From Candidatus Bathyarchaeota archaeon (GTDB lineage: Archaea; Thermoproteota; Bathyarchaeia; Bathyarchaeales; Bathycorpusculaceae), in the NCBI GenBank assembly GCA_963827165.1, contig CAWGZR010000003.1:192001-256000 (forward strand): DNA of 64,000 nt, read 5' to 3'. This document shows, one piece after another, positions 1-64,000 of this stretch. Below the pieces are notes generated by a model. The model did not search any database, was not told the origin of the DNA, and saw nothing but the letters and a program-made list of their open reading frames with translations. Numbering within the stretch: position 1 is the first letter of the stretch; every line of letters begins with the position of its first letter. Made by a program: the position numbers and the translations under genes.

Positions 1-52
1 AAGTTTTTGTTGCATTTTTAACTTCTTTTCCACAGGTTGGGCATTTTGCCAT
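1..52 (-). CDS. Cren7-like small chromatin/zinc-ribbon protein (5' part; runs off the window)
   Basis: Minus strand reads ATG at 52: MAKCPTCGKEVKNATKT..., the CPxCG start typical of Cren7-like proteins of Bathy/Thermoproteota. Only 17 codons visible. Confidence 0.5.
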   Translation of the reverse strand, partial: MAKCPTCGKEVKNATKT

Positions 53-305
53 GATTATCCCTATTCTTTGATGTTACATCTCAATCAGCATAAAACACTT
101 GCGGTCAATACACGCAAAAATACACAAAAAGGCATCTTTTGTCATTAAAAATATGGAGAATGTAATCGTTTTAGTTGAAAAAACGGGGCTAACTCGGTAC
201 GTTGCGGGGCGCGAAAAAGTCACATTTGGCCAAATCAAAGCTTGAAAACAAAAAATACCCAACAAAATATTAATTTAAAACCAAAGTTCAATATTCAGGA
301 GAAGA

Positions 306-899
306 ATGAAAATCGTCGGTCTAGATTTGGCAGGCGTCGAACACAGACCCACCGGTTACTGCCTGCTTACAGGGAGGCAAGCGGAAACCTCTCTATTGTA
401 TAAAGACGCTGAAATCTTGACAAAAATCGGCGAGGTTCAACCAGCCGTGGTGGCAATCGATGCGCCTTTAAGTTTGCCGCCTGGCAGAAAATCTATTGAA
501 GAACGAACAGGGAATCACCTTAGAGAATGCGACAGGGAGCTCCTGAAAAGAGGTATAAAATTTTTTCCAGTTACATTGGGTCCGATGAGAAAACTCACTC
601 AGCGCGGAATAAACCCGAGGCAGATACTAGACGGGAAAGGATTTGCAGCAAATAGAAGTTTACCCAGGCGGCGCTCAAGACGTTTTGGGAATACCTCGAA
701 AACAAAGAGGCCTCGCCAAGCTGAGGCTGGTTTGGGGAAGTTAGGCATAAAGGATCTGAAAAACCAATTAAGCGACCATGAACTTGACACTGTAACGTGC
801 GCCTATGTGGGTAAACTTTTTCTCGAAGATAAAGCCGTGACGTACGGAGCGCCAAACCAAGGAATAGTTATGCCGAACGGAGAAAAAGCCTCCAAATAA
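306..899 (+). CDS. DUF429 family predicted nuclease (RNase H fold)
   Basis: Motifs IVGLDLAG, VAIDAPLS, RECDREL, HELD. The IEVYPGGAQD motif lies in another frame at about 650-730, implying two compensating indels. Confidence 0.8.
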   Translation: MKIVGLDLAGVEHRPTGYCLLTGRQAETSLLYKDAEILTKIGEVQPAVVAIDAPLSLPPGRKSIEERTGNHLRECDRELLKRGIKFFPVTLGPMRKLTQRGINPRQILDGKGFAANRSLPRRRSRRFGNTSKTKRPRQAEAGLGKLGIKDLKNQLSDHELDTVTCAYVGKLFLEDKAVTYGAPNQGIVMPNGEKASK

Positions 900-930
900 C
901 CATGCGTTTCTCAACGACGAATAAAAAGAA

Positions 931-3900
931 TTAGATGGATTCTTGCGCCTTGCTTTTGATGTTTTCCATCTGTTTATCGACCTTTTTCTTCCGTGTGAAT
1001 CCAGCTGGCCACCAATTGAATTTTTGAGCTAACCCCATTAGGGAAGGCACGAAGAACAGGATGACAACTGTTACATCTATGAGGATAGCGGCGGCGACTG
1101 CTAGAGCGATTTCTTCGAGGACAGCGATGTTGGTGACCACCAGAGAGAGGAAGACAGTTGCGAGGACGAGACCTAAGCCGAGGATTGTTACCCAGACTTT
1201 GTCGATGGCTTCTACGATTGCTTCGTTATCTGTTTTTCCGTTGAGAACTTCCTCTCTTATACGCGTTATGAAGAATATGTCGTAATCTATTCCAACCCCA
1301 AGCATTGTCACCACAACAAAGAGCGGCGCGAAGTCAAGGATTGGTAGGTTTAGCATGTAGTAAAAGACGAAGGAAACGATAGCTAAAGAGAAAACGACGC
1401 TACAGAGAATCGTAACTATCAAACGAATTGGAGTAAAAGCGGATTTTAGTTGGAAGAATAGAATCAAGTAGACTGCAGCTGCAAGGATGACTACGACTTC
1501 AGGAATCAAGTTTGCCATGAATGTTTGGCTGTCATATGTTGACTGAGTTTCACCGCCATAGTAAATCTTCAACCCCGGCATAAGAGAGAGTTTGCTGATG
1601 TTATCCTCGACGCCTTTGAGCGAATTGATCGCGGCGGGGCTAGATCCTGAATCTGCCAAGTTAACAGTGATCAAGGCGGTTTTATTGTCTTTGCCGATGG
1701 TTGAGAACATTTGGCTTTCGTACTGCTGCTGAATTGGCACAGACATGTTATCGATCGAAGCGTAGTTGAAAGCATCACCGTATGGTCTTGTTGTGCCCGA
1801 GGCTGATTCGACGCCTTTGGAATCTGCAGCGGAGGCCGTGATGGCATCTATTTGGTTAAGTAGCGTCTGGTTAAACTGGTTCTCTCCGTAAGTTATCGGC
1901 GTAGCCGTCATGACGACGATTGATGTCGGCCCCAAGGTTCCGCTTCCAAAATCGTTGGCTAAAGCTGTCAATCCCTGGTTGCTTGGGAAGTTCGGAATCA
2001 GCTTCAGGAACTCCTCGTTCGTCGGAGTATTGTACACTACCATAAAAGCGCTAAACGCGATGATACTGATAATTATGACGACAGGCACTTTCCGCTTAAG
2101 CGTATTATGAGCCAAACGCTTAAGCACGTTTTTGTTTTGATCAGACTTTGCGTTGATTTTTCCCTGCAGCCCTGGCCAGAAGATCTTGTCGCCTAACGCA
2201 ATTTCCAAAGCAGGAAGCAACGTCAAAGATGCCACTAGCAAGATTGCGACTCCGAGAGCTATTGCTGTTCCAACATCGCTGAAAATGGGAACGTTTGCAA
2301 CCGCCATTACGATGTAGGCTACGATGACGGTTATGCCTGCTGTTAACACGGCTTGGCCCGCCCATTTGATGGAGATTCCTACGCTCTCTTCGATTGTTTT
2401 TCCTTTCAGCCGTTCTTCTCTTGTGCGTCTAAGCTGTAAAACCGAGTAGTCAACAGCTAAACCCAGCATCAGAAGTATAGTCAAGGTTGGCGTGAGGAAC
2501 GTGAGGTTTCCATGGCCAATTTTTACGAATCCCTCGTAAATTGAGGCTAGCGCGACCGATATCGAAACTCCGCCTAGAAGTACGGGGATGAGAGCAGCCA
2601 TTGGTGCCAGAAAGAGCAGACCGACTATCAAGAGTGAGATCGCTATTCCGGGACCTATGGTGACTTCTAACGCGGGTATGAATGCTTTCGCGACATCAGA
2701 CGTCAAAACTGCACCGCCCGTAACAAACACGGTTCCGTAACTCTGAAGCCCTGAGTTTCGCACGGCAGTCTTCACATGGGCAATAGTGTTGTCATCTGGA
2801 TTGGACCCGAAACTGAAGATTATCATCATGGTGTTGTTTTGTGAGTTAACAAAGTTGTGTGTCAACGCCGAGGTCAGCGTGAATGGGTAATCTATGTAGG
2901 GTTGGGTTGAAACTTCATTGTTAATTGCTTGGTTGATGTCGTTGGCTGTTGCGTTTGGCGAGAGTGATTCGATAAGGCTGGTGAATGAGGCGGAGTTTAC
3001 GGAGAATAGAGGTGAATTGGCCATGGCACTTTGGGTTGCGTTTGATGTTAATTCGCAGGCCAGCTTCCATGTCTGCGCGTTGGTCGGTAATGAGCCCAGG
3101 TCGTAGGCGGAGTGCATTAAGTCAGAAACTGAAAAGCCAGCTTCTGCGGTTGTCATGTTGCTGTAGTTTTTTTCTATGAGGGTAATAGAGTAATCTTCAA
3201 TGGTCGAGTTTGAAGGCGATCGTCCGAAACTGTACAATTCATTCACGACGCTTGATGGAGAAGCGCCAAGTGAGGATGCAAGATTCGCCGGAATACTATA
3301 AACCATACTTGTAATTGTCAAGTTCTCAAGCGCAGCAACTTGGTTCCAATTTGTCGAAGTTAAATCAGAAGACACAAGGCCAATCATCTGGCCCGTTTGG
3401 GTATTAATCTGAGGGCTACTTAAGAATCCGGCGACTGCTTGGCCTACAGCGTAGGCTTCCCTACCAGACACAGAGGCGCTCGCTGGAAGAGTCAAGAAGC
3501 TGGAGTTCCAAGCGCTGAAGAATGCGGTGTAATACCCGATTGATTGGGCGTTGCCTCCAAAATTGCTTGTCACACTAAAAGTTGTAGCGTTAGCTTGCGC
3601 GTTGGCGTCAAACGGGTTAGTGTCACCATATCCGCCCAGCTGCTGAGATACGCCCTGCCAAACACTAACAAATGCCGCGGGAACGCCCCACACCAGTTGC
3701 GCTGTTTGATTGATTCCATCCTGCATTTGAAACAGGTTTTGGCAAAGCAACGACAGATTTCCAGTCAATGAATACAACCCTTGGTTGATCAGGACTATAT
3801 TTGGTTGAAGGGCGGCTGTCTGATTAATTATCGTCGGGAGGGAGCCGTTGAGAACGTCGGCTTCACTTGAATAGAGAGTCTGTTCACCAGTGAAGTTGCC

Positions 3901-4230
3901 CACGTTTGAATCATCGGAGAGAGTTTGGTTCATTGCAAGAACAACCTGCTTTAAAGCATCCGAATACACTGAAGCATTTTGCACAAGAACAATAATGCTA
4001 GAGTCGCTACTGTTGCCGTCGGGAAATTCCGCTTGAATTATGTTGGCGGCTTTAGATGACATCGTGTTTGAGGGTGCTCCGAATCCGCCCGTGAGGTCGT
4101 AGGACACTGAAGAGAAGAAGCTGGGGATAAGAAAGAGCGAAAGTACAACTGCAATTACCCAAGCAACAATAACGAACCTGTAACGTCTTCGAATAAAATG
4201 ATTCAATGAATCAAAAAATGACCTTGCCAT
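931..4230 (-). CDS. MMPL/RND family membrane transporter with large extracellular domain
   Basis: 1099 aa; two TM bundles with GLAVDYS and GVGIDYDIF motifs; N/S/T-rich extracellular loop. Confidence 0.9.
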   Translation of the reverse strand: MARSFFDSLNHFIRRRYRFVIVAWVIAVVLSLFLIPSFFSSVSYDLTGGFGAPSNTMSSKAANIIQAEFPDGNSSDSSIIVLVQNASVYSDALKQVVLAMNQTLSDDSNVGNFTGEQTLYSSEADVLNGSLPTIINQTAALQPNIVLINQGLYSLTGNLSLLCQNLFQMQDGINQTAQLVWGVPAAFVSVWQGVSQQLGGYGDTNPFDANAQANATTFSVTSNFGGNAQSIGYYTAFFSAWNSSFLTLPASASVSGREAYAVGQAVAGFLSSPQINTQTGQMIGLVSSDLTSTNWNQVAALENLTITSMVYSIPANLASSLGASPSSVVNELYSFGRSPSNSTIEDYSITLIEKNYSNMTTAEAGFSVSDLMHSAYDLGSLPTNAQTWKLACELTSNATQSAMANSPLFSVNSASFTSLIESLSPNATANDINQAINNEVSTQPYIDYPFTLTSALTHNFVNSQNNTMMIIFSFGSNPDDNTIAHVKTAVRNSGLQSYGTVFVTGGAVLTSDVAKAFIPALEVTIGPGIAISLLIVGLLFLAPMAALIPVLLGGVSISVALASIYEGFVKIGHGNLTFLTPTLTILLMLGLAVDYSVLQLRRTREERLKGKTIEESVGISIKWAGQAVLTAGITVIVAYIVMAVANVPIFSDVGTAIALGVAILLVASLTLLPALEIALGDKIFWPGLQGKINAKSDQNKNVLKRLAHNTLKRKVPVVIIISIIAFSAFMVVYNTPTNEEFLKLIPNFPSNQGLTALANDFGSGTLGPTSIVVMTATPITYGENQFNQTLLNQIDAITASAADSKGVESASGTTRPYGDAFNYASIDNMSVPIQQQYESQMFSTIGKDNKTALITVNLADSGSSPAAINSLKGVEDNISKLSLMPGLKIYYGGETQSTYDSQTFMANLIPEVVVILAAAVYLILFFQLKSAFTPIRLIVTILCSVVFSLAIVSFVFYYMLNLPILDFAPLFVVVTMLGVGIDYDIFFITRIREEVLNGKTDNEAIVEAIDKVWVTILGLGLVLATVFLSLVVTNIAVLEEIALAVAAAILIDVTVVILFFVPSLMGLAQKFNWWPAGFTRKKKVDKQMENIKSKAQESI

Positions 4231-4888
4231 CTAATCAGCCCAGTTAACCTAACCGTCCAGAGTTACATCTCAAACGTTATCATAGCATTTGCCTTTTGCA
4301 GCCTCTCCCTTAAGGATTTCCCACAATCTTTCCGCAAACCAACGAAAGGTTACGCGACTTCAAACGCTTTAACCTAGCCCAGCCAAAGTTAAATTGAAGA
4401 AAGGCCTTATGATAAAAAATTGCTATTGCCTTTTCACTTTGAAATATCTTGATAAAAGGTCAATTTTGGCGAAAATTGCGGATAAGATCACGATGATCCA
4501 CTTGTTGGTTGAAGAAAAAGATAAAGCAAAATCGTCCATGTCGACAAAGTTGCGTTTCGTGTGGACTCGGGACACCGCTTACGGAAGTGACCGAAGGGTG
4601 TTATCGTTCCCTCGGCGGCGGCCGAAATCGTAGGTTTATGCAGCAGATTTGGCAACCTTAAACGTGGGTTCAAAATTAAGATCTTTCTTTTAATGTCCGA
4701 TATTGAACGGGCATGCCTCGGCTTTACTCATCTAGAACCAGATACTTCAGCGTCAACGATCTGGACGCCAATTTCCTATTCAAGAAACAACGATAAATTC
4801 GGTGAAATTGTCTGCTAAAACAATACGATGAACTCGTGGATTGCAGAAGAAAAAAATGTTGGAATTAGCCAAAAAAAGAACGGTTAGC

Positions 4889-5443
4889 TCACTTTAGCCA
4901 TTTGGTGATCTCTGACTTGTTTCGTTTTCCTGCGCCCTGCTTTGTTTTTGGGTGTCCTATTATGAATGGCACCATCATTTGGAGGTTGTCCGGAACCCCT
5001 ATTTTCTTTAGCACTTCTGGCTTGGAATTAAGCAAGTTAACGAATCCCATATAGCATGTTCCAAGCCCCAGCTCGTACGCTTTCAAAAACATGTTCTGTG
5101 CGGCAAGCACACAATCGAGCAGGTTGAGGTTTTCCCATTGTTTGTCTTTTTCTGCGCATACCAGTATCAACATGGGCGTGTCGTAGCAGATAACGTCCTG
5201 TTCGGTGTTGTACTGTTTAGCGAGCGGCGGCATGTTTTGTCTAACTAAAACTTTCGTTTCGTCAGACACAAGCTTGATTGCCTTCTTGTCCTCGACGATT
5301 ATGAATTTCCAAGGTTGCCTATTCATTCCTGAAGGTGCCCAGGTGCCCGCTTCCAAAACAGCCTGGACCTGTTCCTTTGAAACTGATTCTTCAGTAAAAC
5401 TCCTAACACTTCTTCTACCCTTAATACAAACATCAAGTTCCAA
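4889..5443 (-). CDS. Nitroreductase family protein
   Basis: RRSVRSF, APSGMNRQPW, AAQNMFLKAYELGLGTC; likely TTG start at 5443. Confidence 0.9.
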   Translation of the reverse strand: MELDVCIKGRRSVRSFTEESVSKEQVQAVLEAGTWAPSGMNRQPWKFIIVEDKKAIKLVSDETKVLVRQNMPPLAKQYNTEQDVICYDTPMLILVCAEKDKQWENLNLLDCVLAAQNMFLKAYELGLGTCYMGFVNLLNSKPEVLKKIGVPDNLQMMVPFIIGHPKTKQGAGKRNKSEITKWLK

Positions 5444-5509
5444 AACAAAACCCCAAAGAAACAAATGAGAATCCAAATATAAACTTGACAGCAACGCTAA
5501 ATGAGATTT

Positions 5510-5586
5510 TGGTGCCGAGGGCAGGGTTTGAACCTGCGACGACTCGGTCTTCAGCCGAGCGCTCTCCCAGGCTGAGCTACCTCGGC
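5510..5586 (-). tRNA. tRNA-Phe(GAA), CCA encoded
   Basis: Reverse complement GCCGAGGTAGCTCAGCCTGGGAGAGCGCTCGGCTGAAGACCGAGTCGTCGCAGGTTCAAACCCTGCCCTCGGCACCA folds as a cloverleaf with anticodon GAA. Confidence 0.97.
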
Positions 5587-5763
5587 ACCGTGCTTTGGGA
5601 GTGACACATCCAAGAATGAAAATAGGTGTTTTAAATGTTTCTGAATTTGATTTTGTATGTACACTTGGATTTTAGAGTCCCATTTCGTCGATCTTTTTCA
5701 AAAGAACAAATTATTTATAAATAAAGAAAAGTATAGTGAGACAAAAGTAACGGGTGCGTTTTC

Positions 5764-6675
5764 TTGCTGCGTTGGACACTTGCCGGTTTAATTCCGTTGA
5801 TGATGTCACAAAAATATTCAAGCTCTGCGAATGAATTTTACCAATCTCAGAAAGCAGATTTTGATAGAATCTTGAAAACCAAAAGTTATTTTTTGCTTCG
5901 AGATTTACCTACAAAACTTTCGTCTCAAATTCTCCTTCCTGAAATTCCAAACATTTTGTTGAAACAAAAAAATGACGGCTGCTGGAATAATTCGATGAGA
6001 GTGACTTTTGATATTTTGTCGGCGCTAAAACACATCAGCGCCCTTAATGATTTGGATTCAAACGGAAAAATGATAAATTTGAGAGAAGAAATAACCGATC
6101 GGCACGACTACGATTCTTTACTTTTGAAATTGAAGATATTCGGGCAGACGAATAGCGACGATATTAATGAAATAAGCAAGCTTATCAAACAAACACGAGA
6201 CATGCAAAATTCAAATGGTTCCTGGGAAGGAACAATCATTTCAACCGTTTATCATCTCGAGAAATTAGTAAATTTAGAAGTGCCAGGTCACGATAAATCT
6301 GTCACAAAAGCAACTGACTTTCTAATTAATCAACTAAACGCAAACTGGAAAAGACTGCAAAACTTCCGTGAAGCAACCGGATTAAAAAATCAAAATGATT
6401 TCTCGAGGCAAAATCGCATTCTGGATTTTGAGGCTGCAAGAAAATATAAAAAAGAATTTGATCCCAAGTCAGTATGCTATACGAGGTTAGGCATTATTCA
6501 GAACTCTTTGAGTTTAAAACTTCTAATACAGTTGGGGCTTGAAAAAGACGATAACGTGAAATCCGCACTCGACAGCACCTATTCCGTCTATATGAGATAC
6601 AATAGCCTTTGTTACTTTAGAATAAGGAAAAGAATTTCCGCTGGCAAAAGAAAACACTCGCCAAAAGTCCCGTAG
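5764..6675 (+). CDS. Hypothetical protein with prenyltransferase/squalene-cyclase-like QW repeats
   Basis: QKNDGCW and MQNSNGSW motifs; AT-rich; lies between two tRNA genes; start uncertain. Confidence 0.6.
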   Translation: MLRWTLAGLIPLMMSQKYSSSANEFYQSQKADFDRILKTKSYFLLRDLPTKLSSQILLPEIPNILLKQKNDGCWNNSMRVTFDILSALKHISALNDLDSNGKMINLREEITDRHDYDSLLLKLKIFGQTNSDDINEISKLIKQTRDMQNSNGSWEGTIISTVYHLEKLVNLEVPGHDKSVTKATDFLINQLNANWKRLQNFREATGLKNQNDFSRQNRILDFEAARKYKKEFDPKSVCYTRLGIIQNSLSLKLLIQLGLEKDDNVKSALDSTYSVYMRYNSLCYFRIRKRISAGKRKHSPKVP

Positions 6676-6768
6676 GCGTGGTTTTTGACAATTGCGTATA
6701 CGCGCATGTTTTCCTTCCTTGCAGGGGCTATTCGAGTTTGACTTTGCTTGCGTGGAGAATCACGGTTT

Positions 6769-7136
6769 CTATTTCTTCCATTTTCTTGCCTTTAACTTTA
6801 AGGAGGCTGCAAGTGAAAAAGCAAAGAAGGCTATGACCACGGTTAACGCTATTTCTTGGACCGAAAGGTCCGGCGTCCTCGTTGCAGTCAGCTGTTTGGT
6901 AGGCGTGGCAGTTGGGTTGGCTGAGTTGGTTACTAAATTTTGGGTTTGCGGAGTGGAGCTTACGAAAGGTGTAGATGTCGGGAGGGAGTTGGCGTTGCGG
7001 TTACTTGAGGCGGCGTCTACGAAATGAAGCCTGCGAAATGCATGAGGAAGTAACCTACAAGGCTGCTGGTTAGGAAACACGCGAAAATCAGGGTTCCTTC
7101 ATGGCGATCAATGAAATCATCCATCTTGTTCTGCAT
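6769..7136 (-). pseudogene. Interrupted small membrane-anchored P/T/S-rich surface protein
   Basis: ATG 7136 with GGTG SD; hydrophobic N-terminus; in-frame TAG at 7017-7019, then TPPQVTATPTPS; a frameshift; then S/T-rich linker, TPDL, TM helix and basic tail KARKWKK. Confidence 0.45.
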
Positions 7137-7225
7137 TTTTTTTGCACCTGCTTTCTATGTTACATTTGGAGGGGAAAGGTTTTATGAAGGGGAAATCTGT
7201 AGTTTGAATTCAGCAAGCAAATTTC

Positions 7226-7302
7226 GGGCCGTTAGTCTAGCTGGCTAGGACGTCGCCCTCACGCGGCGAAGATCACCGGTTCAAATCCGGTACGGCCCAC
7301 CA
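7226..7302 (+). tRNA. tRNA-Val(CAC), CCA encoded
   Basis: GGGCCGTTAGTCTAGCTGGCTAGGACGTCGCCCTCACGCGGCGAAGATCACCGGTTCAAATCCGGTACGGCCCACCA; anticodon arm TCGCC-CTCACGC-GGCGA. Confidence 0.96.
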
Positions 7303-7339
7303 ATCTACTGTTTATTCGAATAAAAAAACTCGAACTCAT

Positions 7340-7609
7340 CTAATAAGGAACCGATGTTTTTCTTAGCTTTGTTTTGAACATGTGGTAGATTGGTTTCCCG
7401 CCGATGAGTAAAGCTGCCACTAGAGATATCACTCCAGCGCCATAATACACAAGCGTTATCAGGAAAATGGCAAAAAGAAATGAAACGTGGAAGGCGTAGG
7501 TTAGGAATAAGCCTACAGTTGGATAAATGAAGAGCTCATCTGGTGTTGGAAGGAAAATATACAAGGAAATCGCCAGCAGAAACGTTGACAATGCAACTTT
7601 TCTAAGCAT
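7340..7609 (-). CDS. Small hypothetical membrane protein
   Basis: 89 aa, three hydrophobic segments, LPTPDE motif. Confidence 0.6.
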   Translation of the reverse strand: MLRKVALSTFLLAISLYIFLPTPDELFIYPTVGLFLTYAFHVSFLFAIFLITLVYYGAGVISLVAALLIGGKPIYHMFKTKLRKTSVPY

Positions 7610-7745
7610 GTTACGCTATATTAGAGGCTGCATAGATAATAAAATTTGTTGCAACCCCTTACTCGCCAGAACAAACATGCTTTGCCTGAAAGTCTACGCT
7701 TAAAACCTTATTACCTTGAAAAAGAATTACATTTAATGTGATTTT

Positions 7746-8033
7746 ATGCATCGAAAACGTGTTTTCACAATCGCCGCCGTATTTCTAATCATAGCGGTAG
7801 TTGTTCCTCCCGTCATCGTTATTTTATCGGCGAACAACTCAATATATAAATATATAATTCCAGGAACCAACCCTACGCAAGGGTCACCCACCATGTCAAT
7901 TACACTGACCAATCAGGAACGCACTAACTTCCAGAACGCAGTCATCATCGCAGCCGTAATCGAGGTTATATTTCTAGCTTCGTTCATCACTTCGATTTAC
8001 TATGGCATAAACCACACACATCCAAAACATTAG
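7746..8033 (+). CDS. Small two-TM hypothetical protein
   Basis: 95 aa, two hydrophobic helices; BRE/TATA-like AAAACCTTATTA at about 7702. Confidence 0.6.
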   Translation: MHRKRVFTIAAVFLIIAVVVPPVIVILSANNSIYKYIIPGTNPTQGSPTMSITLTNQERTNFQNAVIIAAVIEVIFLASFITSIYYGINHTHPKH

Positions 8034-8355
8034 ACAAAAAGACTCTTTCAACATGATGCCCAACCAAAGTGTCACTGGCGTTGCGGGAGAAAACAGTAAT
8101 GTCAACATCTACTGCTTCGTCACCGATATTTAGCCTTCGTAGGAAACTTGGAATCCCCAACTTAAATCTGCCAAAAAAGAGAACTTTCAAGAAAAATATT
8201 ATGAAATCTAAGGCATGATGAAGCTTCTAGGTTACTTCATCTTTCAGAAAACCGTCTTTTTTTCCAGTGTTGTAGCAACGCAACCACAAATTTTTAAAAG
8301 CGGTTTGCAGACAATGACTTTAGTAAAGACCTACTGTTTTTGGGAGGTGCAATTT

Positions 8356-8556
8356 ATGCCTGAAACATCAATTAACATAACCGAGAAACTACAGAAGATC
8401 GGTCAAACAGCCAACGATTACAAAGACGCCATAGTCAACCAATTCAAGGATATGGAAGTCGAAGTAAGAGACTGGAATTTCGCCGTTGGAAAAAGCGACA
8501 AAGAATACACAGTCGAGGTTAATCTCAAACTCGGAATCAAATCCAAAAAACCTTAA
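8356..8556 (+). CDS. Small hypothetical protein
   Basis: GGAGGTG SD before ATG 8356; MPETSINITEKLQKIG...VNLKLGIKSKKP. Confidence 0.7.
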   Translation: MPETSINITEKLQKIGQTANDYKDAIVNQFKDMEVEVRDWNFAVGKSDKEYTVEVNLKLGIKSKKP

Positions 8557-8690
8557 GCAAGACACCTTGCCTAAGCAAAACCCCCTTTCTTTAAGATCTT
8601 TGACCTTAGTTCTACATCTTGGCTGATTCCTAACCAAAACAGATAAAAACTTCCCTTTGCATCCTCAACGCTACTGTAGAGGAAACGCGT

Positions 8691-8891
8691 ATGCCAACTG
8701 AAATTACTGATGTGGATAAGTTTGTCGCAATGAGCGCGAAAGCAAAATACTGTTCTGTGCAAAGGCTCAAAGACAATGTTAAATTGAAACTGCGCACGTC
8801 CCGCCAACTATATACTCTAAAAATAGAACCCCTCAGAGTCGATGAAATCATAAAGAAACTCCAATGCGAAATCCAAGAAAAAGAAAAATAA
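8691..8891 (+). CDS. rpl38e: 50S ribosomal protein L38e
   Basis: MPTEITDVDKF...VKLKLRTSRQLYTLKI matches the L38e signature KxKxRxxRxLYTL. Confidence 0.85.
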   Translation: MPTEITDVDKFVAMSAKAKYCSVQRLKDNVKLKLRTSRQLYTLKIEPLRVDEIIKKLQCEIQEKEK

Positions 8892-8974
8892 ATCCAATCT
8901 TTCTTAACTATTAGTTTTATGTTGTTCAGTTCGTTTTGAGGGCAGACCCTGTTCTTTGCCATCCAAGCACAGAA

Positions 8975-9004
8975 CCGTATACGAAAGCATCACCAAAACC
9001 CAGT
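8975..9004 (-). repeat. Box I dispersed 30-bp motif, copy 1
   Basis: RC = ACTGGGTTTTGGTGATGCTTTCGTATACGG. Confidence 0.9.
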
Positions 9005-9050
9005 TTTTCACCCCTCACTCGTCAAAATTCCTGCTAAAACTGATTAATTG

Positions 9051-9342
9051 TTCGAAAACAAACGAACCTTAAATATTCATGACAGCCTAAAGGAGAAAAG
9101 CTGGAAAAATAACAAAAAAAGAGTTCAAATAGTCTTCCGAGGAAGAAATTTGCCCCAATATTATCTATAATGAGGGGAACTTTGCCTGAAAGCATTCAAT
9201 TTCACTGTAAGAAGACAAAAATACTAATCCATAGATAGAATTCTACCCCGCTAATTGGCCGAATTTGAATTTTTCATTTGTCTGTTCCCATTTTTCACTC
9301 GAAAATCAAGCGAATGGTCATTTTTTAAATGTAAAAGTTAAA
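9051..9342 (+). repeat. Box II (9051-9080) + Box III (9313-9342) composite element, copy A
   Basis: TTCGAA-N6-CGAACCTTAAATATTCAT, then AATGGTCATTTTTTAAATGTAAAAGTTAAA 262 nt later. Confidence 0.8.
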
Positions 9343-9580
9343 ATAGGCTCAGGTTTATCTCAGAAAAATGCATGAAATTGATGATTGCTCCGTACCGCGT
9401 ATTCCATTTATGCTCTTCGTTCGACGAAGGCTGGTTCAGTTTGGCATTTGAAGAATGTAACGAAGGTATTTCAGTGAGGTTAGGATAATTCTCCAGCAAA
9501 GGTCAAATGGGTGTGGGTGCAGACTTGAATGAGCAATGGGTTGATTCTTTAAGGCGCCTGAATTGGTTGGGAAGTTAAAA

Positions 9581-9610
9581 AGTGAGTTTCGTTGATGCTT
9601 TTGTATACCG
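9581..9610 (+). repeat. Box I dispersed 30-bp motif, copy 2
   Basis: AGTGAGTTTCGTTGATGCTTTTGTATACCG; inverted relative to copy 1 (24/30 identical). Confidence 0.9.
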
Positions 9611-9700
9611 ATCCAGGAAGGACAGAGAGATTTTTTTGGCACCTTGGATGTAATTCACTCATAGTTGATGGTTTGTTGTTAATTTGGTTGCGGGTTCGTC

Positions 9701-10408
9701 ATGAGTGTTGAGCGTAATCTGTTAATTTCTCTGTTGAAATTAACAAAAAACGGGCCTGTTTTAACTGAACTTGTTAAAAGAGAAGCTCATCTATCTGCAG
9801 CCGTTATGTCAAAATTGCTAGCAAAATTGCAAAACGAGGATTTAGTTTATTTGAAACAAGGCTGCATTGAAGTCGAAAGCGAAAACAGGCTCACACTTGC
9901 AGTTCAAGCCCTCTCGTTAGGTGCAGACGTTGAAGACATCAGTAACTTGCTTTGCTGGCAAGAATTTGAAGAAATTGCAGGCTACGTGCTGAAAAATAAC
10001 GGTTTCACAGTTTCAAACAATGTTCGTTTCAAGCAGTCGGGTCGAAGATGGGAAATAGATGTTGTCGGCTGCAAGAAACCGTTGGTTATCTGCATCGACT
10101 GCAAACATTGGCAACATGCTATTCCCCCCTCTGCTCTGAGGAAAATCGTTGATTCGCAAATTGACCGAACACAGGCAATGGCAGATTCATTGCCGAACCC
10201 TTCGCTCAAATTGGGATGCACTCAATGGAACGACGCCAAGTTTATGCCTGCAATTCTGTCACTCATGCCCAGCGCGTTCAAATTCTACTATGAAGTCCCA
10301 ATCGTTCCCATACTACAACTGCAAGACTTCTTAAATCAACTATCCGCCTATACAGAAAACCTAAAGTTTTTCACTAAAACCTTCAACAAATTAACTCATA
10401 ATCTTTAG
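9701..10408 (+). CDS. Mrr-like PD-(D/E)XK restriction-endonuclease-fold protein with N-terminal wHTH
   Basis: WQEFEE..., EIDVVG..., IDCKHW motifs. Confidence 0.8.
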   Translation: MSVERNLLISLLKLTKNGPVLTELVKREAHLSAAVMSKLLAKLQNEDLVYLKQGCIEVESENRLTLAVQALSLGADVEDISNLLCWQEFEEIAGYVLKNNGFTVSNNVRFKQSGRRWEIDVVGCKKPLVICIDCKHWQHAIPPSALRKIVDSQIDRTQAMADSLPNPSLKLGCTQWNDAKFMPAILSLMPSAFKFYYEVPIVPILQLQDFLNQLSAYTENLKFFTKTFNKLTHNL

Positions 10409-12289
10409 AATTGAAGATCTTGCCACTTTAAACGCAGGATAGAGACTGCAAAGCAAGATTCCGGCTAAGGCAGCGAAAAGCAACCCGGCAATCTCAAATA
10501 TCGTGAAACCCGTTACCACGGGCTGGGGCAACAAGAACAAGTAAGTTAGCATCGTGCCAAGCGAAATTCCGATTCCAAAGCTTGAAAGCAGCAAAACTGC
10601 ACTTTGCGCCCCCAAAACCAAAACAACAAACCGAGGTTTCGCACCAATAGACCTCAAAACGCCGAATTCTTGATGCTGCTCATCTATCATAAGCATCATG
10701 TAGCTGACCATGCAAAGGGCTGCAGCGGCCAAAGTAAAGAAGGGCATAATCATTATTGTTTCCCAACTTGACCCTAGAAAACTTGTGTCTTTTTCCACGA
10801 CGCTGTTTATTTGGAAAACGTTCAAGTTTGGATCTATATTCTTTAGTAAGCTCTTGATTTGAACGATCGCGACTGACTGGTCAGCAGAGCTTTTAAGCGT
10901 TACCAAGAGAAGATTCGGGCTCAAAATTCCAGATGCATTTTCAAGAGTTTGGATAGGCACATATGTGACAAAGCCATTATTTATTGGGTCAACACAGACA
11001 CCGACGATGTTGTATTGGGTGTTTTTGAATAACATGTCTTCAACTAGCGGGTTTGCCTGAGATATTCCAAGACTTGAATCGGGCATGTAGATAGTTTGGG
11101 AAACTGAATCGCCAATTACAGCCTGATATTGATCTCTAGTGTTCAAGAATCTGCCCTGCACATTCCAGCTACTAGAGAGTTCCGCGGGGTTGACACCTAC
11201 CACCATGGCGGTTGTTGTCCTGTTACCACCTACATAACCAACCGAGCCGGTATCGCCGTTAAAACTGAAGTTTGCAACCTCCTGAATCTGCCCGTCTAAA
11301 ACCAAACGAGTATCAACCAAATCCACGCTTGACAAAGAGTTTAGTTGGGTTACGACTGAGTTGGAAATAGCCAGATTTGGGCTGGAATAGTCAAAACCGC
11401 TTGTATTAAGGGCGCCTGAAAACTTCGATAGAAGCTGTTCGTATTGGGTGCCCATGCCGGGTGAGGCAATAACTATGGAGTTTTTGCCCACGCTATTTTG
11501 AACCCAACTTGTAGTTGTGTCGCTTGCGATAACTCCGCCCCCGACACATACTGTAAGCAGGATGAAAACTATGGACAGCAAAATCAGCAGTCTAAAAGTT
11601 GCTGATTGACGACGAAGCAGGCTTCTGCTGGCTATGCTCCAGGTTAATCCAGATTTTGACAGCGGCTTATGTTTTCCCGTTTTTGCTAAGCCATGGTAGG
11701 TTACGGGCGAAAGAGCCTTAATCGGTGGCATTCTTGAGGCTTTAAGAAGGGGCCCAATACCGAAAACCAATGCCAAAACTAAGAAGACGACAAAAACTAT
11801 AGGTCCCGACCAAAGATTAGGCACCCTGTATTCCGAAAAAACATAGTTTGAGATGCCATAATCCATTATAAAACCGAGAATTAAGCCTAAGCCACATCCC
11901 ACCACGGTCGTCGCTAAAAGTTCCGTCATAAAATATCCGGCAACAAGGTTGTTTGGGCATCCAGCCGCCTTTATCAAACCGAAATCCCGCGTTCTTTGAG
12001 CCATCATTGAGAAAGCAATGAAGGATGTGAGGATTGCGCCTACGGCGAAGATGAGAATGCCAATGAATGAAATAAACTGGGAGAAAACCACGTTTATTCC
12101 CACCGTAAAAACGTTGGTGGCTGAGGTTAAACTGCTAAGTTGGCTACTGAATAGTAGCAGAAACATGGTGGAAGCAACACTAAATGCTAAAGTTGCTACT
12201 GTTAAGCTTGTTTGAAGTCTCCTTCGAAGCAAATCGTTTATTGGAAAACCTGCGCTACTCATTTGTACTCGCCAAGACGCCTTCTTCAA
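10391..12289 (-). CDS. ABC transporter permease, FtsX/MacB family (two FtsX domains)
   Basis: QRTRDFGLIKAAG and QEFGVLRSIGA motifs; adjacent to an ABC ATPase; start probably about 12262. Confidence 0.88.
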   Translation of the reverse strand: MKKASWRVQMSSAGFPINDLLRRRLQTSLTVATLAFSVASTMFLLLFSSQLSSLTSATNVFTVGINVVFSQFISFIGILIFAVGAILTSFIAFSMMAQRTRDFGLIKAAGCPNNLVAGYFMTELLATTVVGCGLGLILGFIMDYGISNYVFSEYRVPNLWSGPIVFVVFLVLALVFGIGPLLKASRMPPIKALSPVTYHGLAKTGKHKPLSKSGLTWSIASRSLLRRQSATFRLLILLSIVFILLTVCVGGGVIASDTTTSWVQNSVGKNSIVIASPGMGTQYEQLLSKFSGALNTSGFDYSSPNLAISNSVVTQLNSLSSVDLVDTRLVLDGQIQEVANFSFNGDTGSVGYVGGNRTTTAMVVGVNPAELSSSWNVQGRFLNTRDQYQAVIGDSVSQTIYMPDSSLGISQANPLVEDMLFKNTQYNIVGVCVDPINNGFVTYVPIQTLENASGILSPNLLLVTLKSSADQSVAIVQIKSLLKNIDPNLNVFQINSVVEKDTSFLGSSWETIMIMPFFTLAAAALCMVSYMMLMIDEQHQEFGVLRSIGAKPRFVVLVLGAQSAVLLLSSFGIGISLGTMLTYLFLLPQPVVTGFTIFEIAGLLFAALAGILLCSLYPAFKVARSSILKIMS

Positions 12290-12947
12290 GGCATAAAACT
12301 TGATCCGCCAACTGCTTTATTTGCGCGTCATGAGTCGCGACAATAACTGTTTTTCCTTTTTCCTTCAGAAGTTGAAGGACCTGCACAATTTTCTGGGCGT
12401 TTTTATCATCCAAATTACCTGTCGGCTCATCTGCGAGGATAAGCTGCGGATCATTAGCTAGGGCTCTTGCAAATGCGACACGTTGCTGCTCGCCTCCGCT
12501 CAATTGAGAAGGAAAATGATTAGCCCTGTTCAGCAAACCCACTGATTCAAGCAAATCATTTATGCGTTTTTCAATGTCTTCCTGAGGTTTAGCCGTCCAT
12601 TCCATGGGAAACGCAATGTTCTCAGCAACGGTTAAGGTGGAAACTAAATTGTAGGCTTGAAAAACGAAGCCGACGCTATTGCAGCGGTAATCTGACAATT
12701 GATCTTCATTTTGGTCTGTTAAGTCTTGACCATCGACAAAGATTTTTCCTGCGGTCGGCCTATCAATTCCGCCGATAATATTGAGAAGAGTGGTTTTTCC
12801 CGAACCTGAAGCCCCGCTCAAAACCACAAACCGTGCTTTATGAATAGAAAAGGTGATATCTTTTAAAACTTCAAGTTTCTCGTTACTTACATCATAGGCT
12901 TTTCCCAGCGTCTCTGCATGAACGAAAAACTCGTCTTGGGTTTGCAT
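12255..12947 (-). CDS. ABC transporter ATP-binding protein (LolD/MacB type)
   Basis: [35 protein letters not shown]. Confidence 0.95.
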
Positions 12948-13023
12948 TCCTCTTGGCCTCTCCTAGCGAAAAAAGAGTTACGCGTTACTATAATATAGGT
13001 TGAGGTACAGTTGCTTTCTTTCT

Positions 13024-13473
13024 TCAGGGGTAGGTTGTGTCCAGATTTAGGTTTCCTCTATCGCGTTTGAGTATTCTTATTTTTTCAGGCAGTTTATTTT
13101 TCTCCCAATCTGACCATTCGACTTCTTTGAAAAGCCACCGCTTTCCCAAGTGCGCCGCCACCACGGCGTGTTTATGGGCGTTGTCTGCGGGGATTAATTC
13201 GTTTAGGAATCTGAAAAGTTTGTCGACTTGTTGTTTGGGGAAATATGCGTAGTATGTGGCGTTTTTGACTTCAAAAGCGTACATGTGAAGGTCGCGTCGG
13301 GCCATGACGTCAGGGAGCGGGTTTAGGCTTGGGTTACTTACTGGAACCCGAACGGCGTTGTAACCTTTTTTCTGCAAAAGCTTAACCAGTACAGTTTCAC
13401 TGTAGAAGCCTCTCTTGCGCCAACGCCTAAGTCTAACCCTGTCTATCTCTTTACTCAATCGATCGGACTCCAC
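13024..13473 (-). CDS. hjc: Hjc-like Holliday junction resolvase
   Basis: RGFYSE...GYNAVRVPVS...PDVMA...FEVK pattern of the Hjc family. Confidence 0.75.
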   Translation of the reverse strand: MESDRLSKEIDRVRLRRWRKRGFYSETVLVKLLQKKGYNAVRVPVSNPSLNPLPDVMARRDLHMYAFEVKNATYYAYFPKQQVDKLFRFLNELIPADNAHKHAVVAAHLGKRWLFKEVEWSDWEKNKLPEKIRILKRDRGNLNLDTTYP

Positions 13474-13530
13474 TCGTCAACTGCTTATCAACGCTCAAAG
13501 AATAAAAATTGTTGCCTTTAGAGTTGGGCA

Positions 13531-13560
13531 AAACACGTTGGGGGATGCTTTTGTACACCT
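13531..13560 (+). repeat. Box I dispersed 30-bp motif, copy 3 (degenerate)
   Basis: AAACACGTTGGGGGATGCTTTTGTACACCT; core GATGCTTTTGTA.ACC retained. Confidence 0.6.
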
Positions 13561-15842
13561 TGTACTGAATGGTGGCACGCTGGCGAAGTCTGGTGACGAA
13601 AACAAAAGCAAGTAATACGTATAACACCATTGTAACCAATCATGCAATCGTATCCATCCACACAGCAAAAATATTGCCAGTTTAGACTACATTAAGCAGT
13701 TCAAAGTTAGCGCTTGACCCAAAAACACACAGAACTCAACATCAACCGCACACAAAAAATTGCAGCCAAAACTCTGGTGAATATGAAGATCTACAGGTCC
13801 TTTTCAGAAACTCGGAAAAAACACAGTCTCACTTGCGAAAAGCTGCAAACAGAAAACAAAAAACGACAGCCTATTTCGGAGTTTTTTTCCGCATTTCTCG
13901 GTCATAGCGCCTTACAGTTCCAGGATCGCACACAATCTTAGCGGGTGAGTCCGAAGATAAAACTAGGAACTCCTCTCGGTTTAAGATTATTGGAAAGCAT
14001 TTTGGTCAAAACAGGTTCCTGAAGGGAAAACCTTCGTCTCCAATTTTTTTTGTCAAAAAACCGCAAAGTTTCGTTAACCACGAAAAAAACCACGTAAAAC
14101 CTCGAAGACCAACCGAAAAAACCGAGTTTGCCTTCGCATGGAGATTTTCGGGGGTACTTATATGAGGCCACGATATTCTCCATGCCACGTCTCTATGGGA
14201 ACACTTGAAAAGGCTGAAACAGGGGTTTTTTAGAATTTTAAGGTCAAACTAAGCCCCAAGATTCTCGTTTCCATACCAAAAAAATGGCAGCTTTTTTAAA
14301 TCAATTGTTACGAAGAAAAACAAGCCCCAATCAACAGTTTTAGAGTAAAATACCCCCTAATAATAGTCATTTTTACGAAACAAGGCGAACGGAACCACGT
14401 TAATTGGATCCCTGAAAAGACAACTCAAAACATTCAGCAAAAATTTTGAAATCAATCGTTGCCCCAGATTTCCACAGAATCTTTTGCTTGACCGTTTGAT
14501 AACCCCGGAAATTTGGTGCCACTATCATACCATATTTTTTTCATCGGAAGTTCGTTTGATTTTGTTTTGACCGCGAGAAATTATTCTTCTTTTTTTTGAG
14601 GGAAAGCAATTAGAAAATGCTGGCGCGAACATAGCAACTGTAAATCCAAAAAGCACAATTAGCTGTTTTTAAAGCTCACCACAGAAAGAAAAAATAAGCA
14701 CAAAAATTAGGCCACAAAGACACCGCAACTAAGGTAAACATCACGAAGGTCACTAGGCTCTCACGACCGTCAACCGCGCAAAAAATTGCCATCCACGCTC
14801 AACCAACACCTGAACGTCCGTTTCTAAAACCCAAATGACTGCTGCTTCTTCCCTTGCGATGTCTTCCTTAAAGTTTTTGAATAACGATTTTATCAAGCAC
14901 GGCTCCAGAGTCCTTAGCCTACGTGAAGGAATTTTAATAACTCACCCAAACCGACTGCTCTGCAGTCAACCAATTACAGGGCAGACTTCAATTATTTTGC
15001 CGAAGTCGTTTTCTTGAGCTTTCAAATCTATGCGAATCAACCACGCTTGCTCCAGAAACAAACTCGTGATTCCAATGCATTCATTTTCTTAAAAACTGTT
15101 TTTCGGTTGCTTCAAATTCCCTGAGATGTAAAAGATTCACGACCCATTCCTACTTGAACCATCACTATGATGCAAACGCCGGTTTTTGTTTACTGAAAAA
15201 GTGCAAATTGATCCATCATTTTTTCTCAACAAGCACCCTGCATAAGATTAGCTGGCGTAAGCAGCGCTATATTCGAGCGATTGCTTGATATGAAACTTCA
15301 CATACGTGAACTCAGTGACATAAGCAATACGCTTACGATTTACCATCACGGGGCACAACCAGCAAGATGAATAACAAACCATCGAAAACAACTTCAATTC
15401 GCGTAGGCGAACAAAACCGGCAGGTTGCACTTTTGTCGGGGAGTAAAGTGCTTACAGATGTTTAAGAAAATCACACTGACTGAGCAACCCCCTCAGTTTA
15501 CTTTGCCACAGCACCTATTCGATATCAAATTCTTTGCAGCTTAGGAAAAGCAGAAATCAGTTTCAAATACAACAGGCAACTGTCAAGCCGCGTCAACGCA
15601 CTATCAATAATCGGGAAGCCTCGTGTCATTAAAAGCCTGTACACTGCAAACAGGCGTTCATCTGTTTTTTTAGATAATTTCAGTGCCCTGCACTTGCCAC
15701 AGGAAAGATAACCGGGCTGTTTGCCAAAATAACTTTTGACAATGCGGATGTACTATCTTTTGGTCTTTGAAATAAGGAAGAGTTTTCCTCTGTTTTTTGT
15801 CGCACCAGGCATATGGGAAAATCGTGTTATCGCCGTCCCAGC

Positions 15843-15872
15843 CCGTATACAAAAGCATCAACGGCACACAGT
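15843..15872 (-). repeat. Box I dispersed 30-bp motif, copy 4
   Basis: RC = ACTGTGTGCCGTTGATGCTTTTGTATACGG. Confidence 0.9.
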
Positions 15873-15922
15873 TTATTTCAGGAGCCATTAACTAATTTTC
15901 AGCCGACTTGGCTAAACCAGTT

Positions 15923-16207
15923 TTCGAAGCCAGCCGAACCTTAAATATACATGCAACGCGTTAAGCTGAAACTGCAAAAATAATTCGATCAATCGCTGAT
16001 GCCAGCCTTTTCAACCCAAAAAACGGTAGCTTTGAAGAGCAAGAGGTTCAAAGGCAAGGAAAATCAGATAACTTAGGCTGAAGTGGAGGCTATTTGAAAC
16101 ATTTTTAGGATGATCTCTAACTTTTCATCCAATCTAATGGGAAAACGTGGGAATTTTCAGGGGCGAAAAAACAGCTAAATGGTTATTTTTTACAAATAAA
16201 TGTTAAA
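15923..16207 (+). repeat. Box II (15923-15952) + Box III (16178-16207) composite element, copy B
   Basis: TTCGAA-N6-CGAACCTTAAATATACAT, then AATGGTTATTTTTTACAAATAAATGTTAAA 255 nt later. Confidence 0.8.
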
Positions 16208-16414
16208 ACAATATCAGTCATGGCTCGGAATAGCGCTTATTCTGCCGAATTATAGCAGCTTTCTTGAATTCTTTAAGCTTCGGATGCCGAAAACTCGAAA
16301 CTTTCTAGCCTATCAATCAAAAAATCAGCCAGCGTAAGGCGCCTGCGACCCCCAGAAAAAAGCAGGCATTTCGAAATATTTTTCAGCGCTAACTGACGTT
16401 ACAAGAATGAGAGC

Positions 16415-16832
16415 ATGTCAAACTTTAAGGTCGCTAACTACAGTTTCAGCTTTGCGACTAAGGGCGAAATAGATTTCGTAGATTTGTCCCAGAAGGTTCA
16501 GGAAGAGGTCTCTGCGTCAGGCGTAAGAAACGGAATTGTCCACGTGTTTGCGCCCCATGCAACAGGCATACTGGTTTTGACAGAAAATGATGACTCCCTG
16601 CTTAGAGGACATAAGGATGTTGCTTGAAGAGCTCGCACCAAAAAGATCAACTTATCAGCATCCTTCGAACGCCCACTCTCACCTGCGATCGATGCTTCTC
16701 CCGCCTGACAAGACTTTGCCAATAGTTAACGGGAAAGTCACTTTTGGAACTTGGCAGTCGTTGCTCTTCGTGGAAACTGATGTCTACCCGCGAAAACGAA
16801 CCATAATCATCCAAGTCCTGGGCGAACAGTGA
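16415..16832 (+). CDS. yjbQ: YjbQ/UPF0047 family protein (one frameshift near 16600)
   Basis: HVFAPHATG...EN, then YQH.SNAHSHLRS and GTWQS motifs split over two ORFs. Confidence 0.85.
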
Positions 16833-16974
16833 AGTTGGAAGAAACAGGCACGTACTTATTCTTACGGCGCAATTGAGTAAATTTGGTTTTTTCGGTTGCT
16901 GTTACCGCAACATGTAAATCTGGTCCATTGTTTTCGCGCGTTTAATGACAATTTAAGGTGACCAAGTCTGCGTA

Positions 16975-17260
16975 TTTAACTATTTATTGTAAAAATTGTC
17001 CATTCGATGTCATTTCGTGACAACCTTAGGAGGCAAAAACCTCGGATTAGATATGCAAATCGAATTTCAAGGCGCACAAGGCCAAAATTATGCCCACCTA
17101 GACGGCTCTAGACCCCATTTCAGAAACGGTCAAGCTCTTTTCAGGCTTAAATAAACCAAGGTTTCACCTATTTCAAGAGAAAACCGCCCAGCCATTGGCA
17201 GATTCAGCGCCTTTGCCTGAATTCGGTGGGATGATTATTTAAGGTTCGGCGCTTTTCGAA
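16975..17260 (-). repeat. Box II (17231-17260) + Box III (16975-17004) composite element, copy C (inverted)
   Basis: RC: TTCGAA-N6-CGAACCTTAAATAATCAT, then AATGGACAATTTTTACAATAAATAGTTAAA 256 nt later. Confidence 0.8.
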
Positions 17261-17265
17261 GAAGG

Positions 17266-17994
17266 TTAACCTTTTCGCTCAGTTGGGAGCCTCTTGGATG
17301 ATCCGCGTGGGCGCATCCGAGATTTCTTCCTATCCGTTGCTTTTTCATTGGGTTTGTCTTCAAAGGTGTCAGCTTCAACTTCACCCATCGGCAAGGTGTC
17401 AACAGCGTCAGGGAAATCAGCGGTTGTCGCCTGCACAGCTCCGCATTTAAGCATAGATTCTACTGCTTTATCGACATCTTCTGGCTGGGCGTCTATGCCC
17501 CGCGTGGCATCCATGAGAACAATGGTTTCGTATCCATGTTTCCGTGCGTCAAGAACCGAGTGTAGAACGCAGTAGTCAGTAGCCAATCCCCCCACGAAAA
17601 GCCGCCGGATGCTGCGCTCCTTCAACTCTTTAGCAAATGTGGTTTGGTCAAAAACTGAGTAGCTTTCCCGCATAGGGTCGGTAGCTTTAAAGACAACCAC
17701 CGCATCTTTTGGCAGTTTAAACTTGGGGCTGAACTCGGCGCCTTTAGTATCTTGGACACAATGCGGAGGCCAAGAACCACCCTGCTGCTTAAACGAGCAA
17801 TGGTTCCGAGGATGCCAATCACGGGAAGCAAAAATAGGGGCTTTAGCGTCCGCGAAAATTCTTGCGAACTCGTTTAAAAGAGGAATAATTTCGTCGCCGC
17901 CGGGAACAGGAAGCGCTCCTCCAGTTAGGAAATCATTTTGGATGTCAGTTATCAAAAGTGCATCGGAACTTGTCAAATTATAGGTTTTGTTCAA
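17266..17994 (-). CDS. pncA: Nicotinamidase/pyrazinamidase
   Basis: DIQNDF, DWHP..H.SF, WPPHCVQ, GLATDYCV. Confidence 0.93.
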   Translation of the reverse strand: MNKTYNLTSSDALLITDIQNDFLTGGALPVPGGDEIIPLLNEFARIFADAKAPIFASRDWHPRNHCSFKQQGGSWPPHCVQDTKGAEFSPKFKLPKDAVVVFKATDPMRESYSVFDQTTFAKELKERSIRRLFVGGLATDYCVLHSVLDARKHGYETIVLMDATRGIDAQPEDVDKAVESMLKCGAVQATTADFPDAVDTLPMGEVEADTFEDKPNEKATDRKKSRMRPRGSSKRLPTERKG

Positions 17995-18140
17995 ACAGAT
18001 ACCTCATAAAATAGTCTTTAAATTTATGTTGTTTAAAATTCAAATTTACTAGCGCGAAACTATTGGATAAACCTTTTGTGGGTAACGCACGTTTGAAAAA
18101 TTGAAAAATGCAGGCGATAGCACAAAGACAACGGGGTTTT

Positions 18141-18170
18141 ACTGTGTTTTGGTGATGCTTTTGTATACCG
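18141..18170 (+). repeat. Box I dispersed 30-bp motif, copy 5
   Basis: ACTGTGTTTTGGTGATGCTTTTGTATACCG. Confidence 0.9.
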
Positions 18171-18222
18171 CTTAGCAACGCTTATCTTTTAAGGGACGCT
18201 CAATAAAATACGAGACGTCAAA

Positions 18223-19758
18223 ATGCTTGCCAAAAACAAACCAATCACAAACAGGGAAATGCGAGCCCTAGAAACTAACGCGGAATATTACGGCATGAGC
18301 CTACTTCAACTAATGGAAAACGCTGGAAGCCGCGTTGCCGAAGAAGTGGCTTCTCGCTTCCCCGAAGGCATGAAGGTTGCTGTTTTCTGTGGTTTAGGTG
18401 GAAACGGAGGCGACGGCTTTGTCGCCGCTAGGCATCTTTTGAACCTTGGCTTCAATGTTTCCGTGGTTGTTGTGGGCAAATACAGAGACATCGGTCACGA
18501 TGCGGCGCGTGCTAACTTTGCGATTCTCCAATCAATACAGAACAAGATTGCCTTGGTTGAAGTGACGGACAGCTCAGCAATACCAAAATTGACCATTGAA
18601 ATAGTTATCGATGCTTTGTTGGGAACGGGCACAAAAGGAAAAATCAAGCCGCCAGTAAGCCAAGTGGTAAACTGCATCAACACCTCAGATACTTTCAAAA
18701 TCGCAGTTGACGTTCCAACAGGAATAGATTCCGACACTGGCGATGTTCTAGGCACAGCGGTTAAAGCTGATTTAACCATAACTTTTCACAGATCAAAAGT
18801 CGGGCTGGAGAAAGCAACGGAGTACGTTGGTGAACTTGTAGTAAAGGACATTGGATTGCCTATAGAAATAGAGCGTTATGCGGGTCCAGGCGACGTTTAC
18901 CTTGCAAGGGTTCCGAGGAGGCCAACAGCGCACAAAGGCGATTTCGGACGACTCCTAGTCATCGGCGGAAGCGAAATTTATTCGGGAGCACCGACTTTGG
19001 TTTCGCTGGGTGCCATGCGAACGGGAGTTGACCTCGTTTATCTCGCTGCGCCCTCGAAAACAGCGAACGTGATTTCTTCTATGTCCCCTGACTTGATTAC
19101 GATTAAGCTTGAAGGCACCAACCTGAATCCAGCCAACATCGAAACGGTCAAACCGTACCTTGCGATGGTTGATGCAGTAGCATTAGGTCCGGGTTTAAGC
19201 TTGAATGCTGAAACCGTCGATTTCGTAAAGCTTTGCGTTGAAGAGGTTGAACGCGTGGGGAAACCTTTGCTTTTGGACGCCGATGGACTTAAAGCCTTTG
19301 CCAAGTTCAAAAGACCCCTCAGGACGCCGCTTGTTCTTACGCCTCACGCTGGCGAGTACTCGCTACTTACGGGTGAAACGCTGCCTGAAAACATGGAGGA
19401 ACGAGCCGTGGCAATACAGAAAACTGCGAAAAAACTCGATGCTGTAGTTCTTGTAAAGGGCAAAGTTGACTGCATCTGTAGTCCTGAACGCATCAAGCTG
19501 AATTTCTCTGGGAACCCCGGCATGACAGTGGGCGGCACAGGTGATGTTCTTAGCGGCATCGTCAGCGGCTTAATGGCTCAAGGAGTTGACCCGTTTGAAG
19601 CAGCAACGGCTGGAGCTTTCGTCAACGGCGCAGCAGGCGATTTCGCCGAGGCCGAGCTTGGCTTTCACATGGTTGCATCAGACATTATTGACTGGATCCC
19701 AAACGTCTTCGAGGAACCAATGAACCACTTAAAGGTACGCAACCAACTTGGAAAATAA
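18223..19758 (+). CDS. nnr: Bifunctional NAD(P)H-hydrate epimerase/dehydratase
   Basis: LMENAG, GGNGGDG, DALLGTG, VDVPTG, HKGDFG, TPHAGE, GGTGDVLSG. Confidence 0.95.
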   Translation: MLAKNKPITNREMRALETNAEYYGMSLLQLMENAGSRVAEEVASRFPEGMKVAVFCGLGGNGGDGFVAARHLLNLGFNVSVVVVGKYRDIGHDAARANFAILQSIQNKIALVEVTDSSAIPKLTIEIVIDALLGTGTKGKIKPPVSQVVNCINTSDTFKIAVDVPTGIDSDTGDVLGTAVKADLTITFHRSKVGLEKATEYVGELVVKDIGLPIEIERYAGPGDVYLARVPRRPTAHKGDFGRLLVIGGSEIYSGAPTLVSLGAMRTGVDLVYLAAPSKTANVISSMSPDLITIKLEGTNLNPANIETVKPYLAMVDAVALGPGLSLNAETVDFVKLCVEEVERVGKPLLLDADGLKAFAKFKRPLRTPLVLTPHAGEYSLLTGETLPENMEERAVAIQKTAKKLDAVVLVKGKVDCICSPERIKLNFSGNPGMTVGGTGDVLSGIVSGLMAQGVDPFEAATAGAFVNGAAGDFAEAELGFHMVASDIIDWIPNVFEEPMNHLKVRNQLGK

Positions 19759-20302
19759 CTCCGAAACGCCTAAACCAGTTTTGCCCGTGAGAATAACCAT
19801 TTATCACGCTGCCCAAGATGATCCTAAAAAGAACACTGCTCTTAGACTTAAACGGCGAGGATTCGCAAGGATAGTTACCAAAGTAAAGTTCTTGCCCAAA
19901 CGGGCTATTGTGCTTAACCCTTTTGGCGAAATCGCGTTTTCACCGGCTGATAGGGAAAGGATTTCGCAGTTTGGGTTAGCAGCGTTAGATTGCAGTTGGG
20001 AACATGCCCAGAAAGTTATGGGAAAACACGTCAAAGGTACCAGCCGATGCTTGCCGATTCTAATCGCAGGTAACCCAGTTAACTACGGCAAATTGACAAA
20101 GCTTACAACAGCTGAAGCCATCGCCGCCGCCCTATTCATAGCAGGTTTCAAAGAAGAGTCTGAGACTGTTTTGTCGGTTTTTAGTTGGGGTCACACGTTT
20201 TTTGAGCTAAACAGTATGTTGCTTGATAACTATGTATTGGCGAAGGATAGCGGCGAAATCGTAGAGATGCAAACAAGGCTTCTTGGAAAAAAACGTGAGT
20301 AA
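19748..20302 (+). CDS. tsr3: 16S rRNA aminocarboxypropyltransferase Tsr3 (DUF367)
   Basis: DDPKKNT, LDCSWE, RCLPILIAGNPVNYG, FSWGHTF. Confidence 0.92.
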   Translation: MENNSETPKPVLPVRITIYHAAQDDPKKNTALRLKRRGFARIVTKVKFLPKRAIVLNPFGEIAFSPADRERISQFGLAALDCSWEHAQKVMGKHVKGTSRCLPILIAGNPVNYGKLTKLTTAEAIAAALFIAGFKEESETVLSVFSWGHTFFELNSMLLDNYVLAKDSGEIVEMQTRLLGKKRE

Positions 20303-20304
20303 GA

Positions 20305-20334
20305 ACTGTGTTTGGGTGATGCTTTCGTATACCG
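20305..20334 (+). repeat. Box I dispersed 30-bp motif, copy 6
   Basis: ACTGTGTTTGGGTGATGCTTTCGTATACCG, starting 2 nt after the tsr3 stop. Confidence 0.9.
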
Positions 20335-20450
20335 TCGGCGTTTAATTCTGAATATCTTGCTTGCACCTTGCGTGACTCAAATTTTTTTCCACAAAATTTT
20401 TTGTTTGTGTTTTGAGTTGGTTTTCTTGTTTGGGGCTTGGATAGGTTGTA

Positions 20451-20530
20451 ACTGTGAGCTAAAATAAGCTATCTTAAGCTAAAATACGCTATAATGAGCT
20501 GTTTTAAGCCAAAATACGCTATAAAAGGCT
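20451..20530 (+). repeat. Degenerate 10-bp-period tandem repeat (8 units ending GCT/GCC)
   Basis: actgtgagct aaaataagct atcttaagct aaaatacgct ataatgagct gttttaagcc aaaatacgct ataaaaggct. Confidence 0.8.
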
Positions 20531-20807
20531 AAAAAAGACAATGTAATCGCCTGGTGTAAGAATTGGGCGTTTGTAGGGGTGGAAAATGAGAGTTTTCGTC
20601 TCAAGGTCATAAAATGTCTTAATAACACCAGATGCTTGATATAGACTATCCATTAACGATATTTTGACCGCATTTGAAGCAGAACATATTCTCATACGGG
20701 TTTACTGAGCAACGACAGCAAGTGTTTATTTTTTATGCACTTACCAAAATCAGTGCATAAGATTTTGGTAAAGTCTTATTAGATCAATAGAATTTCTCAT
20801 ATAAACA

Positions 20808-22112
20808 ATGAAGATAAGGCAACTCTCAGTTTTGCTCATTTTGTTGCTGATTTCTCCGCTTTTTCTGAGCTTTATCCAAACATCCAAAGCGGTCACCTCA
20901 TCGAATAAGTCTAACGTGTATATTGGAATCGATGTTGCCTTCCAAAGCGTAGCCGCAACTGAACAACAAGTCGATAATATCAGTTCTTACACAAACTTCT
21001 TTGTAATCGGATGCACCGGAAACTACAATCTAACGAGGCTTACTATCATAAGCGAATACGTATACGATAAGGGATTAACCTTCATAGTTTATTCCGATGA
21101 TCCTAGATATCCCTCAAGCGAATGGTTCCGAGAAGCAAAGAACAATTGGGGGGACAAATTTCTAGGAATATATTACCTTGATGAAGAGGGCGGCAAACAA
21201 CTTGACCAAGCCAAATACCCCATTGTTACAACATCAACTAACTATAGTGAGGCAGCTGCAACATACGTTAATGTGATGAATCAACTGCTGCGTAATGGGT
21301 CATTCTCAATTTCCCAAAGATTTGCTTATCCAACAGAATATCAATTATTCACCTCAGACTATGGGCTTTACTGGTACGATTACGAAGCAGGTTATAACAC
21401 GGTTTTCGATGAGTTCGGCTTGCGCACCGGTTGGGCAAATGATAGTCAACTACTGAATCTGGCGCTCTGCAGAGGGGCAGCCACCGCATTCAACCAAAGT
21501 TGGGGGGTAATGATAACTTGGGCGTACAATCAACCGCCCTACATGGAGAACGGTTCAGAACTCTACAAGGACATGGTTTTAGCATATAACAACGGCGCTA
21601 AATACATCGTAGTTTTTGACAGCAACGCAAACTATACTCAAAACGTTTTGACTCAAGGACAGCTCAATGGGATAAAGCAGTTCTGGCAGTATGTTCAAGC
21701 TAACCCAAGAACCATAAATACTGTTAGCGACAGAATGGCGTATGTACTCCCCCAGGATTATGGCTATGGTTTTCGCGGTCCAGATGACAAAATCTGGGGA
21801 TTATGGAATACAGATTCACTCACTATTGATATCGGTATGAGCGTCTCCACACTCTTGCAAATGGAAGGCGATAACTTAGACATAGTATACCCATCGCAAG
21901 CCCTTGATTCTGAAGGGTACAATAGCATCATCTATTGGAACGATACAACACTTATACCCACACAATCACTTAGCCCTCAACAAGCTCATTCCTCACCTTT
22001 GTATTCAGATAGGATTTACCTTTATGGGACCGTGGCAAGTATCATGGTTGCTGTTGCGACAGCCGCCGCATTGTTAAAGTTTCGAAAAAAATCATCTAAA
22101 GTTCTTAATTGA
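20808..22112 (+). CDS. Secreted, C-terminally anchored hypothetical protein
   Basis: Signal peptide; Y/W-rich core (YLDEEGG, FTSDYGLYWYDY, FDEFG); C-terminal TM with basic tail. Confidence 0.85.
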   Translation: MKIRQLSVLLILLLISPLFLSFIQTSKAVTSSNKSNVYIGIDVAFQSVAATEQQVDNISSYTNFFVIGCTGNYNLTRLTIISEYVYDKGLTFIVYSDDPRYPSSEWFREAKNNWGDKFLGIYYLDEEGGKQLDQAKYPIVTTSTNYSEAAATYVNVMNQLLRNGSFSISQRFAYPTEYQLFTSDYGLYWYDYEAGYNTVFDEFGLRTGWANDSQLLNLALCRGAATAFNQSWGVMITWAYNQPPYMENGSELYKDMVLAYNNGAKYIVVFDSNANYTQNVLTQGQLNGIKQFWQYVQANPRTINTVSDRMAYVLPQDYGYGFRGPDDKIWGLWNTDSLTIDIGMSVSTLLQMEGDNLDIVYPSQALDSEGYNSIIYWNDTTLIPTQSLSPQQAHSSPLYSDRIYLYGTVASIMVAVATAAALLKFRKKSSKVLN

Positions 22113-22767
22113 AAGATGCAAATTATTCAATAATTTCAAGTACAGGAGTTCCTAAGTTAGGACAGCTTTAAAGAAATCAGCTAAAGTCCATTCATTCAAT
22201 TTCAGGATTGCAATGTTCACAAACTCTGATAGAACTCAAGTTTGTTCGATTACCTATCTTCAATTTTTCCGCCACTCTGATGACTACGAAAAATAGCTAC
22301 GATTCCACCATCTTTCACCTGTTGCAGCAAAGCATTTAGACTCACAGAAACACCAGTCTTTTTAATTACTAATTGCCCGATCCTTTTCTCTTGAACTCTC
22401 TTGCTTTGTCGTACATTCGCATTTCTTCAAAGCTTTCGCTGTATCTTGCGTTCTTCTGCATTTCTTGAGGGTCTTAGGCAGCGCCTTCGTCTAATTATTG
22501 TGGAACTTATTAAATTCTGGAAGAGCTATTCTATAGGATGTAATCCAAAAAAAAGCATTCTGAATTGGGGAAAGGGAGCGATTTCAGCCACCATGAGCGA
22601 AGGGGGCTTTTAGAAGTATACCCCCAAACTGAGAAAAATAGGAATCAGACAAAAACTTGAAAAAGAGAGCTAAATACAGAATGCACACCGATTTTAAAAT
22701 AGGCTAATTAACAACGAGCGCTTAAGCATGCAGCGTATGCGTTCACGGCTGTTTAAGTGAAGATTCG

Positions 22768-23385
22768 ATGAAAACAAAACAGGAAAACGCGGATATAGAA
22801 CATTTTAACCGCAGAGCAGCAACCTATGAAACTGCAATCAGTCAAGGCTACTTCTTCGACAGAGTTCAGAGAAGGGTTTTGCAGTTGGCTAAAGACCAGC
22901 GTTCCCCGCAGGTCATTATGGACGTTGGTTGCGGGACAGGTCGATTACTTAGAAAAGCAAATCAGCAGTGGCCCAACGCAAAGCTTGTGGGTGTTGACGC
23001 GGCTGAGAAAATGATAGCTCAGGCGACTCAGCTGTTCCCTGGGGCAGAATTTCATGTTGCTATGGCTGAAGCTTTGCCTTTTCCTGAAGCCTCGGTTGAT
23101 ATTGCTTTTAGTACACTTTCATTTCATCATTGGGCTAATCAAGCCAAAGGAATAAGTGAAGTTGCCCGTGTTTTGCGGCCGCAGGGAAGGTTTGTGTTGG
23201 CAGACATTGTTGTTCCGCGTTGGATGTCAGTCTTTGTCGGGAACTTTAGGTACAACAGCCCTGCAACTATAAGAAACATGTTCACGAAGGCTGGGCTAAC
23301 TGTGGATCTTCAGCAGCAGCCGTGGAGTTGGTCACGGGTTCTTTTGGTAACAGTTGGTTCAAAGGGTAGCGGAGGGAGGGCTTAG
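22768..23385 (+). CDS. Class I SAM-dependent methyltransferase (UbiE-like)
   Basis: DVGCGTG, AEALPF, SFHHW, RVLRPQG. Confidence 0.92.
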   Translation: MKTKQENADIEHFNRRAATYETAISQGYFFDRVQRRVLQLAKDQRSPQVIMDVGCGTGRLLRKANQQWPNAKLVGVDAAEKMIAQATQLFPGAEFHVAMAEALPFPEASVDIAFSTLSFHHWANQAKGISEVARVLRPQGRFVLADIVVPRWMSVFVGNFRYNSPATIRNMFTKAGLTVDLQQQPWSWSRVLLVTVGSKGSGGRA

Positions 23386-23411
23386 CTACGGTTTTTATCA
23401 CTGACGAATAC

Positions 23412-24020
23412 TTGTTCTTCGCATCAGTTTTTATGATTTCTCTTTCAGGCGTTCTAATGCCTGGACCATTATTCGCCGCAACTATCCAGCAGGCAACCAA
23501 ACGCAAATCTGCAGGAGCATTAATCGCGGTTGGACACGCAATAGTAGAGGTCCCACTGATGTTCCTTATCTATTTCATACTAACCCAAGTCGCCATTCCC
23601 ACATTTGTCCAGCTTGCCGTGGGATTGATCGGCGGGCTCCTAATGGTTTTAATGGGGATTCAAACATTCAGAACCAGAAATAAAATCCAAGAAAACCAAG
23701 CCTCACAGAAAAAAGATTCGCTTTTTGCTGGAATCTACACCACTGCAGTTAACGCTGGCTTTATTCTTTGGTGGTTGACAATTGGAACCACGCTTATTCT
23801 AAATGCTCAATTGTTTGGGCTAATCGGCGTCTCAATTTTCGCAGGCATTCATTGGCTATGCGATCTTTCATGGTACACGGTAACTGCCTTAGTGATCTTC
23901 GGATCCCAACGTTTCTGGACGGCACGCGCTCGTGCAGGTATAACTCTTTTTTGTGCGGCAGTCTTCATCGGCTTTGGAGTTTACTTCATGAGTTCAGCGA
24001 TTTCGTCTTTATTGGCATAG
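23412..24020 (+). CDS. LysE family translocator
   Basis: SGVLMPGP, GHAIVE, multiple TMs. Confidence 0.88.
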   Translation: MFFASVFMISLSGVLMPGPLFAATIQQATKRKSAGALIAVGHAIVEVPLMFLIYFILTQVAIPTFVQLAVGLIGGLLMVLMGIQTFRTRNKIQENQASQKKDSLFAGIYTTAVNAGFILWWLTIGTTLILNAQLFGLIGVSIFAGIHWLCDLSWYTVTALVIFGSQRFWTARARAGITLFCAAVFIGFGVYFMSSAISSLLA

Positions 24021-24050
24021 TTATATACCCCATTGGCGAGAGGTGATATT

Positions 24051-24614
24051 ATGGAGTTTAGAGTTGGAAACGCAGTTTTGCAGATAATCCAAGGTGACAT
24101 AACAGATGTTGAGGCAGACGCAATCGTGAACGCGGCGAACTCCTCGCTTATGGGAGGCGGCGGAGTGGACGGCGCAATACATCGGAAGGGAGGACCCACC
24201 ATCGATCGGGAATGCAGGCGAATAAGGGAGACTGAGTGGCCTGATGGTCTACCTACTGGGAAAGCGGTTATGACTTCAGGCGGAAATTTAAAGGCAAAAT
24301 ATGTGATACATACTGTTGGACCTGTTTGGCTCGGCGGCTTCCATGTTGAAGCAGAACTTCTCAAGCAAGCATACCGGAACTCAATGAAACTTGCCGCTGC
24401 AAAGGGACTTAAAGTGATTGCGTTTCCATCTATCAGCACGGGCGCCTACGGTTACCCTATCGAAGAGGCCAGCCGCATTGCAGTGAACACGGTGAAGGAT
24501 TTCTTGGAAAAGGAAGACAAGCTTGAAAGCGTTATTTTAGTTTTGTTTTCTGAAGGCGACTTCCAGATTTACATGCAAACTGCCAAGTCAATTCTCGGTA
24601 AATTAACTATTTAG
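24051..24614 (+). CDS. Macro-domain O-acetyl-ADP-ribose deacetylase (YmdB-like)
   Basis: GDIT, IVNAAN, GGGGVDGAIH, HTVGP, FPSISTGAYGYP; GAGGTGA SD. Confidence 0.95.
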   Translation: MEFRVGNAVLQIIQGDITDVEADAIVNAANSSLMGGGGVDGAIHRKGGPTIDRECRRIRETEWPDGLPTGKAVMTSGGNLKAKYVIHTVGPVWLGGFHVEAELLKQAYRNSMKLAAAKGLKVIAFPSISTGAYGYPIEEASRIAVNTVKDFLEKEDKLESVILVLFSEGDFQIYMQTAKSILGKLTI

Positions 24615-24863
24615 CGAGTTTTACTTCTTTGACTTTCATTATTGAAGTGAATGGAATATCTATTTTCTCCATAGCGCAAGAACTGCGTCTCTGCTTGCTG
24701 CCTCAAGAACGAAAGCGACTCTGACTTCGGCACGGCAGCAGTAACATGACTTCACTTGCATATCCTTGATTTTTCCTGAGGAAGCTGTTTTCACGCCCCT
24801 TTGGCGCAAGCCTTCGGATCTCCTTGCCGGACCGCAAAATTGCTGAGTTCACAATGTGGGCAT
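24611..24863 (-). pseudogene. Frameshifted small protein, possibly DUF4242-like
   Basis: Pieced together: MPT...GKIKDMQVKSCYCCRAEVRVAFVLEAASRDAVLA/MEKIDIPFTSIMKVKEVKLAK*; needs at least 2 indels. Confidence 0.4.
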
Positions 24864-25007
24864 AAAATCGAGTCCAATATTATAGTTAATGCGGCGTTTC
24901 ATAAACTACTGGTGGGATAACTTGTGGCGACCTTTGTTGTTGATTTGTTGTAGTCACATATTCATTTATCAATCAGTTAATCCGTGTTAAGGTCAAGGCG
25001 AGTGAAG

Positions 25008-25121
25008 ATGAGAGAACCAACATTTGCTTGCCCATACTGCAACAAGCAGTACTGGCGAAGTCGGTACATGCTCTAGAAACATGTGCAAACAGGACATGAA
25101 ACGAAAAAAATACATCAATGA
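25008..25121 (+). CDS. Small C2H2 zinc-finger protein with internal TAG
   Basis: MREPTFACPYCNKQYWRSRYML*KHVQTGHETKKIHQ; CxxC...HxxxxH spans a TAG at 25074-25076. Confidence 0.45.
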
Positions 25122-25274
25122 CCAACTCCGAACATAAACATGAAGAAAACATTGGGAATTATCGGCGATAGCGGCTAAAGGATTGTTTTAATGTTTGTGT
25201 GTTCAACAATTGCAAGTGCAATTAGCCTCCTAAATACACTTAAATATTGAGTCTTGCGATATTCACAATAACTC

Positions 25275-25676
25275 GTGCTGAAAATGAGGAATGATAATAT
25301 GGCCCAAACTGAAACATTAAGCCCTTGCTTTGAGTTTTCGCTAAAAAATGAGCATTCCGAAATGGATTTTGAAATTGCAATCGCAGAGGCAGTAAACGAT
25401 ATTCTCACCTCTTTAGGCGAAAACACAAAGCAGGCGGTCTACAGTCACCTCAAAAACGCCTACGGCATAAACAAAGACGATATTCCCTGCAAAATTGGAG
25501 GTTTCGCGAACGCAATCGAAGAAACATTCGGTTCAGTCGGCAAACTAATTGAGATAAAAATAATTGAAAAGCTACACTCTCAATACACTGATTTCCGCTT
25601 TGCTCCGAAAAACGGAACGCTAGACTTCGTCGAATACGTTAGTTGCCTGCAAAGTCGTCTTCAGCCAAAAGCATAA
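25275..25676 (+). CDS. DUF3227/NitrOD5-like domain protein
   Basis: EAV..ILTSLGE...AVYSHL...YGI....IP.....F..AIEETFG..GKLIE pattern. Confidence 0.65.
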   Translation: MLKMRNDNMAQTETLSPCFEFSLKNEHSEMDFEIAIAEAVNDILTSLGENTKQAVYSHLKNAYGINKDDIPCKIGGFANAIEETFGSVGKLIEIKIIEKLHSQYTDFRFAPKNGTLDFVEYVSCLQSRLQPKA

Positions 25677-25855
25677 ACCGCTGACGCTTAAATTGATCTA
25701 GAACACCAACGCAAGATTCCTCAGATTCTACAGTTTTTTTCAAGGGTCGCCGATAGCTAGTAAGGTAATTGCAAGTGGAAGTAGGAACCTCAGAAATAGC
25801 ATGGTCGATTCTTCATCTGAGGTTAAGCTGCCGCTAAGAGAGAAGATGTTCGCTT

Positions 25856-26401
25856 TTAACCGTTTGTGGTTTCGATTTGAATCAGCGAGTATGCGTCATA
25901 TTTATCTTCGATTAGTTTTCTGCCTTGTAAATAGCTGAGTTCAATCAGGAACCCCAAGCCCACGACTTCGCCGCCCAATTTTTCGACTAAATCAATGTTG
26001 GCCTTCATTGTTCCACCAGTTGCGAGCAAATCGTCAATAAGCAGGATTCTTTGTCCCTTCTCTATTGCGTCTTCATGTATCTCGATGACGTCGGATTCGT
26101 ATTCTTTTTTGTAAATGAGCTCGACGCATTTGGAAGGTAACTTGCCTTTCTTCCGTATGGGCACGAAGCCTACGCCTAGCTCGTAAGCTACAGCAGCACC
26201 GATGATGAAGCCTCTAGCCTCGTTTGATACCACTAAGTCAACGGGGACATCTCGGAAATGATCCGCAAGCTGCTTAACGCTTTGATGAAGTGAATCTCCA
26301 TCTCTTAGAAGTGGCGTAATATCCCAGAATACGACTCCTTTAAACTGTGGTATGCGCCTGACTTTAGTTTTTAAGTCGATTTTCATTTTAGATTGGCTCA
26401 T
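25856..26401 (-). CDS. apt: Adenine phosphoribosyltransferase
   Basis: FWDITPLL, EARGFIIG, RKKGKLP, IDDLLATGGT. Confidence 0.95.
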   Translation of the reverse strand: MSQSKMKIDLKTKVRRIPQFKGVVFWDITPLLRDGDSLHQSVKQLADHFRDVPVDLVVSNEARGFIIGAAVAYELGVGFVPIRKKGKLPSKCVELIYKKEYESDVIEIHEDAIEKGQRILLIDDLLATGGTMKANIDLVEKLGGEVVGLGFLIELSYLQGRKLIEDKYDAYSLIQIETTNG

Positions 26402-26414
26402 GTTCAATTCGTCC

Positions 26415-27206
26415 TTAAACAAAGGCTCCTTTGAGAGCTTCTCTACATTCGCATGCGGGCTCGCTGGGCAGTTTGGCTACTGTCTGAGCGATTATGCGTT
26501 TGACATTTTCAATGTTGGTTTTCATTATTTTGATAACTTCGTCAACGCTGACCGGATGATCTTTCCAAACGTCGTAATCCGTCACGGTTGATATGGAAGC
26601 GTAGCATATTTCCGCTTCCCTTGCCAAGACACATTCAGGAACAAGTGTCATGCCGACAACGTCTGCGCCCCACTGCCGATACATTTTTGATTCAGCCTTA
26701 GTAGAAAAGCGCGGTCCCTCAATGCAAACGTAAGTTCCAGTTGGATGCATTTTGACCCCCAAGGTCTTGGCGACTGAAATTATATTTTCTCTCAGTTCAG
26801 GGCACATTGGCTCGGCAACGCCTATGTGGCAGACTTTGTCCTCTGTGTAGAATGATTGTTCCCGCCTGGTTGTGCGGTCGATGAATTGGTCGCAGAAAAC
26901 GATTTCGCCAGGATGAAAATCTTCTCGCAATGACCCGACAGTGCTTGGAGCTAATATGCGATTTACCCCGAGTTTTTTCAAGGCAAAGATGTTGGCTCTA
27001 ACATTGATGTCTGTGGGTCTAATCGTATGTTTTTTGCCGTGGCGAGGAAGAAAAGCCACACATTTACCGCCCAGTTCCCCGATCGTTATTGAGTCTGAGG
27101 GTTTTCCATAAGGTGTTTCTACCGTTATTTCCTGTATGTTCTTGAGGCGTCCAGGATCGTAGAGACCTGTTCCACCAATTATGCCTATTTCTGCTTGCAT
27201 GCCCAT
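26415..27206 (-). CDS. mtnP: S-methyl-5'-thioadenosine phosphorylase
   Basis: IGIIGGTG, TPYG.PS, PRHG, EGPRFST.AES, GMT, VTDYD. Confidence 0.93.
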   Translation of the reverse strand: MGMQAEIGIIGGTGLYDPGRLKNIQEITVETPYGKPSDSITIGELGGKCVAFLPRHGKKHTIRPTDINVRANIFALKKLGVNRILAPSTVGSLREDFHPGEIVFCDQFIDRTTRREQSFYTEDKVCHIGVAEPMCPELRENIISVAKTLGVKMHPTGTYVCIEGPRFSTKAESKMYRQWGADVVGMTLVPECVLAREAEICYASISTVTDYDVWKDHPVSVDEVIKIMKTNIENVKRIIAQTVAKLPSEPACECREALKGAFV

Positions 27207-27479
27207 TAACTCTCAAACGATGAACTTATAAGAATAGCGTTAAGAATACGTGATGACGCAGAACTTTTTCCCAACCTTTTCGTGGGAGATTTTTTCTACA
27301 AAAAAATGTGGTTCCTCAAGGACTATGTTGCCAAGTCAAACATCACTGAAATTCCTATTTAACTGCATTTCCAAAAAAAACGCTTATTTTGTTTTGTCCG
27401 CTATATGGCGTTTATTATTCGATGTGCCATTTCAGTAAGTTTGAATCCTAAAAAAAGGATGTGGATGAAAAGAGTGTTT

Positions 27480-28972
27480 TTAGCTTGCGCTCTTTTCAAG
27501 AAAGCTATTGAGGATTTTTGTTCTTGACTCAATTAATTCTTGAAGGTCATTCTTTATTTTTTCAGTCGCCGCTGCTAATTCTGTCGCCTGTGTAACTACA
27601 GTATTTGAGTTCTTTCCCACTGTTTCTGCTTCTGCAAGTATTTCTTTAGTTGATTGCTCAATTTTCGTTGCATTGTCAGCCACATCCCACGCGAGTCTAG
27701 CCATTTCTTGAGCTTCACCGACGACACTTTTGGTTACTTCCTCAACTTTCTCAGCCGTTCCAGAGACATCTTTAGCTATCGCAGCCATTTCTTGTGAAGC
27801 GGCTGTTTGTTGCTGGATTGCTGCGGAGGCTTCCTCTGATGCTGAAGAACTTTCTTCGGCTATGCTTGCTACTTCCTCAATTGTTTTGACGACAGTGCTT
27901 AAAGCTTCAAGTCCGCGGTCAACTCCGTCGAGCTAGATTTGTTAACTTTGCCAGTCATTTCGCCCATTATCGACGAAATTCCCTCAGCTTCCTGAATTGC
28001 GCCTAAAACAACGTTTGCCCCTTCAACTGCTCCTGCCTGAGATTTTTGAGCTATATTGCTTGTTTGAAGCCCTGCCTCTTTGATTCCCTTAACTAAGTTA
28101 ATTGCCGACCCTGCCGCAACTTTTGACTGCCCCGCCAAGCCTTTAACCGCATCAGCGACTACCGCAAAGCCTCTGCCAGCTTCACCCGCTCGTGCGGCTT
28201 CAATTGCAGCGTTTAAGGCTAACATGTTTGTCTGACCTGCGATATCTGAAACAGAGTTAGCCATTTGGCCCACTTGCTCGACTGAATTAACCATTGAGGT
28301 GACCGCGTCTGAAACTTTGGTAATGTCACTCTTAATGTTCTCAATAGCTACTAGCCCTTTCTGCCCTTTCGCGTTGGCATCTTTAGATCGCTTTAATGCA
28401 TCATTAGTGACGGCTGAAGCTTCTCTTGCGATTGTTCCTGCTTCGTCCATAACTTTCTTTAATGACTCGGTGCTTCGTGCAGCACTTTGTGATAGACCCG
28501 CCAGTTTTTGTGCACCCATGGAGACCTGCTGTGAAGCATTGCTAACTTGTTGCATACCTGTTGCCATTTGGTTTGAAACATTGGCCGCTTGCTTGCCCAT
28601 CTCAACAACTTTAGCAGTTGATTTGGTTGCGCCGTCTGCACTTGAAGCAACTTTGTTCGCGACTTCTTCAACGCTCTTTGCAGTTACGCCTACTTTCCCA
28701 ACGATCTCCGCGGCACTCATTGCAAGCTCAGCAACTTTTCTCGCCGAGTTTTCTGCTTGAAAAGCCAGGTCTGCTGCTACCGCCGCTTTTTGAAGCGGTT
28801 CATCAACTTGAAGGTTCATTTTCTCGGCGCTTGCAATTGACTCTTGGAGAACTGTGATCAGTTGTTTCTTAAGTCCCTCATTTTCTTCTGCTAAGCGTTT
28901 GTTTTCCTTTTCAAGTTTTTCTAAAACTTTACCTTTCTCCAGATTAGGTTTTTCTTGAGATTCAGCGGTCAT
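27480..28972 (-). CDS. Soluble methyl-accepting chemotaxis protein (frameshift near 27935)
   Basis: [30 protein letters not shown] hairpin; no TM; continues in another frame ([26 protein letters not shown]) to a stop at 27480. Confidence 0.88.
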
Positions 28973-29075
28973 GTTGATTACTTTCCAGTTTAATTTATGC
29001 TGATTCGATTAGGTGCTTTGCTTATAATTAAATTATGAATGCCTTGTACAGATTCTAAATCAATGAAATTTAAAA

Positions 29076-30098
29076 CTAATTGCATGCACAGATGATTTCT
29101 TTCGAAATCAAATCCAAAGACGCAACCTTATCGATACAGCCAGTTTCAAAAGCAGTTTTAGGCATGCCGTACACAACGCTTGTTCTTTCGTCCTGCGCAA
29201 TGGTGAACCCACCTTTTTCTTTGATAGCTTTGATTCCTTTGGCACCGTCAACACCGATACCAGTTAAGATTACCCCTATGTTCTTGGAACCAAACGCTTC
29301 AGCAGAGGAAATCATCGTAACGTCGCCTGACGGTCGAACAAAGTTGACAGGATGTCCGGTGGTCAAAGCAATTCTTTTACCTTTTGTCACGATCATATGA
29401 AAACCTCCAGGAGCAATTAAAGCAAGCCCTCCTTGAATTTTATCGCCTTCTTCAGCTTCTTTCACCTGAAATTTGCAGACGTCACTTAATCTTTGAGCGA
29501 AGAATCTTGTTATCCCTTTAGGCATGTGTTGGACAATTAGTATAGGCGGCACATCTGCTGGAAGACCTCTTAGAATCTCGGTAATCGCGGGCGGACCCCC
29601 AGTTGAAGCAGTTAACGATATGATTTTATCATGATTTTTTATGTTCCTATTCAAGGTATCATGAACTATGGTTTTGACCCTGTTTACATTCGAGAAAGAA
29701 GCAATCTTGATTTTCGAAATCAGCTCATCCTTAACAATATCTATGTCTAACGATAAAGATCCTGATGGTTTATGCACGTAGTCAATCGCCCCGTATTCCA
29801 AGCCCTTCAAAGTTAGCTCTGCGTCTCTTTGTGTCAAAGCACTTACCATTACAATAGGGACCGGGTCCGCCTCCATAATTTTTTGAACTGCTGCTAACCC
29901 ATCCATCTTCGGCATTTCTATGTCCATTGTAACAATGTCAGGATGAAGATTTTCGATTTTTGAAAGCGCTTCTTCTCCGTTTCTTGCTGTGCCTACGACT
30001 TTTATTTGCGGGTCTGATTGAACCAGATCAACAAGAATTTTTTGCATGAATAGAGAATCATCGACAATAAGTAACTTGATTTGACCCATAGACCTCAT
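29076..30098 (-). CDS. cheB: Chemotaxis response regulator/methylesterase CheB
   Basis: REC domain plus ASTGGP, QHMP, RPSGD, LTG.G.DG, YGMP. Confidence 0.96.
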   Translation of the reverse strand: MRSMGQIKLLIVDDSLFMQKILVDLVQSDPQIKVVGTARNGEEALSKIENLHPDIVTMDIEMPKMDGLAAVQKIMEADPVPIVMVSALTQRDAELTLKGLEYGAIDYVHKPSGSLSLDIDIVKDELISKIKIASFSNVNRVKTIVHDTLNRNIKNHDKIISLTASTGGPPAITEILRGLPADVPPILIVQHMPKGITRFFAQRLSDVCKFQVKEAEEGDKIQGGLALIAPGGFHMIVTKGKRIALTTGHPVNFVRPSGDVTMISSAEAFGSKNIGVILTGIGVDGAKGIKAIKEKGGFTIAQDERTSVVYGMPKTAFETGCIDKVASLDLISKEIICACN

Positions 30099-30133
30099 CC
30101 GTGCATGAAAAAAGACAGAGGGAAAGTCAAGTC

Positions 30134-30649
30134 CTAAGGCTTAGGCATGGCCTGTGATTGAATTTGGAAACCTCGAGTGTCATCTTTCATATTTGTGGCG
30201 TCTTTTGACGCTATTTTGATGAAATCAAGCAAGATTATTAGATCTTTGTCATGTTTGGCTACGCCAACAACTGCCTCGGATTTATCTACGATCAAGCTGT
30301 CTGGATTTGACTCAATGTCTTTTTTCGAAAGCGTCAAAACTTCCATGACAGAATCAACCATTATACCAATCGGGTGCTTATCCTGCACTATAATCATGAT
30401 GTTAGTGTTTTCGTTTGTTTTACCTGTTATTCCGAAGCGTCTTCTAAGATCTATTACCGGTATTACTTCACCTCTGAGGTTTGTGACGCCCCTCACATAA
30501 TCAGGAGCATAGGGAACAGGAGTCACGCCTTCAAAGTTTTTTACTTCACGAACTTGATGCACATCAACGCCGTACAAGACGTTATCAAGCGAAAAGGTTA
30601 GCATTTGCATCTCCTCAAGAGCGCTCATTCTGTTGTTAACAATTGCCAC
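30134..30649 (-). CDS. cheW: Chemotaxis protein CheW
   Basis: VTPVPYAPDYVRGVTNLRGEVIPVIDLR. Confidence 0.96.
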   Translation of the reverse strand: MAIVNNRMSALEEMQMLTFSLDNVLYGVDVHQVREVKNFEGVTPVPYAPDYVRGVTNLRGEVIPVIDLRRRFGITGKTNENTNIMIIVQDKHPIGIMVDSVMEVLTLSKKDIESNPDSLIVDKSEAVVGVAKHDKDLIILLDFIKIASKDATNMKDDTRGFQIQSQAMPKP

Positions 30650-30778
30650 TTATGTTCACCTGTACTTGCCAGTTAGTTTTAGCTTATTCACTAAAACTGT
30701 TATTTGTCGGTTATGAAAAGAAAGTAAAGATTATGAATTCTGATTTCGAAACAAAACTCTCAAAATAAGCCTTAGAAT

Positions 30779-31129
30779 CTAAACTACGTAAGCTGAGCTG
30801 CCTGTCTTACCGTATGTCAAGTTGTTCTTTAACCAAGCCTCGCTTATCAAGCACCATTTTGAATTTGTTCCTTCGATCTGCAGTATCATTATCAAATCAA
30901 GTTTGTCTAACTTCGCATACTCCAGTAACATGTCGTAAGTTGACTTAGTGATTTCAATATCTAAGTCGTGAGGTGAATTATCGCCGGCTTGTTTGGCATG
31001 AAAAACAGCTTTTATTTTGTCTATACCATCTTGAATTTGAACCTTGACTTCGTTGACATAATATATTTTGTCGTTGTAACTAAGAATGACATTTCGCGCG
31101 TTGTCTGATTTGACTTCAGCATGCTCCAT
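30779..31129 (-). CDS. Hypothetical protein inside the che operon
   Basis: 116-aa soluble ORF (ATG 31129) between cheA and cheW, same strand; no family recognised. Confidence 0.7.
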   Translation of the reverse strand: MEHAEVKSDNARNVILSYNDKIYYVNEVKVQIQDGIDKIKAVFHAKQAGDNSPHDLDIEITKSTYDMLLEYAKLDKLDLIMILQIEGTNSKWCLISEAWLKNNLTYGKTGSSAYVV

Positions 31130-31275
31130 TCTACAATCTCCACGCTGACAATGTCTAGTGAATTTGGATGATAAAGGCAGCATTCTAAAAACTGTAATAT
31201 TACGAATTTTGATATGTCAATAGAATTAACTAATAATTCTGTATGTCATCGATTTGAGGCTTGGGTCTTGTTGGT

Positions 31276-33333
31276 TCAAGATGAGTCTACATTCACTCCT
31301 TTTTTGAAGGCTTTGTTGACAAATTGCCCTACATCTAGAACCAGAACTACTTGTCCGTCGCCAAGGATTGTGGCACCGCTTATGCCTTTGATTCCTGAGC
31401 AAGCGCCATTCAAAGATTTAACCAGTATATCTTGTTGCTGCACTACAGAGTCAACCACTAAGCCTATTTTCGTGTTTTCGTCCGCAAGATACACAATGAG
31501 AAGCTCAAGTTCTGTCTCTTTTGAATCGGGTAACTTCAGAAGCTCGTGCAGATGAACCATCGGGACGACATGGTCTCTGACTATTATGGCGTTTGTCCGG
31601 CCCAGCGACTTGACGTCGCTTCTGTTAACTCTAACGATCTCTGAGACTTGGCTTGTCGGAATGGCGAACGTTTGAGCTGCATCTTTAACCAGGATTGCTT
31701 GGATAATTGCTAAGGTTATTGGAAGTTTAATAGTGGTTCTTGTTCCCTTCCCTATTTGACTTTCAATATGGACTGTGCCCCCCAAAGCGGTGATCTTGGT
31801 TTTGACTACGTCCATGCCTACGCCTCTGCCACTAGTATCAGTAACTTCTCTTGATGTTGAAAGGCCAGGTAAGAAAATTAAGTTAATCAATTGTTCTTTG
31901 CTCATTTTTTCCACCTCAGCTTGGGTTGCAAGACCTTTTTTGAGAGCTGCATCCTTAACGCTTTCAGGGTTTATTCCTGCCCCATCATCTCGCACTTCAA
32001 TGATTACCTGGTTCCCGTTTCTCTGAGCGGAAAGAACAATTTTTCCTGTTTCGTTCTTGCTTGCGTTTATCCTTTTCTCAGGCAATTCTATACCGTGATC
32101 AATGCTGTTCCGCAGAAGATGAATCAACGGCTCGCCAATTTCATCCAGCACTGTTCTATCAATTTCGATATCTCGTCCTTCCATTTCCATGTCGATCTTC
32201 TTGCCTTTCTTTAAGGATAAGTCTCTCACCAGGCGTGGGAACCGGTCAAAGATTTGGCTTACAGGAACCATGCGAACCTGCATAACCAGATCCTGTAAAT
32301 CAGCAGTCAAACGATCGATGTTTTCGGTTATATGCTTTAACGATTCGTTGCTGCTATCTAATGTCATCTGTAGAAGAGCAATTTTATTAATAACTAACTC
32401 GCCTACCCAATTCATCAGCTTGTCTAATTGGTCAAACTTCACTCGAACAGTTTGGGTAGATTGCGAATCCACACAAACTTTAGTTATTTTTTTGTCTTCA
32501 ATTGTCAATACATAGTTGTTCAAAGGCTGAAGTGATGCAGACGCAGGGGTTAAAAAACTGTCTTTAACCAACGGAACTATGGGTTCGAAAGAAGACACAT
32601 CAATCTGTTCTACTTCAAGAACCTGTCTGGCAGAAGCTGCAACCGTTTTCTGATCAAATTTACTAGTTATTGCGATCCTGAAACCTTCACCGAGCTTTTG
32701 CTCATCCAAATCTCCCTTTGAGGGATCGGTCTTAATCACTTTTCCCACCTCAGAAATCTTATCCAAAACCATGCTTGCCCGAATGCTCTTGTACTCACAA
32801 TCTTTGCTGAACTTCAACTTCATTAGAAAACATTGTTCGCCTAAACTCTGCGCGTTTTCTATTGCCTTTTTCTCCCATTCGTCAAGTTCTAACCTTTTGT
32901 TTGCGGGCGGTGATTTTGAGACTTGCTCGTTTTTGGTCTCCGCAGTCTTCTGTAACGATCTCGCGGATTCCAATTTGCGTTTGAGGTCCTCGACTGCAAT
33001 TTCGCCATCGACCTGGTTCTTGATTCGGTCTAGTCTGTCAGTTAAGGCGTCAACACATTCTAGAAGCGCACTGATTAAGTTGCATGACGGAGAATTGCCC
33101 TTTCGCATATCGTCAAATACATCTTCCATTTTATGCGTAAGTTCCTGAAAATCCTTGAACCCCATCATCCCTGATGAACCCTTCAAGGTGTGGGCTGATC
33201 TGAAAAGCATGTTAACAACCTCCTTGTTTTCGGGTTCTTTTTCTAAGATTAGCATTGATTGGGTGATTGTATCTATGTGCTCCTTTGCTTCATCTATGAA
33301 TAGCTGTCTGTATTGATCGGTATCAAGCGCCAA
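31276..33333 (-). CDS. cheA: Chemotaxis histidine kinase CheA
   Basis: Hpt FRSAHTLKG, P2 domain, HLLRNSIDHG, DDGAG, SGRGVGMDVV, C-terminal CheW domain. Confidence 0.97.
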   Translation of the reverse strand: MALDTDQYRQLFIDEAKEHIDTITQSMLILEKEPENKEVVNMLFRSAHTLKGSSGMMGFKDFQELTHKMEDVFDDMRKGNSPSCNLISALLECVDALTDRLDRIKNQVDGEIAVEDLKRKLESARSLQKTAETKNEQVSKSPPANKRLELDEWEKKAIENAQSLGEQCFLMKLKFSKDCEYKSIRASMVLDKISEVGKVIKTDPSKGDLDEQKLGEGFRIAITSKFDQKTVAASARQVLEVEQIDVSSFEPIVPLVKDSFLTPASASLQPLNNYVLTIEDKKITKVCVDSQSTQTVRVKFDQLDKLMNWVGELVINKIALLQMTLDSSNESLKHITENIDRLTADLQDLVMQVRMVPVSQIFDRFPRLVRDLSLKKGKKIDMEMEGRDIEIDRTVLDEIGEPLIHLLRNSIDHGIELPEKRINASKNETGKIVLSAQRNGNQVIIEVRDDGAGINPESVKDAALKKGLATQAEVEKMSKEQLINLIFLPGLSTSREVTDTSGRGVGMDVVKTKITALGGTVHIESQIGKGTRTTIKLPITLAIIQAILVKDAAQTFAIPTSQVSEIVRVNRSDVKSLGRTNAIIVRDHVVPMVHLHELLKLPDSKETELELLIVYLADENTKIGLVVDSVVQQQDILVKSLNGACSGIKGISGATILGDGQVVLVLDVGQFVNKAFKKGVNVDSS

Positions 33334-33500
33334 TTTAATTTTTTCCGCTCCTTAAGGACAAGTTTTTCCTCAGCCAGATTCAAGACATTCTGCGACAGCA
33401 TAGGCTATTTGCTCGAGTGTGTCTTTTCTGGCACAGCCATAATTCTTACTTAGAGCGATTTGGCAAAACAAAAATCGTTTGCCATGCTTCGCTTTGCCAG

Positions 33501-34337
33501 TTATCTTTGAGGTTTCTGATAAACCCTTGCCAAAAGGTCTATTTGCCGAAACTTCGTGCTTGGTTCGCCCGTTAAGATTTCAGATTTTCCCGTGACGAGG
33601 TATCCGCCGTCTTTAAGTGAATCGTAGAAGTTCATGTGAATTTTCTGTTGGCTTTCTTTTGAAAAGTAAATCATCACATTTCTGCAGAGGACTAGGTCAA
33701 GGCAATGGTGCAAAGATGGCGTATTCAAATCTACATGTTCAAAACGAATGATTCGTTTGACAAAATCATTTACTTTGCAGCTTTCTCCATTCTTAGTGAA
33801 GAACTTTTTAATTGAAAATTCGTCGAGAAAACTCAGTTGTTTCTGAAGGTATACTCCCTCTTCAGCTTTAGCTAAAGCGTCTTTATCAAAATCTGAAGCG
33901 TATATGGTTACGGGATGGCTTTCTATCTTTTGGCCAAGTATTTTATGTACCAAAATGGCTAAGGAATAAGGCTCTTCTCCGGTTGCGCATCCGGCGCTCC
34001 AAATTCGAACATGATTTGAAGATAGCAGTATTTTGGGAAGCAATGTTTTTTGGAGGTAAGTGTAAACGTCTACGTCTCGAAAAAACGTCGTGAAGTTAAT
34101 GGTTAAGTCGTTAAGGAGGTCCTTGTATTCTTCGGGATTCTTCCTTAAGTAAACAACGTATTTACCATATTTATCGGATTCAGTAACCCTAAGCCTAATT
34201 TTAAAACGCCGATGGAGATATTCGTCCCTGTAGCCAGAACAGTCTAAGCCGGAATTTTCATGGATCATTTTTTTGACTCTTTCGAAAGCCATTCTTTCCA
34301 TGAAATCGCCAGTGGATTCGGTCTTAGCCTGCAACAT
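33501..34337 (-). CDS. cheR: Chemotaxis methyltransferase CheR
   Basis: TINFTTFFRD, WSAGCATGEEPYS, CRNVMIYF. Confidence 0.96.
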   Translation of the reverse strand: MLQAKTESTGDFMERMAFERVKKMIHENSGLDCSGYRDEYLHRRFKIRLRVTESDKYGKYVVYLRKNPEEYKDLLNDLTINFTTFFRDVDVYTYLQKTLLPKILLSSNHVRIWSAGCATGEEPYSLAILVHKILGQKIESHPVTIYASDFDKDALAKAEEGVYLQKQLSFLDEFSIKKFFTKNGESCKVNDFVKRIIRFEHVDLNTPSLHHCLDLVLCRNVMIYFSKESQQKIHMNFYDSLKDGGYLVTGKSEILTGEPSTKFRQIDLLARVYQKPQR

Positions 34338-34382
34338 TAATCAACTTCCAATTAGCTCCCTCAATGTTCCTCAATATTTGAC

Positions 34383-35045
34383 TCATTTAAGTAGACTCAT
34401 AGATTTTTGATTAAGAATGTTTTTCATTTCTTGACTTGGAAAAATGATCAATATGCATTTGGCGTTCTCGTTTTGTCTTTTGAACCTTGTATCAAAAATC
34501 AAAGCATTCTGGGAAAGCATTGATTGTTTTATCAGAAAGAAATCGATGACTGTATTGAAAGTATCTACTGTGCTTTGGGGCGTCGTTGGAAAAAGACCAA
34601 CTTGAATGAAATCCGATATTGCTGTCAAGAAAGCGCCTATCAGAATGTTAGCGAGTTCACAGATGGCAGACGTCTCTATTTCTGGAGTTAATTCTTCAAT
34701 TGAAGCAGCAAAAGTCATCATAGCAGCAATTTTCTTCGCTTCACTTAATTCGAAAGCTAAAAGAAGGTCGCATCCGTACTTTTCGGAAAGTTGCATGTAA
34801 ACCGCTTCTATAGGCATATCGTGCATATCGAAAAACTGCGGAATCAAATGCGGCTGAATGTTTCGTATTTTTGGAACCTCGATGGTTATCTGTTGTTGAA
34901 GAATTTCCGACAGCGCAGTTGCTGCATGGCCAGCTCCGATACTTCCAAGCTCCAAGAGAATGCCTAAATCTAATTCAGGTTTATCTGAAGACGCGGAGGT
35001 ATCTGAGTAATCTTTCGTTTGTGTGATTCTGATTTGTTGGTTCAT
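34383..35045 (-). CDS. cheC: Chemotaxis phosphatase CheC
   Basis: ELGSIGAGHAATALS and SAICELANI motifs. Confidence 0.9.
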   Translation of the reverse strand: MNQQIRITQTKDYSDTSASSDKPELDLGILLELGSIGAGHAATALSEILQQQITIEVPKIRNIQPHLIPQFFDMHDMPIEAVYMQLSEKYGCDLLLAFELSEAKKIAAMMTFAASIEELTPEIETSAICELANILIGAFLTAISDFIQVGLFPTTPQSTVDTFNTVIDFFLIKQSMLSQNALIFDTRFKRQNENAKCILIIFPSQEMKNILNQKSMSLLK

Positions 35046-35668
35046 AGCTTTCTAGTTTCCCCATTAAAACACTTTATAGTTACTACGCCTGATCTAACGT
35101 CGAAACTTATCCTCCGACCATGTGAGCCGCCAACATCCTCGCCTCTAAGTCGTACATTATATTTTGAAAGCACCGTCTTTACTGCTCTTACATTTTTGCC
35201 GCCTATATCTAAATATTCGGAATTTAGATTAGCAAACATATTTGCCCCGCCGGCTATTTTAGCAAAAAGGCACGATTCTTTCTCGTTCTTTTTCCGTATG
35301 CCATTTACCAGCGCGGGAATCGCTGTATCAGCATATTTTGATGGAAGAGGTTCGTTTGCCATGTCTCCAGAATATGGAAGCATTACGTGAGCTAACCCCC
35401 CACATTTATGCAGCGGATCATGTACACAAATTGCTACGCATGACCCGACGCTTGTTAATAGCTCAACGGATCCGCTTTCCACTTTCATGTCTGCCATGTC
35501 GACTCGAACCTCTTCCACCTTTGGCGCTGTGTTAGCTTCAATCGTTATGCATGATGCTGGTTCCAACTGCTCATAGGCAAATGCGGGTTTATTTCTGTTA
35601 GGAACGTTAATTGTTAATTTATTGTTACAGCAGCCTTCGAGGGATGAAACCATCCGGGGTAGCCTCAA
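35042..35668 (-). CDS. cheD: Chemoreceptor glutamine deamidase CheD
   Basis: VGSCVA, GGLAHVMLP, KYAD, KIAGGANMF, EDVGG..GR; true start probably downstream of the ORF start. Confidence 0.93.
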   Translation of the reverse strand: MRLPRMVSSLEGCCNNKLTINVPNRNKPAFAYEQLEPASCITIEANTAPKVEEVRVDMADMKVESGSVELLTSVGSCVAICVHDPLHKCGGLAHVMLPYSGDMANEPLPSKYADTAIPALVNGIRKKNEKESCLFAKIAGGANMFANLNSEYLDIGGKNVRAVKTVLSKYNVRLRGEDVGGSHGRRISFDVRSGVVTIKCFNGETRKL

Positions 35669-36033
35669 CAGTACCTTGAAAGTGCTTCTATTACTTTTTG
35701 AGGTTGAAAGGGTTTTATTACGAAGTCCTTTGCGCCCGACTTAATCGCTTCGACTATTAGGGATTGCTGACCCATTGAACTGCACATAACTACCTTGGCT
35801 GATGGATCCGCAGCGACGATCTGTTTGAGTGCTTCTATACCGTCTTTTGCTTTTGGGCCAGGAGGCATGATAATATCCATTAGAACCAAGTCTGGTTTTG
35901 ACTCTTGATATCGGATTATAGCTTCGTCACCTGATCCGGCTTCGGCGATAACTTCATGACCTGCTTGTAGCACTATTTTTTTGAGAACTGCCCTCATGAA
36001 AGAAGCATCGTCTACTATCATTATTGTGCCCAT
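35665..36033 (-). CDS. cheY: Chemotaxis response regulator CheY
   Basis: Single REC domain: VDD, MDIIMP, CSS, AKDFVIKPF. Confidence 0.95.
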   Translation of the reverse strand: MGTIMIVDDASFMRAVLKKIVLQAGHEVIAEAGSGDEAIIRYQESKPDLVLMDIIMPPGPKAKDGIEALKQIVAADPSAKVVMCSSMGQQSLIVEAIKSGAKDFVIKPFQPQKVIEALSRYC

Positions 36034-36281
36034 TATGTTCGCCCTTGATGTATCTTAAGACTCAAGACAATTATATAAAAGGATTACGTAGTAAAACACT
36101 TCATTGTCAACCAATATATCACATACTTAGCGTTAATCGCTGTTTTAGCCATACCCGTAAGAGAAAAATGATACACTCTTAAAACATGGAGTCTGAATTC
36201 AGATTTCTAAGTCGTAATTATATTATATATAAATGATCAGTATTGGGGGTAGCAATACGGAAAAGGAGAACCCCCAAACAA

Positions 36282-37166
36282 ATGACACTTGCATTGGAAA
36301 AACAGGTATTAACAAGAGTTTATGATAAAGAAAAGGAAACCTTCAGGCTGATAAAGAAAGACCAAACATACAACGACCATCTGTCAACAATCGAAGAAAC
36401 ACTTTCGCGGTTTGGTCTGTTAAAAAACGAGATCAAAGTTTACATGTATCTTGCTAGAGCCGGTGAAATGAAGGCAGGCGAGATAGCAGAAGCAATTTCA
36501 CTTCATAGGACAGAAACCTACAGGATCCTGAGAGACTTAGAGAAGAGAGGTGTCGTGTTTTCTATTTTTGAGAAACCACTAAAATTCACAGCTGTTCCGC
36601 TTGAAAAAGCTATCGATTTGCTGGTGGATGCGCAAAAAATCAAGATCAAGCTGTTGGAGCAAGAAAAAGAAAGCGTAGTAAAGCTTTGGCAGTCAATGCC
36701 TCAACCGAAAGTCGCGACCGCAAAAAAAGAGCTCTTTCAAATGCTCGAGGGCGAACAACAGGTGCTTATGAAGGCGGATGAATTGCTTGGAAGATGCGAA
36801 AAAGAATTCCAGGTCTTCGCCGCGGGGGATTACCTTGCACAGCTGTATTACAGTGATTTCTCAGATAAGCTGAAGATTTACGCGGATAAAGTTAAAGTTA
36901 CGTTAGTCAGTGACACTTCGATTAAAAGTGCGTATTTCCTAGGTCAATTGAAATGGCTTAGCGATTCAGAGCGGATCGCCGATGACCAAAACCTGCCCTG
37001 CTTCATGATATGTGACAATAAAGAAGTCTTGATCGTATTTCACGAAAAAGAAAGAACCAATGATGAAGAATCAAAGAAAAAAGATAAGACTGCAGCAATA
37101 TGGACAAACTACGGGGCATTCATCAATGTTCTCGGAATGCTATTCTCAAAACTATCAGAAGCATGA
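36282..37166 (+). CDS. TrmB-family HTH transcriptional regulator
   Basis: FGL..NEIKVY..L...GEIA.....HRTETYRILRDLEKRG...KPLKF.AVP; divergent from cheY. Confidence 0.85.
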   Translation: MTLALEKQVLTRVYDKEKETFRLIKKDQTYNDHLSTIEETLSRFGLLKNEIKVYMYLARAGEMKAGEIAEAISLHRTETYRILRDLEKRGVVFSIFEKPLKFTAVPLEKAIDLLVDAQKIKIKLLEQEKESVVKLWQSMPQPKVATAKKELFQMLEGEQQVLMKADELLGRCEKEFQVFAAGDYLAQLYYSDFSDKLKIYADKVKVTLVSDTSIKSAYFLGQLKWLSDSERIADDQNLPCFMICDNKEVLIVFHEKERTNDEESKKKDKTAAIWTNYGAFINVLGMLFSKLSEA

Positions 37167-37275
37167 ACGATTCAGTGATATCTGAGACCCTATTTCTTTT
37201 CTTTATCGATTAATTGAACGATGCAGTCAACCATTTGAAGGTTGAACATGATAAAAAATCAGACCTTTCAAAGGC

Positions 37276-38250
37276 TTACGCAGTTATTTCCTGACAGTCA
37301 ACAGTTTCTACCCATCTTTTTCCTGCATCCGTTAACTGTTTGCGGAACTCTGGAGTTGGAATCATAAGCAAGTACCCGTTTGCAGAACTTTCGTTTCTGT
37401 TGAATTGCATTTTGAAAATCAAGGCAGATTTCGCCAGAATCAGTTGTCTAGCCAAAAAAACATCGATTATAGCTTCGAAGTAATCGCTGAAAACGTTAGG
37501 CCTCGAAGGAACAATCGTTAATTCGGCAAAATTTGCAATAGAACTGTAAAAGGCACAAAGCATTATGGAGCCCATTTCCTGAACGGCTGACATGGCGATG
37601 TCCTGACTCACGGGTGTTGATTCACTTGTCATTAGGGACGCAATCTTCTTTACCTCTTCAGAATCAAAGACGATTAAAGTGTCGCAACCGGGTTCCGTCG
37701 CTAAAGCCATGTGAACTGCTGTCACCTGACTGTCGGGTGCGCCGATGAGTCTGGCAATTAGATGTAGCGGCCCAGTTTCAAGTTTTGGAACGCTTATTTG
37801 AATGGGTTGTTTGGTCAACTTTGATAGAACCGTTGCGGCATGCCCAGCGCCTATGTTTCCAATCTCGGTGAGCACTCGCAGATCGGTACAGAGCGCTAGC
37901 GATTCTAAGAGTTTCTCTGGTTCAAAGGGCTTGACTACGAAGGCTTTTGCGCCGGCTTTCATCGCTTCATTGATCAAGCTGTTTTCATCTAACGCGCTGC
38001 AAATGATTACTTTGGCTTGTGGATCCTCTTTCATTATTTTTTTCAAGGCATCAAGGCCAGTTTTTGCGATTTTTCCTTCGTTCATCACGATGTCTAAAAG
38101 CAGAATCTCGGGTTTAAGCTGCAGATACTTTTCAATAGCCTCGTCTCCGTTGGATGCCTCTCCAATTACGTCGTAACCCGATTCTTCAAGAATTCTTTTC
38201 AGAAGAGTTCGCATATACGTATTATCGTCTGCTAAGAGGATGGATGTCAT
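37276..38250 (-). CDS. REC-CheC fusion protein
   Basis: N-terminal CheY-like REC (ADD, LDIVM, KPF) fused to CheC (EIGNIGAGHAAT). Confidence 0.9.
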   Translation of the reverse strand: MTSILLADDNTYMRTLLKRILEESGYDVIGEASNGDEAIEKYLQLKPEILLLDIVMNEGKIAKTGLDALKKIMKEDPQAKVIICSALDENSLINEAMKAGAKAFVVKPFEPEKLLESLALCTDLRVLTEIGNIGAGHAATVLSKLTKQPIQISVPKLETGPLHLIARLIGAPDSQVTAVHMALATEPGCDTLIVFDSEEVKKIASLMTSESTPVSQDIAMSAVQEMGSIMLCAFYSSIANFAELTIVPSRPNVFSDYFEAIIDVFLARQLILAKSALIFKMQFNRNESSANGYLLMIPTPEFRKQLTDAGKRWVETVDCQEITA

Positions 38251-38364
38251 CGGTTCGATTCATCTCTAATGAAAACATCAAACTGACTTTACCTATTTAC
38301 TCCTTACGAATCTTGAAACTACATACTAATTATGAATTGAAAATGAATTTTTATTGATAAAAAT

Positions 38365-39774
38365 TCAGCAGATTGATGGTTTTGAAAAGCGCGCCGTTTC
38401 GGATTTTGTTTCGCGCAGTTTCAAGCCGGGGCGAACCAAAAGGAGTATTAGCAAAATTGCAAGCAAAGCATCGCACGCTATGGCACCGTAGAGGAGTAAC
38501 TGCAAACTCGAAGAGTCGCTGCTATCTTTGGGGTAATTGATGTTGACAACGTAGAACATGTATCGCGCCCTACCGATCAAGGAGGGTTGACCAGGAGGAT
38601 CGGTCCATCCTACAATAACGCACTGGTTCTTGCTAGTTGGGATTACGCTGTAGGCTTCCTGATAGCCAGTGTCCCCTTGCGTGCAACTCCAAATAACATT
38701 GCCTGAATCACTAATTTTGAATAGCCAAAAGTCTCGGTTCCCTGCGCCGAAGGAAAAAGTGAAGCCTCCGACTAAATAGCCACCGTCACCCGAAGGAGTA
38801 ATGCATGATGGCGAATCTGCATTCTTGCCGCCAACCGTCTTTGTCCACAGCAAGGTTCCATTGAAATTAACTTTTATCACCCAAGCGTGCATGTTGCCAT
38901 CGGGGGCTTGAGTGTTCCCAACCATCACATATCCATCTGACGCTTCTGTAATGGCTGTCGCTTCTTGGCTTCCTTTCTCGCCATACGTTTGATTCCAAAC
39001 TACATTTCCTTCAGGATCGATTTTCATCAATAAGAAACTGAAGTCACTTGGTCCACGAGGATCCGCATAGCCACATACCACATAATTGCCATCAGATGCT
39101 TGAACCCCTGCTTTCGCGACGGAATCGGATGTAGGGCTGTAGGTTTTATTCCAAAGGATATTGCCGTTAGTATCGATTTTGACTATCCAAGCTTGAGATT
39201 GCGCGCCTCCATTTTGTGAGCTCAATCCTAAAAGTATAAAACCGTCTGAGGAGGCGAAAGCGGAGTAGAACTCGTCTGTTCCGTTACCACCGATTATTTT
39301 ATTCCAGATCAAGTCTCCTTGTTCATCAATTTTTGCTACAAATCCATTCATATCTCCAGAAGACAAAAATTCGTTGCCTACAAGTAAGAAGCCATTGGTT
39401 AAGTTGAGCACGGACCTAATTTCTGTGCCTGACCCTACAAGGAAGGTTTTGTTCCAAACTGCGTTGCCTTCTTGGTCAAGCATTAAGGCCCAGCCTACGG
39501 TTACATCTGTTTGGTTTGATTCTGACGAACCGACAACGAGGTAGCCACCACCGGCTGGCAGGGCGCAGTATGCTCGGTCATCGTCTCCCAATGTGCCGTA
39601 GGTTTTTGTCCAAATCACGTTTGCGGGCAAAACGCTGACTGATGTGCCAGTGATCTTTGGTAAAGAATCACTCTCGGCTGCGGCCGTGGTCACGGTAAGA
39701 ATAATTGAAACGATGAATAGTGCGAGTAAAATTTTAGTTGCACTTGGTCGATGCATGCGACGTTTCCTCTCCAT
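38365..39774 (-). CDS. Secreted, membrane-anchored beta-propeller repeat protein
   Basis: Signal peptide; repeated (K/M)ID..GN..WN(K/Q)TYG units; C-terminal TM. Confidence 0.85.
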   Translation of the reverse strand: MERKRRMHRPSATKILLALFIVSIILTVTTAAAESDSLPKITGTSVSVLPANVIWTKTYGTLGDDDRAYCALPAGGGYLVVGSSESNQTDVTVGWALMLDQEGNAVWNKTFLVGSGTEIRSVLNLTNGFLLVGNEFLSSGDMNGFVAKIDEQGDLIWNKIIGGNGTDEFYSAFASSDGFILLGLSSQNGGAQSQAWIVKIDTNGNILWNKTYSPTSDSVAKAGVQASDGNYVVCGYADPRGPSDFSFLLMKIDPEGNVVWNQTYGEKGSQEATAITEASDGYVMVGNTQAPDGNMHAWVIKVNFNGTLLWTKTVGGKNADSPSCITPSGDGGYLVGGFTFSFGAGNRDFWLFKISDSGNVIWSCTQGDTGYQEAYSVIPTSKNQCVIVGWTDPPGQPSLIGRARYMFYVVNINYPKDSSDSSSLQLLLYGAIACDALLAILLILLLVRPGLKLRETKSETARFSKPSIC

Positions 39775-39831
39775 GAGTTAATCGATACAGAGCATTTTGA
39801 CTCTTTAGATTTAACATTTTTCCATCTACCC

Positions 39832-40590
39832 TCATTCAGTGCATGTTACATTTGCCGCGACAACTATCCCTCGTTGATCCTGACAGACAGCTGACACATG
39901 AAGAGGGAAAAATAATTGATCTGTTTCAGAATTAAATGACACTGAATATGTTCCGCTCCCGAAATCATTGACGATTGGCGAATTCACTTTTGTCCATGTT
40001 TCGGCTGCGTTTTCGTAGTAAAAAGAAAGGTTTTGGGCTAAAGCGGGCGAGCCTTCATTTTGCATTTTGACGGTCAAGTTCACTTGCGTCGAGTTTTCCA
40101 GTTGAAGGGAGCTTCCACTCAGATTCAATTCTGATGTTACGTTAACTACATATTCGGATGTGGACGTTGAGGTAGTCGCAGTTGACTCAATTTCTACAAG
40201 AATACATGCACTCGATATCCCTTCCCCGTTTGCACCCCATGAAATGCACATGCCGTTCTGATATGGAGCATCGGTTGAGAGAATGAAATTTGTTTGAAGT
40301 ATAGACTGGTATGAATTGGAAGCGATTTCGGATTTTAGTTCGTCCAAGTCTGTTGTCAACGCGTTGGGGCTGCCGCCGTTGGTCACGTTTGCTAAAGCAC
40401 TGATCAGGGTGTTTCTTGCGGCTTGCTGGTAGGTTGAGAAAATGCTGGTTGTGTCGGTGGCATCTGTTGGAACATCTTTTTCGGTTTCAATAATAAAGAT
40501 GGCTGTTGAAAGCAGAACCAATGCCACCATTAAGGCGGTTATTACAATAACTTGACCCGAGTTGCTGCGTCTGAAATTGCGGCTTTTCAC
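39832..40590 (-). CDS. Minor pilin-like protein (class III signal peptide)
   Basis: RRSNSG|QVIVITALMVALVLL. Confidence 0.75.
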   Translation of the reverse strand: MKSRNFRRSNSGQVIVITALMVALVLLSTAIFIIETEKDVPTDATDTTSIFSTYQQAARNTLISALANVTNGGSPNALTTDLDELKSEIASNSYQSILQTNFILSTDAPYQNGMCISWGANGEGISSACILVEIESTATTSTSTSEYVVNVTSELNLSGSSLQLENSTQVNLTVKMQNEGSPALAQNLSFYYENAAETWTKVNSPIVNDFGSGTYSVSFNSETDQLFFPLHVSAVCQDQRGIVVAANVTCTE

Positions 40591-41015
40591 GGAGACCCAA
40601 CCTGTGATAGCTGCAATTGAAGAATGTAGATTGAATAGGTACTACTTTCGCTGGCGCAGACGTAGTCAACTGAGACAATTTTGTCATTGACGTACCCCCC
40701 GTTTGAGATAGGAAATATGTTCAGCGGCTTCATATTTTTGTCAAAGACTGTCAGATTGAACCAGGTCGTTAGAGGAAGGGCGGAACCAATAGAGTTTTCG
40801 AGGGCATTCCAGTCACGGTCATCAATTAAAGTCCCCAGATGCCCGTTGCTGTCTAAACTTTGCAGAACATTTTGGGCGGTTGAAACAAGGTTCTCCTTGG
40901 AATCTTGAAAAGTGGGTTGGGCAGGAATAACTGCGAGGCAGGAAACTAACAATACAGATGCCAAAAAAGCTTCTATTACTCGAACCACTCCTCTTTTATC
41001 GTCCATCAGCCTCAA
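40587..41015 (-). CDS. Minor pilin-like protein (class III signal peptide)
   Basis: DKRG|VVRVIEAFLASVLL. Confidence 0.78.
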   Translation of the reverse strand: MRLMDDKRGVVRVIEAFLASVLLVSCLAVIPAQPTFQDSKENLVSTAQNVLQSLDSNGHLGTLIDDRDWNALENSIGSALPLTTWFNLTVFDKNMKPLNIFPISNGGYVNDKIVSVDYVCASESSTYSIYILQLQLSQVGSP

Positions 41016-42058
41016 GAAGCAGATCCTCCTAAACTTATCTCAAGCTTGTACAGAACGCCGTTTATGGTGACATCGTAGCTGAACACGTTTTGTGCTGAAC
41101 CTGAAAAGTCAGACCCTGAGGTGAATGGAACTTCAGGGTAAGAAACCCACTGTTGAAAATGCGAGCTGTTCTCTACGCCTTCAACAACTATGATTAAAGG
41201 GCTTTTGTCAACTATTTCAGGAATTGCGCAACCCAAGGCACCTGATGTGTATTCTAGTGCTTCCTGATGAGCATAGGAGAAGACATAGCAGTTTTGGATT
41301 ACGGCGCCAGAAGAGTTTGTGGCAATGTTTAGGAAGTAGTTGAGGGGGCTTAAAGTCAAAAAGTCACTTGTGGGCGATGTCTCTTGAGTTGAGTTGGACA
41401 GGTCGTAGACTGCATAAGAAGTAACTCTCTCGTCAAAGAACGCCCTAGCAAAAACGAATACTGTGGCGTTGTTTGACGCTGTATTGGGAATTTGAACTGT
41501 GACTTGATCAACTCCACCGTTTGAAGTGCTACTTGTCACATTGCTAACGGCCGTATCTGATACAACGTAGCAGTTTAGAATGGCGCTTACAGGTTGAGAT
41601 TCAATGCTTGTCGAAATCCCTAGAGTAAAAAATGCACCATAAATTGTAGAGACGTTAGCCGATTCTGTAATATCTATGTCCATGACTTGAGAAATTTTGA
41701 CTCCCAACGCAATATTATCTAGCTTGCTTGAGGTTTCCATATCAAGATACGAAAGGGAACAGTTGTTTAAACTGTTCAGTCTAGAGATTTTGTCAATGTC
41801 CACTGCATATGGAATTGTGGAAGAGCTTGCCGCTAATCCAAAATCAGTTGGGTTGCTGCCGCTTGTTCCCCAGTTGCTTGGGGTTCCAGGGTTTGTTACG
41901 ATGTGGTTTGCTATGGCTTGTAGGTAGTTTTGTTCGTTTATGTTTTGGGTATTGTCTATTCGGACCTGCATTGTTGAGCATAGGTAGCCGGTAGCTATCA
42001 GAGCTGCAGCAACTATGATTGTGCATGCGAAGAAAGTGTCAAAAGAGCTCGTTGGCAA
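41012..42058 (-). CDS. Pilus-associated membrane-anchored protein
   Basis: N-terminal TM; PG.P.NWG motif seen in archaeal minor-pilin-like proteins; operonic with the T4P genes. Confidence 0.65.
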   Translation of the reverse strand: MPTSSFDTFFACTIIVAAALIATGYLCSTMQVRIDNTQNINEQNYLQAIANHIVTNPGTPSNWGTSGSNPTDFGLAASSSTIPYAVDIDKISRLNSLNNCSLSYLDMETSSKLDNIALGVKISQVMDIDITESANVSTIYGAFFTLGISTSIESQPVSAILNCYVVSDTAVSNVTSSTSNGGVDQVTVQIPNTASNNATVFVFARAFFDERVTSYAVYDLSNSTQETSPTSDFLTLSPLNYFLNIATNSSGAVIQNCYVFSYAHQEALEYTSGALGCAIPEIVDKSPLIIVVEGVENSSHFQQWVSYPEVPFTSGSDFSGSAQNVFSYDVTINGVLYKLEISLGGSAS

Positions 42059-42072
42059 TCATTATTTCTCCC

Positions 42073-43617
42073 TTAGCTTGGTCCTACGTTCGGATTCAAT
42101 CCCATTTGGAGTGGGTTGAATGTTTTTGCCAGTAACATTTGGGATAACACTAGGGACACGTACGCAACCGAAGCCAGTATAGCTGCGTGCTTGAATCCTG
42201 CGCCCAAGTTGCCTTCGCTGATTTTGCCTATGAAAAATCCTGAAATCCAACATTGGATGATTATTCCAACGGAAAACGTTCCAAGTTGGCTTTGCATCAC
42301 TGAAGTGGTTGATGCTAAGACACTGCTACTTACCACGCCAGAGATCATGTTTGCTGTAAATGCTACTATTACTGTGGTAACTGCGATTAATACGCTCCAC
42401 ATAAGGGCAAGAAGCACATATGGCTTCAATAGTTCACGGCGGTTAATCTGAAGTTCTCGTTCTTTTTCGCTATATTCCGCAAGTATTTCAAGTGACTGGA
42501 TAGAGTTCCCGCCGACTTCTATGGTTTCAACTACCATGGCGAAGTTAATTATGACAAACCAGCTACGAATTTTAGTGCGCAAGTTATCAAAAGTCTTTCT
42601 TAGAGGAATACCCCACTCTATTTGACTGCGCATTAGATCCAGAAATTTTGAGAATGATCCGTAGTCCTTCCTTTTTGTGGCTTGAATGATACTTTTCTCA
42701 GGGGAAAGACCTGCTTTCTGGGACTCGGATATGTTTCGAATGAACGCTGGAATTGAATCTTCAGCATTATAGTTTATTTTGGAAATTTGACGGTATTGAA
42801 TAGCAATCGGCACTGAAGAAGCGACCAAGCAAATAGTGGTAACTTCAGGTAACCCTATTGGGCCTAACCCTTTCGATAATGAAGGAAGCAACCCAAAAGC
42901 ACCTATCACCGCAAAAGCAGGAATCACAAACATCAACGCTTTTTTATAAAGGTCTTTCAAGTTTGGGAAAGCACTTTTTTGCATGCTGTGAGCCATCAAG
43001 ATGAAGAGAACGGACATGAAGGGGAGCAAGATGAATGCTATTAAGTAAGAAATCGTAGGTGAAATGGAGACGGACATTCCCCCCGTGAGTGCACCAATGT
43101 TTGAAGCTGATAGAACGACAAAGAGAATGTATGTGCATAATACGACTATTAGCATAACCGAGTATGCTTCAACCAGAGTTACAATCCTCTCTATTGAGCG
43201 GTTGAGACCGTTAGTTCTTAGCTCAAAGATTTCTTTTAGCTGGCTTTTCATGTAATCGACTAGTTTTCCGCCGCTTCTAATTGATGAGACAAATCCGCCG
43301 AGGAAATTTCTGTACTGCTTTGACACCGTAGTTTCTGCCCGAAGCTGCATGACTGTAAGGGGATCTTTGCCTAGAACCTCGACTTGGCGAATAATTTCCT
43401 CTGCTTCTTTTTTGAACCACGGAAGGAACGAGAGTTTTCGCATTTTCTTCCAACTGTCATATGGGGAGACTCCGCTTGCAGCTAAAAGAGTAAAAACAAT
43501 CAATGCAAATGGGAGTTCCGATTCAGTTTTTTCTTTTTCTTCGCTTCCAGCTTTTGAGATGGATCCGAAAAGCTTGCCGATAAATCCGCCAGGCACCTTC
43601 ATCTCAGGATTCCTCAT
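42073..43617 (-). CDS. Type IV filament membrane platform protein (TadC/ArlJ-like, two T2SSF domains)
   Basis: ELPFAL...LAASGVSP, LGKDPL, IRSGG, YGSFS...QIEWG; multiple TMs; follows the ATPase. Confidence 0.9.
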   Translation of the reverse strand: MRNPEMKVPGGFIGKLFGSISKAGSEEKEKTESELPFALIVFTLLAASGVSPYDSWKKMRKLSFLPWFKKEAEEIIRQVEVLGKDPLTVMQLRAETTVSKQYRNFLGGFVSSIRSGGKLVDYMKSQLKEIFELRTNGLNRSIERIVTLVEAYSVMLIVVLCTYILFVVLSASNIGALTGGMSVSISPTISYLIAFILLPFMSVLFILMAHSMQKSAFPNLKDLYKKALMFVIPAFAVIGAFGLLPSLSKGLGPIGLPEVTTICLVASSVPIAIQYRQISKINYNAEDSIPAFIRNISESQKAGLSPEKSIIQATKRKDYGSFSKFLDLMRSQIEWGIPLRKTFDNLRTKIRSWFVIINFAMVVETIEVGGNSIQSLEILAEYSEKERELQINRRELLKPYVLLALMWSVLIAVTTVIVAFTANMISGVVSSSVLASTTSVMQSQLGTFSVGIIIQCWISGFFIGKISEGNLGAGFKHAAILASVAYVSLVLSQMLLAKTFNPLQMGLNPNVGPS

Positions 43618-45196
43618 TTGAAGCTTCTTTAACGGCTAACTCTGCAAGGTTGAGTGAGCTGTTTAACGCTTTGTGCACGCTTCTGAAGTCTCGGAGGTTT
43701 TTACTGACCATGTTTAGAAGGATCTGTTTTCTTCGTTGAAACTCTTCTTCAACTACGCTTAAGGGTGCATCTAGATTCTTTGCGATTTTATTGAACAAGT
43801 AGCTCTTGTCGAGGGTTTCCTGGAATGTGTCTGTTGAAATGTTCCAGCTGAACACTTCAAGGGGAAGGCCGCTGTCGGTAATTTCAGCAATTTTAACGAA
43901 TTTTCGTGAAGAAACCTTTCTTTCTTGAAGGTTGATGCTTTGGGTTTTGACTTGCTTAACGACTATGACACAATTCATCAGCGAGAGAATGTTCTGTGGA
44001 ATGTTCATAGGAGGCTGCGTGAGCCTTTTTATGACCGTATCCACATCGTCAGCATGCATAGTGCACATTCCACCGTGGCCTGTAGCTAAAGCCTGGAAAA
44101 GCACGTATGCTTCTTCGCCTCTAATTTCGCCTACAAGAATCAAAGCTGGCCTATGCCTTACGGCTGACTTTATCAAGTCATAAAGTGTGACTTCTCCCGT
44201 GCTGTCCCCACCGAAACCAGTTCTCGCAATCGTTGAAACCCAGTTTTCTTGCGGCAAGTTGATTTCTTGGACTTCCTCAACGGAAACCATCTTGAAATCT
44301 GGACGTACCAAGCATGCAATGGCGTTCAACGCGGTTGTTTTTCCAGCGCCTGTTGGACCCACGATCATTACTGACATTTTGTTTTCCATCAGCATCCAGA
44401 GATAAGCGGCGATTGACTCGTCGATTGTTTCGTTCATAATTAAGTCGACTATGGTTAGAGGGTCATCTTTGAATTTTCTGATGGTGAAGCTGGTTCCTGC
44501 TGGGGTTGTTTCTTTTCCGAATGAAACTGCGAGCCTGTGCTTTCCGGGAAGAGTCAAATCAACTATGGGATGCGCTATGCTAACATGTTTCCCTTGCCTG
44601 TGCACAATCCGTGTTATGAAGTCGTCAAGTTCTTCCTCTTCTGTAAAAATGATGTTGGTTCGTGCGTTAGCGTATTTTCTATGATAAATGTATACGGCTT
44701 TGTTTATGCCCAAGACACTTATGTCTTCTATTTGCTGGTCACAAATCAGACCATCTATTTTTCCGTAGCCGATCAAATCTTTTTCGAGATAATAAATTAT
44801 TTTTTTTATGCCTACGTGGTTAGCTCCTTCGAAGGCTTTTTGATGTTCTTCAATAATTGTTGGAAGTTGCCTATGGAACGAGTCAACCAGAGTTTCATCA
44901 AATCGTGGCGCTTTGAGTTCATACTCTAATATGTTCTTTAGTTGGTTGTATGACTCCCGCTCTTCTCGAGTAAGCGTCAGTTCGTCGACTGCATAGAAGT
45001 AGCTGCCCTCGGATTCGTCTTGGAAGATCCAGGCATAAGAGAACGGCGGATTAAGAGGGTAACTTTCAACTTCAACGTAACCCTCAGGCACCTTATAGCC
45101 TTGAATACCTAAGTATGCCACAAGTTCCTCATCGGAAGTTTTAACTTTCGCTTCCTCTTCATCCCGTTTCTTTTTTCCCAATTTCATTTTCATCAT
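43604..45196 (-). CDS. Type IV filament assembly ATPase (VirB11/TadA/ArlI family)
   Basis: GYGKID, FTIRKF, GPTGAGKTT, LVGEIRGEE, ATGHGG..TMHA. Confidence 0.95.
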   Translation of the reverse strand: MMKMKLGKKKRDEEEAKVKTSDEELVAYLGIQGYKVPEGYVEVESYPLNPPFSYAWIFQDESEGSYFYAVDELTLTREERESYNQLKNILEYELKAPRFDETLVDSFHRQLPTIIEEHQKAFEGANHVGIKKIIYYLEKDLIGYGKIDGLICDQQIEDISVLGINKAVYIYHRKYANARTNIIFTEEEELDDFITRIVHRQGKHVSIAHPIVDLTLPGKHRLAVSFGKETTPAGTSFTIRKFKDDPLTIVDLIMNETIDESIAAYLWMLMENKMSVMIVGPTGAGKTTALNAIACLVRPDFKMVSVEEVQEINLPQENWVSTIARTGFGGDSTGEVTLYDLIKSAVRHRPALILVGEIRGEEAYVLFQALATGHGGMCTMHADDVDTVIKRLTQPPMNIPQNILSLMNCVIVVKQVKTQSINLQERKVSSRKFVKIAEITDSGLPLEVFSWNISTDTFQETLDKSYLFNKIAKNLDAPLSVVEEEFQRRKQILLNMVSKNLRDFRSVHKALNSSLNLAELAVKEASNEES

Positions 45197-45636
45197 TCAC
45201 CTGACAAAGTTAAGCTGACGGTTTTGTTTACACAAGAGCATTGCAAAAGAGGCCTGCCGTAAGTACTAATGAAAGCCCCTGAAGCGACTACCTGGGCTGG
45301 TATGCAGACGCCTGACGGATTCAGGTTGACTGTTGATCCAAGTCCTGAGCCAACCCATGCTCCAGAAGAATCGTTTGCAATGCAGATCCAATAAACTTGG
45401 TTTCCCACTTGGGTTGGCAGATCCAAATATTGCGTTACATTTTCGTTGTCTTGAGTTACGTGCGAAAGAATAAGGAGACTTTGTGTGGCAACGTATTGTT
45501 CAATGTTTGTCAATTGCTGGCTTTCCGCTTCGTTTTTTACGTTTGCCGTGGCGAGGCAGCAGCTTGCGACGATAATGACTCCTACTATAAGCGAGGCAAA
45601 CAAAGAATAAACCCATCCTGGAATTATCGACGGCAT
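45193..45636 (-). CDS. Pilus-associated small protein
   Basis: N-terminal TM; LDLP.QVG...Y motif; operonic. Confidence 0.65.
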   Translation of the reverse strand: MPSIIPGWVYSLFASLIVGVIIVASCCLATANVKNEAESQQLTNIEQYVATQSLLILSHVTQDNENVTQYLDLPTQVGNQVYWICIANDSSGAWVGSGLGSTVNLNPSGVCIPAQVVASGAFISTYGRPLLQCSCVNKTVSLTLSGE

Positions 45637-45639
45637 TGT

Positions 45640-46479
45640 TTACGGTGTGTCCTCCTCGACTGATACGTTGGAAATGACAATCTGAACGTGAATAATCGCA
45701 CCAGCGGGAGTGCTCGAAATCGGCACAGAAACCTTTCCAAATATACCATTCAATTGCGAAGTAACTACAAAGTTTTCAGTTTGATGGTTAATTTGGTAAG
45801 TTGCAGTTGTCATCTGGGCACTTAAGCAAGAGATCTTCAGCGGAAGCTCTCCACACAACGAAAGTGGTGTCGACGAATTCAAGTTAACAATGTAAATGCG
45901 AATGTCTGTTACTGCTTGACCGTTTTCTGTTCCAGCAGGTGCATAGGTTAATTCCGGTCGGTATCCTAAATGGATTTGAGGCCCCTGTAAGCTGCCTGCA
46001 ATGAAAAGCTGGCTTGTTGATGAGCCACTTTGGTTCGTAATTGCGCTGCTATCGCCTTCGATGTAGAATCCTAAGTCGGCTGATTGTGAAGGAGGTAGAT
46101 CATATACGATTTGGCCCATATTTGAGTTGAAGATGGTTTCGTTGGTTCCTGCGTTCTCTAAAACACTCAACATCAAATTGTTAGAAGATGGTTGAATGTT
46201 TATCTGTCCGCCTGAATCCCGGAAGTCAAGGACGGATGCTGACCCTGGCTGAGAAATTACAGACAAGATGTTGTTATCTAAAGAAGTCATATCTTGTTGT
46301 GCAGTTAACACTTGCAAAGACTGCTGCCGATCGTTGACCTGCTGAACGGCAAACACGTAAGTTACCGATATCAAAAGCAAAGTCGAAACGAAGAGAATCA
46401 GGTAAGTTACAGGTACAGCTAACGCTTTGCTGGAATGAAGGAAACGGGGATGCGTGTGTTTCCGCGAAGTCACCGTCAA
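45640..46479 (-). CDS. Minor pilin-like protein (class III signal peptide)
   Basis: SSKA|LAVPVTYLILFVSTLLLIS. Confidence 0.7.
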   Translation of the reverse strand: MTVTSRKHTHPRFLHSSKALAVPVTYLILFVSTLLLISVTYVFAVQQVNDRQQSLQVLTAQQDMTSLDNNILSVISQPGSASVLDFRDSGGQINIQPSSNNLMLSVLENAGTNETIFNSNMGQIVYDLPPSQSADLGFYIEGDSSAITNQSGSSTSQLFIAGSLQGPQIHLGYRPELTYAPAGTENGQAVTDIRIYIVNLNSSTPLSLCGELPLKISCLSAQMTTATYQINHQTENFVVTSQLNGIFGKVSVPISSTPAGAIIHVQIVISNVSVEEDTP

Positions 46480-46917
46480 ATGTCTTTTCAGCCTACCTGT
46501 ACCTTTCGTTAATAGAAGTTCAGGGAAAGTGCATTAAGCCGTTTGTGCGTCACACATAATACATAACTAAAAGAAGACCTGCAAGACACAAACAAACCCG
46601 GCCATGTAATGCTCATCTTCTTCGATTGGTTTGAAAATTAGTGAAGAGTCCAATGAATTCACTCTTTGAATCATTAGGGAAAAAGTGATGTCGTTTTTGT
46701 TTTTATTATGTAGTTTTACAATATTGCGTGTTACTTCATTGTTTTGGTGCATAACTCTTTTATGTTAATTTCTTGAATATTAATACAGCTTAGTTAAGCG
46801 GTGTGAGATAAAGCCTTCCCCCCCAACAAGAAAAGCTAATGGATTCAGGATCGCAGACAACGCTTCCAGCCCAAATAAAGTAAAGGACGAGGAAAACATG
46901 TTTCCGCCCGAATAGCC

Positions 46918-47349
46918 ATGAGAGTTGAAAGCTTTGAAGCAATGACTAAAATCGTAATCGCGCTTTTTGTTTCCGTTCTATTTCTCCACGTCGTAGCAGC
47001 TTTGTTAACCTACATTACTGTCAGCTCAGGCAGGTACGTTGAAGGCAACCCAACCACTGCAATGCTCCAAATTAGATATGGCTTAACTGACGGGTTAATG
47101 TTGACCTTACTCCAGGGAGCGCTATTGTCAATAATTCCTTTAATGACCTACATAGGATCATTAAAATATGCACAATCAAACCTTGTGCCGCCGTTCGAAA
47201 AAGCGGGCCTTTTGCAGATGGTAAAATACTTCTTTTTTCCCTTAGCCATTTCCGTTTTGGTTTATCTTACTTTGATAGCTGGGGCAGACGTTATCCACGA
47301 CTTAGCCATTGTTTTTAGCAACGGACACCTAAACTTGTGGAGTTTTTAG
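46918..47349 (+). CDS. Membrane protein, DUF5658-like
   Basis: Three TMs; LTY....GRYVEGNP motif. Confidence 0.55.
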   Translation: MRVESFEAMTKIVIALFVSVLFLHVVAALLTYITVSSGRYVEGNPTTAMLQIRYGLTDGLMLTLLQGALLSIIPLMTYIGSLKYAQSNLVPPFEKAGLLQMVKYFFFPLAISVLVYLTLIAGADVIHDLAIVFSNGHLNLWSF

Positions 47350-47638
47350 AAACAAAAAACCGCGGCAAATGAACATCAAAGAAGCCCACTATTGTATTCA
47401 CAGTTTTTGTTCGCCACAATCTGTAGCCGGAAAGTTTGCCAAATAGTTATCGATAACTTGATTTCCCGACATTTAACTCGAGGGATTGAACCTATATGTT
47501 TGATGTCATTGCAGAATAATAATCATAAAATTAATGACCGCGTGCTGTGTAAAAGGAAGTTTTCTATTATTTAAACAAAAAAAGAAAGTGGGGGGATTTT
47601 GTGGGGGTAGATTATATTTATGGATATTTAATCTACGA

Positions 47639-48231
47639 CTACGGATTGTACGCTTGGACGTTGGCTTCTTGGTAGTACATTGCTTGTGAAGTGAACACAG
47701 TGATTCCAACAGTTAAGCCAATGTCGTTAATTGTAATGCTGTCTGGGCAAACGACATAGACGGTCATGGTATCGCCAGATTTCAAAGTGATGTCGCCTGA
47801 GGCTGGGGATTGCCAGTTGCAGCTGCAATATTTGCGGCTGCAGAAACGCCTGTATCTCCAGAAGTGCCAGGCACATATAGAAGGTCGGTGGTTACGGTGA
47901 GCTACCTCGAAATAGATGGTGAGGCCGAAGATCTGCGGTTTGTCCTCTGACTGTGATTTTAGTTATAACAACGTCTCGTCCGCCAGTGTTAATTATCACA
48001 AAAGCCGCCTCAGGGGGTGTAACGCCAGTCTTATCCTCGATAGTTCCTTGTGGAACACCATACGTGGAGGTATTCAAGCGATAGACTTTCCTCTTGAACA
48101 CGTGTGCTAGTAACGTTGATTGCGTAGTAAGTGACGACGCCTGCGAGAAGCACTGAAACCACTAGAATAATCAATGTAGTAACGACTGTACTTAAAGCCA
48201 AACGATTCTTCAGTATATTCTTCATTTTCAT
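47639..48231 (-). CDS. Major pilin/archaellin-like paralogue A (several frameshifts)
   Basis: MKMKNILKNRLA|LSTVVTTLIILVVSVLLAGVVTYYAIN...INTGGRDVVI...NDIGLTVGITVFTSQAMYYQEANVQAYNP*. Confidence 0.82.
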
Positions 48232-48623
48232 TTTATTTTTCACTTGAAAAAACAAATCCGCAAACTAAAGATAAGTAAACTTGTGCATACAAAAAAAGAC
48301 AGATAAAAACGAAAGAAAACTTTTTGAAATAATAAACTCTCAGTCTTTATTGATTTATTCAGTTTGTAGTGTTTCCTTGGGTTTAAACTGATATCATCCA
48401 ATGCTCCTGCTAAACTGAATTTCATAAGCCATGCATCGGAGTTTTCTTACAAGATACGATAATAGATCAAGTTGCTGATTCCTAAGCCATGTTACCCTTC
48501 AGATTCACATCCAAAAAACTATTCAGAGTTAGAACTAAGATCATTTATATTTGAAAAATTAAATTTATTATAAAAAGAAAAAGAAGGTGGGGGGTTTTTG
48601 TTGAATTGGAACTTCCTTTTAGC

Positions 48624-49217
48624 TTATGCGGCTTGGACGTTTGCTTCTTGGTAGTACATTGCTTGCGATGTGAACACAGTGATTCCAACTGTTAAGCCAA
48701 TGTCGTTGATGGTGATGCTGTCTGGCATTGGATGTAAGCAATCATGTGTATCGCCAGAATGAAGGGTTAATGTCGCCAGCTCCGGCGGTCAATTAACATG
48801 GTAGAGCTGTTATGACCCTGCTACCGAGACATTCAGCGATAGCATCGGCGGTTCATATTGTAGGTCAGCTGAATGAAGCTGTTAAGGTAGTAACTGGGTG
48901 ATATACCGGTAGTCCACAGCACCAAAGTCAGCGGTTTGTCCTCTGAATTGGATTTTATTTATAACCACGTCTCGTCCGCCAGTGTTAATTATCACAAAAG
49001 CAGCTTGAGCGGGATTACCACTGGTGGGGCCACCCGATGAAGTGACCAACGTGTAGGTATGTCAAGATAGACTTTCCTCTTGGACACGTGTGCTTGTAAC
49101 GTTGATTGCGTAGTATGTGACGACGCCTGCGAGAAGAACTGAAACCACTAGAATAATCAATGTAGTAACGACTGTACTTAAAGCCAAACGATTCTTCAGT
49201 ATATTCTTCATTCTCAT
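48624..49217 (-). CDS. Major pilin/archaellin-like paralogue B (several frameshifts; absent from the ORF track)
   Basis: MRMKNILKNRLA|LSTVVTTLIILVV...INTGGRDVVI...NDIGLTVGITVFTSQAMYYQEANVQAA*. Confidence 0.82.
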
Positions 49218-49301
49218 TTTATTTTTCACTTGAAAAAACAAATCCGCAAACTAAAGATAAGTAAACTTGTGCATACAAAAAAAGACAAATAAAAAAGAAA
49301 C

Positions 49302-49324
49302 AAAAAAGGGGTTTTTCAAACCCC
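49302..49324 (-). terminator. Hairpin plus U-tract after pilin C
   Basis: Minus strand GGGGTTT-GAA-AAACCCC followed by TTTTTT. Confidence 0.6.
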
Positions 49325-49340
49325 ATCCGCTATTTTAGTC

Positions 49341-50006
49341 TTAGTCAGCTTGTACGTTGCATTCTTGGTAGTACATTGCTTGTGCCGTGTAGATAGTTAT
49401 GCTGACTGTTAAGCCAATGTCGTTAATAGTAATGCTATCAGGATTAACGATGTAGAGCAGCATTGTATCACCCGATTTCAGAACCAAATCAGTTGAGGCG
49501 TAGCTAAATACGAATCCACCAGTGGTCACTGTGCCGCCAAGTAGACTAAATTGCTGTCCTGCAGGTGTTGTTGTGAGAGGGTCGGTTCCCGGTTGTACCA
49601 TAGTAGGCTGGAAGTACATGTCAGTTTGTATAGGCGAACTGGTTACTGAGTCCACTACAAATTGAGCGTCGTGAGTCGCGTCTACGAAGGATGACCATGC
49701 TGCGTCTTGTCCTCGGATCTCGATCTTCGTGATGACGACGTCTCTACCGCCAGTATTAATAACCTTAACAGAAGCCTGAGAATAAATTGCACTTCCTGCT
49801 GCTTGTCCTGGGTTGAGCCAAATGTGCGCGTCACTCAATGAAAGGCTTTCTTCTTGAACCCGTGTGCTAACGACGTTGATTGCATAGTAGGTGACGACTC
49901 CTGCCAAAAGCACGGAAATAACGAGAATAATTAGTGTTGCAACGACCTCGCTAAGAGCGTACTTGTTTTTCATGAATCTTTGGAAAGAATTGTAGTTGAG
50001 CTTCAA
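49341..50006 (-). CDS. Major pilin/archaellin-like paralogue C (intact)
   Basis: KNKYA|LSEVVATLIILVISVLLAGVV...INTGGRDVVI...MYYQECNVQAD*; GGAGGTGA SD. Confidence 0.9.
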   Translation of the reverse strand: MKLNYNSFQRFMKNKYALSEVVATLIILVISVLLAGVVTYYAINVVSTRVQEESLSLSDAHIWLNPGQAAGSAIYSQASVKVINTGGRDVVITKIEIRGQDAAWSSFVDATHDAQFVVDSVTSSPIQTDMYFQPTMVQPGTDPLTTTPAGQQFSLLGGTVTTGGFVFSYASTDLVLKSGDTMLLYIVNPDSITINDIGLTVSITIYTAQAMYYQECNVQAD

Positions 50007-50079
50007 TTGTATTTTTCACCTCCCGCTATAGTGAAAAGCGATGAGTTTCTGATACCTGTGAATTTTTGATGTTTAACGT

Positions 50080-50117
50080 ATGAACCCACCTTTAGTCATG
50101 CAGTTAGGCGGTTTCAT
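50080..50117. promoter_or_regulatory. Imperfect palindrome directly downstream of the TATA box of pilin C
   Basis: ATGAACCCACCT-N14-AGGCGGTTTCAT abutting TTTATAA (minus strand); repeated upstream of pilin D. Confidence 0.5.
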
Positions 50118-50673
50118 TATAAATCTCTTCTGTAGCACGATTTAAGATACGGCGTACATGTCGAAAATAAGGTAGCACAAGCCAACTTCACAATATGAAT
50201 TCCAAATCACACGGCTTAAGGAAAATTGTGGACTATTGTCTTATATGAGTAGACTTCTCACGTTCATATTTTACTTACCCCAGATGATTTTTAGCTGTTA
50301 TCAATGTTTGTACGTCTTTTTTCCTTCAATCACAACAGCTTTAAAAAATCATTGAACTTTTTTTTAACGCCGGTGTTTCATCTGTTGCGTCAAACAGACG
50401 GGACTTTAGAAATCTTTGAAAAAGGCCCTGCCCTCTAAGCTGCTTCCGTAAACTCAAAATATCTTTGCAACGGAACCTTTCAATCTCTTTTTCAATCGAC
50501 CGCACTTCCTAAACGAGTTTTCGTTTCATCTGCAGACTAACAAGTGTCGAACGAAAACTAAGTTGTCTTTTAAATTTTGTTTCGATTAAGTTAAAAAAAA
50601 CAGATAAGGTAAAAATGGGGTTCTAATGCCCCCATACTCTGGACCATTTTGCGTTATGCGGTTTTTATTTTGC

Positions 50674-51364
50674 TTAGTTGGCTTGGACGTTGCATTCTTG
50701 GTAGTACATTGCCTGCGCAGTGTAGATGGTTATACTGACGGTTAAGCCAATGTCGTTGATGGTGATGCTGTCAGGATTGATTATGTAGAGCAGCATTGTG
50801 TCACCTGATTTGAGAACCAAGTCAGTGGTGGCGTAGTTGAAGATGATATTCCTCCGGCGGTTAGATGCTGGTGCAGTCGTTGCTAGCTAAGACCTGTTAA
50901 GGCCTGCATAGATTGGTTCTGTCTGGCTGCTGGGTCAGCTGTTGGGATTGCCATAGACTAGCCTTGGAAGTACATGTCAGTTTGTATAGGTGAATTAGTT
51001 ACTGAATAGATAACGAATTGACTGTCTAATGGGCACTGTCTGCCCAGGATGACCATGCGGCGTCTTGTCCTCGGATCTCAATCTTAGTGATGACGACGTC
51101 TCTACCGCCAGTATTAATGACCTTAAAAGAAGCCTGAGAATAGGTTGAACTTCCTGCTGCTTGACCTGGGTTGAGCCATATGTGCGCGTCACTCAAGGAA
51201 AGGCTTTCTTCTTGAACTCGTGTGCTAACGACGTTAATTGCGTAGTAGGTGACGACACCTGCCAAAAGCACTGAAATAACCAGGATAATTAGTGTTGCAA
51301 CGACCTCGCTAAGAGCGTACTTGTTTTTCATGAATCTTTGGAAAGAATTGTAGTTGAGCTTCAA
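50674..51364 (-). CDS. Major pilin/archaellin-like paralogue D (frameshifts in the central region)
   Basis: N-terminus nearly identical to C; C-terminus LVLKSGDTMLLYIINPDSITINDIGLTVSITIYTAQAMYYQECNVQAN*. Confidence 0.85.
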
Positions 51365-51433
51365 TTGTATTTTTCACCTCCCACTATAGTGAAAAGCGAT
51401 GAGTTTCTGTACCTTGAATTTTTTGTTTAACGT

Positions 51434-51471
51434 ATGAACCCACCTTTAGTATAGCAGTTAGGAGGTTTCAT
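51434..51471. promoter_or_regulatory. Imperfect palindrome directly downstream of the TATA box of pilin D
   Basis: ATGAACCCACCT-N14-AGGAGGTTTCAT, within a ~200-bp upstream region duplicated with pilin C. Confidence 0.5.
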
Positions 51472-51733
51472 TATAAATCTCTTCTGTAGCACGATTTAAG
51501 ATACGGCGTACATGTCGAAAATAAGGTAGCACAAGTCAACTTCACAATATGAATTGTGAATTAGGCAGATAAGACGGATGGAATGGTTCTTGTTTGCGCC
51601 ATGAGCACAGAGGTTTGGCTAGGCTTAGAGTACTGCTTTTTGCTGAAGGAAAATGTAGTTTGAAATATTGATTTAGCCTTCATAAATGATATGGTCAGCA
51701 TATGCGTAACTTGTGGTTGCAGCTGTTAGAAGT

Positions 51734-53381
51734 ATGCCTCCCACAAAGAAACTTCGCAGAAAGAATCTATCACTGATCATGATCTTAGCGCTAATTCTTA
51801 CGCCCATTGCGTTGGCGGCAACATCCAGCACCCAATCGGGCCCAGTCCAGTTGACGACAACAACTGAGTATACTAATTACGTGCATAACTTCGTCGGTCC
51901 TTTGGGAAACTGCACTTATATTGAAAAACCAATGTTCCCCGTGTTGATCAAGAACAATCAAATCGCGATTGGCGGAAACTGGACAATAATCTGTCCGCTG
52001 GAAGAGGGCCACAACTACCATATCTATTTCTACGGTTCCTACATAAACATGACCTCGGTTGCAAAAACCGACTATAATCTTTATGTCTACGATCCGCAGG
52101 GAAAACTGGAAAGTTGCCATACCCAATCAGCGGGTCTCCCTGAACACTTGGGTACAAATGTCAGCACCCCTCTCTTTACGCCTTTGTTTACGGGCAACTA
52201 TACGTTTGTCATAAACAATAACCTGGTTGATAGTGAAAGCGCTCAGGAAGCCACATTCATGATTATGGAAAACCTGCAGACAAACCAATGGTATTCCACT
52301 TACATGGTGGGTGCAAACTGCAACAGTCCTACATTCCTAACGAATTGGGCTTACGAATTTGAAACCAATGCGTCAACAGTTGATTTGTATGTAAAAGTTC
52401 CAAACACACTGGACATGTACGAGGCCAGACTTTATTTGATGAACAATGCGCAAAGCCCAACTTTAGATGATTTTCCGCTGCCTTGGGAAGCCGGCTTGTA
52501 TGGCAATTTGAGCAGCCCGGTCGGCGGCTACAACTTTGAACCCAACAGCTATAGAGGCGTGGCCTATGCAAGCTGCGAGTACATGGGACAGCCAATGTTC
52601 CTCAATTACACTTCGCCCAATAAAGGAGCCAACCTCTACCAGCTAGTGCTCATGGCCGAGGTAGGTTCAGGAAGCATATCCTTTATGATTAAAACCGACT
52701 TTGAAAATGCCACTTTGAGTCCGGTTATAATTCCAAGTAAGGTAGTCCCTAACAACGCAACCCAAGTTGCCTTCACATCACCTAACGATACTTTGGCGTC
52801 GGCTCAGCTGTCCTATTCCTTGGACAACTGGAACAGCAGCAACACAGTTGACATGCAGGTTAGCAACCAAACATGCAGCGGCATCATTCCAGGCCAAAAA
52901 CTTGGGGCATTTGTGCAATACAGAGTTAATGCAACCGACATACTGATGAACAGCTTGGAAGCTTCGGGCAGCTACATTGTGAAGGAAACTCCAGCGTTTA
53001 ACATCACGATCGCCAAAGATAAAATAATGCTTGGGCAAAATGTGGAAGTGCAAGGAGCCATAACGCCATCGCCACTTTCAAACGACTCAATGGTTTTTGT
53101 TAGGTTCGCGTCTACCGATACCGTCAGAACTCTAAATTGCACACTCAAAGCCGACGGCACCTTCGATGCCAACTGGAAGCCAAACTCGTCGGGGGTATGG
53201 GTTGTATCGGCGAGTTCAAGCGAGACCCAGGTGACCTTTGCGGCTGACAGCCAATCTTTAACCTTAACGGTTGACCCGGCAGCCCCTCTACGTCAGGTAC
53301 TCTCTTTACCTAATAATCGGGTTCGTGGCCCTTTGCGCAATTGGGGGAGTCTCTTACTTCATAAGTTCAAGACGAAGCTAA
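51734..53381 (+). CDS. Large secreted surface protein with Ig-like domains and C-terminal TM (frameshift near 53280)
   Basis: Signal peptide; beta-rich; the alternative frame gives QPLYVRYSLYLIIGFVALCAIGGVSYFISSRRS*. Confidence 0.78.
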
Positions 53382-53528
53382 CCTCAAAAATAGCTTTTTT
53401 GATTTCTGGATTCACTTCGATTTTTGAAAATGGAATAAAAGGAATAGGCATTAAGCGCAACCAGCCCGTTAGATCAATAAAAAGCCTTATCTGATATTGA
53501 ACATTATTTTTTGGAGGGATGAAAACCT

Positions 53529-53849
53529 GTGAACGAGATGGAAGATTTCTTTCCTGCTTTGGATGAAAAAGAACTCAAAGAGGGCACAATGAAGCTTGTT
53601 TCAGTTGAAGGCACGCCGATCTTGTTCATTAAGCGATTCGGCGAGATTTTCGCAATTGATAACCGATGCCCACATCAAGGCTGCGGTTTCTCTGGAGGAG
53701 CGTTGGATGGCGGGGTAATTGTTTGTCCTTGTCACGATTGGCGTTTTGACCTAAAAACAGGCAAATACGAAGAAGAGCCAGCATTCAATCTGACGAAGTA
53801 CGAATGGAAGATCAAAGACGGCAAAATCTGGGTAAAGCTCGAAGATTGA
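53529..53849 (+). CDS. Rieske [2Fe-2S] ferredoxin
   Basis: CPHQG...CPCHDWRFDL. Confidence 0.92.
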   Translation: MNEMEDFFPALDEKELKEGTMKLVSVEGTPILFIKRFGEIFAIDNRCPHQGCGFSGGALDGGVIVCPCHDWRFDLKTGKYEEEPAFNLTKYEWKIKDGKIWVKLED

Positions 53850-53878
53850 AAAAATTCCGAGTTAATAGCGGCTGACCT

Positions 53879-54811
53879 TCAATCTGCGGGGCATGAAATA
53901 ACTTCATTTTTAAATTTGAAGCCTTTGCAAAAGTCCCAGAAGGCTTCGGCTATTTTGAGAAGAGGCTTTTTCGACTTAACCATGTAGAGTTTTCGTGGGT
54001 TTTTTGCTTCTTTGATTTTGACTATTTTTATTAGCCCTGCGGCTCGAGCCTTTTTGGCGGCGATCGCGCTGACTATGCTTACGCCGCGTCCTTCCGAAAC
54101 AGCAGTAATCACGGATTCTGTGCTTCCAAGCTCTAACCCCACCTTCAACCGCTCAACTGGGAATCCGCTGGTTTGAAGCAGGCGCTCGACTTCTTTTCTT
54201 GTTCCTGAGGTCTCTTCTCGACTGATAAAGGGAAACTTGATTAATTCAGAGAGTTTTGCGGTTTCTTGCTTTGCTAATTCGTGATTGCACGGAACAATTA
54301 GGACTAGTTCTTCTTCGCCGACTGGGAGGAAATCAAATTTCTCTTCGAAGCCTTGGATTGTGCCGACGGCTGCAAAATCGACGCTGTCAGTTTCAAGGCT
54401 TTTTAGACTGTTGAGGCTGTCCTCCGCTTTTATTTTGAATTTTATTTCGGGATGTAGCTTTTGAAATTCAGCGGTGAAGCTGGGAATGAGGTGCTCTTCA
54501 GGTATGGTACTTGCGGCAATTCTTATTGTGCCCGACAGGTTTTGTTTGGCTGAGGAAATTTTAGCCTTCACTTCGTGGGCTTGTTGAAGCATTCTTTCCG
54601 CAGTTTCCTTTAGCGTTATTCCAGCAGCAGTGAGTTCCACTCCGTTGGCCGCTCGCTTGAATAATTCAGCGTCAAAATATTCCTCTAACACCGCCACGTG
54701 GTGGCTTATTGTGCCTTGGCTTGTTCCAAGTTCCTTAGCGGCTGCTGAGAAGCTACGGGTTCTTGCCACAGTGAGGAATGTTCGGAGGTAATCGAGCCTG
54801 ATTGTTTCCAT
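53879..54811 (-). CDS. LysR-family regulator (selenium-metabolism-associated type)
   Basis: SFSAAAKEL..SQGTIS, ASTIP, REETSGTR, ELGSTE; divergent from the dsrE-tusA-DCCP-selD genes. Confidence 0.9.
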   Translation of the reverse strand: METIRLDYLRTFLTVARTRSFSAAAKELGTSQGTISHHVAVLEEYFDAELFKRAANGVELTAAGITLKETAERMLQQAHEVKAKISSAKQNLSGTIRIAASTIPEEHLIPSFTAEFQKLHPEIKFKIKAEDSLNSLKSLETDSVDFAAVGTIQGFEEKFDFLPVGEEELVLIVPCNHELAKQETAKLSELIKFPFISREETSGTRKEVERLLQTSGFPVERLKVGLELGSTESVITAVSEGRGVSIVSAIAAKKARAAGLIKIVKIKEAKNPRKLYMVKSKKPLLKIAEAFWDFCKGFKFKNEVISCPAD

Positions 54812-54882
54812 TGATGAAGTGTGCCTTCTGTTAGTTGTTTAACTGATGTTGGCTATTTGTTTTTTGTTTAGAAAAACCTTAT

Positions 54883-54897
54883 ATCAGTTTTTTTAAT
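54883..54897 (+). promoter_or_regulatory. Putative LysR box ATC-N9-AAT
   Basis: ATCAGTTTTTTTAAT (T-N11-A) overlapping the TATA of dsrE; the same pattern occurs twice before the DCCP gene. Confidence 0.5.
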
Positions 54898-54928
54898 AAT
54901 CAATATTAGGTTATTTGAGGCTGAAAAC

Positions 54929-55279
54929 ATGGCAACATTCACCCTGATAATATATGAGGCACCTTACGCAAAGGAACGAGCTCTATCCGCACTTCGATTC
55001 GCATGGACATGCGACATTGAAGGGCACAAAGTAAGAATCTGGCTCTTCGAAAACGGCGTTTACCTGGCAAAAAAAGGCCAAAAACCTGCCCAAGGATTAA
55101 CCAACTACGGCCAAATGCTGGAGGATTTAATGAAGGGCGGTGCCGAAGTGAAAGCCTGTGTAGTTTGCGTTGATGCTCGCGGCTTAACCCAAGCTGACCT
55201 TATTGACGGGGTCAAAATTGCGACTGTTCATGAGCTTGTTGAATGGACTGTTAACAGTGACAAAGTAATAACGTTCTAG
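54929..55279 (+). CDS. DsrE/TusD family sulfur-relay protein
   Basis: APY..ER...ALR, FENGVY, ACVVCVDARG. Confidence 0.88.
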   Translation: MATFTLIIYEAPYAKERALSALRFAWTCDIEGHKVRIWLFENGVYLAKKGQKPAQGLTNYGQMLEDLMKGGAEVKACVVCVDARGLTQADLIDGVKIATVHELVEWTVNSDKVITF

Positions 55280-55288
55280 TGGCAGCGT

Positions 55289-55516
55289 TTGGTAACCGAA
55301 AAGTTAGATGTAAAAGGAAAAATGTGTCCCATGCCAGTGGCGTTTACTAAGCGCAAGCTGGAAACCATGTTTTCTGGACAGCTACTTGAGGTTGTTGGGG
55401 AAGGAGAGTTAGAGTTTGATAATGTTCAGCGTTGGGTTAGGAATAACGGGCATGAGGTTGTTGAAGCCTCCAAGTCTGGGGCTGAGTTTAGGGTTTTAAT
55501 CAAGAAACACGGATAG
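55289..55516 (+). CDS. TusA/SirA family sulfurtransferase
   Basis: LDVKGKMCPMP. Confidence 0.92.
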   Translation: MVTEKLDVKGKMCPMPVAFTKRKLETMFSGQLLEVVGEGELEFDNVQRWVRNNGHEVVEASKSGAEFRVLIKKHG

Positions 55517-55518
55517 CC

Positions 55519-55555
55519 ATCAATTTTTTTAATATTTGTTATCAGAAAAATTAAT
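55519..55555 (+). promoter_or_regulatory. Tandem putative LysR boxes (ATC-N9-AAT x2, 22 bp apart)
   Basis: ATCAATTTTTTTAAT at 55519 and ATCAGAAAAATTAAT at 55541. Confidence 0.5.
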
Positions 55556-55596
55556 AATGCTGCTCGAATAACATTCCACATCGGTGTGTGAAAACA

Positions 55597-56883
55597 ATGG
55601 CAGAAAAATACGTCGAAATGTGGAAAAGTTTAGGAATGGATCTTGAAAGACACGACCAACTTCTAAAAGGTTTAGGACAGTACTACACCAGCGCAGTCAT
55701 GTCCCAAAAAAACAGGCCTAAAAAAATGGATTACTTCGATTTTGTGGTCTCCGAAGTCCACGGCCTGAGAATCAAAGAACTCAATGACCTCAGAGCAAAG
55801 GGAAAAAAAGTAGTCGGTGCTTTTTGCATTTATGCCCCTGAAGAAATAGCTTATGCGGCAGATGCCACAATGGTCGGTTTGTGCGCGGGTGCAGACTTCT
55901 CAGTCCCAGACGCAGAAGCGGTTCTACCCAGAAACCTATGTCCTCTAATCAAGTCATTTTACGGATTCAAATTAAACCGGACCTGTCCCTACTTTCAATC
56001 CAGTGACCTAGTAGTCGGAGAGACAACATGCGACGGCAAAAAGAAAGTCTACGAGTTACTTAACGAGCTTGTACCAACCTACGTGCTGGAAGTCCCCCAC
56101 AAACCCGACACCAAACAAGGAAAAGAGGTCTGGTTTAAAGAATTAGAAGCCTTCAAAACCGAGATTGAAAAGCTCACAGGCAACAGGATAACAGCTCAGA
56201 AACTAAAAGAAGCTATTGAACTAATAAACGGCAAACGCAGAGCCCTAAAGCGCCTGTCGGACTTGCGCGCAAATTCACCCTCACCAATCAGCGGTTTAGA
56301 CGGCTTACTTATTGACCAGATAGGCTTCATGGACGACGTCAAACGGTTCACCGCAAAAGTAAACGAGCTTTGTGACGAACTGGACCGACGCGTAAAAGAA
56401 GGCAAAGGCGTCGCAAGCAAGGATGCCCCGAGAATAATGATTTCGGGTTCTCCAATGGCGGTTCCTAACTGGAAAGTTCACAGTATCGCCGAGTCACTTG
56501 GAGCTACAGTGGTTACTGAAGAAAGCTGCGTCGGAACAAGATACTTCACTGACCTGGTAGAACCGAAGGGTGAAAGCTTGAATGATTTGCTTTGGGCCAT
56601 AGACGAAAAATACGCGATGATACCGTGCGCCTGCTTCACACCAAACAATAGACGCGTAGAAAGCATTACCCAACTTGCCAAGCAATTCAACGTAGAAGGC
56701 GTCATCTACTATACATTGCAAAACTGCCACGACTACAACGTCGAAGGCGTAAAAATAGACCGAGTACTAAAAGCAAAAGGTTTGCCTATGCTAAAAATTG
56801 AAACCGACTACACAATGGGCGATTCAGAGCAAATCAAAACCAGAATAGAAGCTTTCATGGAAATAATAGCGGCGAAAAGGTAA
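55597..56883 (+). CDS. Double-cubane-cluster protein (DCCP; 2-hydroxyacyl-CoA dehydratase/HgdB superfamily)
   Basis: FCIYAPEE, LCAG, LPRNLCPLIKS, CPYF, ETTCDGKKK, EESCVGTRY, CACFTPN, QNCH. Confidence 0.85.
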   Translation: MAEKYVEMWKSLGMDLERHDQLLKGLGQYYTSAVMSQKNRPKKMDYFDFVVSEVHGLRIKELNDLRAKGKKVVGAFCIYAPEEIAYAADATMVGLCAGADFSVPDAEAVLPRNLCPLIKSFYGFKLNRTCPYFQSSDLVVGETTCDGKKKVYELLNELVPTYVLEVPHKPDTKQGKEVWFKELEAFKTEIEKLTGNRITAQKLKEAIELINGKRRALKRLSDLRANSPSPISGLDGLLIDQIGFMDDVKRFTAKVNELCDELDRRVKEGKGVASKDAPRIMISGSPMAVPNWKVHSIAESLGATVVTEESCVGTRYFTDLVEPKGESLNDLLWAIDEKYAMIPCACFTPNNRRVESITQLAKQFNVEGVIYYTLQNCHDYNVEGVKIDRVLKAKGLPMLKIETDYTMGDSEQIKTRIEAFMEIIAAKR

Positions 56884-56982
56884 AACGCCTTTTCATTTTT
56901 TTCCTTTTTAAATATTTTTTAATTACCGAATCTAAAATATCAATGGCGCATAAAATTAAATCAAGGGCAGGAGAAAACACAC

Positions 56983-58002
56983 ATGTCTTACAGGTTAACT
57001 AAAGTTGTTCCAGTTCACGGTTGCAGCTGCAAGCTTCCGCAGTATCAACTGGGCAGATTGCTCGATGAGGCGGGGTTGTCAGGTGACCTAGGCGAGGCTG
57101 TACTGGCGGGTCCATGGGAAAACTCCAGCGTCGTGAAAATTGCCGAGGGCATCGCGGTTCTAAACACTTTGGATTTTTTCACACCTATGGTTGATGAACC
57201 CGAAATTCAAGGCAGAATCGCAGGCAGCAACGTGACTAGCGACATTTACGCTTTAGCAGTAACAGACATTGTTAGTGTTTTGTCAATTATGGCGTTTCCT
57301 GAAAACATGCCTGACGAACTCGCAGTTGGCATGCTGAAAGGGTTTGGCGACTTCTGCCGTGAAATGGGCGCCCCAGTTGTTGGCGGACACACGATTCGGA
57401 ACCCTTGGCCAATCATCGGCGGAGCAGCAACGGGTGTGGGTGACCCAGATAAGATTGTTTACACCAAGGGCGCAAGAGATGGTGACCTTTTGTTCTTGAC
57501 AAAGCCTCTTGGGATTGCTCCTGCAATGGCTGCGTATAGGCTAAGAAAAGAAGACGAAGGAAAAGAATTACTCCAAGAAATCCCCAATGAGCTGGTTGAA
57601 GCGGCAGTTGATGAAGCAATCGAGGGAATGATCAGTTCCAATAAGCCTGTTGCCGAAGCCATGCAGAAAGTTCCAGTTCACGCGGCAACTGACGTAACGG
57701 GTTTCGGACTTGTAGGTCACGCGGGAAACATGGCTGTGCTGGGCAAAGTTGACATCGTGATTAACCAGATAGCAGTGATCCGTGGGACACCTGTTCTTGC
57801 GGACCTTTTCGGATATCCGTTGTTGACTGGTGAAGCGAAGGAAACTGCAGGCGGAATGCTGATTGCCTTGGCCAAAGAAGACGCAGATGACCTGCTAAAC
57901 GAGTTGGATAAGCGTGGCGTTCGGCATTTTGAGGTTGGCTACGTGACTAAGGGAAACGGCAACGTGAACGTTCTGAAAAGCGCGAAAGTGACCGAGGCAT
58001 AG
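56983..58002 (+). CDS. selD: Selenophosphate synthetase SelD (Cys form)
   Basis: GCSCK, DFFTP, SDIYA, GGHT..NPW, LTKPLG, AATDVTGFGL.GH, ETAGG. Confidence 0.92.
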   Translation: MSYRLTKVVPVHGCSCKLPQYQLGRLLDEAGLSGDLGEAVLAGPWENSSVVKIAEGIAVLNTLDFFTPMVDEPEIQGRIAGSNVTSDIYALAVTDIVSVLSIMAFPENMPDELAVGMLKGFGDFCREMGAPVVGGHTIRNPWPIIGGAATGVGDPDKIVYTKGARDGDLLFLTKPLGIAPAMAAYRLRKEDEGKELLQEIPNELVEAAVDEAIEGMISSNKPVAEAMQKVPVHAATDVTGFGLVGHAGNMAVLGKVDIVINQIAVIRGTPVLADLFGYPLLTGEAKETAGGMLIALAKEDADDLLNELDKRGVRHFEVGYVTKGNGNVNVLKSAKVTEA

Positions 58003-58157
58003 AGTAGGCGAAGCGTTCAGCAAGCAGAAGCAGGTATGCACGCGGGTAGTGGCGGGCAAGTATTGCAATTTTTTTTTGCAGGTGACCTTCGCGCAATATA
58101 TATTGGTTAAGAAGCGTACTAAATCTAATCATCTTGCGTTTATGTGAGGGAAAACAC

Positions 58158-59189
58158 TTGGAACGGGAAAGAAAAATCATGTCTGCCGGCAAATCGTCAC
58201 TCGTAGTCTCACTTCCCAAAGAATGGATGCAGCTAAACGAACTGAAAAAAGGCGACACAGTCTCATTCAACATTCAGCGGGACCGCTCGTTGGTGGTCTA
58301 CCCAAGCACCAGCAGAAAAGCCGTTCCCAAAGAGATAACGCTAAGCGTAGGTCACGGCGACGAGGAAATCCTGATTTCCCAAAAAATTTTGGGGGCTTTT
58401 CTGAACGGATACACGGAAATTATGCTGACATCGGAGAGCATTTTCACTGTTCCCCAAACCAAAGCGATCCGCGCTATGGCTGGAAGGCTTTACATGAGAG
58501 TCATGGAGGCTGACCCGAAATGCGTGTATATCCAAAACTTGATTGACGAGTCGAAGGCGTCGTTGGATCAGGCGACGCAACGCATGCACATGATTTCGCG
58601 TTCAATGTGTGAGGGAGCCATAAATGCGTTGAAAAACGGTGACGTAGCATTAGCAAGGTCGGTTTTTTCGCTCGACGATGACGTTGACCACTTCGCCTTC
58701 TTTATACTTAGGATTTTGCGCAACGCCGCGCAGGACCCCGTGCTTGCCAACGAGATACATGTTGACCCATTAGACTGCATGGATCATCAAACGCTTGTTT
58801 ACCGGATGGAATACGCCGCAGACTATGCCGCAGATATCGCTAGGCATCTTGTCATGCTTAGCGGGACGCATCAAAAGATACCTGACGACGTTTTGGCGCT
58901 AATGATCGATGGCGGAACAGAAGCTGCAGACCTCTACGTTAAAGCAGTAGAAGCGTATTTCGCGAAAGACGTGTCTGCCGCAGTCGAAATAATGAAGCAT
59001 GAGTCAAGAATGGACAGGCTTGAAGTTGAAATAGCCTCCAAAGCATTCACTGGAACACAAAAAAGCGCAGAGCTCGTTTGCGCCATCTGCTCTATACGCG
59101 ACAACATAAAGAGGATTTCACATTGCGCCTTCAGCATCGCTGAAATCGCAGTTAACCGAGCATTTAAGATGGTTAATCCCGACGCGTAA
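58158..59189 (+). CDS. phoU: Archaeal phosphate uptake regulator PhoU (AbrB + PhoU domains)
   Basis: RKIM..G.SS..VSLPKEW, KKGD, DDDVD, EYAADYA. Confidence 0.9.
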   Translation: MERERKIMSAGKSSLVVSLPKEWMQLNELKKGDTVSFNIQRDRSLVVYPSTSRKAVPKEITLSVGHGDEEILISQKILGAFLNGYTEIMLTSESIFTVPQTKAIRAMAGRLYMRVMEADPKCVYIQNLIDESKASLDQATQRMHMISRSMCEGAINALKNGDVALARSVFSLDDDVDHFAFFILRILRNAAQDPVLANEIHVDPLDCMDHQTLVYRMEYAADYAADIARHLVMLSGTHQKIPDDVLALMIDGGTEAADLYVKAVEAYFAKDVSAAVEIMKHESRMDRLEVEIASKAFTGTQKSAELVCAICSIRDNIKRISHCAFSIAEIAVNRAFKMVNPDA

Positions 59190-60669
59190 GCGACGGCTTG
59201 GACGTTGCTTTGGCACCTAAAGCACCAATCAGCATATCCGTCTTGTCTATGCCTGTTCCGCTGAGGTAGCTGTGTATGCCCCTGGCAGCTATTTTCCCTG
59301 AACTCATGGCGCTTATGACCGTGGCTTCTCCCGTTGCTATGTCTCCGCCAGCGTAAACCGCTTCCACACTGGTTTTTCCCGTCTGAGGGTCAATCGCTAT
59401 AATGCCGCCGGCTAAGGTTTTGAGACCTTTTGTAGTTCCCTGAATTATCGGGTTTGGCGTGCGTCCAATGGCAACAATCACCGTATCCGCATCCATCATT
59501 GCCGTGGACCCCTTGATTGGGACGACTTTGCGTCTGCCTGCCGCATCAGGATCGCCAAGCTCCATCGAAACGTACTCCATACCCTTAACTTTGCCCTGCT
59601 CGTCGCCAACAAATCGTGTGGGCGCAACCAGAAACTTAAATGCGATTCCTTCTTCTTGCGCGTTTGAAATCTCCTCTCTGCGCGCAGGCATTTCGTCTCT
59701 TGACCGTCTATATGCAATAGTGACGGTTTTGACGCCAAGCCGCAGTGCACACCGTGCGGAATCTAAAGCGACGTTACCGCCGCCGATTACCAGCACGTTC
59801 TTGCCTATGTGTATGGGAGTCTTGAACTCGGGGAAGTTATACGATTTCATCAGGTTAACCCGAATCAGAAACTCGTTTGCAGAGTAAATACCGCTCAAGT
59901 TTTCACCTTCAACGCAGAGAAACTTGGGTAGTCCCGCACCCGTGGCCACAAAAACCGCGTCGAACCCAATCGTAAGCAGCTCCTCAACCGTATGCAATCT
60001 ACCTATCAAGGCATCCGCGTGTAATTCTACGCCAAGTTTTTCGACATAATCCACCTCCGCCTGAACGATTTGCTTTGGCAACCGAAACTCGGGAATCCCG
60101 TAAACCAACACTCCACCTGCAACATGAAGCGCTTCGTAAACTACTACCTTGTAGCCCAGCTTAGCTAAGTCAGCGGCAGTGGTTAAGCCGGAGGGTCCAG
60201 CACCCACTACGGCTACGCGTTTGCCGTTCAAAGATTCCACGACATGAACATCGACGCCTTTTGCCAACTCGAAGTCAGCGGCAAACCGCTCCAAACGACC
60301 GACAGAAACAGGTTCACCCTTCTTGCCCAACACGCAGTGCTTTTGACATTGCTCTTCCTGAGGGCAAACCCTGCCGCAGATAGCGGGCAAGCTGTTTCTC
60401 TCTTTAATCTTGAAAATTGCTTCCTGATACTTACGTTGTTTAATTAGCGAAATGAAGCCTGGAATGTCGACGCCTACCGGGCAGCCCTTTTTGCATTGGG
60501 GTTGTGGGCAGGTAAGGCATCTGGATGCTTCCGCTAAAGCCTCTTTCTCCGAATACCCTAATTCGACTTCTAAGAAGTTATTTGTTCGAGCTGATGCATC
60601 CTGTTTCGCAATCGGAACTGCTTTCAATCGACCCGGAAAATTGTTCATGCCAGCTACTTGTTGTGACAT
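59173..60669 (-). CDS. NfnB/SudA-type NADPH-dependent oxidoreductase large subunit (GltD-like)
   Basis: EASRCLTC...CPV, CGRVCPQE.QC, GAGPSG, YGIPEFRLP, GGGNVA, AGGD. Confidence 0.92.
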   Translation of the reverse strand: MSQQVAGMNNFPGRLKAVPIAKQDASARTNNFLEVELGYSEKEALAEASRCLTCPQPQCKKGCPVGVDIPGFISLIKQRKYQEAIFKIKERNSLPAICGRVCPQEEQCQKHCVLGKKGEPVSVGRLERFAADFELAKGVDVHVVESLNGKRVAVVGAGPSGLTTAADLAKLGYKVVVYEALHVAGGVLVYGIPEFRLPKQIVQAEVDYVEKLGVELHADALIGRLHTVEELLTIGFDAVFVATGAGLPKFLCVEGENLSGIYSANEFLIRVNLMKSYNFPEFKTPIHIGKNVLVIGGGNVALDSARCALRLGVKTVTIAYRRSRDEMPARREEISNAQEEGIAFKFLVAPTRFVGDEQGKVKGMEYVSMELGDPDAAGRRKVVPIKGSTAMMDADTVIVAIGRTPNPIIQGTTKGLKTLAGGIIAIDPQTGKTSVEAVYAGGDIATGEATVISAMSSGKIAARGIHSYLSGTGIDKTDMLIGALGAKATSKPSLTRRD

Positions 60670-61529
60670 GTGCAGTCTCTCCCAAAATTCTCTGTGATCT
60701 GACTGGTCAGTTTCTCTTCGTTTGAGTAGCTTCTAAGCCGCATCACCAATTCTTTGAAGTTGACTTGGTGAGCATCGAATTCGGGTCCTTCAACGCATGC
60801 AAACCGAACTTTGTCGGCGACTGAAACTCGGCATGCGCCGCACATCCCCATGCCATCCACCATAATCGGGTTCAAACTGACAATAGTTTTTATTTTATGG
60901 GGGCGTGTGGCTTCGGATACCGCATTCATCATCATTGGAGGCCCTACTGCATAAACAACATTGAAAGGTGATGTTCCTTGAGTTATCTGCGTCTTAAGTA
61001 CTTCCGTGACTAAGCCCGTCTGTCCTTTTGAACCGTCGTCAGTGGCGATGTAAAACTCGTCAGAGACCTGTTTCATTTCATTTTCCAAGATGAGCAGGTC
61101 TTTGTTTCTCGCACCCATAATGGTTACAACGATGTTGTTTGCTTCTTTCAAGGCTCTGGCTATTGGGTACGCAGCTGCTGTTCCGACCCCGCCACATACT
61201 ACAGCAATTTTGCCGTAGTTTTTTATGTCGCTTGGGTTCCCTAAGGGTCCCGCTAAATTTTGTATTTCTTCGCCTTCCAGTAGTTTGCCTAGCTCGATTG
61301 TTGAGAATCCTACCTCTTGGAATACAAGCGTGATTGTGCCAGCGCCTTTGTCCCACGCGGCTATCGTTAAGGGTATTCTTTCACTGTTAGGGCGCGTTTT
61401 TAGAATTACAAATTGGCCTGCTTTGGCTTTTTGGGCGATGTCTGGTGCATATATTTTAAGCAGTTTTACTTGTGAGTTTAATTGTTGTTTTTGGGTTATT
61501 TTGTATTGTTGACTCGAGGTTTTTTGCAT
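60654..61529 (-). CDS. NfnA/SudB-type small subunit (FAD, [2Fe-2S])
   Basis: ERIPLTI, GPLG.P, GGVG, MVDGMGMCGACRV, CVEGPEFD. Confidence 0.92.
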   Translation of the reverse strand: MQKTSSQQYKITQKQQLNSQVKLLKIYAPDIAQKAKAGQFVILKTRPNSERIPLTIAAWDKGAGTITLVFQEVGFSTIELGKLLEGEEIQNLAGPLGNPSDIKNYGKIAVVCGGVGTAAAYPIARALKEANNIVVTIMGARNKDLLILENEMKQVSDEFYIATDDGSKGQTGLVTEVLKTQITQGTSPFNVVYAVGPPMMMNAVSEATRPHKIKTIVSLNPIMVDGMGMCGACRVSVADKVRFACVEGPEFDAHQVNFKELVMRLRSYSNEEKLTSQITENFGRDCTCHNK

Positions 61530-61696
61530 GCTCTTTCACCATTCCAACTATAAGTATTACACTTACACGTAATTACGATAAGTACAAGTAATTAAGCGTT
61601 ATGCACATGCAAGCACGTCGCAACGAACAAAAATTGCAAAAAAGGAACATTAAAGTTTAAGTGGACTCAACAAGTAAATAAAACCAGTGACAAATC

Positions 61697-62026
61697 TTGT
61701 GTGCCCTCAAATACGCAGTGAAACTTTGGATGGTCAACGAGAAGAATGAATCAGTTTTCGGCGACGGCTTAGCTGAGCTTCTTGAAGAGATAACTAAATG
61801 TCATTCAATCTTGAAGGCTGCCGAAAATTTAGGGATGTCTTACCGATATGCATTGCACCGGATCACTCTGGCTGAGGGGCGCCTTGGGCAATTACTTGTA
61901 ATTCGTGTTCGGGGCGGCGCGATGGGCGGCGGGTCTTCAGAGGTTACCGATTTAGGATTAGACTTGGTTGAGCGTTATAGGAATGCTCAAGCGAAGCTTG
62001 ACGTGGAACTGAAAGAGATGCCCTAA
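61697..62026 (+). CDS. ModE-like winged-helix regulator
   Basis: FGDG..ELL..I....SI.KAA..LGMSY, RGG..GGGS. Confidence 0.88.
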   Translation: MCALKYAVKLWMVNEKNESVFGDGLAELLEEITKCHSILKAAENLGMSYRYALHRITLAEGRLGQLLVIRVRGGAMGGGSSEVTDLGLDLVERYRNAQAKLDVELKEMP

Positions 62027-62162
62027 GTTAGTCGGGGCGCAGGCGAAACTTTCTAAAACATCTTGAGAATTTTTCGCTATTTTTATTCGTAGTTGTGTGC
62101 TGTTTGCAAGAAACCTTTATAAAAGCCGACTTTACTGACTGATAACATCGAGTACGATAAAA

Positions 62163-63191
62163 ATGAATACGAAATATCTCGCAATAGCATTAGTAATCAT
62201 AATAATCGTAGGTTCAGCACTTGGATATTTGGCATACAACGGAACATTCTCACCTAGCTCCAAAGTCTCCCCAACGCCATCACCCGCACCAACAACATCG
62301 CCAACCCCTTCGATAGCGCCAACAGCCACGCCGACACACTCGCCCACAGCAAAACCCAGCGCAACGCCGACAGCTTCCCCTATAATTACGGCGTCTCCTT
62401 CACCAACACCGTCGCCATCCCCGTCACCCACTTACGCGCCTTCAAGCTTGACAGTTTTCGCAGCCTCAAGCTTAACTAATGTCATCGCAAACATGACCGC
62501 TGCATTCCAAAACGAGTACAACGCCAAAATCACAGTCAACTCTGGTTCATCAAGCACCCTCGAACAACAAATCGTTGCAGGATCACCATGCGACGTTTTC
62601 ATGTCAGCAGACACTAAATGGACTAACGCTCTAAACAGCTCAGGTTTATTATTAAACAACAACGCAACAGCATTTACCTCAAACAGCCTCTGCGTAATCC
62701 TTCCACCAGGCAACCCCGCGGGAATTACATCACTGGCGGATCTTGCTAAACCAGGCATAACGACTAGTTGTAGCAGCAACCAGCGTACCAGTAGGCTCAT
62801 ACACAAACACAACCGTATGGAAAATTGACTCAACATGGGGCAACTCAAGTAGCCCTCTCTACCAAGGCACTGCTTACCAAAATTACAACGCCAGCTTCTA
62901 CGCTAACGTTAAATCCTATGAAACTTCCGATTCAAACATCGTAGGAGACGTCGGTCTAAACGTAGGCCAATTTGACGCTGGAATAGTGTTTGTCTCCGAC
63001 TGGTCATACGCCAACTTGACAGGCTCAGGAGTTCAATTCATGGCAATACCTTCAGCTGTGAACACTTAGGCAACTACGGCATAGCTGTAGTCAGCGAAAC
63101 AAACAACGCGAACATAGCTCAGATATTCATGAATTACTGGAGCACAACTGACGGACAAAACCTGTTAAAGGAATTCGGGTTCGGACAATAA
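62163..63191 (+). CDS. modA: Molybdate/tungstate ABC transporter substrate-binding protein ModA (at least 2 frameshifts)
   Basis: N-terminal TM, P/T linker, FAASSL, SS..L.QQI..G.P.DVFMSAD; later frames give VPVGSY and DAGIVFVSD; stop at 63191. Confidence 0.85.
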
Positions 63192-63251
63192 AAGTGCGTA
63201 TATTAAGCGCTTGCCCAACCTTTTTTTATATAGTCAATCGGTGCGAAAATA

Positions 63252-64000
63252 TTGAAACACACATTTGCTAAATCGTTACCGGACAAGATTATAATTGCAA
63301 TTTTGATTCTCATAGTGATAACATACTTTCTTTTTGTAGTTTTACCAATAGTAGCGATTTTCTTAAGAATCGAGCCCAGCCAAGTAAATGCACAGTTGCA
63401 CAACGGCGCAATCATAGAAGCCATAGAACTTAGCCTTTATACGTCGGGAATATCCGCTTTAATTGCGTTGGTCTTAGGGGTGCCGACTGCTTATGTCATG
63501 GCAACACGAAATTTCCCTGGAAAAGCAATCATTGACACTCTGATAGATTTGCCCATAGTTTTGCCGCCTGCAGTCGCAGGTGTAGCATTGTTATACGCTT
63601 TCGCACCAAAAGGTCTCTTAGGCCCAATATTCAAGCACTTTGGATACATTCTGCCTGGGAGCACAGTAGCTGTAATCATCGCGGAAACTTTTGTGGCGTC
63701 CCCGTTTCTTTTGCGCTCTGCCAAAACGGGTTTTGAAGCCATGGATAAAGACGTTATTAACAGCGCTAAAATGTTAAGTGGTTCGCGTCTTAGAGTATTC
63801 TTCACTGTCACATTGCCCTTGTCCATGCGAGCGATAATTTCGGGGGCTATGATGACTTGGGCGAGAGCATTAGGCGAATTTGGAGCAACACTAATGTTCG
63901 CAGGAAACTTACCAGGCATTACCCAAACAATGCCGTTGGCAATCTATGTGTTCTTATATTCAGACCCTTTGGCAGGTGTCATGCTATCCATAATCCTAAT
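63252..64000 (+). CDS. modB: Molybdate ABC transporter permease ModB (runs off the window)
   Basis: FPGK..IDTLIDLPIVLPPAVAGVALL, WARALGEFGAT, TQTMPLAIY. Confidence 0.92.
   Translation, partial: MKHTFAKSLPDKIIIAILILIVITYFLFVVLPIVAIFLRIEPSQVNAQLHNGAIIEAIELSLYTSGISALIALVLGVPTAYVMATRNFPGKAIIDTLIDLPIVLPPAVAGVALLYAFAPKGLLGPIFKHFGYILPGSTVAVIIAETFVASPFLLRSAKTGFEAMDKDVINSAKMLSGSRLRVFFTVTLPLSMRAIISGAMMTWARALGEFGATLMFAGNLPGITQTMPLAIYVFLYSDPLAGVMLSIIL

Follow-up and report, generated by a model that had tools for sequence, protein, structure and literature searches.

The stretch of DNA analysed here (the window; 64,000 nt of contig CAWGZR010000003.1 in assembly GCA_963827165.1, from a Candidatus Bathyarchaeota archaeon) carries a family of long intergenic repeats, Box I, among a small set of genes. 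These comprise a gene encoding a wHTH and PD-(D/E)xK nuclease of the Mrr_cat/NERD family (9701..10408, +); hjc (13024..13473, −), the sole Hjc-family gene found in the assembly; a UPF0047 gene (16415..16832, +), frameshifted in the window genome and intact in relatives (138–141 aa); and an operon annotated as nnr-tsr3 (18223..20302, +). Box I (consensus approximately AAAACTGTGTTTTGGTGATGCTTTTGTATAC) is represented between positions 8975 and 20334 by six copies, five strong and one degenerate. A scan of the window for the 30-nt consensus of the original prediction, with up to 3 mismatches allowed, returned five matches with 0–2 mismatches each, at 8975 (−), 9581 (+), 15843 (−), 18141 (+) and 20305 (+), against an expectation of 0 from 100 dinucleotide shuffles. 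The sixth copy, 13531 (+), retains the 16-nt core with 2 mismatches, its 5′ half having diverged. The predicted cluster of six was confirmed by these results, as was its intergenic character, all copies being situated between Pfam-supported genes. The remainder of the window holds no match, again as predicted, and the whole 3,131,164-bp assembly holds a single further copy at C5:533610 (+), for a total of 7 in 3.13 Mb.

An alignment of 130 instances defines about 31 informative positions without a palindrome, so that the motif extends 2–3 nt further 5′ than the 30 bp first assigned to it. Within the 31-bp site, the half-site TG.TTTTG occurs twice in direct orientation, at a spacing of 13 bp. 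Positions +15 and +16 vary among these instances, and the distinction drawn originally between minus copies ending in TATACGG and plus copies ending in TATACCG is of local validity only.

Each copy has its own genic setting. Copy 1 (8975..9004, −; 1 mismatch) is the outer member of a back-to-back (−,+) pair with copy 2 (9581..9610, +), which precedes the wHTH-nuclease gene by 90 nt and shares its orientation. The degenerate copy 3 (13531..13560, +) is found 57 nt upstream of hjc, in opposite orientation, and forms the left member of a head-to-head pair. Copy 4, on the UPF0047 side (15843..15872, −), is 543 nt from the UPF0047 gene in the window because a Box II/III module has been inserted between them. 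Copy 5 (18141..18170, +) precedes nnr by 52 nt and shares its orientation; a conserved TATA-like element, GCTTATCT, is found about 10 nt downstream of the copy. Copy 6 (20305..20334, +) follows immediately 3′ of the tsr3 stop codon; its counterparts in relatives are located 77–90 nt upstream of a lysE or methyltransferase gene.

Further conserved elements are interspersed with Box I. Module A consists of a promoter-like Box II (9051..9081, +; TTCGAA-N6-CGAACCTTAAATA) and a Box III (9310..9342, +; CGAAT..TTTTTTA.AT..AAAGTTAAA). A second module is located further along (Box II, 15923..15953, +; Box III, 16175..16207, +), and a third one, again running from Box II to Box III (16975..17263, −), begins right after the stop codon of an isochorismatase-family gene. 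The 3 copies of Box II in the genome are all within this locus. Box IV (14103..14190, +), a conserved promoter-like block of the form CTCGAAG-N8-CGAAAAA ... ATGGAGA-N31 containing CTTATATGAGG-TCTCCAT, shows 74–90% identity in 10 relatives. An Rfam search of positions 7000–23000 returned tRNA only.

The scan of the genome and its relatives for one syntenic locus that had been proposed with the original prediction proved informative. Box I is present at syntenic sites in 24/24 other genomes of the genus, control matches amounting to only 1 in 41 genomes, and its core was found at conserved syntenic places in 250/271 genomes of the order, with 2–17 matches to the 16-nt core per genome. Each copy typically precedes a particular gene by 50–90 nt, with a set orientation relative to that gene: in the same orientation for nnr (19/20 loci, median distance 52 nt) and the wHTH-nuclease (mrr-cat) gene (19/20 loci, 89 nt), in the opposite one for hjc (19/20 loci, 58 nt) and UPF0047 (12/18 loci, 52–69 nt), and at fixed orientation and spacing in all 14 gdh loci. 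Spacing and orientation survive rearrangement in genome G014, where the sites have moved with their genes. The core promoter is typically found 10–20 bp downstream at fixed spacing, Box I abutting TATA-like elements (GCTTATCT / TCTTATCT), and lineage-specific sites adjoin promoters as varied as those of endoIII/RHH, Iso_dh, an M32 peptidase and an aminotransferase. Two sites (L011, L074) sit between convergent genes. The original prediction had denied any fixed position relative to gene starts, which does not hold for orthologous genes, and had itself named fixed promoter positions as the mark of an ordinary regulon; the matches do occupy such positions.

Two of the paired arrangements of Box I are conserved. 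The back-to-back pair of copies 1 and 2, one of two inverted pairs proposed earlier, is a unit of 620–829 bp in 18/21 sources, and the segment inside it has one orientation in all 18. The other proposed pair, copies 4 and 5, spans two genes and is not a unit. The head-to-head pair comprises copy 3 and a remnant of the 5′ half of a right-hand Box I, read from the sequence at 13816..13830 (−), of which the 3′ half has been lost in the window genome; in relatives of the genus this partner is intact, 252–313 bp away (start to start). Between them lies an inner element without assigned strand (13561..13800), delimited from alignments, with the islands TTGGTGA / TCACCAA and TTAGACTACATTAA (13682–13695). 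A conserved RNA fold was sought in the alignments of this element and none was found. The element also contains a weak TTAG-N6-CTAA core, a putative dif-like feature. Small genomes carry just two copies of Box I, one in each orientation, and in 4 of the 5 examined these are the head-to-head pair, spaced 239–271 bp and enclosing the conserved inner element. The head-to-head pair, its members some 270 bp apart, is the minimal and oldest Box I unit. Larger genomes have extra copies in both orientations within about 10 kb around hjc. In the window, a non-coding stretch of 2.3 kb (13.6–15.8 kb) adjoins the pair.

The replication origin lies elsewhere. A canonical ORB(−)-DUE-ORB(+) arrangement is found beside orc1-1 on another contig (C5:483.8–484.2 kb); this oriC1 features inverted ORBs with G-strings around a stretch of 21–35% GC (G000, G003), with 20.8% GC over 120 nt. 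The only orc1/cdc6 (PF09079) matches in the assembly are at C5:482 kb and C10:85 kb, and the same search detected none near the Box I cluster; orc1-2 lies 37–98 degrees from the Box I locus. Among 12 single-contig genomes, a single contig being no proof of a closed circle, the angle between the cluster and orc1-1 is 172.1–179.9 degrees in 8, namely all 7 of the window's family (4 genera, 2.17–3.04 Mb) and 1 of another family. In the remaining 4 it is 150, 142, 44 and 15 degrees.

The orientation of the sites follows the same axis. All 19 strong sites outside the cluster in 7 closed genomes are directed from the origin to the cluster, a count equivalent to a true sample of about 12–14 orthologous sites, the genomes being related and symmetric inversions keeping polarity automatically. 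Their neighbours include at least 12 different genes, which run with the site in some cases and against it in others, and gene orientation is therefore not the cause of the polarity. The gdh, rps19 and polD sites lie to one side of the origin in some genomes and to the other side in others, and obey the polarity rule in both situations; by inspection 3 further matches to the 16-nt core in G040 (1 mismatch each) also fit. The placement of orc1-1 relative to Box I sites was predicted beforehand in five genomes and was correct in 8/8 cases: in G002, G012 and G015 orc1-1 is bracketed by the (−) and the (+) site, and in G005 and G010 the (+) site has orc1-1 on its left. Sites near the cluster are directed to it in G096, G014, G157, G008 and G040, and strong sites of opposite direction were found only within the cluster. 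Gene orientation converges on the cluster both in G003 and within contig C3 of G000. The comparison of compositional asymmetry with the cluster suggested in the original prediction was uninformative as to the terminus and did not favour the cluster: over 60 tiles covering 51% of G003, the best split lies at about 1835 and 304–344 kb (statistic 1151), whereas division at orc1-1 and the cluster yields 357, with 1 of 4 sign switches at the cluster.

We tentatively propose that Box I may well represent polar, putative protein-binding sites aligned with replication, Ter-like in kind and doubling as promoter-proximal operators. A sequence-specific protein would recognise Box I and bind it asymmetrically. 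On both chromosome arms, the sites point from the orc1-1/ORB origin to one place on the far side, which we infer to be the terminus, and where two copies stand head-to-head at a spacing of about 270 bp, the conserved inner element lying between them. The polar protein–DNA complex would allow replication forks, or some other machine on its way from origin to terminus, to pass in one direction and would halt them in the other; selection would retain the permissive orientation at every site except those of the terminus, and a minimal trap would be formed by the head-to-head pair, as in bacterial Tus-Ter and RTP-Ter. The complex is probably also an operator for the adjacent genes, since a core promoter follows each copy at a constant distance of 10–20 bp. 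In bacteria, tus and rtp are autoregulated through Ter sites in their own promoters (PMC10331603). The wHTH-nuclease encoded next to Box I is a candidate cognate regulator. As a universal Box I binder it was rejected: across four genera, the gene was not detectable in at least 16 genomes that have retained Box I. The original interpretation is partly supported, in that the antipodal placement and the polarity agree with a Ter-like oriented maintenance site; the binding that it postulated stays putative.

It is possible, if somewhat doubtful, that Box I is only the upstream operator or activator site of a transcription factor, whose regulon would consist of nnr-tsr3, gdh, hjc, UPF0047, the wHTH-nuclease gene and a variable complement of housekeeping genes. 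The cluster would then exist because the regulated genes are neighbours, and the chromosomal pattern would be hitch-hiking. The fixed spacing and orientation to start codons, the abutting TATA-like elements, the movement of sites with genes and the varied promoters of lineage-specific sites all agree with such a regulon. It does not predict, however, the 19/19 and 8/8 polarity relative to orc1-1 beside neighbour genes of either orientation, nor the antipodal position, nor a head-to-head pair that no protein-gene start flanks on both sides, and the two sites between convergent genes also argue against it. Moreover, a non-palindromic site of 31 bp is unusual among archaeal regulators.

The polarity and antipodal data apply as well to a further reading, which we consider unlikely: Box I would be a polar roadblock not for the replisome but for a machine that organises the chromosome, or a site where such a machine is loaded or unloaded. 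Analogues are known in oriented CTCF sites and in bacterial SMC unloading by XerD-XDS at the terminus. The enrichment of sites near the origin and its antipode would be expected of a machine loaded near the origin and released at the terminus. Against this, no conserved dif-like 11-6-11 site was found near the cluster in a comparison with 51% of G003, and we know of no described system with this motif. Box I is likewise not itself a Xer/dif site, being non-palindromic, nor a CRISPR array, the copies being irregularly spaced at 0.6 to 4 kb, and the original prediction had likewise recognised neither of these, nor a canonical ORB, in the motif. The 2.3-kb non-coding stretch by the head-to-head pair recalls an SMC boundary in Thermococcus kodakarensis, where convergent genes enclose a 1.9-kb intergenic region that contains dif (PMC11840125): both are large, conserved and non-coding, and the boundary lies in the terminus region and acts through bound protein and not through its genes, two traits that are putative for Box I. 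In contrast to Box I, the boundary relies on TrmBL2 filaments and DNA shape, with no discrete 31-bp repeat. Bacterial KOPS and the ASPS tetramers of Thermococcales (PMC2958812) resemble Box I in that they point away from the origin along each arm and converge on dif in the terminus region, which is putative for Box I, but they are short, with hundreds of occurrences, compared with 31 bp and 2–17 core matches per genome for Box I; PMC2958812 also reports FtsK as absent from archaea.

A second replication origin opposite oriC1, at which Box I would be an ORB-like site for an orphan Orc1/Cdc6 paralogue or another initiator and its inverted pairs would flank an unwinding region, is very unlikely. 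The antipodal position would be optimal for a second origin too, the genomes have a second orc1/cdc6 gene, and Box I shares with archaeal ORB and mini-ORB sites of Orc1/Cdc6 its length, asymmetry, polarity, arrangement in inverted pairs and a T-run followed by a G-rich stretch (by eye, TTTTGGTG resembles the G-strings of the oriC1 ORBs). Unlike ORB, however, Box I lacks the dyad of TTCCAGTGGAAAC-type cores and has no initiator gene adjoining it, orc1-2 being as distant as stated above, and canonical ORBs are present elsewhere in the genome. The GC content between the Box I pairs is 30–46%, versus 21% at oriC1, without a strongly AT-rich unwinding element; sites near the cluster face it, origin-proximal ones face away from oriC1, and genes converge on the cluster with no divergence. 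The initiator site considered originally is not upheld by these data. Equally, the mobile or invertible element considered there, a MITE-like unit with two 31-bp terminal inverted repeats around some 250 bp and solo ends scattered, is barely credible: the head-to-head pair with its inner element does have MITE geometry (about 310 bp), but there is one syntenic unit per genome throughout the order, no inversion of the flanked segments was seen in 18 sources, solo copies are orthologous and at fixed promoter positions, no transposase or invertase was found in the locus, and no empty sites or target-site duplications were seen in close relatives.

The favoured reading, polar Ter-like sites, has its closest parallels in Tus-Ter of E. 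coli and RTP-Ter of B. subtilis. These systems share with Box I asymmetric sites of 20–30 bp, about 6–11 per genome, and an innermost opposed pair on the far side of the chromosome. Their sites all meet origin-to-terminus forks with the same face, as those of Box I would outside the cluster and at the inner pair, and they use promoter sites as operators (PMC10331603), which is probable for Box I. Box I genomes differ in having no Tus homologue (PF05472; 0/21 genomes) and only borderline, PadR-like RTP matches (PF02334; 2/21 genomes over cut-off at 26–27 bits, none near the cluster). They also differ in that nearly all Box I sites are promoter-proximal and that many lie near the origin (14/19 off-cluster sites within 28 degrees), where bacterial Ter sites do not concentrate. 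A few sites at the cluster edges are a further difference: in large genomes the 2–3 outermost ones (copy 1, the nnr copy and the copy after tsr3) run the wrong way for a simple trap, and would halt incoming forks at the edge of the cluster. To our knowledge, no fork trap is known in archaea. In Sulfolobus, replication ends by random fork collision (PMC3020120). Box I looks like a termination or chromosome-organising signal of a kind hitherto undescribed in archaea.

The six-copy Box I family described in the original prediction is real, with five strong copies and a degenerate one at 13531(+): the 30-nt consensus given there matches the window with at most three mismatches at 8975(-), 9581(+), 15843(-), 18141(+) and 20305(+), against an expectation of zero in 100 shuffles. 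All copies in the window are intergenic, between genes with Pfam support. A search of the whole genome to which the window belongs (3,131,164 bp in 14 contigs, the window being C3:192001-256000) added one copy, at C5:533610(+), and with the 16-nt core of the motif just three extra matches, weak and unrelated. In 130 non-redundant instances from relatives, picked by core columns so that the 5′ half played no part in selection, the informative length is about 31 bp (wwAA-s-TGTGTTT-k-G-k-TGATGCTTTTGTATAC), and the motif is not palindromic, with two direct TG.TTTTG half-sites 13 bp apart. The proposed correspondence between orientation and a 3′-end CGG or CCG fails in these instances. An Rfam scan of window positions 7000-23000 returned only a tRNA and one chance match at E = 1; the tRNA gene (7226-7299, RF00005, 65 bits) lies 1.7 kb from Box I copy 1 and is unrelated to the motif.

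Box I is present in all 24 other sampled genomes of the genus (1-11 copies each); a reversed control pattern gave a single match among 41 genomes. Across the order, the 16-nt core (one mismatch allowed, A or C at the penultimate base) was recovered from 250 of 271 genomes that were at least 90% complete. Within the genus, most copies in each genome share a single syntenic locus spanning about 10 kb. This cluster runs from a back-to-back pair of copies (minus, then plus) through the forward gene for a winged-helix nuclease (wHTH-nuclease), the reverse genes FtsX, ABC and hjc, and a head-to-head pair (plus, then minus) about 278 bp apart, to a minus copy, forward UPF0047, a reverse isochorismatase-family gene, a plus copy, forward nnr and tsr3, (a plus copy,) lysE and macro. 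Its core synteny, i.e. the nuclease gene, hjc, UPF0047 and Box I-like sites ending in GTATCC, reaches other families of the order. The back-to-back pair beside the nuclease gene spans 620-829 bp in 18 of 21 sources, and the segment it encloses is oriented identically in every one of these 18. Given syntenic copies, constant segment orientation and no transposase, target duplications or empty sites seen at the locus, the reading of Box I as a mobile element, including the suggested ends of a non-autonomous or invertible element, was rejected.

That Box I is a conserved promoter-proximal site can be regarded as established. Every copy has a constant partner gene, orientation and spacing, contrary to the initial impression that no fixed position relative to gene starts exists. 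Box I shares the orientation of its partner at nnr (19 of 20 loci; median distance 52 nt, range 50-64) and at the wHTH-nuclease gene (19 of 20; 89 nt, 46-110), and is opposite to it at gdh (14 of 14; 65 nt, 50-68), hjc (19 of 20; 58 nt, 52-60) and UPF0047 (12 of 18; 63.5 nt, 52-69). Two genes that served as internal controls, tsr3 and the ABC gene, had no Box I at 18 and 15 loci, respectively. A conserved TATA-like element (GCTTATCT, TCTTATCT, TTTTTATCTC) follows about 10-20 nt downstream of the end of Box I, and in one relative (G014) the nnr block has been relocated beside the nuclease gene with its Box I retained at 50 nt. Lineage-specific single copies adjoin rps19, polD-DP2/DUF2070, a PhoU-like gene, an ABC-3 permease, LysRS/AsnB, endonuclease III with an RHH protein, a GINS subunit, isocitrate/isopropylmalate dehydrogenase, an M32 peptidase, and a class-V aminotransferase with a DEAD helicase; two of these copies lie between convergent genes (loci L011 and L074). 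The layout is one of constant promoter positions, which the original prediction had taken as the mark of a regulon.

The replication origin lies elsewhere. Both Orc1/Cdc6 genes of the window's genome are away from the cluster, and canonical ORBs with G-strings (C5:483.6-484.4 kb), inverted around a very AT-rich stretch, are found upstream of one of them, orc1-1. This canonical origin adjoining orc1-1 (C5:482383-484420, outside the window) contains at least three such ORBs. The orc1-1 frame itself is apparently split in this assembly, into ORFs of 310 and 136 aa (411-445 aa in relatives). In the closed genome of a relative, G003, the same ORB layout recurs at 2,167,812(-), 2,167,987(+) and 2,168,255(-), and the interval between the first and second ORB includes a 120-nt window at 20.8% GC. 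The proposal that Box I serves as an initiator site was discarded, since no ORB dyad is present in Box I, GC content between paired copies is 30-46%, and the Orc1/Cdc6 genes are elsewhere.

The position of the nuclease/Box I locus relative to orc1-1, taken as the best PF09079 match, was determined in 12 single-contig genomes of the order. Eight of these gave angles of 179.9, 179.7, 177.6, 176.6, 176.1, 173.9, 173.3 and 172.1 degrees: every one of the seven from the window's family, which span four genera and 2.17-3.04 Mb, plus one of another family; the remaining four gave 150, 142, 44 and 15 degrees. The locus and the second Orc1/Cdc6 gene are 37-98 degrees apart. Seven closed genomes have strong Box I sites outside the cluster, and all 19 of these are directed from orc1-1 towards the cluster, (-) on the left arm of the origin and (+) on the right; 14 lie less than 28 degrees from the origin and three less than 70 kb from the cluster. 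Three extra 16-nt-core matches in G040, with one mismatch each, obey the same polarity as judged by inspection. Gene orientation fails to explain this pattern, because the 19 sites adjoin at least 12 different genes and Box I is co-directional with some of these neighbours and opposite to others. At gdh, rps19 and polD the side of the origin on which the site lies differs between genomes, and the rule is still kept. Box I-like matches with two mismatches of 18 split evenly, four with the rule and four against, and were treated as noise, the reversed control also matching at that level. A prediction fixed beforehand for draft genomes, that orc1-1 lies between (-) and (+) off-cluster sites sharing a contig, held at eight of eight sites: orc1-1 lies between the sites in G002, G012 and G015, and in G005 and G010 it is found left of the (+) site. 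The window's own genome, G016 and G008 are likewise consistent with origin-to-cluster polarity. Strong sites pointing the opposite way are confined to the antipodal cluster, whose order in G003 and G096 (- + + | - - +) is mirror-symmetric about the head-to-head pair. Box I is also established as a polar mark on the chromosome: its copies point away from the origin along both arms and converge on a single antipodal site. As far as distribution and polarity can indicate a function, they support the earlier idea of an oriented element of chromosome maintenance. In three relatives (G182, G107 and G014; loci L161, L158 and L078), the origin-proximal Box I is separated from orc1-1 by about 11-12 kb and lies within a region between polD-DP2 and a DUF2070 gene, approximately 1.6 kb in length and without a long ORF; this is another long non-coding region bearing the motif.

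An antipodal location suits both a terminus and a second origin. Convergence at the cluster is favoured on three counts: the five closest off-cluster sites are directed at it and origin-proximal sites point away from oriC1, the orc1-1/ORB origin; long ORFs in G003 and in contig C3 of the window's genome flip there from the + to the - strand, so that genes converge; and neither an initiator gene nor an AT-rich element was found at the cluster. We infer a putative terminus there. Compositional skew runs against a simple picture and was counted as uninformative. GC skew curves of contigs C3 and C5 were noisy, without clean turning points, and a scan of GC, purine and k-mer skew in G003 (60 tiles, 51% of the genome) gave the best split at breakpoints near 1835 and 304-344 kb, neither of which is orc1-1 or the cluster; only one of four compositional sign switches in that genome falls at the cluster.

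In many of the family's small genomes, Box I is present as just a single forward copy and a single reverse copy. In four of five examined, these form a head-to-head pair 239-271 bp apart beside UPF0047, enclosing the same conserved inner element, and such pairs occur in other families too, at spacings of 231-333 bp. Conserved islands of the inner element are CTGGAG, TTGGTGAYR, GTAATACC, TCACCAA and TTAGMCTACAYTAA. In the window, the left box of the pair is the degenerate copy (13531) and the right one is reduced to its 5′ half (approx. 13816-13830), with the inner element retained. This element was judged non-coding, because its stop-to-stop frames run through Box I with inconsistent start codons; RNA folding gave five predicted pairs, none showing compensatory change, and no conserved fold. 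The most conserved island, TTAGACTACATTAA (13682-13695, TTAG-N6-CTAA), has poor arm symmetry beyond 4 bp (5-7 of 11). As a dif-like core for a recombinase, this island is a weak candidate. A search for dif gave 489 candidate 11-6-11 palindromes, none of those conserved in the G003 tiles being near the cluster, and the seven tyrosine recombinase matches in the window's genome include none in the window.

The locus has further features. The 2.9 kb between hjc and UPF0047 (13474-16414; 1.7-4.7 kb in relatives) contain no supported gene, an unusually long gap for such compact genomes, at the presumed antipode of the origin. Three paralogous non-coding modules (9051-9342, 15923-16207 and, on the - strand, 16975-17263) consist of a strong promoter-like Box II (TTCGAA-N6-CGAACCTTAWATA) followed 230-420 nt on by Box III (CGAAT..TTTTTTACAT..AGTTAAA, including a T-run). 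Every Box II copy of the 3.13-Mb assembly, three in all, and its only three good Box III matches are in this locus. The modules, whose middles vary, are kept within the genus and also in a second one; they may represent genes for non-coding RNAs or modules that bind protein. Box IV (14103-14190), 74-90% identical in 10 relatives, has a TATA-like CTTATATGAGG between inverted ATGGAGA and TCTCCAT arms, preceded by CTCGAAG-N8-CGAAAAA; a CGAA-N-CGAA theme is common to Boxes II, III and IV. With 20 predicted RNA pairs, two of them with double changes, Box IV looks more like an operator-flanked TATA box than an RNA structure. The UPF0047 (YjbQ-like) gene at 16415-16832 is split by a frameshift into ORFs at 16415-16627 and 16587-16832 (intact in relatives, 138-141 aa), reflecting either a pseudogene or an assembly error. 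At 20457-20534, about eight tandem 10-bp units (consensus AGCTAAAATA) in phase with the DNA helical repeat may represent bent DNA or a binding-site array; they begin 125 nt past Box I copy 6, and a gene for a 434-aa secreted or membrane protein without a Pfam family follows downstream.

The wHTH-nuclease was an attractive candidate binder, with its gene adjacent, Box I in its own promoter and a FokI-like architecture. The 235-aa product of gene 9701-10408 has a winged helix at its N terminus, followed by a helical linker and then a PD-(D/E)xK domain whose catalytic residues E118, D120, D133 and K135 are invariant in 15 homologues. Its predicted model (mean pLDDT 88.9) best matched the folds of VC1899, Can2/Card1, FokI, AF1548 and R2-element nuclease domains, as well as IclR-type winged helices (E ~4e-4, TM 0.3-0.4); by sequence, the PDB gave no match to the single sequence and a best profile match at E = 0.23. 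The nuclease was downgraded, as it cannot be the general binder: in genera g36, g42, g39 and g37 its gene is absent from all 18 genomes, and Box I is kept in 16. Searches for known terminator proteins yielded no Tus homologue in 21 genomes and, for the RTP family, borderline PadR-like matches only. Other candidate binders are the orphan Orc1/Cdc6 paralogue and the PadR/RTP-like protein encoded at C9:129033-129305 of the window's genome.

A pure regulon, with Box I as an operator site alone, would account for the regulon-like layout and constant promoter spacing, but does not predict polar marking from origin to antipode; a pure chromosomal signal, conversely, does not predict constant promoter spacing. 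The simplest reading, because it covers both, would be a tight, asymmetric protein-DNA complex, direction-sensitive to something moving from origin to terminus. Along the arms, sites would be tolerated in the passing orientation only, an opposed pair would constitute a minimal trap, and the same predicted complex would double as an operator. From sequence comparison, we tentatively suggest that Box I may be a polar, replication-aligned site. This reading leaves wrong-way sites at cluster edges in large genomes, and the enrichment of sites near the origin, unexplained. It is tempting to speculate further on an archaeal fork trap, made up of a polar 31-bp terminator and a putative binding protein, with sites doubling as operators, although we consider this rather unlikely. 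At its minimum, the trap would be the head-to-head pair, with two boxes about 270 bp from each other, located opposite oriC and retained throughout this order of Bathyarchaeia-type archaea; in larger genomes it would have expanded into a multi-site zone around hjc, the sole Hjc-family gene of the window's assembly. A parallel is reported for bacterial tus and rtp, where Ter sites serve as operators (PMC10331603), as proposed here for Box I.

Archaea are thought to finish replication by random fork collision, and we found neither terminator sites nor rare, long, polar chromosome signals in the literature on archaea. Termination in Sulfolobus has been reported as stochastic fork collision (PMC3020120). 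The SMC boundary reported at the dif region of Thermococcus (PMC11840125) makes a roadblock to SMC a rival to fork arrest. A fork trap, if true, would make this the first system of sequence-specific replication termination in archaea. Being rare, long, polar and order-wide, Box I provides a concrete starting point for tests of termination, arm polarity or SMC traffic in a lineage of uncultured but abundant archaea, and a simple bioinformatic marker of the origin-terminus axis in fragmented genomes, one that placed orc1-1 correctly in five drafts.
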